NCBI GenBank assembly: GCA_026023565.1
Contig: JAPETS010000008.1
Span: forward strand, 558,001 to 622,000
DNA: 64,000 bases
Direction of reading: 5' to 3'
Source of the DNA: Cirrosporium novae-zelandiae
Taxonomy: Eukaryota
Position numbers and translations under genes: made by a program. The first letter of the stretch is position 1; the number at the start of each line of letters is the position of its first letter. Under the pieces are notes generated by a model. It did no database searches and was not told the origin of the DNA. It saw nothing but the letters and a program-made list of their open reading frames with translations. Shown in pieces: positions 1-64,000 of this stretch.

Positions 1-602
1 TCCCCTCTTTTCACCATATAAACTCCAACGATACTCCAAAGTTGCCCCACGTTTATCTTCTTGTAATGTACCACGCTCGTACTTTAAACATCCCAAAGCG
101 CCCTCGTGCACCCACCCTTTTTTCTTCCTCCACCATTAGCATATACAACAGCGCATAATACGCCTCTACCCCCCTCTACGTGGCAGCCCCTTGGCGACAC
201 AGATAACTCTGTAGAAGCACCTCTGACAGGAAAGATATTCCGGTTCATGGATCTACAGTATACAACCCCCCCTCCTTGTTCGCCATTAGGGATCTCAAAC
301 CCTACATGGCCCGAACGCAATTATCGGAACCATCCCTGTGTATAGTTGCCATTTATCGTACTAGGCCGGTCTGAAAGACAAGGACGGTGTGATGGCTCGC
401 TGGATAAGGGATAAGGTCGAAGAACCGAGAGATATAAGAACGTCTCTTCTTCCTCACTCTATCCCTTTTTTTCTTTCCTTTCTCAATCCAGTCTTCTCCA
501 CAATCTTCAGCTCATCCATCTCAATAAAGATCACTCTTCCACAACAATAAAACCTCCATTTTCAAACCAACCTACCCCTCCAATCAATCCAAATTCGCAA
601 AA

Positions 603-855
603 ATGGGTCCCTGTGGTCTGTTCCACCCCATCCCTTTCTTCTCACTCTTTTTCTAGAGAAAGAGAAAGAAACCTCACTAACACTCCATCTCCATGATACA
701 GGCTGCAACTGCGTGTCTTGCAAAGGTGTCTGCAGCGGTGCCGACTGCTCCTCCTGCGGCTGCCACGTATGTTTTCCTCTTTCTATCTCTGCCCTCTGCT
801 TTCTTTGCTGGGAATAGCAATATGTTAATTTCGTTTCCGTGGGATTTAGAAATAA
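603..855 (+). CDS. Small Cys-rich (copper-type) metallothionein, 27 aa, 3 exons
   Basis: Exons 603-615, 702-766 and 850-855. Intron 1 is GTCTGT..CTAAC..CAG; intron 2 is GTATGT..TAG. Spliced product MGPCGCNCVSCKGVCSGADCSSCGCHK* has 8 Cys in CxC/CxxC patterns, like Neurospora-type fungal Cu-metallothioneins. Start context AAAATGG; TATAAG near 433. Confidence 0.85.
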
Positions 856-1361
856 GCGGCTCGCTCGCTCGTCGGTCACTACGCTGACTTTGACCTGAAA
901 TGAGAGATGAGGTATGGGTGATGACAACGGTGATGATGGCAAGGGGTGATTTCATTTGTTGGGATTGGCAGCTACATTCCATTCTTTAACCATGCCACTA
1001 TGGCCATGTTGCTGATATTTCGGGCGAGAGTATCGTATGTAGTTGTCTCAATGAGAAGCATATTGAAGTCGTAAACCCTGTATTAAATTATGATCAATGC
1101 TGATTCAATGTCTCAAGTCAATGTCTCTAATATAATATATCAATTGAATTATTATCATTGTAGCACTTCCTTGTCTACTCCTAAAAATTTCCTACCGATT
1201 CAGTTCCGTGTCTTCGAAGCTTACATATACATAGTCCTTTCCTTCCTTTCCCTTCCATCATCCCTCATCACCAACCCAATCACCGTCGCAACAGTGTTGT
1301 AGAAACAAAGGTAATGGTAATCATAAAAAGTCAGCCTAGGTATATCAATAGTAGCAGCTAG

Positions 1362-3697
1362 CTATCGCGAGAACCCGGCCCACACTCCATAAGCATCAGA
1401 TAATCTCTCCTTGAAAGGTCGTATCCCAGCTTCCTCACAACAGCATGCGCGCTTTCGGCCCATACTTTTCGGGAAGGGTAATTTTGGAGGACTAACGCGA
1501 GAGCTTGGATACTGAATCTCCTTCGGTGGTTCAACTGTCGACGGTGTTAATAAAAACGAGTCAGCAAGCCTGTTGTCCGACAGGACAGTGCCATCCTCCT
1601 CGTTTTTCTCGGCCAAAAGATCACGTACGGTTTGATGGATTGAGATGTCGGTGGAAATTTGGCGACCACGTTTGAGACAACGAAGTGGTAGGGTAGACTG
1701 GTTATAAGTTGGAAGCTGCATCCTTTGTTGTTCGGATTGAACGGCCTCGGCCCCAAGAACCGAATCCCGATTCCAGGAAGCCTGCTGAGCCAATGGACAC
1801 GAAGTCATATTGGCTCCTCTCCCCAGGGAGCCGGAATAATATTCCGGAGAAGATGATAGCTCATGGCAATACATTTCCTCACTCGATGACATCCGAGCGA
1901 TGGTTTTCGAAGGATCCTTCTGACCTGCCATCTGCAGCGTCGCGAATCGACGAGCGGCCTGCACAGCCAACCGAGGGGCGCAGGGTGCACAGCTCGACGA
2001 CGCGACAGAAGAGATGGACGAAGATCGAGAGGATCTGGATGAAATATCAGAGACCATCGACTCAGGAGATGACAGTGAGGAGGAAGATGTTGCCAAGGAG
2101 GATCGACGGCATGGGAAGGTAGCCTTATCAACCGGAATTGGGTGAGTTCTTGGGTGAGGCCATTGATCTAATATAGTCCTAGTCATACACATATTCTTAG
2201 CTTGCGATAAAGCAGCACTGATAGATGATCCTTTTGAGCAAAAGGAATTGGTACTCGCGGCCGGAGTAACAGAACTAGAAGCTGGAGGAGTCATTTGCGG
2301 TGTTGGCAATAGCGGCAAGCGCGGAAGTGGCGGGAGCCTGCGATTATTCATACTCTCATCTTTAGATGGAGCAGAAGAGAGCGACAATAAAGAGGGTTTG
2401 TTTGTGGGCGTTCGCTCGTTGGAAACAGGAGATCCATTTCTACTTAATAAAGCTGCTGGACGGGGCAATGTGATAGGGTCAGACAAAGCTTTTAGTATGG
2501 CGATTTCACTGCCACGATGATTAATGTCAATAAGATCGAGTTCGGGGGTAAGTAAGTGCATTATAGATTTCCAGCTTTGAGGACATGAGAGACACTGAAA
2601 ATCTGCATGTGCGTTTGAATAAAATTGAGCTGATGGTGATGGTGGTGGTGATGGTGATATTGATCTGGGTGTCAATGTAAGAACAATATCAGTCCATTTT
2701 TGGAAGATTTGTTCGGGCATATGTAACTTCCAGTCAACTGCTTTAAGGAATGTGAGCTCATTCGTACTGATTTCAGTCACAGGTAACCCTGATATCTTGC
2801 TCCAAGCTCGTGCCGAGAAGTTCCGGTCCTGCAAATATTTTGAGGCTAGAATAAGTGCAGATAGGAACATCCGACGACCACATTGCATAGCGCGATAGGT
2901 ATGACCCTCATAGGGCTGCTCCATGGTAAAGTTATGCCGGGGAACATATGGCTTGATTAGAATAAGGTAGTATAGCGCTACCTGCAATGTTGAGTAGCTA
3001 GTTTTCGACCTCCGAAGAGTTTCTTGTATGAAAGTCCTTAGAGGGAGAACGCCTTTCCCACCTAATGTAGCTTCACAGCGAACTGGAACAACAGAAAGGG
3101 GCCAGATAGCTTCAACAATTTGTGCAGCAGAATCTTAACCATTTAATTTAGCGTATATTCACTGCAAGGACTCATTTCTTTCTTACCAACTAAACTATCC
3201 ACAAAAATTTCTTTTCGATCATTCTGTCTAACCAATGTAGCGGGGGGTCGTGGATATGTTGCTAATGAAGCACTGCGGCTGTCGGAGTCATGAATGGAGG
3301 GACAATGGGTGCGTCGAGGGTTCTGTCGAAGAGGCGCAGGGACAACATTTTCTTGGTGGCTTATCGCTTGGCAAGAAGATGCTGAATAGTGAGATGAACA
3401 TGAATGTAGGATCTGATGTTGTCCCGCACTCTCGTTTTCCCACACGACGTCCAGAGGTCCGGCGGAGCATGATGAGGTGGAGCTCTGCGATGATGAAGGA
3501 ATGTCGACCGAAAATACTGACGAGGAAGAGGAAGAAGCAGAGGAGGATATTGAAGGATTGTAGGGATAGGTATTGCATATTGTAGTTGATGCTGTGTTGT
3601 GGGCACAACCAGGAGTGGAATAACCAGACCCCGGTCGGTCCATATTACGTAGAGGAGACCGTTGGACAAAAACCGATTGAGGGAGTGCAGATACCAT
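1362..3697 (-). CDS. clg1: Pho85-type cyclin (Clg1/Pcl5 family), ~760 aa
   Basis: Exons 3697-3187 and 3133-1362 (intron GTAAGA..AAG) join to FVDSLVDSAAQIVEAIWP. Cyclin box LRRSKTSYSTLQVALYYLILIK..CGRRMFLSALILASKYLQDRNFSARAWSKISGL; long Ser/Pro-rich tail. Confidence 0.9.
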
Positions 3698-5161
3698 GAA
3701 CCGTCTTTTCAGAGGCGACGGAATACCTCAGTAGTCAGACTTAGCCAGATTGCGTCAGGGACGAAAGATGAAGGCAGCACGTGCAGTCCTGATCAGACGA
3801 AGAGTTTCCGCTCCTGAATATTCCTAGATCAGGTTCAATGATAATTGATCGATACCGAATTGTCATGAAGGATCCCGTGATAGAATAACACCCTCAACCC
3901 AAAAGGTTGGGGTAGAGCAGTCCGCGTCGTATGTTCAGGGTCGGAAGGAGGAGACGGCCGAAATGAATCGAAGATACCGTACCGACAACTAATGCCTGTC
4001 CAACACCAACTCCAGTCACTATCTACCAACGAAGTCCTAATAAACAACCGTTAATTCGCAAAGAGTTATTTTCAGCACCTTAATAACAACCGTAAGGCTG
4101 TGGTTCAGTGTTGTTGCTTTTGTGTACCTTAGAGTCGCAGGGGGAGCGTCTACCAGGAAACGTCGCACTTCTTAATACTCTTGTAAATTGCCGCGTTGTT
4201 GTTATAGGACTTCTGGAGATAGGTGACTGGAGTTTCTGACTGTTCAATATAGTACATTATGATAGTAATTCAAAATTCAAAAGTAAAAAGGATGTGAGTT
4301 GTTGGTGACGATCCAAGGATGACCACCTTACAACTAAGAGCTGTAAGGGGGTTTGTTTTATTTTAAATTTTTTATCTTTTTTTTATTCGGTAGTGACGAT
4401 TGAAAATAATTCAGATAATAGGCAGCATCGAATCAAGGCGTTTCGAATTTAAATAGATCGAATTGTTGAAGCAGCGGAGGGAATCACAAGGTTGGTAATG
4501 TCGTAACGTATTCAAGTTTCTTTGAAAGGACGGAGAGGAAAGAGGCGGTCGCGTAGAAAGTATAGCGGCGACAGCAACGTTACGAGGGGGAGGAAGTCGA
4601 GTAATAAGTGTGGTAATTCAGCACTGAGTCAACAACAAAGACTAGATCAGTCTCATGAGTGGCTCAGTGGCGACAAGTTTAGAGTAGAGGAGAGGGTCGC
4701 GAAAGGATGACTGTGACTCCCAATGAGTATTTTGGGGCCTCGGGAGGGTCTTTGGGCGAAAAGCTCGGTTGCTAATTATCTGACGGAGACGCTTCACTCA
4801 CCCAAGCAGGCAAGGCAAGGCAAGGCAAACACAGAAAGGACAACGCCTGCTTAAAACAATTGACACCGGAGGGGAGAGTGGACTTTTTTTCGTATCAGAA
4901 CTTTTCTAAAACAAAAGAACAAAGATGAATTTTTTCGATGAGCTTTTCAGATGCTGATGCTCTCTCTACAAAGATAGGATTAATTTGGCCATAGTTGCTG
5001 AAGATAGAGAGAGAGGGTATCAATCAGAACAGATCAACCCAGGTAGGAGTGGGCGAGGGACGCTTTTACTGTGTACAGTGAGTACATCAATCCCGCTTAC
5101 AATACCCGCTAGATATGGTTTGGCGTTGTTTTTTTGGCTATATGACAAGCATGAGTGTCCA

Positions 5162-5264
5162 GGCATTATTTACTACCATTACGGTATTACGGGCATTTTA
5201 CGGGCATTAATTACGACACTGCGGGCATTACGGCATTACGACATTACAGCATTACAGCATTTAC
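5162..5264. repeat. Degenerate (G)GCATTAC minisatellite
   Basis: About ten imperfect 7-9 nt units with CATTAC/TATTAC/CATTTTAC cores, read directly. Confidence 0.75.
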
Positions 5265-8200
5265 CGCCCCGTCCTCACCAGGAAAGCCTGAAAGCCAGTC
5301 ACCCTCCCTTTCTTTCCAAAAGATGCTGTTTGTTCTTTTACCGCGTCATTACCTCCAGTGCCTCCCACTTGCCCCCTCCCGCCAATTTTATTTCTTACTA
5401 ACCACCCTGACTCCCTCGGAGGCGCTTTCGGAGGTGGAATGGCACGAATAGGTAATTACTTTCGAAAGTCAAGCATCTTCTCATCCAGCCCAACTTATTA
5501 ATGTAACTTTGTCCTAGTCATTTCCAGCCTTCCTGCCGCCTGCCAGCCTGCCAGCCTGCCAGCCTGCTCGTAGCCAGCAACCTAATCTTCAAGATGGAGG
5601 ATTTGGAATTTGAGACTTTGGGGAATTTTGGGCCAATTCTTCATCGGACCATCTAGCCACGACAAGGTGAGGGGAGGTATGACACACACAAGCGTAAAAT
5701 TTCAATATCAATCCGACTGCCGCTACTGTGGAGGCAAAGTAACTTACTTCAACATAGCCAGGCATGGTTGGTTCATTATTATTGGCACTCACTCACTTAC
5801 TCACTCATTACAAAGTTACCAAAGTAACCAAAGGACGAAAAAAAGCTGCTTGTTCTTACGAACCGAAGAAAACGTCTTCCTTACCCGTGCCCATTTATTT
5901 TCTTTCATCATGTTCTTCTTTCTTCCTCCGCCTGACTATTACCTATTACCCCCCTTCTGATTGCGTAGCCGGAAGGGGAAGATCAAACTAGTCTAGTTAA
6001 CTACCCTTTTTCTTGCATCCGCGTTGTGGCACCGTCTCAGTCGTCGTGATACAATCTCTTCCTCCCATCGGGCCGGAATCGTTCATGAGAAAAATAAGAG
6101 AGCCAAGTGACAAAGAAACAATGGCAACATGGTCCCAGAATTTTGATAATGAATTACTTATTCTGGTTGGTATGGGCTTTTTTTTTACCCAGCTGCCTAA
6201 TTATCCATGTTATCTCGGGGCCAATCCATATCTGTAACCCCACTCAAGATTAGAGATATCTTTGTGGCCCACAAGCGCTGTGTTGTGATGCATAAATATC
6301 CTTAGCAGTAGTAGGCGCTGGAGGTGATGATGATTAGTAGTTCTGTACACCCAAATGGAATATTCTACGCAAATAATTTAGACTAAAGAAAATCCATGGA
6401 TGTGGTCAAACACGGGTTAAAAAAAGATGGATGGCGAACGACATTGGTTAGGATGCAAAAGGAGCTGGGCTAAAGATTTCCCCACCCATGTAATTTTTAC
6501 TCAGTAGATGCAAATTGTGCTGCTTCCAGAAGTTGTGATTCGATCAATGTTCCCACCCCTCGAAGCTGAAGTCACTTGGGTTATGCGTAAAAACTGATAT
6601 GATTTGATTATGCAATTTGTTGGCTGGGCCTCTTAGCTGATGTTTTCAACGTGGCGAAGAGGGGGCGGCGCATGAGGGTTTCTCCCATCGTCGCTCAACC
6701 CAACAAAGAAGAGAGCAGGCAGAGCAGGCAGAGCCAACCAATTTTGGAAACAATGACTCATCTACACCCAACTACTATTTTCGCCTTCTCAAAATACCAT
6801 GCCAGCATCATTGCCGTCGTGCCATCCATCGGTCCCTATCGTCCTCATCAGTGTGTACCCCATCGCCAGATATTCTGCGCAACATGAACGAAGCATATTC
6901 TACATTCGGAGAAAATACTTTCTTTCTACTTTATTAGCTAGGTCTTGACCAGTCATCTGATTTTCGCTTTCTACCTCAAACCCGTCATGCGACACCTAAA
7001 CAACTGCTTCACAATACCCTTGATGATTTTCTTTTCCTTATTAGGTCAGACTATGTTTTGAATCGTGGAGTTGGGACACATGGAACTTTGGGATTCCTAG
7101 TCGCCATAATTGCCCTAAGCCTCATCCCAGGCAGCAGGACCACATTAATTAAATTACTACAAGGCTCCATTCTATTCTTCCATTCTTCCATTATTTGCCT
7201 GGCAACAACATTTTCTATTCTTTGTAAAAAAAAAACGTTGTGCTGGGGGGTTCCAAGAATCACAATCGTCTTGACCGCCTAGTTTATACGAGCTCTTTCT
7301 TTCAGCTAAGGGCCACAGCTGAGAGCCGAACCCCCCGTTTTTGGTGCAATTTTTTCCAGTGGCTCAACATCACACAGGAAGGATCTTAGTGCCTCTGGAT
7401 TCAAGATCCGGTGCGATTTTGGTCGTCACCTATCAGATAGATAAACAAGATGATAGCATTTACATCGAGGATCGTTAGACACTTTCATGTCAGGGTCGCT
7501 TTATTCCGATCAACGATCGATAACTACGAAGGTCACATTCAGTTTTACAAAGTCTTGTTCAAACCAATCCTTCGATGAGGATGGAATGTGGGGAAGTATG
7601 AGTCAGATACTTCGGGCGAAACATCATGTATGAGCGCTTGCGCCATATGTTCGCATATAAGCTGCCAGCGAAATAAGTGGATGCGGCAACGTTGAAAAGT
7701 AATCATTGGCCTCACGATGGAACTTAGTCAGTTGTAACCTAGAAAGACAAGGACACGAGCTCCGGTTTCGCAGATATGATGTTAAGAGGATGCCGAGGAT
7801 TTGAAAGGTTTTGCGGCACATGACGGGATCGGTTTGATAATCCATATGCTTGATTCGGTCTTTTATAAAGGTTACGAACCACAGCTCCGGTAAGATATAA
7901 AATCACGGAATGCTCGTAACTAGGTGTTCTAGCGGGAACCTAGCTATTCCATGGGGGGATCACTGGGAGCCTTTTCATATTCACCTAGATGTTTTTAGTG
8001 AAGTCTGGTATCTTCTTCGATATGTTGGGTTGGGTCTGTGGAGTGTACAGAAAATGTTTATCGGGTTTCACAAACAAAGTTGAAAAAGGATTTCATACCA
8101 GATAAAAGAGCGACAGTAAACACAGAACAAAAGATGTGCCGAAACTTCATCATGTGCTGCTGAGATGCTCCCTATACATGAACTCCGCAAGTGAAAGCAT

Positions 8201-9003
8201 ATAGTAAACCGACACAACAGCAAGCCACCACTAGGAATGGTTGGCTCCTTTGGGAGGGATTATGATGTATATTGATAACAGATATCTCTTTTACATTCTT
8301 CATCCTTCAGTACCAGTCGGAATCTGCAAGCATCCCAAGCTAGCCCAGGAATAGTTCCACAACGGTATGTTGATGTGGATTCAGAGAATGAACCTCGATA
8401 ATAAAAAAAAGACTTTTTCCTTTCGAGATCAATAAAGGACCTAGAAAGTCCGTTTGGTTGGATAGGTTTGATTGTCTCGAGTTGAGACGGTTGGCGTAGG
8501 AGGAGTTGAAAGTGGCTTCGTACAGATGGGATATTAAATATTCTTCAGCTTCTTCAACCGAGGATTCCGACTTGAGCTTGATTTTGAAGCTCGGCTGGGG
8601 TAGGACGAGCATAAAATGAGATGCGACTTGGATATAGGCTTTTCCTAAAGCGCAATGGTTTCACAGGCTGGCTAGGTTACTGGCTGAAAAGTAACGCTTT
8701 GAGGGTTCTACTCGGCTAGCCATCATGGATTTTATCAACATCATCTCACTGCTTGTCGCCGGACCGGTTTCTTCCTTGTATCCCGGAGGCTATCAGGCCT
8801 CTTGGCGGCCCTATTCGGATGAGAGATAATTTTGTTGACTGCTTTTTTGTTTTAGTTACACCCTTCTCTTCATCGTGAATTTTCTTGTGATGTTTTGTTA
8901 ACGGTTCTCTACAGCTTAATTAAAATCTCCACTCCATTCTCCACTCAAATTCGTTGTATTGATTAATTGCTGTTGGTGTATAGTACAAGCAGGTTATTAG
9001 ATC

Positions 9004-10892
9004 ATGGCTTCTGCCGCAGCTTTGAGACCCTCGGCCAGATCATGGGCACACGCAGCGAGAGCAAAGTTCCCCTCCTTCATTACTGTCAGCGCGACCCAGA
9101 CCTTCAAGCTCAGCTATTCTTCGCTTAGTCGCAGCTACTCGATATCAAGCACATACGGCAATTATAGTACACAGATCCATTATCCACAACATTGGGCAAG
9201 GTTGAATAAAAGAAGCTTCGGAGCAACAACTAAGATGGTAATAGCCCTCGCAGGCCCGCGGAATATCTCGTGATGGTCTTAATATATACACAATTGGAGA
9301 TATACCACACAATCCAATACCAGAAACATCGCATATGGAAACGGACGCTGACTTTACTATGTTATGGCATAGGCTGCTCCTACAAGGACTGAAAGCGATG
9401 CCTTTGGAGAGATCCAGGTGCCAGCGGATAAGTATTGGGGAGCCCAGACTGAACGGTCCTTGGAGAATTTTAAAATCAATCAACCCTTTGATCGAATGCC
9501 TCCTCCGGTTGTAAGAGCATTTGGCATTTTGAAGGGAGCTGCAGCCACTGTTAATATGAACTTTGGACTTGGTAAAAGAGAACAACCCCACATATGTGAA
9601 TAAGAATGTCTAAGATCCGGACAGATCCGAAAATAGGCAAAGCGATCCAGCAAGCTGCTGCTGAAGTAGCGTCACTTAAGCTCCTTGATGATTTTCCTCT
9701 AGTTGTATGGCAGACCGGCTCAGGCACCCAGTCAAATATGAATGCCAATGAGGTCATCTCCAACCGGGCAATTGAAATCCTAGGAGGAACCATGGGGTCA
9801 AAGAAACCAGTACACCCCAATGATCATGTCAATATGTCCGCCTCCTCCAACGATACGTTCCCAACAGTCATGCACATTGCGTCAGTGCTAGAGATCGAGG
9901 AGCAGTTGCTCCCTGCCCTGAAGGGTCTTAGAGATGCAATGGAGAAAAAAAGAGAGGTATTTGAGAAGATCATAAAGATCGGTCGCACTCATCTTCAAGA
10001 CGCTACTCCTCTCACACTCGGTCAAGAATTCTCTGGTTATGTGGCCCAGCTTGATCGTGGAATTGGGCGCGTAAATTCAGCACTACCCAATCTACGTCTA
10101 TTGGCCCAAGGTGGTACAGCGGTCGGAACTGGTCTCAATACTTTCAAAGGGTTCGATGAAATGATTGCTGCCGAGGTTAGCAAAATGACCGGAACCGAGT
10201 TCAAGACAGCACCAAACAAGTTTGAGGTTCTTGCAGCTCATGACGCAATTGTTGAAGCATCTGGCGCTCTGAATACTCTTTCCTGCTCCCTCTTTAAAAT
10301 CGCCCAAGATATTCGATATCTCGGCTCTGGGCCGAGATGTGGATTGGGTGAACTAAAGCTTCCAGAAAATGAACCAGGATCCTCAATTATGCCCGGAAAG
10401 GTCAATCCCACCCAATGTGAGGCTTTGACTATGGTCTGTGCCCAGGTTATGGGCAACCATACCGCAGTTACCGTCTCTGGGATGAGCGGTCAATTCGAGC
10501 TCAACGTATTTAAGCCAGTTCTTATCCGAAACTTGCTACATAGCGTAAGAATTCTTAGCGATGGCATGAGGAGCTTTGAAAAGAACCTAGTTGAGGGTCT
10601 GCAGGCGGATGAGCAGAGAATCACTACGTTAATGCGGGAAAGGTAAGCCAGTTATCTCATGTCTTAGGCCAATATATTTATCCCACATACTAATATATCC
10701 CATAGTTTAATGCTTGTGACTTGCTTGAACCCCGTCATCGGTTATGACATGGCCTCCAAAGTCGCAAAGAATGCGCATAAGAAGGGGTTGACCCTCAAGG
10801 AAAGTGCAATGCAATTGAAGGCATTGAGCGAGGAAGACTTTGATAAATATGTCCGACCAGAGCTGATGCTGAGCCCAAAGGCAAAGATATAA
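9004..10892 (+). CDS. fum1: Fumarate hydratase class II, mitochondrial precursor, ~545 aa
   Basis: Exons 9004-9237, 9373-9571, 9625-10642 and 10706-10892. Motifs [32 protein letters not shown] and [16 protein letters not shown]-terminus is Arg/Ser/Ala-rich with no acidic residues (presequence-like). Confidence 0.97.
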
Positions 10893-11335
10893 AAGGTGTA
10901 AACATAAGCGGCATCATGCCATCAGTGTAGATATTTTAAAAAAGTCAACTTCAAGCCGTTCCAGACATCGTATTCGTATTTAATGCCTATATTAATTGGC
11001 CCAGGATTGTATAACAAATCATTAGATATTTGGCTCATATTGAAAGTAGCTGACAGACAGCTAAGCCCCAATGATTGGAGCAAGGTGTGTTCTGGTACCT
11101 GCATGAAGAAGATCGCCCCAAGAATAGAACCCCATAACAAACCTGCTCGAGCTTCCCCAAACAAACAATTGTCCTCAACGCCTCAACGACCTTCTCAGAC
11201 AAGCAAACCCCAAGCTACCTCTCCTATCCCAAGTCAATAAATAAATCAACCCAAACACTTTCGCTTTCCCCCGATTAACCCACAGACCACCAAATCCACA
11301 ATCCACAATCCACAAGCAAACCAAACTCCTCCACG

Positions 11336-12067
11336 ATGACCTCCCCAACCTCAACCCCAACCCCAAACCCACCCGCAACGCCCCCTCTCTTCTCCCCAAC
11401 TCTAATCTCCCCCACCGTCGCCTCCTCCCTCCCCCCCTCCTACACGATCCGGCCCCTCGCCCGCACAGACTTCACCACGGGCTTCCTCGACGTCCTCCGC
11501 GTCCTCACAACTGTAGGTCCCGTCTCAGAATCCGAGTTTCACACACGCTACGACTACATGGCTGAACGCGGCGATACCTATTATCTCCTGGTGATCTGTG
11601 ATGGGAGTGGGGTTGTGGTGGGGACGGGGGCGCTGGTGGTGGAGAGGAAGTTTATTCATGGGTTGGGGCTTGTGGGTCATATTGAGGATATTGCGGTTAG
11701 GAAGGATCAGCAGGGGAAGAAGTTGGGGTTGAGGATTATCCAGGCGTTGGATTTTGTGGCGGAGGGGGTCGGGTGTTATAAGGTATGTATGTTATGTATT
11801 GTATTGGATGTTATGTGTTGGGGATGTATATATATTCCTGCATTCGGCAAAAGCAAGCAAGCAAGCAATGTTTGTTTGTTTGTGTTTTTCTTTGCTACAT
11901 GGGGGATCTCAAATGCTAACATATATATTTTTTCTCCCTTTGGGCAGAGCATCCTGGATTGCTCCGAGGCAAACGAAGGGTTCTACGTCAAATGCGGCTT
12001 CAAGCGTGCTGGGTTGGAAATGGCTCATTACTATGAGCCTCCCAAAAGTAAATACGAAAGCGGATAA
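11336..12067 (+). CDS. gna1: Glucosamine-6-phosphate N-acetyltransferase, ~188 aa
   Basis: Exons 11336-11782 and 11948-12067 (intron GTATGT..CTAAC..CAG). Motifs ERKFIHGLGLVGHIEDIAV, QGKKLG and GCYKSILDCSEANEGFYVKCGF. Confidence 0.95.
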   Translation: MTSPTSTPTPNPPATPPLFSPTLISPTVASSLPPSYTIRPLARTDFTTGFLDVLRVLTTVGPVSESEFHTRYDYMAERGDTYYLLVICDGSGVVVGTGALVVERKFIHGLGLVGHIEDIAVRKDQQGKKLGLRIIQALDFVAEGVGCYKVCMLCIVLDVMCWGCIYIPAFGKSKQASNVCLFVFFFATWGISNANIYIFSPFGQSILDCSEANEGFYVKCGFKRAGLEMAHYYEPPKSKYESG

Positions 12068-12080
12068 GCTAGATCCCAAT

Positions 12081-12113
12081 CCTCCTCCTCCTCCTCCTCC
12101 TCCTCCTCCTCCT
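12081..12113. repeat. (CCT)11 microsatellite in the GNA1 3' UTR
   Basis: Direct reading. Confidence 0.9.
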
Positions 12114-12804
12114 CTTCTTCTCCAATTTGGGGGTCACCGCGTGTGCTTGGGGCTACGTACGGGTGTTGTTTTTATTTGGGTGAAGGAAGGAATTAATTGG
12201 TTTGTTAGATGACTCTGAAGCTGCTATGTTATAGGGATGCTACTGCTGGGGTAGGAATGAATGAGGATAGGAAATTGGGTGTGTGGAAGTCTGGATTATA
12301 GAGGTTTTCGGGAGGAAGGGCCCTCTTAAGTCCAAGGTAGGGCAATGGGGATGAGGTCGTCACGATTTTGATTCCGTCTCGGGGATATGGCTAAGATCCT
12401 GCATGATAGAGGTTTGCCTGGAATAGAGGGATTACAGGACAGATTGCTCCTGCAACAGCATAATAGAGAAATAGAAGATTTGAATGGACCATGTGCAGGC
12501 AAGACTCTACGTTTAATTCGTTGCAACGTAGTAACATGAAGTAGGAAGACGCAGTTGAAGTAGAAACAGAACGTAGAGAGCACAAAACCATGCCTCCTGT
12601 CCTCTCAAAGCTGGTCCATCCCATCTTCAAGCAGATGTGTATAACATCATCTGCTCTCGGGATTTGATCATTATATCTCTGATCCAGGATCACAATCACA
12701 TAGCCCCTGCAGTCCCTTAATGCCCAACTAAACCATTCGTAACCATCTTCACAGTCACAGTCTCCGACTATCTCTCCCCTATTCCCTAATAGCGAACGAG
12801 TGGA

Positions 12805-13231
12805 TTATGAGGTTGGGTTGGGGTTCATCTGTAATGATCCATGTCAGCATCCATCTTTGAACTACCAGTATGGATGATTGCGGTTATACCTTTCTCTTGC
12901 CACCGGTCATCGTAACGTTGACGAACCGTCTGGTGTACTGGAGCCTCTTCTTCGCTCGGCCCTTGGGTTGCTTTCTCTTCTCTTGGGGTTCGACCTAGAT
13001 AACCAGAAACCATCATTAGCCAGGTCGTTCATTCCATCCACAATTCATCCAACTGCCTAATTCCACAAGACAGGACCATGCTTGTTTCCCATCCCCATCT
13101 CCCTCACCAGTCCCAGGGGCCAACCACTATTATAGGATATTGATAAGGATTGTAAAATCGTTGAACCGTACCTTTGGAGTCTGCGACTTGACCTTACCGG
13201 CACGGGCGAGAGAGCCGTGCACCTTACCCAT
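12805..13231 (-). CDS. rps30: 40S ribosomal protein S30 (eS30), 62 aa
   Basis: Exons 13231-13172, 12994-12890 and 12828-12805 give [62 protein letters not shown]. Not in the ORF track in the correct frame. Confidence 0.97.
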
Positions 13232-13856
13232 ATTGGCGGTGTTCTTTCGACTGGATTTAACGGGATTTCGATGGGTTTTTCTTGGCTGAGTGGCGAACTC
13301 TAGAGCTTTTTCGAAACGAGTTTCAAGTCAGTAAAAAACGGAACAGAAGGATCCCGGAGTAATTTTGCAGGCCTTTCAGCATCAATCTAGATGATAATGG
13401 TACTCACTTTTTGAAGATTCACGACGTTTGGTGTGATGAGAGTTGGATCGAGGATTGGGGATAATGTGGAATTCGACGGTTGATGATTACGCGACGCTAA
13501 TCTTATTTTGATTGAAAAGAAAGGGCAAGTTGCCCTATGATGGCCACCCCGAAGGGCCGACAGAGTCCTTCTCCCCAAATCAGTTAGGCCAACCAAGCCC
13601 GGAACATTATCTTATCAGATGGTGGAGTCATCATCAGTTGACCTCGGGATCTTTTAATTAGATATCGACATCGGTCTACCCCAGTTAGTAGCTATCAGCG
13701 TTTGAACGGTGGTAGATTCTTGATCATTTGTAATTTTCTTGCCTAGCATTCAGCTGCATATAAACCATCTCCACTCCTCTCGTACCAATCTTCTTTGTTC
13801 ATATTTTTTCTCTCACATTGTATCTACAGTAACTATCGCAGCTCTACTCCACCACC

Positions 13857-14610
13857 ATGCAACTCACCACTTTACTCTCCATTCTCCCTCTCCTCTCTCT
13901 GGCTCATGGGGGCCCCATCTTCCCTCTTCCTAACCTCAACCAAGATATCCTCTCGGCCTTTCTTCCCGATGAATCTACCACTCGCATCCCTACAGTCCAT
14001 GAATCTGCTATCCTAGCTCGCCGTATCCTATCATTAACCCGCCACGGCACCTTCTCCACAGTCTTCCCCTCGGGCGATGATCCCAATCGCCCCGCAGATG
14101 TAGCCTCCCTACCAATCGGTCTCCCAGACTACATTGCAGGTAAGAAACCCCCACCATCACCATAAACAAAACTAACGAGGCCTTCCACAACCCCCAGACT
14201 GCGAAGGCACGGGCAACCCCACAATTCTAGGCATGCCCATCGGCACCAGCTTCAAGAACGCCAACGCCGGCTCCAACTTCACCCTCTCACTAGCCTGGCT
14301 CCCCCCCCACCACGAGCCCTTCTCCCGCGTCGCGCTCCCACGCTTCGCCCTAATCGGCTACCTCGAGGACATCCCCTCTTCCCAAAACGTGAAACCCTGC
14401 TACCTGCTAGCACATCCAGACGCCCGTGCCTGGACACCCGGGAACCCCATTCATGAGAGTCTGTGGATGCGTCTTGTGGTGCGGGAGATTTATTGGATTG
14501 GTGGGTTCGGGAATATGGCTTATATTGGGTGGATTCCGTTGGAGGAGTGGACAGGTGTGCGGGCTAAGGAGATTGAGGAGGCGAGGTTGCCTTTTGAGGA
14601 GGAGGCTTAG
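13857..14610 (+). CDS. Secreted CREG-like / pyridoxamine 5'-phosphate oxidase split-barrel family protein, ~231 aa
   Basis: Exons 13857-14139 and 14198-14610. Signal-peptide-like N-terminus. Motifs PTVHESAILARRIL..GTFSTVFP, PIGLPDYIADC..GNPT, LPRFALIGYL and IYWIGGFGNMAYIGWIP. Confidence 0.85.
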
Positions 14611-15975
14611 GTTAGGAAGTGGAGGGGGAGGAGGTGTTGTGACTTTGAAATATCCTCCTTTGTTTATAATTGATGGAATGTTCTCTCTTTCATGATTTAT
14701 CTATGCAATGGATCCCATACTTCCAACCAACAACCCACTCATCATGTTCAGAAATGGCCATGAAGTTCATGCATCTAGCGTTGCTTGTCTATATGGTTCA
14801 ACGAATATCAGAATGCACATTCAACTCATAAATATTATATATATATATCTATTCACTTCTCCTTCTACGGAATTTATGATCATCACCATCATGATCAAAG
14901 AAAGACAGGAAGAGCGAGAAAAGCCATAGCTTAGTTACTCGCTCCGCTCGCTGGTATACAATTGATTTCATTTGTGTATATTTTCCAGACTTGAGATATA
15001 ACTATCCTACCTATACTATACTATCAGGAGTATGTAACAATAACCACTCTCATTCTCTATTCTCATCCCCCCCCCTCTCCTTCCCTCCCCAAAACCCTTC
15101 TACAAACCAACCAAATCAATTAACTTTAGACCCAAGCGAAAATAGGATATTTACCTACCTGCCTAGGTACGCATATACATATACATGTACATATACATAA
15201 AATTCACCCCCCATTCAAATAGAAGCACCTGAAGGGAGGAAAATATTTATATATATTTATTCCGTTATACTTTGCTACTTTACTTTAACCGCTAGCTAAA
15301 TAGCTATCCACCATTATTATAAATTCAATTCAAATAAAACATAATGATAAACATTTTTTCTTTTCCCTTAATTAATCCGCTTGCTCTACCTATTGAATAT
15401 ATATATACATGTGGTTGTGATGTCTCCGTTGTTCAAGACGCTCTCCCATCCCATCCTACTCGTTTTTTTGTTTCGACTACCTGCGTTCATAGCGCATATT
15501 TAAGATAATAACGATCTTAAAGGGAAATGGAGAGAAAAAAAAGAGCTGCCAATAATATCAGGAGGGTGAGGCGGTAGAACATTGTATCATTCTTGGTAGA
15601 AGACAAAAAGGAAGAAAAGGGTGCATCAAGCACATGTTGGAATAAAAGGTACTTGCTGTAGAGAAAGGTCTACTTCAAGAAGGGCGGAGTTAAAAGTAAT
15701 AGTGGCAGACAGAAAGCCCAGAAGAATCGGTTAAAGATTAGTTTAGGGGTATCTGCTGTACCTTCAGCTGAAATCTCCTAATTGTTTTATTGCCGTTCTC
15801 CCAAGAATGAGAATCTGGGCCCTGACCATGCAGTCTAAAACCATATATTTTGACACCGATATCTGAATGTTCGTAATATGCCTCATTTCAACATCATCCC
15901 TGATTTCGAGGTAGTAGAGGTACACATATCGTATTATCCACCAAACTATTTCGCTGCCTATCATTACTCTGGTTG

Positions 15976-18900
15976 CTACTTTTTCTTCTTGGCTTTATTG
16001 AACCAATCAAGCAGGGGGATGACTTCCTTAAATCCATCGTCGGAGTCCGATTCCATCATTTCGTCTTCGATCGTTGGTTCTATATCTACGGACTCATTTA
16101 GAGCTGGATTCGGCTGTGACTTTGGTTCTAGTACATGTTGTCGGGTGTCACTTGGGTTTGATGCTAGCTCTGTGGCCGGATCAAGCGGTGGATTGAGGTT
16201 TGGGTTTGGTACCGAATTCGTTTCTTGACGGGACATTGGATAATCCACCTTGTGTTCCTTTGGACGATTGAGCGTATTCCCGCCATCTTCGGGTGTTTGA
16301 AGTGAAACTGAAACTGATTCTTGGCGGTTCGGATTTGGTGTTTGATCGATGATGGGATTCGACAATGGTGCAATCGTCTTTACAACTGGAAGAACATGCT
16401 GTCCGGGGTTAGGTATAAGCATCGGCGTAGAGAGCGGCTCAGAGATTGACCGTAATATTGGTGCAGCCTCTGATGATATTCTAGATATTGGGTTTGGAGT
16501 CGATACTCGTGCGAAACCTGTCGTAGAACGTGGAACCGAGGCTGGTCGCTGTGCTTCGGGTGGATAAGATGTGGTATATTGTGGCGGCCTTGGGTTCGCT
16601 GAGAATGACGCTGGGACCGATCCTTGTTCTGAACATGCATCTATATTGATACCTGCTGCGGGTGGCGATCTAGATATGTGTGAGGACGCATTGGAAGATA
16701 AGACTCTGACTGGGGGAGGTGGTTTTTGGAAAGCGTTAATCGCAGCAGAAAATGCAGCCTCGAGTGTAGTCGGGGCAGTCGAGTATGGAGGGAGTGGCGT
16801 ATATCCGTTGAAGGCTCTCCGAGGTTCTGCAGCCCGTTTTGGATATGGAACTTGAGAAGCAGGCACGGGCGGAGCTGTCCTAGTTTCAACATGTATAGTT
16901 TTCTGAAGAGGCTTAGTTGTAGACGTCGGAGGAGCTATTGATTGCTTGGAAGTTGCAGCATTTTGAGGAGTCGGACACTGGGAAGTAGGAACCGGGGTAG
17001 TAAGGGGTTTCCCTGTGTTCGCCGCTCCCTGGGGGGATAAGTGTCGGACTGTAGAACTTTGGGGTGTAATTGCTTTCCCTGAATCCGTAGTATTTTCAAA
17101 TGGTGTGGATTTGATAGTAGAAGTGAAGGTAACGGGTGGATCTTCAGGTTCTATAAGTGTAGAGGTCGACTTTTTCGTTTTCTGAGTAGTTGAAAGATTG
17201 TTCGAGGCTTGATGGATTGATGGCTTTTCGGGATTTGCAGATCTTCGAGAATGTGTAGGTTTGAAAGTAGAGATAGAGGTAGCAAGGGTATTTTCTCTAT
17301 TTGTCGGTGCCATACCAAGAGACGGAGCCTGTGGTGTAGAAACTGTAGGGACAGCTTTCTTCTTCGTGTCTGGTCTCTCAGAAAATGGGGTAGAGCTCAG
17401 GCTTATCCGTGCAACATCAGCCGTGGTTTGAGGTGTTACATGAGAGTTAAATCTTGTTGGTTTTAGACCATATGACTGGCTTTTGGGGTGTGATCTATAA
17501 TCATCATCGTCCTCATCCCTAAAGTCCCGGTGATGCCTCTGTCTCTTCGGAGAAGGCTCGGATATTTCATGATCGCTATCAAGAGCGGGTTCACCAAAAT
17601 CACTATCATCAGAAACAATGAATCTTCTGGATCTGCGTTTCCGACTTGATGTATTCTTTCGAGCATCTTTATTGTGTTGAGTTGCATTCTCTATCATCTG
17701 ACGCAATAGAGGCCACACTCGAACCCCGAACGACTTTGGACTTTTGCGCCAGTCAAAGTCTTTCCTCCAGAGTTCTCTCAGGAACTTCTTAATGTTATTA
17801 GAAAGAGCTTCAAAGGATGCATTTGTTGCTGGGTTAGAATTATATGTTCCATCGGGTTTGACAAAGGTACCGGAGCTGCAAATCCCTGGGGCAGCGGCAC
17901 TAATCAACACGGCAGTAAGCGCAAAGTCAGCAGGGGAAAATACGTTCGATCGTCGTCCATTTTCTGCTCCAAATGTCCTAGGATAATAGTCCGCCAACAC
18001 GGAATAGATAAGAAAAATGTCGTAGAATTTCTTTTCCAAGTCTCGAGTTAGATTCATATCCTCGACGCGTTTTTGCAGTTGTGCCATTTGAGTTATGTAG
18101 GTCGGTTTTGCTCGTCTACTTCCCTCACACTCCATAATTTGGAAGCATGTGTATATAAAATTTCCAAAATCATTAGAGCGGTTGTGAGACGTTACTATCA
18201 GCGTCAGTTACCTTCCATCAATTCCAGTGGTTTCTTGAACCTACATGTGGCAACATTCGGAAATTCGTTGATCAATCTCCTGATGAATTTTTGCCATGAA
18301 CCATCTACAGCTGCAAACTTCTCCATAGCATTGAGGGGCATTCCTTCTTGGACCTTCTTGAAAAGCCTCCTCTCTTGACCTTCTGTTAATCCGTCATATT
18401 CAAAACATATTAATTCTGTCTCGTCAAATCGTCTCTTAAGAGCGGAGCCGATAACTTTGACATCCTTTATCGCGATAAAAATGACGTTGCCATTCTGGTC
18501 ATAACATGGGTTTCCCCTCTTGTCTACCTTTGGCCTCAAAGGCTGTTTGTAATACCTAATTTGAGTTAGTCAAAAGACGACTTGAGAACTATGGAGAAAG
18601 TACTCACCATTCATCATTGTGCTGATCAGTGATCGCGAGCTTTCCCCTCATAAATTCTCGGATTGATGTAAGACGTTGTTTTCCATCAACGCATACAAAA
18701 TGCTCTCTTTCTCCGCCTCGAAGTCCAATCTTCCGTTTACTCAGTATGATTGGCGGAACAGCAAAGTCCCCTATAATATTGCATTAGAATGACTTGATGG
18801 GAAGATTTAGGGAATCTCACGAAATAGCGACTTGATGAGTTCAGACATCTTGGAAGCTAGATCCTAGTAAGTATCTCCTTTGAAATAGCACATCAGAAGC

Positions 18901-20166
18901 CACTTACTAGGCCACACTACGTCTCGCTGATAGTCTGGGTCCAGAACGAGATAAGGGGTATTGAGTAGACCTGTAAATTGTTATAAATTTTAGAAGATTA
19001 TTTTGTCAAGACTTTCAACTCACCTTCGTACAGGTCCCCAAGCTTTCTTGACACTGATCTTTTGGGTGGTAACATTCCCTTGACATTCAGCTGCGTCCCG
19101 TTATCTGTTTTAACTGCATAGAAATCTCCTTCCTCATCATCGTCATCATCATTATCTTCTGCTTCTGCTTCTCCTTCCTCTTCTTCATTTGTTAAAACAT
19201 AGATGGACGTCTCGTTGTTGAAGTCGCCACTTTCGTTGTCAGATTCCTTATTTATCTCCACGTCTAGGTCTACCAGCAACACATCGTCATCATCATCCTC
19301 GGAATCACCTGCGACCAGAGCTGCATTCAAGAGCTCCAGTTCTGTCCTGTGTTAGTCTATGCATTTCTGCGGAATATTTGTGCCTTAAGATTAAGTAGAA
19401 AATATCGGTAGTCATAGTCACGTTTATCGCATAATAAAAAACGATGATTGGCAATGACAAGCTATAGGGATACTTGATGACGGTATCATATTGCATGGGT
19501 AGTGGTGGAGTTCCACATTTGAGTTTATTTTGCAATGGATGATGATAACACAATATCATACAAGGCTTGCAAGGGATTTATTCGAATAAATAACAGGGCG
19601 AATATACAAGGTATCCACTTCCAGCATCGGGCAATATTTGGGCTTGTTATACTACAATGCCCTTCAGATAATCTCTATTTAGGCTTGCAATTGGATCAAG
19701 GTGAAGGAGACATAAGTGAATCTTGATAACTCTAAATGTGAGGTTGGGAAAGTAATCCTCGGAAAAGTGTGAAAACTGACATTCCTTACCCGAATGTTTG
19801 GAGGTAGTACTCTGCGAATATAGAGTGGAAGACATGGCTCTTCTGTAGAGATAGTTAGCGATAATAAGCATCAAACAAGTACATGATAGGTCGAACAGAA
19901 TGTTAAGAGATAATAGGAGAATGAATTGAATGTAGAACAACTACGTAGGAGCAGACACCCTCTCTCTGTGCTAAAGCATTTTTTCTAAAATCGGCAATAG
20001 AGACAACGACAAAAGAAAGTTTGAAGTTCAACACCAAATCAAACCAAGGCAAACAATAGTGGTCTCATATTGCAAAATAGGAAAAGAATAGAGAGGACTC
20101 AGGAAATAATAGGAGATTAAGGTTATAGGTAAAAAAGGACTTCACTTACCTAAGGTTATCCTTCAT
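15976..20166 (-). CDS. DUF262 (GmrSD/SspE N-terminal, ParB/Srx-like) domain protein with acidic N-terminus and long disordered C-terminus, ~1059 aa
   Basis: Exons 20166-20150, 19842-19790, 19341-19024, 18970-18908, 18856-18821, 18770-18608, 18555-18245 and 18194-15976 (3180 nt, in frame). Motifs LDPDYQRDVVW, LIKSLF..VPPII, CVDGKQRLTSI and ERRLFKKVQEGMPL. Alternative in-frame ATG at 19835; the first two exons are less certain. Confidence 0.8.
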
Positions 20167-20323
20167 TCACGGTGAATAGCACTAATGAGACAAGTCAGAC
20201 GAGAAGTTAAGGCTGAGATATGATGTTAGAAAATCAAGCAAGGATGATATCTCATGGTATGCCTCAACAACTTTTACAGATGAAAGGTTCTTGTTAGCTG
20301 TAAGTGGTAATTACCTTACAACG

Positions 20324-20329
20324 ACGCGT
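20324..20329. promoter_or_regulatory. MCB-like element ACGCGT between the divergent DUF262 and GNAT genes
   Basis: Exact MluI cell-cycle box ~160 nt upstream of the first DUF262 ATG. Single copy, so it could be chance. Confidence 0.35.
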
Positions 20330-20829
20330 CTAGTCGCAGGGATATTCAAGACGGAATGTCGGACTTTATTTTGCCGACTCTTTGAAGAAACAAATACCGA
20401 TACGAGGCTAACACGTGATTAGAGTCCTTTCAATCATGCCTCAGGCAATGCACATAGTCTAATTTTCTAGTGGGGTGTAGTGATAATTGACTCATTAGGT
20501 TGGTTTATGGAGATTTTTCTCTTGGTTTTCAGCTACAGCTGCTTTTTTCTGCTCTTTAGAAGCTACTCCATGTCTTTGAGGGCCAACACAAGGGCGTTGC
20601 AATATCATAGGTAATCAAACCAGCGCATATATTTAAAGATTTTCTAACTGAGAGCTTGCTATATCCATCTTCTCTATCTATGGTATGCGAATTTATTAAT
20701 ATATCACGGCTTGTTTATATGTTTGGATTTGAGTATTATAGTGGTTCGAAAGTAGAATTACTTCATTGTAATTCTCAGCCTTGTGTAGTTTTTAAAGATC
20801 TCGGGTCCTGACTTAAACGTCTCAAGAAC

Positions 20830-21608
20830 ATGCCGTTCCAGATTAGCGAAGCCGCAGAGGCTGACCTTGATCGTATTGTTGATATTCAGTTCGCTGCTTT
20901 CGGACCTGAACCACTTCAAAGAACCCTGACACCCAATGGAATCACCACCGACGACTGGAACAAAGCCAGAGAAAGACATTCGAAAGCCATTATTGAGGAT
21001 CCGACGGTGCATTTTACCAAAGCTATTGATATGGAAACAAATGAGATTATGGGCTTTTCCAAATGGCATATCTGGGAACACGAGAGGCCCGAATCGGAAT
21101 GGAATAGGGACGAGCAAAGAGAATGGGGTTCTGGTACGAACATCGACCTCGCAAACGCATTCTTCGGGGGGTTGAGTAACAGCAGAAAAAATAACATGAG
21201 AGGGAAATCATATTGCTGTGAGTGCACCATTTGTAATAAACTACTCAGTTATAGACATGTAATTCTAGAAGTTGGACTCGAGTATATACTCAAAATTTGG
21301 CAAACGTTCCACAGAGGCAAAGACATATAGACTGATCTAGCATAGATCTGTTAGCCTTATGTACTGATCCGAAATATCAACATCGAGGCGCGGGGACTGC
21401 TCTAGTTAAATGGGGATGTGAAAAAGCCGATGAAAAAGGCTTGCCATGCTACGTCGAAGCAAGCATGACGGGCTATCCAATATATAGATCTTGTGGTTTC
21501 GAGGATCTTGAAAGGCTTGAACTCGACCTAGGATTATATGGAGGAAAGGGTATGGATTGCCATGTTTGCATGATTCGGCCAGCCAAGAGTGGAGTGAGGA
21601 CGGTCTAA
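20830..21608 (+). CDS. GNAT-family N-acetyltransferase, ~216 aa
   Basis: Exons 20830-21217 and 21346-21608. Acetyl-CoA motif A LCTDPKYQHRGAGTALVKWG, then GLPCYVEAS..GYPIYRSCGF. Confidence 0.9.
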
Positions 21609-21693
21609 AGGAGACCCTTTAACTGGGACTTCGAAATGGGAAGTTCTCTGTTTTGGAATTCGGTGACGTTGGTAATTATATGATTTCATTCCA

Positions 21694-21731
21694 AGATATC
21701 CAGAATTCAGATATCCAGAATTCAGATATCC
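21694..21731. repeat. 15-bp tandem repeat (AGATATCCAGAATTC) x2.5
   Basis: Direct reading. Confidence 0.85.
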
Positions 21732-23344
21732 ATACTAGCCAAATATCAAATATTCTCTAGGGATTTAGGGGAGCCGCTGACGTTTTTCGTGTTTCGTTTC
21801 TCATGATCATCCGATCTATTGAATTGTATACTTTGGACTGCTCTAACAAGGTTTGACTGTAAGTACAACAACCTAAAGGCCAGTTCCTCACTTTATGTTG
21901 CAAAACCAGCCACTTGCAAGAATTATGGGGATATATCAGGCGTAAACACAACCAAGTATAACATACCATGGGGCAAGTCTGTGCAGGCACTTGTTTAATA
22001 GGTAATAGCTAAAGTTCCTTGCGGGTAAATTCTAGAAAATTTGCCGAGATTCCAATAAAAGCAAGGTGCAGATGCTTGGGCGGCTCCATATATGTGTGAG
22101 TTGTACTTTAGTACCTGCCGTGGGTTTTCAGATATTTAGAGAGGCGGTGGATATTTCAGATTTTGACAGCGTCGCGCCTCGTGGCATCGATCAAGCAACT
22201 TCAGGTTACCGGTAGGGATCTCAGGCTTCTGCAGCTCACCGACGATCCAGATTGACCATTCAAGGCTGATCTGCAACAGGGAGAGTTTTAGGATTAAAAA
22301 CCGGGTAGACCATGTAAAGCCAAAATAGGGAAAATTTCAAGGATCCTAATGACTCAGTGACGATGGTGGCAGGATAGCGGTAAAAAGCCAAGGGAATTTT
22401 TTTAACTTATCAACTTAGTTGCCTTAATATTTAACTTATGAGGGGGAAGACCTTTCTCGGGGCCGAGGGAACATCAAGCATAATTGAATCAAAAAGTTGG
22501 AAAAGGTGGATCTGACTTTATTGATAAATAATCATCATCAACCAACACTGATCACGAGTGGTTACGTGCACCTGGATACTGAATGTGGGAGTATTGAAGA
22601 TATGTATGATATGTAAGATAGAGTAGTTGGTAGTTGTAGTTGAAAGTGATATCTAGATGTTGAATAATTGATTAATCACTCAAGATTTAGGTACCTATCT
22701 AGGTAGTTAACCGCTGTAACATATGTACTAATGTATCATGTCATGTATGTTGTATTACCAAAGAGTTTCGGCATTTCGGAGGTTGACATTCGGAGGTAAC
22801 GGGAGGAATAGTCCGCAGTAAATACACTTTATGAAATACTTTGCTTACCCAGCTAAGTAACCACTTAATTAAAGTACCTTCATCATGGAGTCAGGGGAGG
22901 GAATAAATTATACCTTTTATGCTCCATGATGCAGTTCCAGCAGATCCCGTGTCCCCAGAAACTCTGAAAGAACTTCCTTAAGAAACTTGCCAAACTTGCC
23001 AAACTTGTAATAAGTTGCGAGTTCTGTACAACATCAGCGGTGTACTTACTTATCAACCTTGCTTAGTTAAAAATAAAATAAAAAAAATTAGAGGAAAAAA
23101 ATAAAAAAGTATTATTGGAAACGGCGTGTAAAACCATTTGATTCCTGATGATCCCATTTACTGGCCATCTAGATTCCTCCTGGGCGCTAAGGCCGTATCG
23201 ATTTGGCCCTGTCGCACACGTAGTGAGCTCGTTGGCTGGTTGATTCGGTCTTCTGGCTTTTTTACCTTACCACTGCTAACAAAACCAGTACACCACACAA
23301 CACGCTCGTACTCGTTCGTTCGTTCCGAGCAGCCGTCAAGATGT

Positions 23345-23401
23345 TTGGACTCTCGGATTCTTGGACTCTCGGATTCTTGGACTCTCGGATTCTTGGACTC
23401 T
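23345..23401. repeat. 16-bp perfect tandem repeat (TTGGACTCTCGGATTC) x3.5
   Basis: Direct reading; upstream of the FLC/TRP-like gene. Confidence 0.9.
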
Positions 23402-23993
23402 TCCACCAACTTTTCTTTGTTCGGCTTCGACAGCGTATCCACTCCTTCACATTACCACAGAAATCCATTGTTCGGCTTATTCAACACTAACCAAGTATCC
23501 TTTCCCTTGCCAGACCAGACCACTGTCGTTTATTTTTCTATTGAACACTGTCCATTATTCACTCTTCAACCTTCTTCGCATTGAAAACTACACACTGACC
23601 TGTTGTGCCCCTCCTGATCGTTCTTTCTCTACTTTTCTAGCACTTGTGACCACTGACCAACCCTTGCAACACACCAATACCACCACCATCATCATCACTC
23701 CAAATACGGGAGATTAAATCGTCTGCTCTTCTCAATAATTCGACTAGCAAAAAACCATTAAACATGGGGAGGATATAAGTGTCCGATCTGACTGATCTTT
23801 TGTCCTTGGGCTTTCCGGGAGGCTGGAAAATAGACCTTGCTTCTACCAACACGAGCTACACATTGCATTGCTGACCCCACAACCACCAAACACAAACCCA
23901 GCCTCCAAAAAAGCTAGGAAGCTCTCCACGCAGGAGCTAAATACTCACCCTGGACTTCAGTTTGCATCGATATCACAACAAATTTACGAGACG

Positions 23994-26730
23994 ATGATAA
24001 TGGCCGGTTCACGATTTTCCTTTTCCTCTTGTCGCTTCTGCCTACTACTCTTATTCTTCTTATGCCTCGCTCAATATGCTTGCGCAGAAACACAATATGT
24101 TACCACGGAGGACTCGGAAGGCAATACTGTATACTTGGCAGATGATCGAAGACCGGCCCTCTATACAGGCAATTTTGGTGATTGCATGGGTGATTCCTTA
24201 CTCAACGTGACCCGTTTCGATGCTGCATACTACAAGGATAACATGACTGTTATTTTTCATTTGATGGGGAGTACTGCCGTCAAGAATGAAAGTTTAATGC
24301 TGTACATTGGTGTCTATGCATACGGAGAAAGCAGATTCACTTTAACCTTTAATCCGTGCAATGCCAATATCAACAGGTATATTCTACAGTTGTGCTAATA
24401 GCATCCAGAATGTGCTAACAAACGCTAGTTTATGCCCGATGAATGCAAGCATACCTATCGAGGCCAGCGGTGTTATACCCGTCTCCCAATCTGATGTAGC
24501 AACAATTCCCAGTATCGCATTGTCCATCCCCGACTTTGAGGGGCAGGCTGTCATACGAGTTTTCGCCAATTCAACAGAGACACAGATAGGGTGCTTCTCC
24601 GCAGTCATCACAAATGGTGCATCGTTTTCCCACCCGGCTGCTATAGGCTCTATACTTGGGGTGATGACGGTTATTGTCCTCGTTGCCTCCTTTGCAACTG
24701 CTATTTATGGAGACCACATTCCAACAATCAGAAACCACTATGCCCACTCGCTGTCCGTCTTTGTGGTTTTCGCTATCTTTCACCACGTATACTACACTGG
24801 GGCGCTATCAATGAATTGGCCTAGCGTTTTAGCGGCTTATTGGAGCAATTTTGCTTGGGCTGCTGGGATGATCTACAGTGAAAAAATGCAGAACTCAATC
24901 AATCAGCTTATTGGTAGCAACAAGGGAAATCTGACTATGGTGGGAGCTGCGGCTTCGGGGTCATCTTCGAGCGACATTGGTACCTATTCGATATCAGATA
25001 TTTACAAGAGATCTGTGAACATTTTCCATCGGGATATCAACATCCACAGTCATTTCTTAGAAATGCTGAAGACAAGAGAACTCGAGCATAGGATATACAA
25101 GCGGGATTTGACAAATTCGACTGATGGCTATCAATGGTATGGATCACCAGTAAAACCCGGATTACCTCTGCCCGGAAATTATTCTGGATTTCCAGGTACT
25201 CTCTCCGAGGAAGGTATTCCGGCATCAAACGCTTTTATGACAGGTTTCCTATGGTTTCTCATCCTTGTTGTTTGTGTCGCAGCTGCTGTAGTCGTGTTCA
25301 AGGGGATTTTGGAGGGCATGTCTCGACTTAAAATGATCCATTCTCACCGCTTCGACATTTTCCGAAAGCACTGGCTCGGCTATACCGGAGAAGCTGTCCT
25401 CCGGATATGCTTCATAGGTTTCTTCATGATGATGTTCTTAGCAATTTTCCAGTTCGCATTCGAAGGCATAGGAGCTGCTACAGCAATCGCAGGCATAGTG
25501 TTCATAATATTTCTTGTTGGTATGGTCGGTGTATCTTTCTATTCAATTTACTACCGGATACGTGGTGGGGTACCGGATAGATTGATCATCGAGAGAAAGA
25601 CCAAAATGAAGGTCATCCCGTGGTATGGGTTTGCCAGGGAAAGCGAGAAAATTGATGATGATGGTCAAGGACCAGTTGCCGGATCTCTCCCATGGTGGCG
25701 GTCTCACAAATCTAACACCGACCCTGAACATCTGGATTCTGAGACAAACATTCATGAAAATGAGGATTTTCAAAAGAAATTCGGCTGGCTTGCTGCCCGG
25801 TTTAGAAGAACTCGGTGGTGGTTCTTTGCTGTATGGATAATATATGAATTTGTTCGTGCATGTTTTCACGGGGCAGCTGTTGGGCATCCCATGGTTCAAG
25901 TGTTCGGATTACTTATTGTTGAGATCATTGCATTCATTGCCATGATCACACTCAAACCATTCGAAGCTTCCCGCCTCAATGCGTTGATGGTTTATCTCCT
26001 TGGATTCAGCAAAGTCACAACCTTGGCCCTTGCTGCAGCTTTCGATATTCAATTCGGCCTCAACCGCATCACAACAACAGTCATCGGCGTCGTAATAATC
26101 GTCATTCAGTCAATCCTGGTGATTGCAATGCTCATTGCAGTCGTTGCCGGGGCCATTTCCAGTTACATGTCTATAACCAAAGATAAAGAAACGTTCAAGC
26201 CCCTCAGCTGGACAGGTATGCGCAACAAGTACCTTGCCCATGTTGAAAAGGCAGCTCGAGACCTACCACCACCTCCGCCCCCAATTCCCGAAGAGCCCAA
26301 GGAACCATATTTCGCTGTGTCTTCGGTTAAAAGATACCCAAAGATTGAAGACGAGGATCCTGATAATGTCGTGGGTGGTGATGCTGAGTCTGACACTAAT
26401 GCTGCTGGTTCTGTGTCCTTTCCACCACCCGGCAGAACGGCTTCTATGAGATCTCAAATGAGTTACTCAAGTCTACCATACGGTGCTAGGCCACACCGGG
26501 CGAGCTGGAGCAGTAGAGACTTTATGCATGAAGGAGAGCCATCCTCTTTTGCTGGAATGCATCAAATGAAGAGCGATGGAAGCTTGAGGGAGTCCGTCGG
26601 TCGAGTGCGATCTACATCCAGAGCATCGATAACAGGAAGGGCTGTATCTCGAGTCGGGACGCCGATCCTTGAAGTTGGAGAAGAGACACGACCTCGATTA
26701 GAGCGCGTGGAAAGCGAAGTCCCTAACTAA
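23994..26730 (+). CDS. FLC/Pkd2-like TRP-family membrane channel (flavin carrier family) with N-terminal ML-like domain, ~894 aa
   Basis: Exons 23994-24376 and 24429-26730. Signal peptide; ML-like domain (LCPMNA, IALSIPDFEG..IGCFSAVITNG); ALSMNWPSVLAAYWSNFAWAAGMI; many TM segments; KKFGWLAARFRRTRWWF. Alternative ATG at 24000. Confidence 0.9.
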
Positions 26731-28654
26731 AAGTACACAGTGACGTTTTAAGGGCATCTAATAACTTACAATAACGAAGTCATGATTAACCAACCTACTT
26801 ACCATCTGGGGAGTAACCACTCCACTTGCCGTGGAACTCTTGTTACATCAGCATTCAAACCATTTTATACTTAGTTCCTCATCTTTTTCACTGTTATCGC
26901 TGTCTTATGCTCATAGAAGACTTTGTTATAAGCATTTTATCACGGTGCGTCGGCCTGGTGTCATTCTCAAGGGGCAAGCAAAGCAGTGGCGTTGAGGAGT
27001 TTTTGCTTTTGATGAAAGCTGAGCCGAGATGAGACGTGGCCGAACTGCCTGTGAAAGCACATCGGACCCTGATCCCCCCAAACATATATGTATTTTACTA
27101 TTTTTTTATTTCATTGCAGCTTGAAAGTGGCATTGTCATGTATTATGGCCCTCACATAGGATGGGACTGGAGCTGGAGCTGGAACTGGAGTAGGAGGTGT
27201 GACTGAAAGGAGAATCCAACAAAACTCGAAATTGGGGTTGTATTGATTAGGCGAGGGCTGGGGCGGGCTAACGTTCATCTGTTATTTCGTAAGGAAGAAG
27301 GAGAAGTAGGCCTGGTCTGGTGGTGTGTGCGTATGTAGATTCTGATTAATGAATCGTGAAATTACTAAGAGAATTGCTTGTTCTTGTATGTCAATGTCTG
27401 TAGACTTGTGTTGATATGTATATGCGTGTATGTATGTCACTGATAGATTCTGAAAGGGAAAAGATTGATTGATGTATGGTGGGGTAGATTGTGTGGTTGT
27501 GTGGTTGTGTAGTTTGTGGTCTGTGAAACTCGAGTTGTAAGTACGGTAGATAAGGTACTCGAGTAGGTGTAGGGAGGTAGATAGGTATTTTGTGCGTATG
27601 GTCGGTTATGTATGTATATATATATAAAAAAAACACGCAACCTTCATCTCCCTCTCTTATCCTCCCTTTTTATCTTCTCCTTAATACAATTTTAATCTAA
27701 TCTACCTGTGGGAGATTAATCACGTTTCTGAGATAAGGGATTGCGTAATTTTTGGGGTCGGGTTTTGATTGGGTTTTGGGGGTTTTTGATATCGGCATTC
27801 ATTAAGGTGTAACTAACTATATGTGCCGTGTGCATGTAAGCTTAATATTCATTCATATCTATTTTATTCTTTCCAAGAGAGAGAGTAGGTAAGCCTAGCT
27901 CTTATTTCCTTCCCCCTCTTCTCCCCTTTTCCTCCATCCCTTCATCCTTTTTTTCTTTTAAATTAATAAAAGAGAAAAGAGAAAGGAGGAATATTTAATT
28001 AAGTAATTGATTTGGTGTTTGTTATACATGTATACAGATACGGTATAAATATGGTATAGATACGATATAGTTGCGTGGAGAAAGGAGGGGAGGGCGCTTA
28101 TAGTAGACGAAACGAGGAGTCCATTTTATGATTTCGATTATGCATCTAAGAAGTTGATAGATAAGTAAGTGAGCGATAAGGCATAAGGCATTATTACTGT
28201 AAATGGCGTTTGGGATTTGGATTGGGATTAGGATTTGGATTAGGATGAGGATGAAGAAGAAGAAAAGATAATCAGATAAAAAATAAAAGTTAATTAATTA
28301 CTTGAGCAGATACCTAAGTACCTAATGTTAGGATATATAAAACCCTGGCTACGCCGTGCACCAAGTAGAAAAGGTGGAGGAGGAGGAGAAGAAGAAGAAG
28401 AAGGAGAAGGGGACGTTCCCACTCGTTCGTAACTACCTAGGTAATTATCTAAATTTAAATTCTAGGAATCCAATTGGTATATATGGGGCGTGCTAATTAT
28501 TTGCTTTCAGTCTCTCCAATTCACAAAATCCAAATTCCAAATCATACATTGTTTCATATCTAATGAAAAAAAAATCTATCTACCTATGGATGGGTGGAGC
28601 GTGGTTGAAATCCAGTTATGGGATCCATCCCTATCTGATACCTGTCTGTCTGGT

Positions 28655-28696
28655 TTCTTGTTCTTGTTCTTGTTCTTGTTCTTGTTCTTATTCTTG
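28655..28696. repeat. (TTCTTG)7 microsatellite, one variant unit
   Basis: Direct reading. Confidence 0.85.
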
Positions 28697-29023
28697 CATG
28701 TAGAGGTGTAACGGGATGGAATGGAATAGGAGTTGAGGATCTGGAAGTGAGGGAGGGTTGTTCTGGCATTGCTATCACCATCATCATTACCATGATAATA
28801 GTAGATAGGTAGATAGAGTCCAATCAATCCATTCATCCTTTCTTCCTCTTTGCATTCACATTCACATATTCACATTCACGTTCTGATTCAAATCCATCCA
28901 TCCATCCACTTCAATCCAATAGCCCAAATGGCATGTTAGTTATTTCCAGACCTCCTATTGCTCGCTTATGGATGCTCCCCTCGCACAATCACCCACTCTA
29001 TTCGCACCCCATCAATCACTCAT

Positions 29024-29846
29024 TTAGATAACCAACTCTCCTGCCCCTCCCTTCACCAATCCAGCAACAACAACAGCGGCAGCGGCAGCGAGTTTCGTAG
29101 TATCAACATGTCCATGCCCACGCCCCTGGCGAAGACGCTGATGATGACGAGTCTTGCTCACTTTATATGATTTCTTTGTGGGAGAGGGGTTGGGAGAATT
29201 ACTACCACCAGCATCACCAACACTAACGTCATCAACATCACCAACGCCCATAGACGTATTCATAGCGGCGGCAGCAGCAGCAGTAGCAGTGCCCTGGTGC
29301 GCAACATGGCCCTTTCTCTCTTTTATGCCTTGGGCAATTTTATTTTTGCTGCTGTTGAGTCGGTTAAAGTAGACCTCGTTGCAGGCTTTTGCGCGACCGA
29401 GATCGTGCCGGTGGAGAATTTTGAATTGAGTATAGAATGAGTAGCTGATCTGGGATCCGATTAGATTTGGTTAGTTTTTGGCCCCCCTTGGTACTGTACA
29501 CGTTTTATATGCATGCGTACAGTGGATATATTATACCCAAGACGAAATATATAGCAAGAGGAAATAAAGCTAAGGGAGGGGGAAGAAAGAGTAAAAAATA
29601 ACATACCTGGTCGTCAAATCCAAGACCAAACTCATCCTTCTTCACCTTCTTGGTAGCAAACTTCTCGATGAGGTCCTGATCCTCAGTAAAGCCCTCTTCG
29701 ATATTGATGTTGTAGAGACCCGGCATGAGTGCCGAGAGTGGGATTGAGAGAGGGATCCATGTAGCTTGGTTGTAGGTCGTTTGAGTTTGTGTTTGAGGTG
29801 GAGGATGTGGAGGAGAAGGGCATGTAGATGGTGGTTGGGATGACAT
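29024..29846 (-). CDS. Hypothetical (orphan-like) protein, ~221 aa, 2 exons
   Basis: Exons 29846-29607 and 29449-29024. The intron GTATGT..CTAAC/CTAAT..CAG joins two ORF pieces in frame. Start context AACCATG. No family recognised. Confidence 0.6.
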
Positions 29847-32044
29847 GGTTTGCTTGTGTTATTGCTGCTTGTCGACTTGAAGAGGTGAGGTGAGGTGAGG
29901 TGAGCTTAGCTTGTGTGGAGGGTTTTTGATATTGTAGTGGGAGATAAAGATCGTCGAAATTCGTAGTGGTAAAGTGTTTCAAACGAAGTTGGTAGTAGAG
30001 TTGAGCGAAGTAATATGAGGAGAGGAAGAAAGATGGAGAAAGGAAGATGAAGAAAAGAAGGAGAAAAAAATTTGGTAAATGTGAGCATGGTGGTTTTAAT
30101 CTTGAGGTGGCTGGGAAGGGCACCTCGGTGTTGGAGATATTTTTCAGTCACCATCTTAATACTTAGATGGAGAAAGCCATATATCTATCTCTCCTTCTCA
30201 GCTTTAAGCTGAGTACTATTCACCGACTCCCTCCCCTTGCTACCCTCCACCCTAAATGAACGATTTCTACACCCTGACCTAGAAGCACAGTGAGAGAGCG
30301 TGAGTTCAACATACGCCAATGTCCCTCGTAATACCAACCCTAATGTAATAGAAAACGTGAGTTTTGGGCTGCTCAGAATGAATAAAAGGGACAGGTCCAG
30401 CCCTGGAAGTTGGCTATTTAGTCATGCAGTGCTCTTTTCCTCTTTTATCCTCGCTCTTCCCCTTTTTCTTTTCTTCTTTCTTCTCTCCGTTTTGTCTTCT
30501 TTCTAACTTCGAGATTCCTTGGGCGTTTGCTACGAAAGTTGGGACTCTCACTAAAGACCACAAGGAGATTGTAAGCATTCAACCTAACCTTGTTACAGTT
30601 CAAGCATGTTAAACCAGAAAAGAGATGAGCCCAAGTAAAAAATTAGGGAAGCCGGGAGACGGCGTGCCTGCATACTTCTTCAAGTAAATTCGGATGGTCC
30701 CCCTGTGCCTGCTTTCTTCCCATTGCTTATCCATCTTTTACTAATACAACCGCGGGAAGAAAATATTTTACCATGCTTACCCACATCATATGACGACCAC
30801 AAAAAACCATTCTCTCTGGCAAGGTCTGAGCGAGGAAAATATCCGAATCACAAGCAGAACCGAGGTCCGCATGGATAAAAGGAGAGACTCGAAAAATGGT
30901 TTCCCGAAACTTGGTATGAAATATGTGTGGGAATAAGATGCTATGGTGTCGGTTGCCTTGCCTGAGGCGGCCACTAGTCCTACTAGTTTCTTTATTTGTG
31001 AGACAAGCGAACGTGGAGGGCTTTGGCTGAGACGGATATCTAGCAAGGTACTCGAGTAGGTGTTTAGAAAACTTGTTTGAAAAAAGATCGTCAGAGTGAG
31101 AGTGTTAGAGAAATGTCAAGGGAAATAATCACCATCCAACTACTGCTCCATCAATTGTTTCAACCACTAGAAAGTAAAGAGATCGAGACTCGTAATAGCT
31201 GTCCTTGTGAATTTCAAAAACCCGAGTAAAAATTTCGACCCATCAACCATAATTTCTTCTTACGTCCCTCCCAAAAATAGACGTCAAATGCTTGAGAGAT
31301 TGCCCAAAGGTCGTTCGAAAGTCGATGGATGGAAAGGCGAGGATTTTTTGAAAATTTTTTATTTGATTGAACTAACTACTCATCTGTCGTTGCAATCCCT
31401 TGAAAAAAGGAAGCTAGTCACCATTTCTAGCGAAAGAGCATGCCATGTTTACTTTGTACAGTCAACAGAGGGCGCAACCTAAGACTAATCTCTCCTCTCC
31501 TTACAAGGTCATAGGCACATAGCATAACCTCTTCAGATTCGGTCCACACAACAGGCATGCACACGGAACCCTTCTTAATAAAGACAAATCTAACCGTGGC
31601 GAACAGAAAAAACTAAACATTTGGGGTATTGCAAGCGAATGTTCCAACCATAAAAGGACGCAGACAAAACAAAATATAGATAATAAGCGAACGGGTATTG
31701 TATGACACAAGGGGTAGTACAGTGAATAATAGAAGATGCCGTAAATAAGGCAATAAGCAATTGCGCCAGCCAACGCCTGATTTATGCAAAAGCCAGGCGA
31801 TTAATGCCATCTTGGTGAAATAGACTGTGTCTTGGGGTATTGAGAGAAACGAAAAGTAAGGAATAAATTAATGATCACGTAGAACGAAAAGAAACTGGCT
31901 AGCAGCCAAACAGCAGTCATAAAGTCACTAAAACCACAAAATATGTATCCACAAAGGACGTGTGAATCATTAAACGAATAAATAAGTATCCAAGCCACCC
32001 TTCATATAGGCATCTCGGTATACGCGAAAAAGGAGGGGTTTTTT

Positions 32045-33201
32045 TTATGTGGATCCAGGACTCCCGCCCGACCCACCATGGCATCCCCGCTCATGTCTTT
32101 TCATGTTACTTCGTACACTAAAGGCTTTCCCGCATCCCGCATGTGGACACTTGAATGGTTTTTCCCCAGTGTGACTGTGCGAGTGTATGCGCAAGCTCGA
32201 TGGTCGCGAAAATGCTTTCTGGCAGGTCTGGCAGATGTAGCGGTCTTGTGACTGAGGAAAACTAGCGGAACTCGAAGGCGCAATGTAATGATGATGTTGC
32301 CAGGGGTTTGCTTGTCCAGAATGATCCTGCATCTGAGGATGGTGGGTTGTGGCGGTCATTGAAACCGGAAGAACAGGAGGTGGAAATGTCGTTGGAAGAG
32401 GTCGCTGTTGGTAATAAGCCACAGGCGGAGGTGTGGAATGGCTAATCGGATAATACGGACTGGAACTGGATGCACCGGGAGAACTCTGGTACTGAGACCC
32501 GAGGGATGGCGATTGGGAAACCTGCATTGGATATGGGTTGTTGTCTTGAAAAGAATGATGGCGGGGCTGTAACTGTAGAGGCTGCTCGGCGCGACCCACA
32601 TTACCAAGATAGCCATTGGATTGAGAGAGCGTTGAATGAGAAGAAGCAGCCGAAGGAGACTGAGTACTGTCGTCAACCGAGTCCGGCCGCATTGGCGGTG
32701 TCGGTGGTAATGGGCCTTTGGGAGTGCTCACGTTCGGTTGCAGGTAGGAAGGAGGTGGTGGTGGATATTCTAGACCATGTTGTCCTTGATCTGCCTGGAG
32801 CATTGCTTGCTGTAGTTGATGGTGCTGGGATAATTGACGGTCGTCTATGTGATCCGCGCCGTTAGAGCCGTCTTATAGATATACATGTACGACGACAGGA
32901 AACACTTACTTGACTCTTGACCCGGTCCTCCGTTCGCAATGTCGAGGAGGCTTGATATCGAAGGCAGGGAGCACCTGCTGACATCGTCCATTGGGGGTGA
33001 CGGTGGGGCTTGCAGAGAGCGATTGTAGGTGTTGTTCAGCTGCTTTTGAGTCTCACGGGGTGGGATGGCTGTAGCAGCCGTGGCCATTATGGGAGGTGAT
33101 GGTCGGCGGTTTGAAGAGGAAAGATGGTCTGGCAGAACAGGGAATTTGGGAATTGACCTGGAATCGAAATGATCCTCATTCACCAAGCAAGACAAGTTCA
33201 T
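32045..33201 (-). CDS. mtfA: C2H2 zinc-finger transcription factor MtfA, ~363 aa
   Basis: Exons 33201-32910 and 32844-32045 (GTAAGT..CTAAC..TAG). C-terminal [63 protein letters not shown] matches the Aspergillus MtfA fingers as I recall them; LPSISSLL and PPTPPMRP motifs. Confidence 0.88.
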
Positions 33202-33630
33202 GATCCGAGGGAATAAGAGAGAGTTTGGTATGGAAGAACTGCGGCGAGGGGAGGTGATGTCGCACAGATTCAAGCCGTAATATGCGAGATGTTTATGGGT
33301 TAAAGAGGCATCTGAAGGTGATAACCACAAGTCACGAGCGGGAATATAGTAGATCAGAAGTAGATCAGGAGTAGATCAGGAGCACCAAGAAGCAGAATTG
33401 GTGAAGATCAGCGATCCGCACAGCAGTAGTGTATTTGTTGATACTCGACGGTGGGATCTTGAGAGTCTGTCCGAGTCCTTCCAGCGTCTTTAGCGGATCC
33501 AGTTAACGGCGAGTAATAAGACTGGGTGGGATATCGGGTATGTTCTGGGGGCCAAGACCTTTTTTGGATGAACCAGGGAACCAGTTAGCTTTTAGTCGGC
33601 AGTAGGAAATAAGTAGATATGCCATGCACT

Positions 33631-33649
33631 GGGGGGGGGGGGGGGGGGG
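33631..33649 (+). repeat. Poly-G tract (19 G) ~430 nt upstream of mtfA
   Basis: Direct reading. Confidence 0.9.
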
Positions 33650-35118
33650 AAGCATTGGGGACAGGTGCAAGGAGACTAGGGAGAAAGAAGAAAGAATATG
33701 TACTCTTACGGATAAAAAAAAATAGCGAGGGTAGGGTCGACAAGACTTTTTTTTTTTTCTTTTCCTTTGGGGTGGATGCAAGTGGATTTGATTATGCAGA
33801 TGATGCAGACGACTACCAGTCTACCATCAGTCTACTACTACCACTACCACTACCACTACCGACAAGCAAATCACTGGTTGGGGGGGATGGGGACCGCACT
33901 GGCGCGATTCAGACGCCTGGGACACACCTTGGGTCACCTTGGGACAGCTTGGAACACCTGAGTTTAATGGGCCTGGCACCTGGGGTGGTAATGATGGGAC
34001 GAAGAATGTTTGGAGCAAATGGATTTTTTAAGTATGTATTAAGGGTGATTAGGTATAATACGATTCGATTCGATACGTATGGTTCGAGCCGATCAAGAAT
34101 AAACGGTAGACCGATGGAGATGGAATGGATAGACCGATTTAGGGAGATAGCCACAACTAAGGGTTCAGATCCGTCTTTCCCTTGATTCAAAATGTCGGAG
34201 TTGCGATTTAGGGATTTTTGGGGGGGTTTGAGGGAGGGGGGGCCAACTGGCGTGGTGGGAAACCTAGATACCTAAAGGTAATGGGAATTTGGGGGGGGAG
34301 GGAAAGGGTCATTTGCAAGTAAATTCAGAATTCTTCTTTACTTTGTACCCTTTTACTAAGATGTCAATCCGTCACTTAAAAGACCTAAGATACTTAAGAG
34401 AACTTAAGAGCACCAAATCACTGGTCTGACGGCGGTGATAAACACGGAGGTTAGACTCTTCTTGGGATAAGTGCCGGCGCAATGTTCGCAAATCGCAAAT
34501 GGCAATCGAACATCAAACACAAGGTCTTGGTTTGCGCAGCAGTCCGCGACGCCGTTGCAAAGCTACTACCACGAGGCCGCAAATCTTCAAGTGGGTCGAA
34601 AAACGCTTAACGGTCGGTATGAGATACTCCGGCCCTTTTTTTTCCCACAGGTTTATTACCTTAAGGACCCTTGATTAAACCTGATTGCGATAAAAATGTA
34701 AATAAACTATCTATCTATTGACCATGTTGAACGTAAGTAGATCCATCAGGAGAACTATACTTTTTTGCTGTTAGGGGGTAGAAAGTATAGAAAGTGGGTA
34801 CTTTGAGGGGGAAGGGGAGTGGGAGAGAGAGGAGAAAGAAAAAGAGAGAGAGAGAGAGAGGGAGGGGGGGATGATGATGACAGCGACAGCGGGCAGATCA
34901 GAGATGGGTACCTAGGTAGGTTGGTTAATAGTAAAAGCTGAGTACTGCCGTATTGCCCAAGAGAGTAGCCATCTGTAGGCCATCTGCACTCAAATTGGGG
35001 GATGCTCGACTGGGACCCCTTGAACTTCTTGAACTCTCCAACCTCCAACCTTCAAAAACCCTTCGAAACCCTACCTCTGTACCGAAATCCCTACTTCGGA
35101 AGTCTTGTACGGTTGTAC

Positions 35119-35169
35119 GTACCTGCACTTGTACCTGTACCTGTACCTATACCTATACCTGTACCTGTA
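35119..35169. repeat. (GTACCT/ATACCT)n hexamer microsatellite
   Basis: Direct reading; source of spurious TCTCT/VPVP ORFs. Confidence 0.85.
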
Positions 35170-38100
35170 ACTTTTTATCTAGGTTATCCATCCCTACGCG
35201 CATTTTTTTAATAAAAAAAACAATTCCCACAAAGATATTGAAGATGAAGATGAAGAGACAGGTAGAAACTCCAGTTCATTCACATCATCCACCAAAAAAA
35301 AGCCTGAGATCCTGAAGGTCCAAAATGTAATAGTACTAAATAATAATTGACTTTTGACTTCAAGGGACAAGAGTGACAGGGTTGTATGGTCTTCAGGACT
35401 TTTCCAAAGTTTCAAAGGTCCCAGGCATTGGGCTTTGAATTTGGAACTAATGTAAAGTGGGATATTTGGGGGTTGTATTGGGGAATTATTTTAGCTGAAG
35501 AGGGATATCCCGATACCACCCACCGTCATCATGTCAGGTCAGTAATCCATACAGGATGGTCGCGTTGTGCCGTGGGTATGGGTTGGGTTATTTGCACTGG
35601 GTATAAAGTCCCTTTGTCCTTTTTGGTTTGGTTGGTCTCCTTCGGGGGGGGGCTGTGGGTGGATAATGGGCGGATGGGGGGGGGATAGGATTGGTACGAA
35701 AAAGGGCTGGACTAAAGGGAGGAAAGATTACTAGATGGCCTGAGGCTACTTTGAGTATCATGGGTAAGGGTGTGGGTGATGGGTGTTGGGTGTTGGAAGT
35801 TCCGGAGGAGGTAATTAGTGCCAGTTAGATGCCAGTTGAATTCCAGTCGATCCGTTCATGTGCCCCTGCTAAGTATCTCTCTATTAAGTAACTAATCGAG
35901 TAATCTAGGGAGGTACAATCTTTCGAATCCTTGATTGTCCCCAATTCATCTCCATTTTTCTTCCCGGAAAAGATGAAATCAAATTTATTCTTTCAAATTT
36001 GGAAAGAAGAAGACAAGATTCAGAAAACTATCCTCTCAAAATGATCGTCAAGAAAATCTTAACAATCCTCTCCTTCTATTATATCGAATAATTAATTAAT
36101 TGAGAGAGAATTATTCGAAGCGAGAAGGATCAAGGGATCAAGGGATCATAATTCAAGGAATAGGCCCGTAAAGGATGGGGAAAAATCTATCCCAAAGTCA
36201 AAGGGTCCCCTCTCCCACCCTCTTCCCCCGAATGAAGTTCCCATTGTTCCTATTGTTCCCAAGGCCCCCCAGAAAGCCCCAAAAGAACCATCAAAGTTCA
36301 AAAATTCCCAACTACGCAATTTGGCCTTTCTCTCGTCATTAGATTTTAAATCCCTGATCCTTGGCTGTCAAAGGAACAAATAACTCCCATCCCCCCCCCT
36401 CAAATTCTTTCATTTCCCTCTTCCAGTAAAGTACCCACCCCTATACTACTAATTACTCAAATCTACTTACCCACTACTTTCCCTTCTCCCTCAATCCATG
36501 TGAGCCAAGAAGTACCATGCAGGTAACTATAGACTTTACCCCATAACTTAGTCCGTCGCTGACTCAATTGCCGTTCTGGTTGCCAGCTGTAACTTGTAAA
36601 TCTCAACACCCTATGTGGTAGGGTAAAGAAGAGGGTATCAGAGTAAGTCAAGATACCGTGGCTTTGTGGCTTTACAAGGGTCTAAAGGTCTCTAACGGTG
36701 CTTGCTGTCATGGGTCAATAGCCAGATGAGGATCAATTTGATTTGATTTCATTCGCTAGACAATGTGGATGGCACAGACGGTTCATGGTACCCAGCAATA
36801 ACACAGCGTTGACGGCTGAACTGATGCAGGAGACAGGAACCTCTAATGCATATATTCCCAGCAATCCAATGAAGCATGTCAAAAAGTAAACAGGAGCTCG
36901 CCTCTACTCTCAAGCTGCATTTCCTCCAGGCGCCGTGTATGTTGTATGCGTGGCCTCGGTTGATCCTGTGACTTGAAGGAGCCCAAAGATAATAATATCA
37001 ATATGCATCATGCCTTGCCGCTTCCCACTCTATATTCCTTACCCACACACGGATATGTATTGGAAAGCAACCCCAACCCTGGTCATTTCAGGTCCCTGAC
37101 CTTGAATTTCCATGCATCGCCAAGAGCTGATCATAGCTATCGGGATTCTACCGAAGCGTTTACAGCCAAATGCTGAATTGAACCTTCCCAAAACCCCGGG
37201 CCCTTCGACAATTTTTGACCCTGTCCTTGTCTATAGTCCTGTAACTTTTGCATCACACATCTGTCGACTGTGGTGAATGGTAAACAAATTGCTCATGACT
37301 GATGCTCCCGAAGATACACCTATTCCCCTAATTATTCTTTTGAGTTCATAACATCTGAACTCGACCAGACTGAGTGGCTATCACAAAAGGACTGGTATGG
37401 CGAACCGCAGTAGGAAGTTCTTAATTCGTGCATAATATAGATTGCCAATTTATCCTACCACATTGCAATGCTAGTGGATAGTAATGAAAATACCTATAAT
37501 ATATATATATGTGTGTTGAATATTTATTTATCCCGGGTTTGTTTCTTCTGGTTCACCTCGGCGTACAGGTTGGTTATATGGTTACTTGAGGTTCTACTTG
37601 CTCTATAGCTAACGAGAATATCTATGACTATATCTTTCTAATATAACGCAGAATTAAGCAGTACCACTTTCTACTTCAGTCTCATTAGAGATGAGGTCGA
37701 GAAGACCCTCCTGCCCAGATAGGCAATGATGCCATCAATACTACTTCGGGTCAGGTCTAAAGGTTAATCCATCGGGTGAAGGCAGATTTCATCTCCCAAC
37801 TCCTCGCAGCATAAAGGTAATTCAAAGATCGATCCATATCTCGGAAAGTCAATCCATTCCTCTGGAACAGGGCGAACAAAGTGGAGAATGATGACAATGG
37901 ATGTCTCAATGGTCAAATCTCCCTGGGATCCAAATGAAATTGTAACCATGTGTTCCCGTGGCCTCTTACCTGGACAGAAGTCGCAGCGCACGCGCGAATT
38001 GAGAATTGGGGAAATGCAATTGACACTGTATTGCAGCTGCAGGTTTCCTTGGTTGTGTTAAGAAGGAAATGACTTTGTGCGACCGAGATCAAAGGTATTA

Positions 38101-41100
38101 AGGCATACGTAAGCAATTATCTTTAAGAAACTGGGCAACAAGGTTAGCAATTCTCGCGTGTTCAAAACGAGGACAAGCCATGCAAAACCACGCGACAAAA
38201 CAACTCTAAAGCAATGAAGTGAAATTCAAATATTAAGTACCAAAGTAGGGTGTACATAGTACCCCAAAAGAATTTTGCCCATGAGTGCTTGGTTTATTAA
38301 TAACAAACAACGGTCTGTGTGAAAGCACGGTGCTACTTCCTACGATCCGCGGGAAGATGATAATTAGTTTGCCTCAGATTTTAGAAAATCTAGAAATAGG
38401 TACAGGGTGTCTGTTAATTATTGCTGGATTCGTTAAAAGAGACGACGACTCGAAGACTCGAAAGACATGGGAAGAAAAAAAAAAGGTTTGGGTCTCAAAG
38501 GTTTTCCTGGAGCCAAATACTGATTGACTGTAAGTTCGGAACTTTGAATTTCCAGGTATGCATTGAGTTTTGGAACAAGGAAATATCCTGGGGGATTTGT
38601 GGAATTGATTGAATGAAGCTGAACCAGAAAGTATTTTGTAAAAAAGCAACCCTGTATGATCATCTTCTTATTTTGTTCTAGTAGCTTTCGGCGGGAACCC
38701 CAGAAAGGATTTTCACATGGTTGTTCATAACGTTAATCCGTCAACCTGTCAATCGTTAATACGATCTTCCTATTATGGCTTTTATGACTATTATGATCTC
38801 TGGATAGACTACATAAACATAATGTTTGTCAAGTAATGAACTATCAACCATTCAAAACACACAACAAAAATTAGAATCCTTCTATAAAGACTATCACTAA
38901 CCCCTTATCTATCTAGCCTTTCAATTAATTTTTATTTCCGTTAGTAGACAATATCTAATTAATTTGTCCTTTTTCTTTTAAAGTAGGTGGCATGCTGGGC
39001 CGTTTTTGAGATGTGCATCGTCGCTTATGCTTGCATTCTCCTCGGTCTTTTTACGGGAAGAGTGATGGGTCAGGACAGGGAGTCCTGGGCTCTTCCTTCT
39101 GGACTCGTGAAAATTCAGGCCACGAATCCACGAATCCGCGACATCAAACTATCCACGACATCCATCTACTTATCCGATTACTGGTACTGTTGGTACCATA
39201 ACTGATCCACATTGACCAATCTCAAATGCCGTCCCGTGAGATATTGAATTTGGTATTATTGTATTACAGAACTAACTACAATTGTTGATTACCTTTTGGA
39301 TGCGGAATACTCTGCATCGGAAATCTGGCACAAATGGCCTCCCACCATTCCTCAGCACGCACCCACAATGTCAGCCGGTCCTAGATCATCATCCATTTCA
39401 TGCGATAATCATGACCTCAACTGCTGTGACACTTCCCCCAACACCAAAAAAGGTCTGACTTCAAATCCGATTGCTATCAAGTCATCATTGCCAATCCTTC
39501 ATAATTGTCCAAGAGTCATGGCTGACCAGATGACAAAACTAGTACATTCACAAGCCAGTCATATCCGTCGGTTAAGGAAGGTACGGCCAGCTTGTGTATG
39601 ACAGTGGAACAGCCCGCCAACGAAATTGGAAGCTCAGGGTTTGATGACCTAAATACACAAGGCAGCCGCAGACATTGGAGATTGAGATGCTAAATCCATG
39701 GCTTGATTCTACCCAGCCTTGGGTGTGCATAACATTTCGGACACCGTTGGCACAGCGATACGCTCGTAAGACTATGAGTGTATTTATTCATACTGAAGAT
39801 TGCCGTGTAATTCATCCACATTCGCCGCAACCAGCCATGTTTAGGTTAATGTTCAAAAGGCTTTAACCCATTGTGGTCTTCGCATATCTCGGATGGGAAA
39901 TCTCCTGGAGATCAAGGGTCTAACCCTGCAACTAGCGGATGTCATACTACGGTCCGGTAACTAACGGGCTTAGAACCTTTTTGGAAATGACGAACTTGAG
40001 GGCTTAGAGACATCATTTGACAGTACTCCTAATCGCCGACATCTCTACTCCGAAAGGGATTCCCTAGCGACATCGATGCTTGGCACCTGTTATGTCGGTG
40101 CTGTTCTCATTGCATGACCCATTTTGAACAATGCTTCACGGCCATGTCAGAATAGCCTGGTCAACATAAGAAATTGGCATTGCAACTGCCTCTTTCTCAT
40201 TATGGATGGAGTATGTAAGCTCGCTGATTTAACTGCTGAGGGCTCTAAGCTTTATCATGATGCTTGTTCTTGGCTACCCTATGATTTGGTACTACTCGAG
40301 ATTTGTCCCCATGATGATCTATCATAGAAGATCCCTGTAGCCACGATGCGTTCCCATTAGTTGGTTTCTGCCTCGAATATCTTCTAGTAGCCTTCTGCCA
40401 CAGTGTCAGTTTACCCATGCACCCCAGCCTACTTGATGGCCGAATATCAAAAACGGTGCTAGGTCACTTAAAACTTCCCGTACAGCAAGGACATAGCCTG
40501 CTGACAGACCAGGGGACCACTACCAGCTACAATAGACAATGGTCATCACCTTTCTTGTTCTTGGTAAAGACCCTGATGAAACTCAAACGGGTAATCGGCC
40601 CATGAATTTTTTCTACTTTTGAGGCTTTCCTGGGACGAAAATCCTTAAATGTTCAACCTGCAGGGTTCAATTCCAAGTGGGGCACATCTAATCGGGAAGA
40701 AATAGGAGGGATAAGACTAAATATTATCAATGCCAATGAGCCTTTCATTCCGCTACATATCACTAGTGGAGGATTGAAGATTAAATTGAAATTGAGGCCC
40801 TGTTTACCTTTCCCCTGGTATGGGAAGATGGGCAGTCCAACTATACTGCTTAATGGCAGAAGTTCGGTTCTAATTTAGGACGTTTTGGTATAAGCAGCCA
40901 GACGGCCGGTTTGAGATATGATTTTCCATCCGATGAATGCAATATGTTAGTGGTGATGAATGGTATTTCGTTCCTATTAGAAAGCACTTACGCAATACTA
41001 GTCCCTTGATTAATTGATCTGATTCTAGGTAGTTACGTGAGGGACTCAGATCACCCCAGCGATACCGGAACACCTGCTAATTGGCTACTTCTATCTGATC

Positions 41101-44100
41101 CTTGATTTCTTGGTCTACCACATCTTGTCCAGAGCTTCCTGAGCTTTGATGGCATACATGGCAAAAGAAAAAAAAACTTGGGCTTCTCAGGTTTTCCCAC
41201 CCGGAATGAACATGAAGGTGGTAAGAATCATACGACTCTTGTTGATAATTTGGTGAGAGTGGGAGAATTACTCCGAACAAACCTAGAGAGATCCAGGGGG
41301 TGGGTGCTTGACCACCCTCAAGCAGGCTAAGGGAGCAGATCGTCTCTGCCCCCCACTCTGACCCAAGCTTGACATGTAGGAAGTGCAAAGAATCCTCGCT
41401 GATCCGAGCGGCTTCAAGCTCTTTCATAATGTGCAAGGAAACAAGAAAACTTAGTAAATAGCTACAACAGACGAACGGCCCATTAGAACCCTTGGCAACG
41501 GTGTAAGTGTTGTCCGTTTCGGACATTGAATCAAGATTCGACCTTCTCTCCGTACCGTCAGAAGCCGACATGGTCCGTGGAACTGAATTTGCCTTCGATA
41601 TTGGACCTGAAGAAGCTGATAATAGCAAAGTACTGTCTGTGTATGATGTTAGGCCAGCAAGTTTGATAGCTTTTAGGTGGGCTGAAGCTTTGGCATGATG
41701 CCGTGTGCTGCATGCAGTGATTTACCGAAGCTTGACTTGCATGGCTCTCCGCTTGCTTATTCCGAATTTCTGGAGGATGACAGTTCAGAAGATTCTTAGA
41801 GATGGTGAAGGACTGCGAAGACTACCCAAGTATGATACGATGATTGGAATTTTAGACAAGGACGAAAATGGAACTGGGAAGAGGCATGGTAGAGGTGGTG
41901 CATGGTTTTCGCAAGCGTCGTGGCCACGCCCGGTTGGTTGATTTGGCCGTCCTCGATTCTAAAAGACGTACAATCGAATCAACGATCTTCCGGACCAGAT
42001 TGCTCGCATCATCTCATCGCACGATCTACATTAACTGGCCGTCTGAGCTTGTCTCAGGCTCCCATCTGTCTACTCATATTCCTTCATTAGGGGTACCTTT
42101 TTGTTCTGTTTTTTGGTTTTTTTTCACTCGTTCGTTGGATCATTTTTGATCGGCGCCTACCGGAAATCAACTACTTTTCAAGAAAAATTCCAATCTTGCT
42201 TATCATTACGACTGGTACCAGATCCACAGCTTGGCTGTTTTATGCCTTTCAACTCATGTGCTTATGGCATTATGGGTTTAGTTCTTGCCTGTCGCCGTTG
42301 AACTCAACTAATTTACGGTCCGAACTGACTAAACCAGCCTCTTGGGAATACTTTTCTGCCCCAGGATATCAACCCCTCTTTTTTGGTATTTTTTATTTTT
42401 CTTTGGTTTTTTGGTTTTTTGGTTTTTTTCTTTTTCTTTTTTTTTTACTCGGCGGGATTTTTTCGCGTGCACGGAGCTTTGCGTACTTTTTCGTGTTGAG
42501 GCGTCCATAGGCGCCCACCCCATAGCTTTAAGCGTCAGTTAACCCCAATTTTACCTCAACGATTGAGATATACTCCGAGGAGAGTGGCATCTAACAAAAA
42601 AAATCCCTGGATAGTTACACATTACTTCAGAAAACTTGTACTTCCTGAATCCTTGGGAATTTATTTTCCACAAGTCAAAGCCGTCAAGCGACTTGTTCCG
42701 TTGGCACTTGCTTCTTCGTGAGTTACGTAGCCCTTGAGATGTTCAGGTCAAGGAACGTTCGGGATGAGGAACCTGCAAGAGTTCGTTAGTGATACACTCT
42801 TCAGGTCAAAGCGCAGAAGCCCCCATTTCACTTAGTTTTTCGACTAACCAGGATAGTTGCCACTGTCGCTGAGCTGTCTCCATGGCAATATAGGATTTTG
42901 ACTCGCCCTATAGCTGATGATCTTTTGTCAGTGGAGGACACACACTACTCTTGTACAAGTTGATGCATGACCTATTCTATTCCGACGCCGGCTGTCATCA
43001 GCAAGTGAACCTGCAGAATTCCTTGTGCCCTTAGATTATGAGCCTTCATGTCAAAGGCAGATATTGGCCACATGTTGAAATCCGGAATACTCAACCTTCT
43101 TCCGCCGATACCCACCGGAAGTATCGGTGGTCCACGAGCTATCTTGTTTGTCCCTTTACTGGCTCTTTCCGAGATGATCCTCAGTCATTCGTTTTTTCTG
43201 TTTAATAAGGTTCTTATCGCACAATCCGCCTTAGTCAGGATGCTTATGCCTGCTAAATGTGGAAGGTGCCTCTTTCCTATCCCACAATAACTGTCACTCT
43301 TTGCAGCCCTCACGTTTCTTTCATGTTCAAACAATGGATATTATACATGGAGTGCTGGAAAACCCTCCGCATTCTGCAAGAGCTTCTGGACCCCGGAACC
43401 GATGTTGTGGTACCTTCATATCTTCTAGGCTTTAGTTTACACTTACAACGCTCGAGGACAGGAATTGTAGACGCATGATCTTAACCAGCGTCGCCATCCT
43501 TCTACCCTACCAACTGGAAGAATGTGTCTTGTAACTCGCCTCCAGGACAAAGAGACCTTGGTTTTAATCGAGCTTGATGAAAACAGGCTTGCTAACTTGT
43601 CCCGAGACAACGCGCAACTTTACTGGACTTCTTAGATCCGGGCCAACAGATATGTGTGCCCATGCTCGTAATATCAAGATGCAATCGTGAAACGACTTCT
43701 CCATCAACCACGAGCTGAAGCTATTTTATTGCGATAGGGAACGTGAATGACCGTATTAGAAAGCACAGATGAGAATAATTCATTTATTACAAGGGTGAAT
43801 AACCCTTACGCTCTACTCAACAAGCAATGACGATTCTTTACCGTTAGGGCCTTCGAGACTTGGTCTTCTACTGACGATCCCGAATGAGGATCATCTGATA
43901 TCTGGCCTTGGATATATATGGGGAGCCAAGTGGAAAACCATAAAGCCAAAATTAGTGTTCAAAGCGAATGGACATGACATCAATAATTTATCTATGCGAA
44001 TGAGAGCTCGCTAGGATTTGGGTATCCAGGAACAAACGGCTGCTATTCAAGCAATAAATGCCACAAAATACCACCCATTTTCCCGGCCTGCCAATGTAAA

Positions 44101-46656
44101 TGCTCTATCACTAATGAATGGACTTGGTAGATTATCAATCTACCGACGAGGAGAAGAAAGTACATTGTTCCAAACAACCTAATGATCGATTGCCGTGAGT
44201 TGATTTTCCCTTTGCCCCGTAAATCTAGAACTCTAGACTGACTTGAACCACCCAGCAGCACAACACAGCACAACACAGCCACCTCCATCACCTCATAATA
44301 AGCCAAGAGACTCGCCTACATATCCACTTCATTTACGGCCCAATTATTGCTATGTGTCGGGAACAAAAACACTCCCAAGAGAAAATGTTTCTTGCTGGGT
44401 AAGATAGGCACCTACACGAGACCCAACAGGGGGAACTAGTGGGATCGAGCACCCCCAAAACAGGGTACGGCACAAATCGCTCCCAACAATCCTGGGGAAG
44501 ACCTTTTTTTCGGGCTCGAATACCAACTGTAAATCCTACTCCTAAAAATAGGCTTGCGTGCCGATAAAGTTGAATTTTTGACATTTCTAACTAAAACGGC
44601 AGCAACAACCGAAGGTCATCCCAGCCTTCCGTTCGTTCGTTCGTTCCACCAATGGACGCCAGAATAAACTTGATCCCGTCATAAAACAAAGCCCACCGAG
44701 ACAGATCCCAGAACCAAATTCAATATTACCGGACCTGGTCCCCGTTATAAGTTATGACAGATCGAATGTGCGCAGGCCAAAACCAGATCAGACGGGAACG
44801 GAACAGGATTTGACCTTTGGCGACTTAATATCAAACTTTTTTTCCTGTGTCAGATATTTATGTCTAAAATTTTTAAACAAGAAAGTTATCTACTCGTTGA
44901 TACAATTGATCAGAAAAACAAGTTCCAGATTTTTTGGCAAATCGAATAGGGTGGTTTCTACTTTACTACTCTCTCACATATGTGGCATATTCAAAGCCAG
45001 GGGGTAGGGGAGGGAGGGCAAAGAGGGAAAGAAGGGAAACTTCTTCGCTGTTCCATCATATACATGTATAATGTATATATATATATTCCATTCTAAGATA
45101 TTTACATTCTACTATCTAATCGAATTAACAATTTTTTTTTACCTAACCTACATTCTTTATTTACTTATTTTATCTCAACAACAAACCCCCTTTTTCCTCT
45201 ACTAGTATATAGGAAAAACTATTGTTTATTATCCCTCAAATGGAAAAAAAGAAAAGGGAACTAGGAAATGTTGTTGGATGGATGGGTTGAGATTGGGATT
45301 GAGGTTGGAGATTAGGATTAGATGGATAGATATATAATTATCTATATAATTACATCACTTTCACAAATTGTAAAATCTAAAATCAACACACACACACACG
45401 CGCGCGCATTATACATTATTACAAACCCTAAAATTCTCAACGGAGTTAATGATAAGGATGGCTAGATTGATTGGGGAAGATGTATATTGTGTTGTGTTGT
45501 TTTGTTTTTTGGAAAGGTATTTGTTTTTTTGGTGGTGGCTAGACGGGTGGAGAGTATGGGGTATAAGGTATAAGGTACGGGATATGGGGTATAAGGTCAG
45601 GTGTATTAGGCATAGAATGTAAGTGTAAGTCTATAGGGGAAAAGAGTAAGAGGGATGAAAGACCTGATTCTAAATACCTACATAAGTAGTTATTTTAAAT
45701 CCATCTATCCATCCATCGATCTATTCATTCTATGAACCCCCCCCCCCCCCGGTTCTCAAACCTAGGTAGGTAGGCAGGTAGGGTCTAAAAAAGAAATAAA
45801 TAAATAGAAAAAAGAAATAAGTAAATAATTAAGCGTGAGAGAGAGAGAGAGAGATAACTCAAACACATCGCAATGCCATTATTGCATCCAAAGGGCACAC
45901 TTAACACTTTATAAAATCAAATCTGATCAATCACCTTTTAACTTTTTATCTTTTTTATCTAAACCCCTCCCTCCCTTTTCCCTTTTCCCCTTTTCTCTTT
46001 CTCTTTCTCTTTTCCTCCGAATGTAACCGTTTTTCTAGCTTTTATTAGGCGCGTGATGGATAGATAGAGGGGGAGGGGGGAGAGAAAGGGAAAGGGGAAA
46101 GGGGGGAAAGAGAGGGTGAAAGGGATTAGGGATTGGGGCATCTTGTAATTTGTGTGCTCGTTGGTTGGTTAGATATTCGCGGAGGGTAAAAAAAAAGGAA
46201 AAAAAAAGGGAATGTGGAGAGCATCTTCTTCGTTACTTTTAATGATTCCCTCTCTTTTTCTGTGTCTGTGTCTCTTTCTTTCTTTCCCTTATTTCCTTCG
46301 ATTCATTCCTTAATTCGCAAAATACGTGCATAATGCCATTTTTCTTGTCATAATAGCTAGGAGGAAGCGCCGCTGTTCATCACCCCACCCACATCTATCC
46401 ATCAATCCATCCATTCCATTCCATTGATGCTCCATAAAAGGGAAAGAGAAACCCTATTTTCGCATCTATCGCCAAAAAAGCAAAAAGCAAGAGAAAAAAA
46501 AGGAATCGTTTTTATGAATGAATCATCATCATCCCTGGCTAAACGAATATTCTTGTTGGAAAAAGGTGAGGGTGGTTTGGTGGTGGGGGATCATGTATAT
46601 CCCTCCTTGGAAGATGTATTCAGCTGGTTAAAGGGATTTGGTCTATTTTTTTTCTT

Positions 46657-48691
46657 CTAGTTTTCTGTGGTTGGGACATCTATCGCGCGGTAGAGAAGGA
46701 TGAGTGCGGAGTGGCTTTCACCTGTTATGAAGAAGGGGTGTTAGATATTAATAGTGAAACCTAGAAGGTAGAGGGTGGAGGGGAAGGTAAAAGAGAGTTA
46801 ACTTACCACCACCAGAGAGGGTCTCGATCTTATCCTGATCCACCTCTGTGACCTTCTCATCGTTAAACCACCACCACTTTCCATCCTCCTCCTTTCTTTT
46901 TCCCGTCTTCGAATCTATCACTCCCTGCCTCTTCACATAAGCGGTATAATGCCCACTGTCAGCACTAGCACCCTGATGTGTGATCACGCCCCGCAGCTCA
47001 TATAGCCCAGATTTGTTTGCACCATCGTCAGCAGCAAGTTCTGGATCAATAAGCTTAAAGAGCTCCTGTTTGGCGGCAAGAATGGTAGCTTGCTTCTCAG
47101 CTTCGTACTCAGCATCGGACTTGAATACCTCCATTTCAGCATCCTCGTTGTTTTCAGCACTCTGGCCTTGGTTGTGTTCTTTCTCGGCTTCTTTCTTTTC
47201 TTGCTGTTTACCTATTGGGCCAGTTGACTCGGCATCTGCCTTGCGATCCGCTTCCTGCTTCTCAAAACGTCTCTGACGCTTGCGCGCACGTTGCATGTCC
47301 TCCTCATCCTTACGGAGGTTGTGTAATCGGTCTCGCACAGGAATCAGACGTTTTTTCAGATCGTCAGTGCAGAACTCAACAGCATCGAGCTCGAAGGGAA
47401 AGGTGACCTTCCGCATGATTTTAGCTTTCTTTCCTGCGTCCCGTTTCCAGAAGAAACGGATGAAGTGAACAGTGAGATATTTAGGAAGACGAGAAATCCG
47501 AGAGGTTTTCGTGTACATGGCGTCTCGGCCGAGAGATGGTGATTGCTTCTCAATTTTCTCCTCTAGTCCGGCAACGATGCCATCGCGGAGGTGGTTTGTA
47601 TTCTTGTTGATATGGCAATCGAGCTTGAGAAAGACATCAGATGATTCAACAGCAAGCTCATCTTCAGTACCTGGCTCATTACATTTGAGAACAGAGTCAA
47701 AACGTCCAGCTAAGTATTTATCAATGAATGATATATCCTTCTGAGAATCTGAAGAGGCGCTACCAGAAGCTCCTTGGGAGGTACTTTTCACCTTGAGCTT
47801 TTGTCGGAGCTGCGTAATAATATTGGTCCAAGCTTCTTCTGCATCCTGTTGCGCATACCCATGACCAGTTCGGGATTTCTGGGCAAACTGGGGGAAAGCG
47901 CTGCGAAGGGCATTGAGAAACATCATTGGAGGAAAGCCTTCTTGCGTTTCGGACATCTGCTTGTAAAGATCACGAAGAGACTCGGTGAGATCCATCGAAG
48001 CTCCTAGGCCACCAAGACCAGAATTTCTCAGGTCCCCTAAAATTGAAGCCCCAGAAGGTCCATCACTTGGCGATGGTTTATACTTCATAAGCTCTTGTTG
48101 TAGTTCTGGCACTGCTCTCAGCGCCTGTAACGTTGAGTTCAGATAACACGTATTTCCTAGATTTTGTAGTCCAGCTGGTATAGCACCGTCTGCCTTGGCC
48201 GCTTCAGCTTCCGTCATATCCTCAACAAACTTGGTCTTTTCCTTAGGTCGTGTAAGAACCGCCTGCCCTTCTCCCGGTGTTCCCATCATCATGAATGTTT
48301 GCCCGGGCTTTGCGCCGAGCGTAGAGAGGTCGGTCTCATCTTTTAGCTGACCACCCTTGACAAGGATTTTTTGACGATCTGGCTCGACGCCTGTAAGGGA
48401 ATATAGCTGGTATTTGAATGTCTCCCCGGTGGTAGTGGGGTCAAGTTCGACATTATATTTTTTGCCTTGGTGCTTGACGAAAACTGTAGTATAGACGTTA
48501 GCATGATTAATATATACAGTAATATCTTTTTACTAGAAAGTGAATCTGAACTGTCGCGCAAGGTAGAGGATAGCTTATAAATCCTCCAAAATAAATGATT
48601 CCTTGAGGAAGCCCCACCAACAGGCAGTAATGACTTCTAGATAAGGTATTCTAGAGTTTAGAAAGATTATCTTACCTTGTATAGGATCCAT
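46657..48691 (-). CDS. ubp6: Proteasome-associated ubiquitin C-terminal hydrolase Ubp6/USP14, ~585 aa
   Basis: Exons 48691-48676, 48483-46807 and 46721-46657. N-terminal Ubl domain (VKHQGKKY..GVEPDRQKILVKGG); Cys box GLQNLGNTCYLNSTLQ; QQDAEE; His box HQGASADSGHY; GGGESHSALILLY. Confidence 0.96.
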
Positions 48692-49123
48692 GATAAGTTC
48701 TTTGGGAATTTTGAGAAGTAAATTCAAGCTGTTGACAGTTGAGATGGTTTTTGCCAGAGGTTTTGCCGTCAAGAAGAACGTCAGCGGTGTACCAATAATT
48801 TTGTCGAGGTGCACAAATCAGCCATCTGGACAGACGCAGGTACAACCTCCGCAACGTGCTCCAGGAAGATAAATAATATCACAACAACGTTAAACCCAAG
48901 CAAAATCAATCAAGCCGGATCCTTTTAGGGCGAGCATAATATCCTTCTACCTTTGCAGGGTCGGGTGCAATTCCTCATTTGAATTGCTATATCTAATTGT
49001 TAGTGCGTTGTCTTACAACCATTAAGATCTCTCCACTGTTCTGATTTAGGCTGTCAAACGAGGAACGCTTATAACATATTCTAGCATCTTTATACAGGCT
49101 TTGATCGGATCCAATCTATAATC

Positions 49124-49868
49124 ATGGTATATTCTAAGTTCCTTATACCTAGATTATACGTATAACATCTAACGTGGACCAGTCCCAATCACTGCGACCC
49201 TACCTCCAATGCGTCCGATCCTCTCTCACAGCAGCCCTCGCTCTCTCGAATTTCGCATCCCAGATCGCTGAACGTCATAATGTCCCGGAAATTGAAGCTG
49301 GAAACGCCCCCGAACTTCTCCTAAACCCTTTGACTATTTCCCGTAACGAGAATGAGAAGGTCCTCATCGAGCCAAGCGTCAACAGTATCCGAGTGAGCAT
49401 TAAGATAAAGCAAGCGGATGAGATCGAAAATATTCTAGTACACAAGTTTACAAGATTCTTGACCCAGAGAGCAGAGGCTTTCTTCATATTACGGAGGAAG
49501 GCTATAAAGGTTTGTTTCTTAGCTATGTGTCTTGAGAGCGAAGAATGCTGATTATAGAAAGGGATATGATATTTCTTTTTTGATCACAAATTTTCATACG
49601 GAAGAGATGCTCAAGCACAAGCTCGTTGATTTTATCATTCAGTTCATGGAGGAGGTAGATAAGGAGATATCAGAGATGAAGCTTTTTGTATGTCTTTTTA
49701 GCGACATAGATCCCCTTTGGTGCTTCTATCATGGAAAAGCACACACTAACTCTTCTTCTAGCTGAATGCAAGGGCACGATATGTCGCCGAATCTTTCTTG
49801 ACGCCTGTAAGTATTCCTGGATCTTTGAAGGAGCATCAACTTATCAGTTTTTCACATAGTTCGATTAG
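49124..49868 (+). CDS. arc19: Arp2/3 complex 20 kDa subunit (ARPC4), 169 aa
   Basis: Exons 49124-49126 (ATG only), 49183-49509, 49562-49687, 49762-49806 and 49860-49868. [58 protein letters not shown]. Confidence 0.96.
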
Positions 49869-51595
49869 CCAGTATAACCTTACGCGGCTGGCATTGCAGA
49901 GAGTTCATCAAAATATGATAGTATTACTTTGGCAAAGTTTGAAGCAATGTGTGCAAAGCTAAGAGAACGTTTATCTTCCCATTTACTAACAATGTGTAAC
50001 CTCTATTTGCCAACAAATATGTCCCAAAGAGAACGGTCGAAGCCACCATTAATATCCCTAGACTATGTGAGAGAACACTTCCACAATCGGTTGTCATTCA
50101 CCGCTTAGTGCATCGCCTAGCTGTCGGCGGTGGAACTGGTAAATTCCCTTCAAACACGAGTTCCTCGTACCATTTTCAATTTGTTTTTGTTACCATCCCC
50201 CTAGAATGTGGCCTATGTCATCGTTGTCGGACTCCAGCTCTTCCAACCTTTCGGATTTGGTTGACTTGTCGTCTACTTGGCTTAACATGTTGACTTTCCT
50301 TCCATGAGATCCGTTTTTTTGCCGCCCCTCCAGCCAATTTTCATATGTTTAAAACAAGTAATATCGTACTAAACACCATCATTTACCCATATAGCTTATA
50401 AGAGGAAGAAGAAATGCCACTTTTTAAACCCGAGTATTCGATAAAGTAGAGCCAAGCCGTATTTTGGTTTCTACTCTTACACGATATCTGAACCTGAATA
50501 TCGAGAGTTCAATTTGAATGCTGGTCAAAGAGGCAGTGAAAGGGTGCTAAGAAATTGCCAGGCCCCCTCAATTGTATCCTTGGATTGTTCTAGCCAGGGC
50601 GGTGACAATCGTCCCCTTGAGTATTTACAAGCTAATGGAAACGACGCGCGTAGAATATCGATAATGCTGAAGTTGTTGCAATGCTCGACTTTTATTTACG
50701 ACCTCGCTCTCGAATACCACTTCCCTCTCCTGTCATTCATTATAGCCATTGGATGCACTCGCCATTGCACAAGAGTTATCAGTATTAGGTAAGCTGTATT
50801 ATCTTCTTCTTTGTTTTGCTTCCTGATGCCCACCGCCGCCGATTGATTTCTGGATTTGACTCGAGCTCATCGCCTATGGGCTCACGGGTGAGTCGTGCTG
50901 AGGCATCAGCTATAAAAATATCTCAGCACATATGGACGGCTACTGAAACCAGATGATCACGTCTATCGGCCACCCCCACTAGATGAATACTTCGCTGATC
51001 AACATGAAGGCAATCAACTAAGCATTGGAGTTAATATGACTGAAATATAGAGGCAGCTACTATATATGATCAAATATGAAGAGTCGAGATAGTGTTCCAA
51101 GTATATCTAATCTGGAGGGATGGGCTGATAGGATTCGATTTGACTGCAAAAACTCCTTTTGTGCCACCACCGGGCGGGTGTCCTGCGCAAAGTTTAGCCC
51201 ATTTAGAATTGGGGATTTCACCACCTAAGGTTGTGTCCTCTATAAAAAGGGCAATACGGAGGGGTTGGGGTCTCCATTCACTCCAAAATGTCCCGTAAGT
51301 CTCTCTCCGCTGGGAAGTGTCTGGCGCGTTTATTGAGTTTGCTTCGTTAACAATTTTTATTACCAAGGGGGGGCAAACCAAGTCTTCTGAGACAGTTGAA
51401 TGTTCGCTTTATTATTGGGCCGCTCTGATCTTCGACGAGGACTGTCCTCAATTTCATACTTCTCTAGCCACGTATCACTCACTTAGCCAACACAAAGCTG
51501 GGGGAAACCTCATACTTAGAGATTTGACTCCACCTCAGCCTCTACCTCCATCTTTCATAAAATACCAAGAGAACTCAGTCTTCAATCCTTCAAGA

Positions 51596-54500
51596 ATGGA
51601 TATTCATCCTGGAAATTTACCAGCTCGACCTCTCCCGAACCGACGAGGCTTTGAAGCCCCTGATGGAGGGTTTGAACCCTCACCTCGAAAAACAATAACA
51701 GCTCCACCTTTTCCAAAGCCTACAAATAACTCGAATTCAGATGCACTGTTCCGTAATCCGTGGACTCCACAACCGGATGAGGCCTGCTATGGAGGTAGGC
51801 ATAGCGAGAACCGAAGTGTCTCACCATTCCATATTTTAGAAGAAGATAGAGGAGAATATGTGAATAGCTCTAAGGAGTTTGGGGGTGCTTCTGGGTTATC
51901 CCAGAGAGAATTTGAAGGCCGTTCAGATATTGGTGAGCCCTGCTATGGCTACTTAAAGTAAGTGACCTCTGTTCCATCTCTCGTTTGAGAATAAAGTGAT
52001 TTATATTGACCAACTTAGTCCTACTCTCTTCTTCAAGGCGACAGGATTGTCCCAACAACAGACAACATCCAAAGCAACCTTTCCAGAAATCGAAACGCCC
52101 AAATTCAGCGTAGAGAAAGGCGAAATTGGCCTCATGAACACATCACTAAAGAGTAAATTTACATATCCTCCTATGAGCTACGTACCTATGGCAAATCCTA
52201 TTCATCCAGTTTCGGGCGTGCCTTCTTCCGCCTTGCCAACATTTCAGATTCAACCACAGTCAGCCGACATTACCTTGATTAGAGTGAATAATTCGACCAA
52301 CTCTACCCCTCCACGAGAACACAAAGGGAATCTCTCTAACACCTCACCTTCTAATCGCCTCACAACTCCTAGAAGATCCATCCATCTTCTTTCACCTGTT
52401 CTTGAAGAAGCCTTACCTAATCCAAAACCTTCTGCAGAAAGGTCCTCGGCTTTTGCTCGCGTCAAATCACTCGCAAGTCGAAGGCACAAGCAGCAGGCGT
52501 CAGATATTTACGAAGATCAAGCCGATAAACTCATCACCGGTGCCTCACCTCACTTTTCTTCTCATGCCCTTATAAACTCTAGTTTACTTGAACACATCTT
52601 CACAATGGCAAACGAAGGTGACCAGCATGACACCACTATGGATAAAAAGTCGGGAACAAACTACAAGGGTGGTGATATGAAAGGGCAATTTGAATTGCCT
52701 CCAGAGTTTGTTCCTCGTGAAACCGGTTCTACTGATGATCAGAATGCTGTTTTTCACTTGACTCAGAAATTTCAGAACACTACAATTGAGCCAAAGAAAG
52801 CACCTGAAAATATTCCCTCCGGTTTTCCTTTGCCTCCAAAGGAACGGATGGCTCCAAATCCTTTAGCACCGGCCTTCCAACCGTCATATGTTCAAATCAG
52901 TAATGAGCCTTTTGGGGGCTTTGGTAGATTTGTGCCACCTTACTTCCCTGAGCCTAACTCTCATGCAAATAGAGGCAATCCTTTTTATCCTAACACTGGA
53001 GTGCATAACATGAATAGCCAGCCCTCAAATTTTGGGGATTCTTTCCCCCAGCAGATGACCAATGGGGTTTCATCCTTCTATAATCCTCAGGCTGGGTTTC
53101 CTCCTGCCATGGATTCATATGCCATGAATGACAACCAATTTTACGGATACGAGCAGCAAATTGGTAATTTTGGAGGTCCTGGTGGACAAATGCAGCACCC
53201 AATTGCACAGAACAAAGCAGCTCCACGAAACATCACAGCAACTGCCTTGGGCTCTCCTGTTTTGCGTTCTAGTAATATGTTGCCAAATAGTCATAACTCG
53301 ATGTATATGCCTTTTGGAGTACCCACTACTCAACATGCAATTACGCAACCACAAAATCCTTACATAGGTAACTTAGCAAGAGGGAAACATGGCCATCTAC
53401 AGCGGAATACCCAGATTATTTCATATGAAAACGGCTCAAAGCAAGTCATCTCGAAGCCTTTACAGCCTATCCAGCCACTCACCTCTCAACCTTATGGACC
53501 AACTTCTAATTCTATGTTCCCTGCTACATTCATGGGCGCATCGGTCCAATTCCAACAGTTGCAACAGTGTATCGAGAATGGTTTGCCAAACATTCAACTG
53601 GCATTAAGCAATGAATTCTTTCCTTTTTCCGAAACGGCGAAGAATCGTGGTCCAGACACTTGGGGAGTTGTTAAAATATCAAACGTAACCGAGCACTGTT
53701 CTTGTTCTTCGCCTTCCAAACCTGATGCTAACCAGAGTTTTAATTTAGATTCCCTATACCGTGACTAAACAGGAAATTCTTGCTTTCCTTGGTCGTAACG
53801 CTAAGATCATTACTCCGAATGTTGGTTGCCCAATCCATATTATCATGGAGCGAAACACGGCCAAGACCATGGACTGTTATGTTGAGTTTTTCTCCCATGG
53901 AGATGCTCAATCCTCATACAACAGATTCTGCCGTCAAAAAGACGATGGTCGCCATCCCCGCCTTGGTATGCGACACGTAGAAATGGAAATGAGCGACCAG
54001 GCAGCCTTGATGTGTGCGTTATTCCCTCGCGCGAAGAATGTTGACTGGCAAGGTGGTGAGCCACAAATCTCTCATTCAATCGGGCCGTACAACTCTGGAT
54101 TCAAAGGATATGTGACAAATGAGGAGTTGGTCATGGTTCTCAAACATGCGGAATCTCCCCACAAGGTCTGTCTAACACGAATGTTCCTCTTCTTCACGTG
54201 TCTCGTTGTCTAACGTGCCCGTAGAGTGGCATTAGTGTAAGCAAGTATGGATCTGGAGAGCGATGCCCACAACGCACCTATGAGTGTATGATCAGCACTT
54301 TGTATAAGGTATTCCAACACCCCGGGTTCTCGCCGACAACTCTAATAATAGAATTTAGTTTCCTTGGTGGCGTACAGAAACCTATACCTTCGATGATCGT
54401 GAACGCATGTTCAGAACACTCGTCGGCCAGATTAAAGCACTCATTGTGCAGATGAATCGAAAAGACGTGGATCACAATCTCAATGACAGGCTCTTGAAAG

Positions 54501-55070
54501 AATTGGTATACGCAGGACTTAATGCTTCCGGTTTTAGTGAGCAGCAGCGATTTCTAATCGTTGATACTGCCTTGCCTTACTCTCAAGATGTTCGAGTCTC
54601 ACCATTTTTGGCTTACTGGCCATTCGAAACTGTGGGTAGAAAGGCGGACATGGAAGAAGATATCATTGCGGTAAGTTGAATTTAACAGTAGCAAGACGAC
54701 ATGACAAGTATCCGGTTACCCCTTTTCAGCATAAGACCTCTCTTTTTACTGGGAGCCACCCCCATGCTTCATCCAGAAGCTTAATAAAACCATTAAACAA
54801 TACCATGTGCTGATTCTTCATTTTTAACAGTACTATGCCAATTTACTTCGAATGGCCACTACTACCCCAGCAGCAGTAGCTCTGGCAAAGGTTTATGACC
54901 CTAGCGCTTCTGATATCCCATATTCTCCGTTTGGTAATGTCGTCATCCCATATCCCGGTCCTAAGGACACGTTAACTATGGCGGAAGTAGCAAATGTGGA
55001 AATAGCTACTTTGCATCGCTACGTTAGTAGAGTTCTTGGAGGGGGGGACATGCCTGCCGAGAAATCCTGA
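51596..55070 (+). CDS. Fungal RRM-like RNA-binding protein with long low-complexity N-terminal region, ~1009 aa
   Basis: Exons 51596-51932, 52045-53684, 53749-54165, 54225-54308, 54359-54670 and 54831-55070 (3030 nt, in frame). RRM-like WGVVKISNIPYTVTKQEILAFLG..IHIIMERNTAKTMDCYVEF, followed by a globular-looking C-terminal region (CPQRTYECMISTLYKFPWW). Start is uncertain. Confidence 0.75.
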
Positions 55071-55633
55071 ACAAATTCATTTCATGAAAGCGCTATATGG
55101 ACAACGTCCCAGTATGAGCTAACAGGTTCTCTGCAAGCGATAAGTGTTTCGATAAGAATTTCGAGTTTGCTTTACTGGAAAGAAATCGTGATTTGGATCT
55201 TTATAATTAAAAGCCTCTATTGCGTCCTTTGACGATTGGTACAGAAGGTTTTCCGTTGGTTCAATCTTTTCCTTGTGGTGCTTTTTCGGATATATTCGAA
55301 AAGACAGTCTTGGCTAGCCTTTCGGATACCAACTTGTACATACCTTTCACTTGTTATATGATAACTCGAAGATAGCGTAGCACTCAATAAGTACTTGTGC
55401 AAAACCCCCCCGAGGCTACAAATTTCGGATATTTGTTTGATTCGTAGTGGTTTTAGACCCTTATTTGTCCCGGGATATCGAAACTCGGAACCTTTTCGGA
55501 GGGTTTAAACATCCAAAGCCTTTCTAATAATCACTACATAAACCACCAAGGTACCCTCTATATCCATACAATTTCCTGTATCATCTTATATTTTTTCCCC
55601 TTCGAATCAATTCAAGATATTTAACTAGCAACA

Positions 55634-56527
55634 ATGGCGAATTTTTCAGACATCAACAAAGAGCACTGGGAGTAAGTTCTACTGACGATTCCACCCAATT
55701 TTCGAAGCTAACATCCAAGTTCAGCAATTTGGCCAGTCGCTATTTGGAAAAGGACTGGACGAAAGTCATGATCAACCAAGCTGCCGACTTCATGCACAGT
55801 AAAGTTGAATGGATGGGACTGCATCAGTTGGATGATGCCGAACTGCAGAGTAGAAACGGCCCAAGCTTGTTAGACTATGCATGCGGGCCTGGGTCGGTAT
55901 CCAAAGTGAGCATTATTCCATTTCTTATAATTGTTTTACGAGAATTAGAGCTAACGTATCTATTCAAGGCACTCTGGCCTTACTTTAGCAAGATCCGTGG
56001 TATCGATCTTTCTCCGAATATGGCAAAGGTAATATATCTCTGATATTGATAAATAGCAAAAGGCTAACCGTGGCTAGGAGTTCAATAAATGGGTCTCCAG
56101 TCAGCCTGATCTGGGACCACGCTCAGCGAATGCGATTTCAGGAGATCTCCTACTCGCAGAGGGTCCATCTGAATCTACCAGGGGTCCAGAATACGAGAAT
56201 TTCGATGTTGCAATAGTTAGCTTTGCATTCCATCATTTCGAGCACCCAGACGTTGCAGCTCGCAGGCTCGTCGACAGACTTAAAGTTGGAGGCACCTTCG
56301 TAATCATTGATCTCCTGCCACATGAGCATGGTATTGCTCATGGGCACTCAACGCATACGATAGCCCACAATGGCTTCTCGAATGAAAAGACCAAAGAGAT
56401 ACTTGAAGGAGCTGGATGTACTGATGTTGATATTGTGATTATGGATGGTACAGCTAAGATCTTCGTTGCGGACAATGCTGAACCCTTCGAGGCGAAAGTA
56501 TTCATGGCGAAAGGGAGGAAAGCTTAG
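55634..56527 (+). CDS. Class I SAM-dependent methyltransferase, ~242 aa
   Basis: Exons 55634-55671, 55725-55905, 55969-56028 and 56078-56527. Motif I LLDYACGPG; GIDLSPNM; FDVAIVSLAFHH; LKVGGTFVIID. Confidence 0.9.
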
Positions 56528-56564
56528 GTTGTATTAGGTTGTCCAAGTTTGTCTTAGATATTAC

Positions 56565-57606
56565 CTATGCAATGGTCATTTTATTCTCTAAATCTTCATG
56601 GTCCCTGCACCCAGAAGGTTGATATCCTGTATCTACTTGTTCCGGCTGATCCTCAGACTTCGAATCGTTATGCTTGATTCTCATTTCTTCTTTCCGACGA
56701 AGACCTTCCTCGCGCTTACGGGCACGCCTGGTTTCAGGATCTTCCCTATCCGGCTTCTTTGGTGTGATCGCAGCTAGCAGATTAGTCCGAAACCGCTCTA
56801 TTCTCTGAGAGTTGGCCTTGAAGCGCTCATTGCCAATGTTGATAAGCATTTGGATGTATTCCTCAGTTACAAAACTGTACAAATTCTCCTGCTCATCCTC
56901 TGTTACTGCATATCCTATAATAGATTCCAGAGTAAGGCCGTTGGTACGAATTGCTACCATGGGACACGCTTTAGGGTCATCAAGGTTCCGGAGACTTTGT
57001 ACGCCACTCTCTCTGAAACCAGAGTTGACTGCTGCAGAAAGGACGGGCTGCGCATGTTTCAAGGAAGCAGCCATGATATGCAGTATCTGAAAACTTAGTA
57101 GGCATTGTGAAATTTTCAGTAAATGGAACACTTACAAACGGTTCAAATTGTAGTCGTATCAGCCGTAGTCCCTCCGTTGATGTTATACAAGATTTTGTCT
57201 CGTCCATCCGAAGGCCAAATAATGACGAAATATTCGGTTCTCTCGAAATGACAATTGGGTCATGTGTGACAAACAGCCATCGACCCCCTCCTTTCCCACC
57301 CGCAGCCACCTTGGTGGTGGTGGTAGATGGCCTAGTTGCATAATTTTCAGGATCCTTTCTCAAGGATTCCAACACGTCGTAATCTAAGACATGATGCTGA
57401 CTACCCTCAAGAAATACACTTATTCTTCCAGAGCAGCTGCTAGTAGTCACTATTCCATCAATATCATTAATCTCTTGAATCAATTCTCGGATTGGCTTAT
57501 CCACCGAACCCTTGGGCGATAAATCTGTATATTCCGTGTCTGGGACAGCAAGCTTTTGAAGGATTTCCTTCTTCTTGTTCACGAAGCCAGAGATGTCGGG
57601 TGACAT
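56565..57606 (-). CDS. tyw3: tRNA wybutosine-synthesizing protein 3 (methyltransferase), ~330 aa
   Basis: Exons 57606-57136 and 57086-56565. Motifs DLSPKGSVD, TTSSCSGRISVF, WLFVTHD, FEPFILH and GFRESG. Confidence 0.95.
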
Positions 57607-57909
57607 TGCAAAGATTGTTGTACAACGTCTTTGTGCTCCCTTGTTCCCAAAATAGGTTTGATAATTTTTGCTGTTAGGTGCCTGGGGAGTGATAAAAGAT
57701 TCTCAGGAGAATGATGTCACCACGTGTATCATCAAAAGCTAGGGTTTAACCTTAATAATAACGTGCCAAACGCCCTTCATCTTAATGCCAGCCTATTCTG
57801 GAAAGCGCATTAAGTTAAGGCCCTTGAGAGATTAACGTCACTGTTATACTTCTTCGGCTTCAAATATATAAACTCATAGACTTGATATTTGGATAATCAG
57901 GATCTGCAA

Positions 57910-59819
57910 ATGCCCATACGCGGAACCTTCTCCATACAGAACTCAGGAATATCTAACACGATGACACGCAGCTCAAGACGCGTCAGTTCCGCGTCAAAGA
58001 AAAGGGGACAACCTTCCAGCACAAGTACTCCACAAAGACAATCAAAGCGACTTCGGGCATCAGACAGAACCACTAAATCATCAACAAACTCTTTTACAAA
58101 AAGCAAGTATTTCGAAGATAATAACTCTCAAAGCTCAGATAAAGAGTCCAAGGTTGAAGATGAGGACGAAGAATCAGGGTACGAAGAAGCAGGAGGTGCA
58201 GGCTCCCCTCCGCAGTCAGAATCTTCTGATGCGAATGATGAGGATACCGAGGAGGAAGTCAAAGCAGAGAAAAAACGACACAGAAATAGCAAAAGCAAAA
58301 GTACACCCCAACAGACTTCCAAGGGTCGTGAATTGTGGCGAACTGGAGTAAAAACGGGACTGGGCCCTGGAAAAGAAGTATTCATAAAATTGCCCAAGGC
58401 AAGGTCTCCGGGGAAAGTATTATATAAGGATAACATGATCCATCCAAATACCATGCTGTTTCTAGGAGAGCTTGGGGACAACAATGAAAGGGAATGGTTC
58501 AAGAGTATGCCTAATAAATATTGAATATTCTTGTTTACCGTCCATAAGAAGCTAATGACTATTATCAGTGCATGACCCGGATTATCGAGAGTCAAAAAAG
58601 GACTTCGACTCCTTTGTGGAATGTCTGACAGAGAAAGTCATCGAGAAAGACGAGACCATCCCAGAGTTGCCACCAAAAGACATTGTAAGTTATCATTACA
58701 GCCTTATCTATCCATCAATTAATATCATTGACCTCCTTGTCAAGTTAGAACGAGAAGCTAACTTCTTGACAGACATTTCGAATATATAGGGATATTCGCT
58801 TTAGTTCAGATCCAACACCATACAAGGTATTTTATCATACTACTATCTATTCACTCGATGACTAATGGTCTAATCCACCTCAGCCATATTTCTCCGCGGC
58901 GTGGTATGATATCCTTAGCTTCTTTACTATGTACTGATTATCCATGTTAACAATACTCAAAAAGGTCACGAACAGGAAGGAAGGGTCCTTATGCTGCATA
59001 TTATGTGCAAATAGCGCCGGGGAAGTGCTTTGTGGGTACGTTATCAACTCTGGTATACCGTTATTTCAAATTATCTTTAGGTACTGACTGAATTCGATTT
59101 TAGGTGGAGGATTATGGATGCCTGAAGCTCAGTCCCTTGATGCACTACGCAGCGATATTGACCGGAAGCCACACAAAATAAAACGTGTTTTAACAGATGC
59201 TGGCATCCGCAAGGAGTTTTTCAGTGACATTCCAAACGACGAAAATAAGGCCGTCAAGGCCTTCATTAGTCAAAATACAGAGAATGCCTTGAAAACCAAG
59301 CCTAGGGTAGCAGCCCTGTCCCATGTCAATAATTGTGATTTATGCTTACTGAGACATGTAGGGGTTTGAGATAACCCATCCGAACATTGAGCTTTTAAGA
59401 CTGAGGAATTATACGCTCGGGAAGAAACTTAGTGACAGCGAAGTAATCGGTCCAAAAGGCCTCGATCGCATTGCAGAGATTGTTGGAGTGATGGTCCCTT
59501 TCGTGAGTCACTTTGCTTGGTTCGAGTTGCACATGCCCCTTTTGTTTTCCTTGTTCTTTACTTTCGTTCTCATATTACATGGAAGCACAAGTGATTATGG
59601 TCTCTGCAATGTGATGAGAGTCGTATTCACCAATACATGACAGTCATTTCCCTTTCTCGGCTCTGGATATTGAGTAGACCGTGTATTGGCATCTTTTGAA
59701 AATAGAAGAAACACTAATCCAGGATACTGCAGATTACATATCTAAATAGTGTTGTTAGGCCAGACGGAGAGCCTAGCAGCGATGAAGAGGAGACAGACGA
59801 AGAAGACAACGCAAATTAA
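57910..59819 (+). CDS. DUF2461 (TIGR02453-like) domain protein with basic/acidic N-terminal extension, ~428 aa
   Basis: Exons 57910-58504, 58569-58684, 58773-58826, 58884-58903, 58965-59035, 59104-59306, 59362-59502 and 59733-59819. Motifs FLGELGDNNEREWF, FRIYRDIRFSSDPTPYK, GGGLWMP and HPNIELLRL. Alternative ATG at 57961. Confidence 0.88.
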
Positions 59820-60292
59820 GTCAAGGATGTACGGTGAATATCATGGGCTTTTCCTTCCGGCTTTCCATGTCCATGGTGTAGATGAAGAATAGGTGTGGGA
59901 TAAACCTCGTTTTCAACCTGAAACTTGCCTGAGCGGGATGACGTCCGTTGTATCACAATGTTTGTTCAAGAGGGCAAAATGGGCAATGTATGGAAACACA
60001 TGTTTTCTGGATATATGCCGCAAGATTTATGACTATTCAAGGAGATTTGCATTGTTCCCGAAATCCGCAGTATGCGAAAGTAAAAAGCTCGTTATGTAGG
60101 TATATACCGTGGAATATGTTGTTCCATAATGAGACACATCCCAGACAATATGTCACTGTCCAAGCTCCTGGAACCTTTTGCCCTGCAACCGAGAGCAAGG
60201 CGCAATGGGCCGTCTTGTTTCCATGCAGCTCGGTTTCAAACGAGATATTGCTGATTAAATTCCGACACGGGAAGGCGTATGTCCGAGCGCTT

Positions 60293-60331
60293 GATGGTGG
60301 TGGTGGTGGTGGTGGTGATGATGATGATGAT
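60293..60331. repeat. Compound (GGT)7(GAT)5 microsatellite
   Basis: Direct reading; generates spurious poly-His, poly-Gly/Asp and poly-Pro ORFs. Confidence 0.9.
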
Positions 60332-63300
60332 GGCCGACGTTGTTGAGGGATATACACTGTATGGTTGGTTGTGGGTATTGGTTGACAACGAAGATGCATG
60401 AATGCCCGAATTTCATTGTCTTTGAAGCCCTGAAGTCTTGAGGGCTGGCTGAGTTGGATGTGTTGGATGTGCTGGCAACAGTGCGGTGTGATTGTTCGCA
60501 GGCGACAGCCCCAATGGCCAAGCTGGACGACGGCGATATTCGCAAAATGGGTGTGAAATCCTATGCCGCTTTAGTCATTTAGGGCGCTGGGGCTTCGGGA
60601 TGGTGCAGGAGCCCGCATGACTATTCAGTCACATGAGAGCGGAGAGCTGCAGGTCGAAGCCAGTTAAATCCGTCAAGGCAATCTACCCCTCAGCATGGCT
60701 GCATTATTATTACTGCATCTACGGAAGTAGTTCCAACAATCCCAGCAAATCCCAGTAAGTCCCAGCAAGTCCCAGTAGTTTAAGAAAAAAGACAAAATTG
60801 TTGTTCGACAGGGTGTATGAATAATAATGAATTATGATCAACAGCCCTCTGTCTATTCACACCCATAGCTTATTCAATCTCTCATAATAATTTTAAAAAC
60901 CATCCAGTTAAACCTCTGATTGCTTGTTCGGCGACTCCGACATAGAAGGTAAGTGTACATTGCAGCATTTAGCAGTTTGAGGAGGATACTTTTGATGTTT
61001 TGATTGCTGCAGTTAGCCTCAAGTTCCTCCTACCCTCAGACCACCTTTTTTTTTTTTTTTTGCACAACTAAGTAGGACGTCTATCAACTTTCCAACGGAC
61101 TCCGGTCCGAAACCCATATTATGCCGGTCAAGCCTATCATCATTCAAAGTCTCAGAGCCACGTGTAAAGTGAGAAACAGCCTAAAAAAATAACAATAATA
61201 CCTGACTTTAAATTTCTCCCTTAGCCAGATTTAATTTGACAGTTGTACGAGAAATAAATCAGAAACAATCAAAAAATACGAAAGCTCAATACATTTCCCT
61301 AGGAGCTTTTTTTCAAGTTCCCAACGCCGATGAACGATAGACGAGAGATCCTGCGATCGCCTTCGGGTAGCCACGGAGCGGGCCGATTTCCATGCTGCAT
61401 GTTTTACATCTTTTTTTGCCCATGATAGTCCACGGATGCTATGTAAATAGCTCGACCTCCGAGCACAAGCGCTGACTTGGAGGAAGGAAATCAAGAATTT
61501 GTTGAAATTGCTGAAATTACTGAAATTGTTGAAACTGAAATAGTCACTCTCCACAGGTTGGAGAGGGTTTCTAGAGAAGTTTCTAGGCGCTCAGGCGCTG
61601 TGCTCGTCGGTGTCGCCACAGAGTATAAACAAGTAGACTAACCCTAATTGGGTAAACGGCGATTAGGCCCTAATCCTCAAAGCACGGGAGAGATCCGTCA
61701 AGCCCTAGAGTAGCCTCCAAGCATGGTTTGTCGTCCCCCCGGGCCTTTTCTTTTAATATTCTTAAAATTGTCCAGTAGCAACTACCAACAACTAACTAAT
61801 TAACTGATTGCTCAAGAATTCATGGAGTACAAGTACCATAGTACATGCACTCTCGGCAGCTACTTGCATATTTGCATTCAACCTCGGTTCCAAATCGTCC
61901 ATCAGTCTCTCCTTGCCGTAAGAAATATGCAAGGACTGAAAAAAAGTCAAGAGCTACTAATGTTCAAGCGGTGAGATGCGATGCTGTCAACACGACGATG
62001 CTTCAAGACATAGTTCCTGTTGTGTTTCACCCACGCATGTAATCTTGAAAGCATCCTCTATTATATTTCGGCTATCGCTCCAGAATTGGAAGGACCCAAC
62101 TCTAGTTTGCTACTTCTTTCGTATGCCAACAACGTCGACCGGTGTAAATGGATGCCAGTAGAGGATGACGATCTTATGTCATAGGCCCCGCTGCGCCCTC
62201 TCACCAAGCAGATAACTTGATAAACTGTAGCTTTAACTTGAGCCTATCGCTTCGCTCATGGCCCAAAATCACAAGACTCTTATTTTTTTTCTTATGGGAC
62301 CTGCCTGGTAAAGTAATTTTCGCGATCTAAAACAGGATCTCTCTTTTTTTTTTTTTGTGGTCAGCGTGACGTCGGCTATCAAGATAGGACAGGATACGCA
62401 GAAAAGCGAGAAACATACATTCTCCGGTGAAGCCCAAAGGACTTCTCGGTAGAATGTATGGGGAGAACTCGTATCCGTACGGCTGATACAAATGATACAG
62501 GTTCACAAGCGCCGGATATGCAGGCTATCCGGAACCCTCAAGCTGATGAAGGAGGGGGATAGGAAGAAGGGGAGGGGGGGAGGGGGGTTAGAAATATACA
62601 ATCTCATCTGGGGTTCCGTAGCACGCGACTTTAGAGGTCCAGGGAGCTGGGAACGCTTCTTGCTTGGCTAATCTTCCCCTAAGTACGGTACAAGTACTGT
62701 AGGGACCTACGGTGGCCGTCTATGCGGCCGTTGACGACTTTACTTATTTCATCATTAACTATAGTCTACAGTGTCTTGATGACCTTTGACGGTGTCCCAA
62801 ATCATGCCCTGTTGCATTATTACATACAACCAACCTGTTTCAGAACATGTCTCTGATGGCACAGGCGAAATATGTGACTGGTCTGTTTCGATATCCATTT
62901 TTTATTTTGATTTTGGATTTCTGAGAAAGCTAGATTTGAATACTTGTCATATTCAGCAACTGGTCAGATCGTCATTTTAGCTAGACAAGGAAGTTCCTTG
63001 CATTACTGCCAAGCGGTAAAGCGGGGTTCAGACAATTTACTTGCCAGACAGAATTCAATTCAGGAGTTGAGAGCAAAGTTGGCTGGTGACCAGCAGTTGG
63101 GGCAAAAGTATGCAATATCAGCAATGGGGCATCACTGGCAACATGCAATCTTTCAAAAAAACTCTTTAGGCGAGGATGTGCGCTAATAGATCTCATTGGC
63201 ACGTTTTTAGCATCTATTCAGAAGACTATTTTGACAGACCTCTTGCTAACTAACATGGCGTTATTAATGAGATAGTTGTCCCCTCCAATGGTAAATGGTG

Positions 63301-63433
63301 AGGCCAACGACGGATGAGTGGTGGTGGGGTGAGGACTGATGGGTAATTATTACGACTATGACGGAGTCATAGTGTCGTCGTTTTTCCTGATTTTGGAATT
63401 GATTTCAGCTAATTGACATGAAAGAAATTAATA

Positions 63434-63511
63434 CAGTCACGATAGTCACGATAGTCACGATACTGCGGTATAGTTACGATAGTTACGATAGTTACAAATA
63501 GTCTCATAGTT
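63434..63511. repeat. 9-bp tandem repeat (GATAGTCAC/GATAGTTAC)
   Basis: Several imperfect units read directly. Confidence 0.8.
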
Positions 63512-63899
63512 CTAAGTGCGTAGTACATTTAGACGCCAGGCCGCTGAGGGTAAGCGAGTGGGTTCTTTTTCGTGATCCATTTTTAATTTTTTTCCCTTCT
63601 TTTGCTTCTTCTTCTTCTTATTCTTCTTCGGGGGTTCGCGCTTTTTGGTTATGATGTGCTCTTTCGCTATTGTTTAATTAATTAATAAATCTAACTTAGT
63701 ATCTTGATCAACCTCGGGTCAAACGATGGCCTTACTTGTTCCGGATTGCGATTTGCACAAGGTCAAGAAATTCAAACCATTCAGAGGCACGAAAGAATGT
63801 ACTAAGGAGACCGGTCTCTACGTCACGAGGGGCTGATTATCATGTTCAATGCTTGTTCTTGACTTATGCCCCGAAGCCCGGTAACTTGGCAAGCATCTG

Positions 63900-63969
63900 A
63901 GTCAAGGTAGCCAAAGTAGTCAAGACAGTCAAGGTAGTCAAGTGAGTCAAGCGTGTCAAGGTAAGTCAA
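63900..63969. repeat. Degenerate 9-bp tandem repeat with GTCAAG core
   Basis: gtcaaggta gccaaagta gtcaagaca gtcaaggta gtcaagtga gtcaagcgt gtcaaggta agtcaa. Confidence 0.8.
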
Positions 63970-64000
63970 ACCCTCAAATAACTCAAGGCAGTTAAGAAAG

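Follow-up and report, generated by a model that had tools for sequence, protein, structure and literature searches.

A fungal DUF262 protein without a nuclease domain, encoded by an intron-split gene of Cirrosporium novae-zelandiae

DUF262 is a recurring sensor module of bacterial antiphage systems (GmrSD, BrxU, SspE, Menshen, PD-T4-2, and Dazbog). In one survey, the fused GmrSD was the commonest bacterial form, accounting for 862 of 1119 homologs (PMC4619093). Another report described DUF262 as an NTPase sensor in SspE and GmrSD, with the SspE-M domain needed for DNA binding, and included NsnA of Menshen, PD-T4-2, and Dazbog as nuclease-less bacterial DUF262 proteins (PMC12065111). For BrxU, residues D98, Q100, Q101, and R102 were proposed to position the gamma-phosphate, and the nuclease motif DHIYP was placed at D474/H475 (PMC8565348).

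The gene described here lies in the window, a 64,000-nucleotide stretch of C. novae-zelandiae DNA, and is real and intron-split. Its deposited product (P0001), a hypothetical protein of 1051 aa, was 100% identical to the window exons and was rebuilt exactly by script from seven exons and six GT..AG introns of 448, 53, 51, 50, 52, and 50 nt (Table 1). Within exon 2, M105 is the first in-frame start codon, which calls for an exon further upstream. An earlier reading of this locus, made from the sequence alone (hereafter the sequence-only reading), had counted seven junctions; the deposited model has six, whereas a seven-junction model beginning at the upstream ATG is also in frame and adds eight residues (donor GTAAGT at 20149; acceptor CTAAC...CAG before 19842, the first exon base). 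Across junctions 2–6, including the microexon, homologs aligned gap-free in the 13 of 33 aligned proteins that were inspected. The four motifs that the sequence-only reading had quoted from four short exons were all recovered, on exons 3–6. No tandem repeats were found in the gene.

Table 1. Features of the DUF262 gene (window coordinates)
Feature	Position	Strand	Remarks
Gene	15976–19835, perhaps to 20166	minus	7 or 8 exons
Possible extra 5' exon	20150–20166	minus	ATG at 20166; absent from deposited model
Exon 1, deposited model	19790–19835	minus	46 nt; start codon 19835; exact P0001 rebuild
Intron 1	19342–19789	minus	predicted; 448 nt; GTAAGG...CTAAC..CAG; unusually long beside the other five
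Exon 2	19024–19341	minus	acidic disordered N-terminal region, aa 16–122; also the fold's opening strand and helix (aa 109–124)
Exon 3	18908–18970	minus	DUF262 motif I, QRxxxW (YQRDVVW)
Exon 4	18821–18856	minus	36-nt microexon; helix after motif I
Exon 5	18608–18770	minus	DUF262 motif II, DGKQR; predicted phosphate-binding loop
Exon 6	18245–18555	minus	insertion, motif III (FxxxQ for FxxxN), and first helices of helical domain
Exon 7, first part	17623–18194	minus	remaining all-helical domain, aa 314–503; like GmrSD-M/"ParBDB"; R451, R455, R462
Exon 7, second part	15979–17622	minus	disordered S/T/P-rich tail of ~550 aa with basic clusters
C-terminal bipartite short motif	15997–16059	minus	SIM-like hydrophobic-acidic stretch, LLxxF, basic end; shared by some ascomycete relatives
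Stop codon	15976–15978	minus	

The spliced protein matched the Pfam family GmrSD_N/DUF262 (PF03235) far beyond chance, with 59.9 bits (E = 4.7e-16; cut-off, 33.2) over aa 124–291 and profile positions 5–196 of 199, and single exons scored only 13 and 24 bits, the latter from the motif II exon alone. Among 33 aligned sequences, residues Y135, Q136, R137, V140, and W141 of motif I (aa 135–141) and all residues of motif II from D183 to R187 were invariant; DGxQR occurred in 253 of 265 relatives. At motif III, where the family definition has FxxxN, P0001 carries F274 and Q278, both invariant in the 33 sequences. This Gln was present in 253 of 265 relatives and represents a lineage-wide variant common to the viral and Patescibacteria neighbors described below. 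Of the 265 family members with a length of 300 aa or more, 251 had both DGKQR and FxxxQ. In NCBIfam, no family was matched at E ≤ 0.01 by P0001 or by two further proteins, P0003 and P0013.

A search of the PDB with the family-alignment profile returned no GmrSD, SspE, or ParB chain at E ≤ 1 and only low-complexity matches of the tail (such as ZipA and IFT54), so that structure comparison was needed. The AlphaFold model contained a core at approximately aa 105–503 (pLDDT about 75–97), in which a ParB-DUF262 domain of the ParB/sulfiredoxin fold (aa ~108–282) is followed by an all-helical domain (aa ~283–503). The acidic head and the tail were predicted to be disordered, with pLDDT values <50 at aa 1–69 and 79–92 and in the tail; a short helix was predicted at aa 1041–1050. 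Foldseek matched the core to BrxU (E = 2.2e-6) and SspE (3e-4) in the PDB. VIA-align placed BrxU residues 1–418 on model residues 109–487 (Z = 9.3; 298 aligned residues; rmsd, 11.7 Å) and superposed about 95 residues of the nucleotide-bound ParB, Noc, and PadC structures (Z = 8.0–8.6; rmsd, 2.8–3.0 Å), scores of 8–9.3 being middling by the tool's own note. By the Pfam, Foldseek, and VIA-align matches, the assignment to DUF262 made by the sequence-only reading is genuine.

The helical domain alone reached Z = 5.1 against SspE_CTD, a score equaled by unrelated helical proteins; its residues R451, R455, and R462 were at least 90% conserved in the 33-sequence alignment. The Pfam scan of P0001 detected no HTH or other known DNA-binding domain, and the structure-comparison lists contained no clear HTH match for the helical domain, an absence from lists that does not amount to exclusion. 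Prediction of the core (aa 100–505) in two copies, run without controls, scored 0.23 and 0.28 (mark, 0.32), which speaks neither for nor against a homodimer.

The fused nuclease of GmrSD, BrxU, and SspE is a C-terminal DUF1524 His-Me/HNH domain with a (D/E)-H...N...N motif. P0001 had no Pfam match other than GmrSD_N at E ≤ 1, and hence no DUF1524 (PF07510) HNH domain; in the AlphaFold model, aa 283–503 consisted of helices only and the tail was disordered, leaving no nuclease domain of the GmrSD/BrxU/SspE kind. The BrxU alignment ended before the D474/H475 nuclease motif, and no His-Me/HNH fold appeared in the VIA-align and Foldseek lists for any part of the model, in which the tail was not folded separately. 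Among the 150 best relatives, 71 were scanned, and GmrSD_N was their sole Pfam family at E ≤ 1e-4, except for a single weak match to MMS22L_C; the GmrSD_N score of one scanned relative fell slightly short of the Pfam cut-off. The lack of an HNH/DUF1524 partner proposed from the sequence was thus borne out.

The family comprised 961 representatives at E ≤ 1e-30, with named members in Ascomycota, Basidiomycota, and Mucoromycota, including orthologs in Coprinopsis cinerea, Agaricus bisporus, Pleurotus, and Trametes versicolor. In the phylogenetic tree, one branch (SH-aLRT, 99) had all 26 sampled fungal sequences on the same side, the ascomycetes and basidiomycetes forming groups of their own, and P0001 was located on a long branch (1.62) with 31–35% identity to its nearest relatives. 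Outward from the fungi came viral contigs and then Patescibacteria; the support of 81 for the giant-virus link is weak, and the sample is motif-biased, the loci having been chosen with motifs from the fungal alignment. The best matches in BFVD were from Catovirus (8e-16) and Tunisvirus (2e-15), followed by Yasminevirus, Indivirus, and Hokovirus, and the nearest ESM Atlas clusters were GmrSD_N-only proteins of Nucleocytoviricota. In Patescibacteria, the DUF262-only gene directly followed an HNH gene (loci L017 and L018) or an MvaI/BcnI endonuclease gene (L024), an arrangement in which the sensor works beside a separate effector.

The genes neighboring the C. novae-zelandiae gene were housekeeping genes. 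Because the gene has introns and such neighbors, and the fungal sequences lie on one side of a branch, it is old in fungi rather than recently transferred, consistent with the long domestication that had been proposed. A mobile element was considered and rejected, as no inverted repeats or flanking direct repeats were found at 12000–24000 and the neighbors were housekeeping genes. A defense island was likewise rejected, since none of the 47 window ORFs scanned (at least 110 aa; E ≤ 1e-5) matched any PADLOC model. Among the titles and abstract openings searched in the open literature, none dealt with a DUF262 protein of a fungus or a giant virus. The family is old, widespread in fungi, and apparently unstudied.

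Outside the core, P0001 had the acidic head, the S/T/P-rich tail (37% S/T/P), and the basic clusters noted from the sequence. The tail was not conserved across the family. NLS-like clusters were recognized by eye and with a crude pattern, which occurred in 69 of 149 tails. A PCNA-box had been considered for the C-terminal LLDWF and basic end; as only 3 of 175 relatives had [LIVM]xx[FWY][FWY] within their final 40 residues, it was dropped as a family feature. The combination of a SIM-like stretch with LLxxF, found in 13 of 149 tails including that of P0001, fits the C-terminus better.

Taking these data together, we lean toward the view that the fungal protein, which falls in the DUF262 (GmrSD_N) branch of the ParB/sulfiredoxin NTPase superfamily and has NsnA-like architecture, acts as a nuclease-less, NTP-gated nucleic-acid sensor or switch signaling through its tail, which we consider somewhat probable. 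NTP would be bound, and probably hydrolyzed, at the DGKQR loop. The BrxU residues D98, Q100, Q101, and R102 are the counterpart of this loop and were counted in favor of NTP activity. The NTP state would gate binding to nucleic acid, most likely DNA, possibly modified or foreign, with the ParB-like domain and the arginines of the helical domain taking part. As its output, the tail would recruit other proteins through its NLS-like basic clusters and its SIM-like and LLxxF motifs, in place of cutting by a fused HNH domain. From these clusters and motifs, the protein may be nuclear and may act in chromatin, repair, or genome defense. Counting against this reading are the Gln for Asn in motif III, the PDB profile search, the middling structural scores and the high rmsd to BrxU, the low score of the helical domain alone, the lack of a detected DNA-binding domain, the poor conservation of the tail, the crude pattern behind the NLS-like clusters, and the weak giant-virus link.

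The sequence-only reading had regarded DUF262 as normally coupled to DUF1524 and had proposed that the nuclease was swapped for a eukaryotic scaffold. The former premise does not hold, as nuclease-less bacterial DUF262 proteins are a recognized class (PMC12065111). The latter amounts to the acquisition of a full GmrSD/SspE-type enzyme whose nuclease was later lost and replaced by a disordered scaffold. BrxU and SspE are indeed the best solved-structure matches, and the fused form is the commonest in bacteria (PMC4619093); however, BrxU and SspE may rank first only for want of an NsnA-like structure in the PDB. Moreover, the closest non-fungal relatives found were 328–440 aa in length with DUF262 as their sole Pfam match, none of the 71 fungal relatives scanned retained a DUF1524 remnant, and the best PADLOC match of P0001 was NsnA (PDLC03877; E = 3.5e-17), with NsnA and PD-T4-2_A ranking above the GmrSD-like models. 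The relative P0013 matched NsnA with E = 1.3e-22 over profile positions 44–351 of 385, a span that includes the helical domain. Nothing suggests that a nuclease was swapped out, and we consider such a loss improbable. Since the nearest relatives (giant-virus-like contigs, Patescibacteria, and NsnA) also have no nuclease, the nuclease-less form is probably ancestral to the lineage that includes the giant-virus and Patescibacteria proteins. A different proposal is that DUF262 is itself the effector, a stand-alone ParB-like nuclease, NTP-dependent or not, for which a partner would be unneeded. In the description of its Pfam clan, DUF262 is grouped with ParB-related nucleases, and a close structural match from Tunisvirus is annotated as a "putative nuclease"; yet this label is an automatic annotation, cleavage by the studied GmrSD-family enzymes has been assigned to the HNH motif of DUF1524, and no metal-binding nuclease motif stands out in the invariant columns. 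This proposal is unlikely, if a little less so than nuclease loss.

Chemistry unrelated to DNA, that is, sulfiredoxin-like or serine-kinase-like ATP-dependent phosphotransfer on a protein or small molecule, would accord with the structural matches to sulfiredoxins (Z = 6.1–6.7) and a free serine kinase (5x0b; Z = 4.3). BrxU and ParB scored higher, however, the protein carries DUF262 sequence motifs, and it has the kind of helical domain that typifies DUF262/DndB-type DNA sensors, so we give this explanation a low probability, slightly below that of nuclease loss. Least probable is a decaying relic, or an artifact of annotation, without function in C. novae-zelandiae: despite its long branch, its low identity to the nearest relatives, and the atypical intron 1, a 3.2-kb frame is open across seven exons with canonical splice sites, all family-invariant residues are kept, and the core is predicted with high pLDDT. 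The NTP-gated sensor remains our preferred reading.

A broader form of the sensor reading, which we hold only tentatively and consider rather unlikely, is that fungi have kept, since before the split of Dikarya and Mucoromycota, a prokaryote/giant-virus-type DUF262 sensor in a nuclear genome-defense or innate-immunity pathway. As a counterpart of Menshen or GmrSD, the protein would detect foreign or modified DNA under NTP gating and recruit effectors by its tail, in ascomycetes via SUMO-interacting-like motifs and in basidiomycetes via GW/RGG-rich motifs reminiscent of Argonaute or RNA-binding platforms. A conserved branch whose motifs are intact across hundreds of fungi, and which has relatives in giant viruses, is a candidate for a prokaryotic immune module retained by eukaryotes, in which the sensor is separate from any nuclease. 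If modified-DNA sensing is true, it would have implications for the way in which fungi read DNA modification or recognize mobile elements and viruses. If the protein is a housekeeping chromatin factor, it would still give the ParB/Srx NTPase fold a new role in eukaryotes next to that of sulfiredoxin, to our knowledge the only well-studied one. Because orthologs exist in tractable species such as those named above, the function is directly testable.

Compared with known systems, the protein resembles sulfiredoxin, the eukaryotic ParB/Srx enzyme, in its fold; sulfiredoxin, in contrast, consists of one small domain and lacks the helical one, and its catalytic Cys-His motif has no counterpart in the DGKQR loop. 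The N-terminal nucleotide-binding fold of the CTP-dependent DNA clamps ParB, Noc, and KorB superposes on the model (Z = 7–8.6; about 95 residues; rmsd, 2.8–3.0 Å), whereas Pfam detected neither an HTH centromere-binding nor a C-terminal dimerization domain in the fungal protein, and its loop is DGKQR rather than GERR, the ParB box II motif. The phosphorothioate-sensing defense protein SspE (PDB IDs: 6JIV, 7DRR, and 7DRI) has a similar DUF262 fold (Z = 7.6–7.7), and its middle/C-terminal part resembles the helical domain (Z = 5.1); the fungal protein, however, lacks the DUF1524 nickase, and PADLOC found no SspABCD-like genes among the 47 window ORFs. GmrSD/BrxU (PDB ID: 7P9K), the best solved-structure match, has DUF262 and the helical middle region in common with the fungal protein, which differs in lacking the DUF1524 HNH domain, in having DGKQR instead of DGQQR, and in its identity to BrxU of only 13–14%.

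The DUF262-only proteins of giant viruses (Catovirus, Hokovirus, Indivirus, Yasminevirus, Tunisvirus, and IMG/VR giant-virus MAG contigs) are uncharacterized, have 300–480 aa, and are without the long tail, but in structure they match most closely (BFVD E = 8e-16 to 3e-14), and they are the nearest tree neighbors of the fungal clade, at the weak support and with the motif-biased sample stated above. Like the fungal proteins, they have DGKQR and, at motif III, FxxxQ, and GmrSD_N was the sole Pfam match in the four viral ORFs scanned. NsnA, whose own mechanism is only predicted, differs from the fungal protein, which is eukaryotic and intron-split, has Gln for Asn in motif III, and carries an acidic head and the long disordered tail; neither NsnB (ABC ATPase) nor NsnC (effector) of Menshen was found among the 47 window ORFs, and operon logic is not applicable to a fungus. 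Both proteins nevertheless have motifs I and II in common and the same order of domains, with a helical "ParBDB" domain after the ParB-DUF262 domain and a nuclease in neither protein.

In the raw sequence, canonical splice signals separated the open reading frame (ORF) pieces of the minus-strand gene, and stop-to-stop ORFs recovered the exon pieces proposed in the sequence-only reading. Searching a database with the large 3′ ORF gave a single match of 100% identity, a 1051-aa product (P0001) recorded as a hypothetical protein from a Cirrosporium novae-zelandiae MAG; this species belongs to the ascomycete class Xylobotryomycetes. P0001 was exactly rebuilt by script from seven exons separated by six introns, all GT..AG. 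Branch sites resembling CTAAC or CTGAC were present in five of these introns, each 50–53 nt in length; intron 1 was 448 nt long. In the 13 of the 33 aligned proteins that were inspected, homologues crossed junctions 2–6, including the 36-nt microexon, without gaps. The longer model of the sequence-only reading starts at an ATG at 20166; splicing from a GTAAGT donor (20149) to a strong CTAAC...CAG acceptor immediately ahead of 19842 likewise keeps the frame and adds eight residues. Upstream of the annotated ATG, positions 19843–20149 (307 nt) have the intron features GTAAGT ... CTAAC ... CAG, with the acceptor 7 nt before that ATG, which suggests that the 5′ UTR contains an intron or that the first coding exon was missed. 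The 5′ end (start at 19835 or 20166) and the long first intron are predicted, and both models stand.

Coordinates of the P0001 exons (positions in the window) and of nuclease genes adjoining DUF262-only genes (positions in the prokaryotic loci L017, L018, and L024)
Feature	Coordinates	Strand	Remark
Exon 1	19790-19835	-	script reconstruction of P0001
Exon 2	19024-19341	-	script reconstruction of P0001
Exon 3	18908-18970	-	script reconstruction of P0001
Exon 4	18821-18856	-	script reconstruction of P0001; 36-nt microexon
Exon 5	18608-18770	-	script reconstruction of P0001
Exon 6	18245-18555	-	script reconstruction of P0001
Exon 7	15976-18194	-	script reconstruction of P0001
HNH endonuclease gene	L017:2699-3685		just upstream of DUF262-only gene
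HNH endonuclease gene	L018:2943-3941		just upstream of DUF262-only gene
MvaI/BcnI restriction endonuclease gene	L024:3128-3922		just upstream of DUF262-only gene

Against the Pfam GmrSD_N profile (DUF262; cut-off, 33.2 bits), single exons scored only 13 and 24 bits, and spliced P0001 scored 59.9 bits (E = 4.7e-16) at aa 124–291, spanning nearly the whole profile; no other Pfam family matched P0001 at E ≤ 1. An AlphaFold2 model of P0001, built with a 33-sequence alignment, predicted a confident core at aa ~105–503 (block pLDDT mostly 75–97) and disorder at aa 1–92 and from aa 504 to the end, save for a short terminal helix. In a Foldseek search of the PDB, BrxU ranked first (E = 2.2e-6) and SspE second (3e-4), followed by pNOB8 ParB-N, DndI, and CTP-bound ParB proteins. 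VIA-align placed model residues 109..487 on BrxU 1..418 (Z 9.3; 298 aligned; a large rmsd of 11.7), about 95 residues on ParB, Noc, PadC, and KorB (Z 7–8.6; rmsd 2.8–3.0), and also matched sulfiredoxin (Z 6.1–6.7), all Z values being middling according to the tool's own note; an exhaustive VIA run agreed. The family sequence profile searched against the PDB hit no GmrSD or ParB chain, only low-complexity tail matches. Sequence and predicted structure point the same way, to a DUF262/ParB-type core, and the DUF262 domain of the sequence-only reading was upheld by both the profile match of the spliced protein and the fold comparison.

Conservation in the 33-sequence alignment centred on the nucleotide-pocket motifs, with Y135, Q136, R137, V140, W141, D183–R187, F274, and Q278 invariant. 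The combination of DGKQR and FxxxQ was present in 251 of the 265 family members of at least 300 aa. The published form of motif III is FxxxN (PMC12065111), and the Q is therefore a lineage signature. Model residues 283–503 were predicted to be helices only; in this helical domain, P400 was invariant and E402, R451, R455, and R462 were at least 90% conserved in the 33 sequences. Aligned alone with the SspE C-terminal structure, the domain reached only Z 5.1, a score similar to those of unrelated helical proteins. The nuclease motif of BrxU, reported at D474/H475 (PMC8565348), lies beyond the BrxU stretch aligned with the model. No Pfam HNH or DUF1524 match was found in P0001 or in the other scanned window ORFs that were 110 aa or longer, in line with the earlier claim that the nuclease partner is missing.

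Word-based searches retrieved 33 longer and 94 shorter relatives besides the query, the named ones all fungal apart from a tail of weak matches including one named bacterial protein. Every one of these relatives had the precomputed Pfam domain PF03235. Two basidiomycete relatives (P0013 and P0014) additionally had PF05653, a Mg-transporter NIPA family, ahead of the DUF262 domain; in P0013 the DUF262 part begins near aa 510. This arrangement is probably a gene-model artefact joining two adjacent genes rather than a true fusion. When 1.84 billion cluster representatives were scanned in full with HMMER, 12,186 proteins matched at E ≤ 1e-3; the number was 4,070 at E ≤ 1e-10 and 961 at E ≤ 1e-30, and the best 150 of the 12,186 were all below 1e-125. 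Among the 71 of these best 150 that were scanned with Pfam, GmrSD_N was the sole family at E ≤ 1e-4 in all 71, bar one weak MMS22L_C match, and one protein fell just under the GmrSD_N cut-off. Named members belonged to Agaricomycetes, Dacrymycetes, and Tulasnella, to Dothideomycetes, Leotiomycetes, Pezizomycetes (Choiromyces), Sarea, Sclerophora, Thelocarpon, and Neolecta, and to Glomeromycotina (Entrophospora) and Endogone; judged by genus name, none was recognised as Saccharomycotina, Sordariomycetes, or Eurotiomycetes. Some agaricomycetes (Phlebopus, Ephemerocybe, and Macrolepiota) had two paralogues, one of ~420 aa and a longer form. All named members were annotated as hypothetical or by an automatic UniProt name.

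The family tails were highly variable (median, 216 aa). That of P0001 consisted of 37% S/T/P and contained no tandem repeats. At its end, a hydrophobic-acidic stretch leads into LLxxF and then a basic run. This bipartite pattern, typically [VI][VI]DLTSD[DT]E ... LLxxF[KRQ], was found in 13 of 149 tails, three of them from named Dothideomycetes, and looks like a SUMO-interacting motif (SIM) coupled to a further docking motif. Several ascomycete tails combined the SIM-like and LLxxF pair with an NNPYA[KR]FK-like motif, and many basidiomycete-type tails ended in stretches of GW/WG plus RGG/RD repeats; GW or WG occurred at least once in 44 of the 149 tails and at least three RG-type repeats in 27. 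Judged from sequence, both sets are possible docking motifs specific to their lineages. The P0001 terminus was also considered as a PCNA box, a reading discarded because the pattern was present in only 3 of 175 relatives.

The window neighbours of the P0001 gene are ordinary fungal genes, encoding a Lyase_1 enzyme, GNAT, a CREG-like protein, a TRP-type channel, a C2H2 factor, a UCH deubiquitinase, ARPC4, and TYW3. None of the 47 window ORFs scanned matched a PADLOC model, and no flanking or tandem repeats were found at the P0001 gene, which is a resident chromosomal gene outside any visible mobile element. Elsewhere in the window, a tandem array at 23340–23401 (8-nt period; five overlapping copies of a 30-nt unit) sits within an ORF upstream of the TRP-channel gene. 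The segment 32001–34000, overlapping the C2H2 zinc-finger ORF at 32048–32872, has the window's highest GC (0.51) and strongest GC skew (+0.26). The UCH deubiquitinase (46751–48529) has an N-terminal ubiquitin-like domain, and the TYW3 methyltransferase gene (56568–57702) extends over two overlapping minus-strand ORFs, a split presumably caused by an intron.

Outside fungi, the nearest ESM Atlas clusters were GmrSD_N-only proteins of 374–420 aa from Nucleocytoviricota. We treat this kinship as a lead only, backed by a BFVD search with the predicted structure, in which Catovirus (8e-16), Tunisvirus (2e-15), and then Yasminevirus, Indivirus, and Hokovirus matched much more strongly than any PDB entry. 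Pattern scans identified 15 loci in viruses, among them giant-virus MAGs and contigs >300 kb, and 17 in prokaryotes, with most ORFs being 328–440 aa long; all eleven non-fungal DUF262 ORFs scanned matched GmrSD_N and no other Pfam family. We constructed a quick maximum-likelihood tree of 50 cores: 26 fungal rows were chosen by hand, and the other 24 came from locus ORFs that reached 250 aa, with eight shorter ones left out. All fungal rows fell on one side of a branch (SH-aLRT 99), with separate ascomycete (86) and basidiomycete (91) groups, the Entrophospora row apart, and P0001 on a long branch. Viral contigs were placed next to the fungi (81, weak), followed by a Patescibacteria/SAR86 group, an order that is only suggestive because the non-fungal sample was selected with fungal motifs. 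FxxxQ was common to exactly the viral and Patescibacteria neighbours, and the other sampled bacteria and phages had N. Three Patescibacteria MAGs each have a DUF262-only gene of ~430 aa, at about 3938, directly downstream of a nuclease gene; these pairs look like a two-gene sensor-plus-nuclease module, unlike the fused GmrSD. A Planctomycetota MAG (L021:3458-8163) encodes a 611-aa DUF262 protein directly followed by a 954-aa Z1-domain protein. With DUF262-only genes adjoining HNH, MvaI/BcnI, or Z1 genes, the prokaryotic members of the lineage thus look like a sensor encoded beside a separate effector.

The DUF262 domain family itself is well known, and its fungal members already carry an automatic UniProt label. 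In a 2015 census of GmrSD, eukaryotes were represented by only three organisms (PMC4619093), and a literature search by title and abstract start found no paper on a fungal or giant-virus DUF262 protein; the P0001 family is real, conserved, and apparently unstudied. In BrxU, the DGQQR residues were proposed to position the gamma-phosphate, and ATP turns the interlocked dimer into monomers (PMC8565348). A role as an NTPase that senses modified DNA has been ascribed to DUF262 of SspE and GmrSD, and the SspE-M helical domain has been reported as required for DNA binding (PMC12065111). From these BrxU, SspE, and GmrSD data, together with the strictly conserved pocket motifs and the three helical-domain arginines, we infer that the fungal protein most likely functions as an NTP-gated nucleic-acid-binding switch. 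Its output would be partner recruitment via the disordered tail, with no cleavage; the process served may be genome defence, chromatin or repair, or antiviral sensing.

Among known systems, P0001 falls outside the definition of the GmrSD/SspE restriction enzymes because it has no DUF1524. Its top PADLOC match was the Menshen sensor NsnA (E = 3.5e-17), followed by PD-T4-2_A and, far lower, GmrSD-like HEC models; the relative P0013 matched NsnA at 1.3e-22 over profile positions 44–351 of 385, including the helical domain. P0001 has the architecture of NsnA, and no Menshen partner gene was among the 47 window ORFs scanned. P0001 agrees with the Pfam definition of DUF262 in all but motif III, where N is changed to Q, and its residues 283–503 match the published descriptions of the GmrSD "alpha-helical linker of 200-400 residues" (PMC4619093) and of the GmrSD-M/SspE-M/NsnA-C helical region termed the "ParBDB" domain (PMC12065111).
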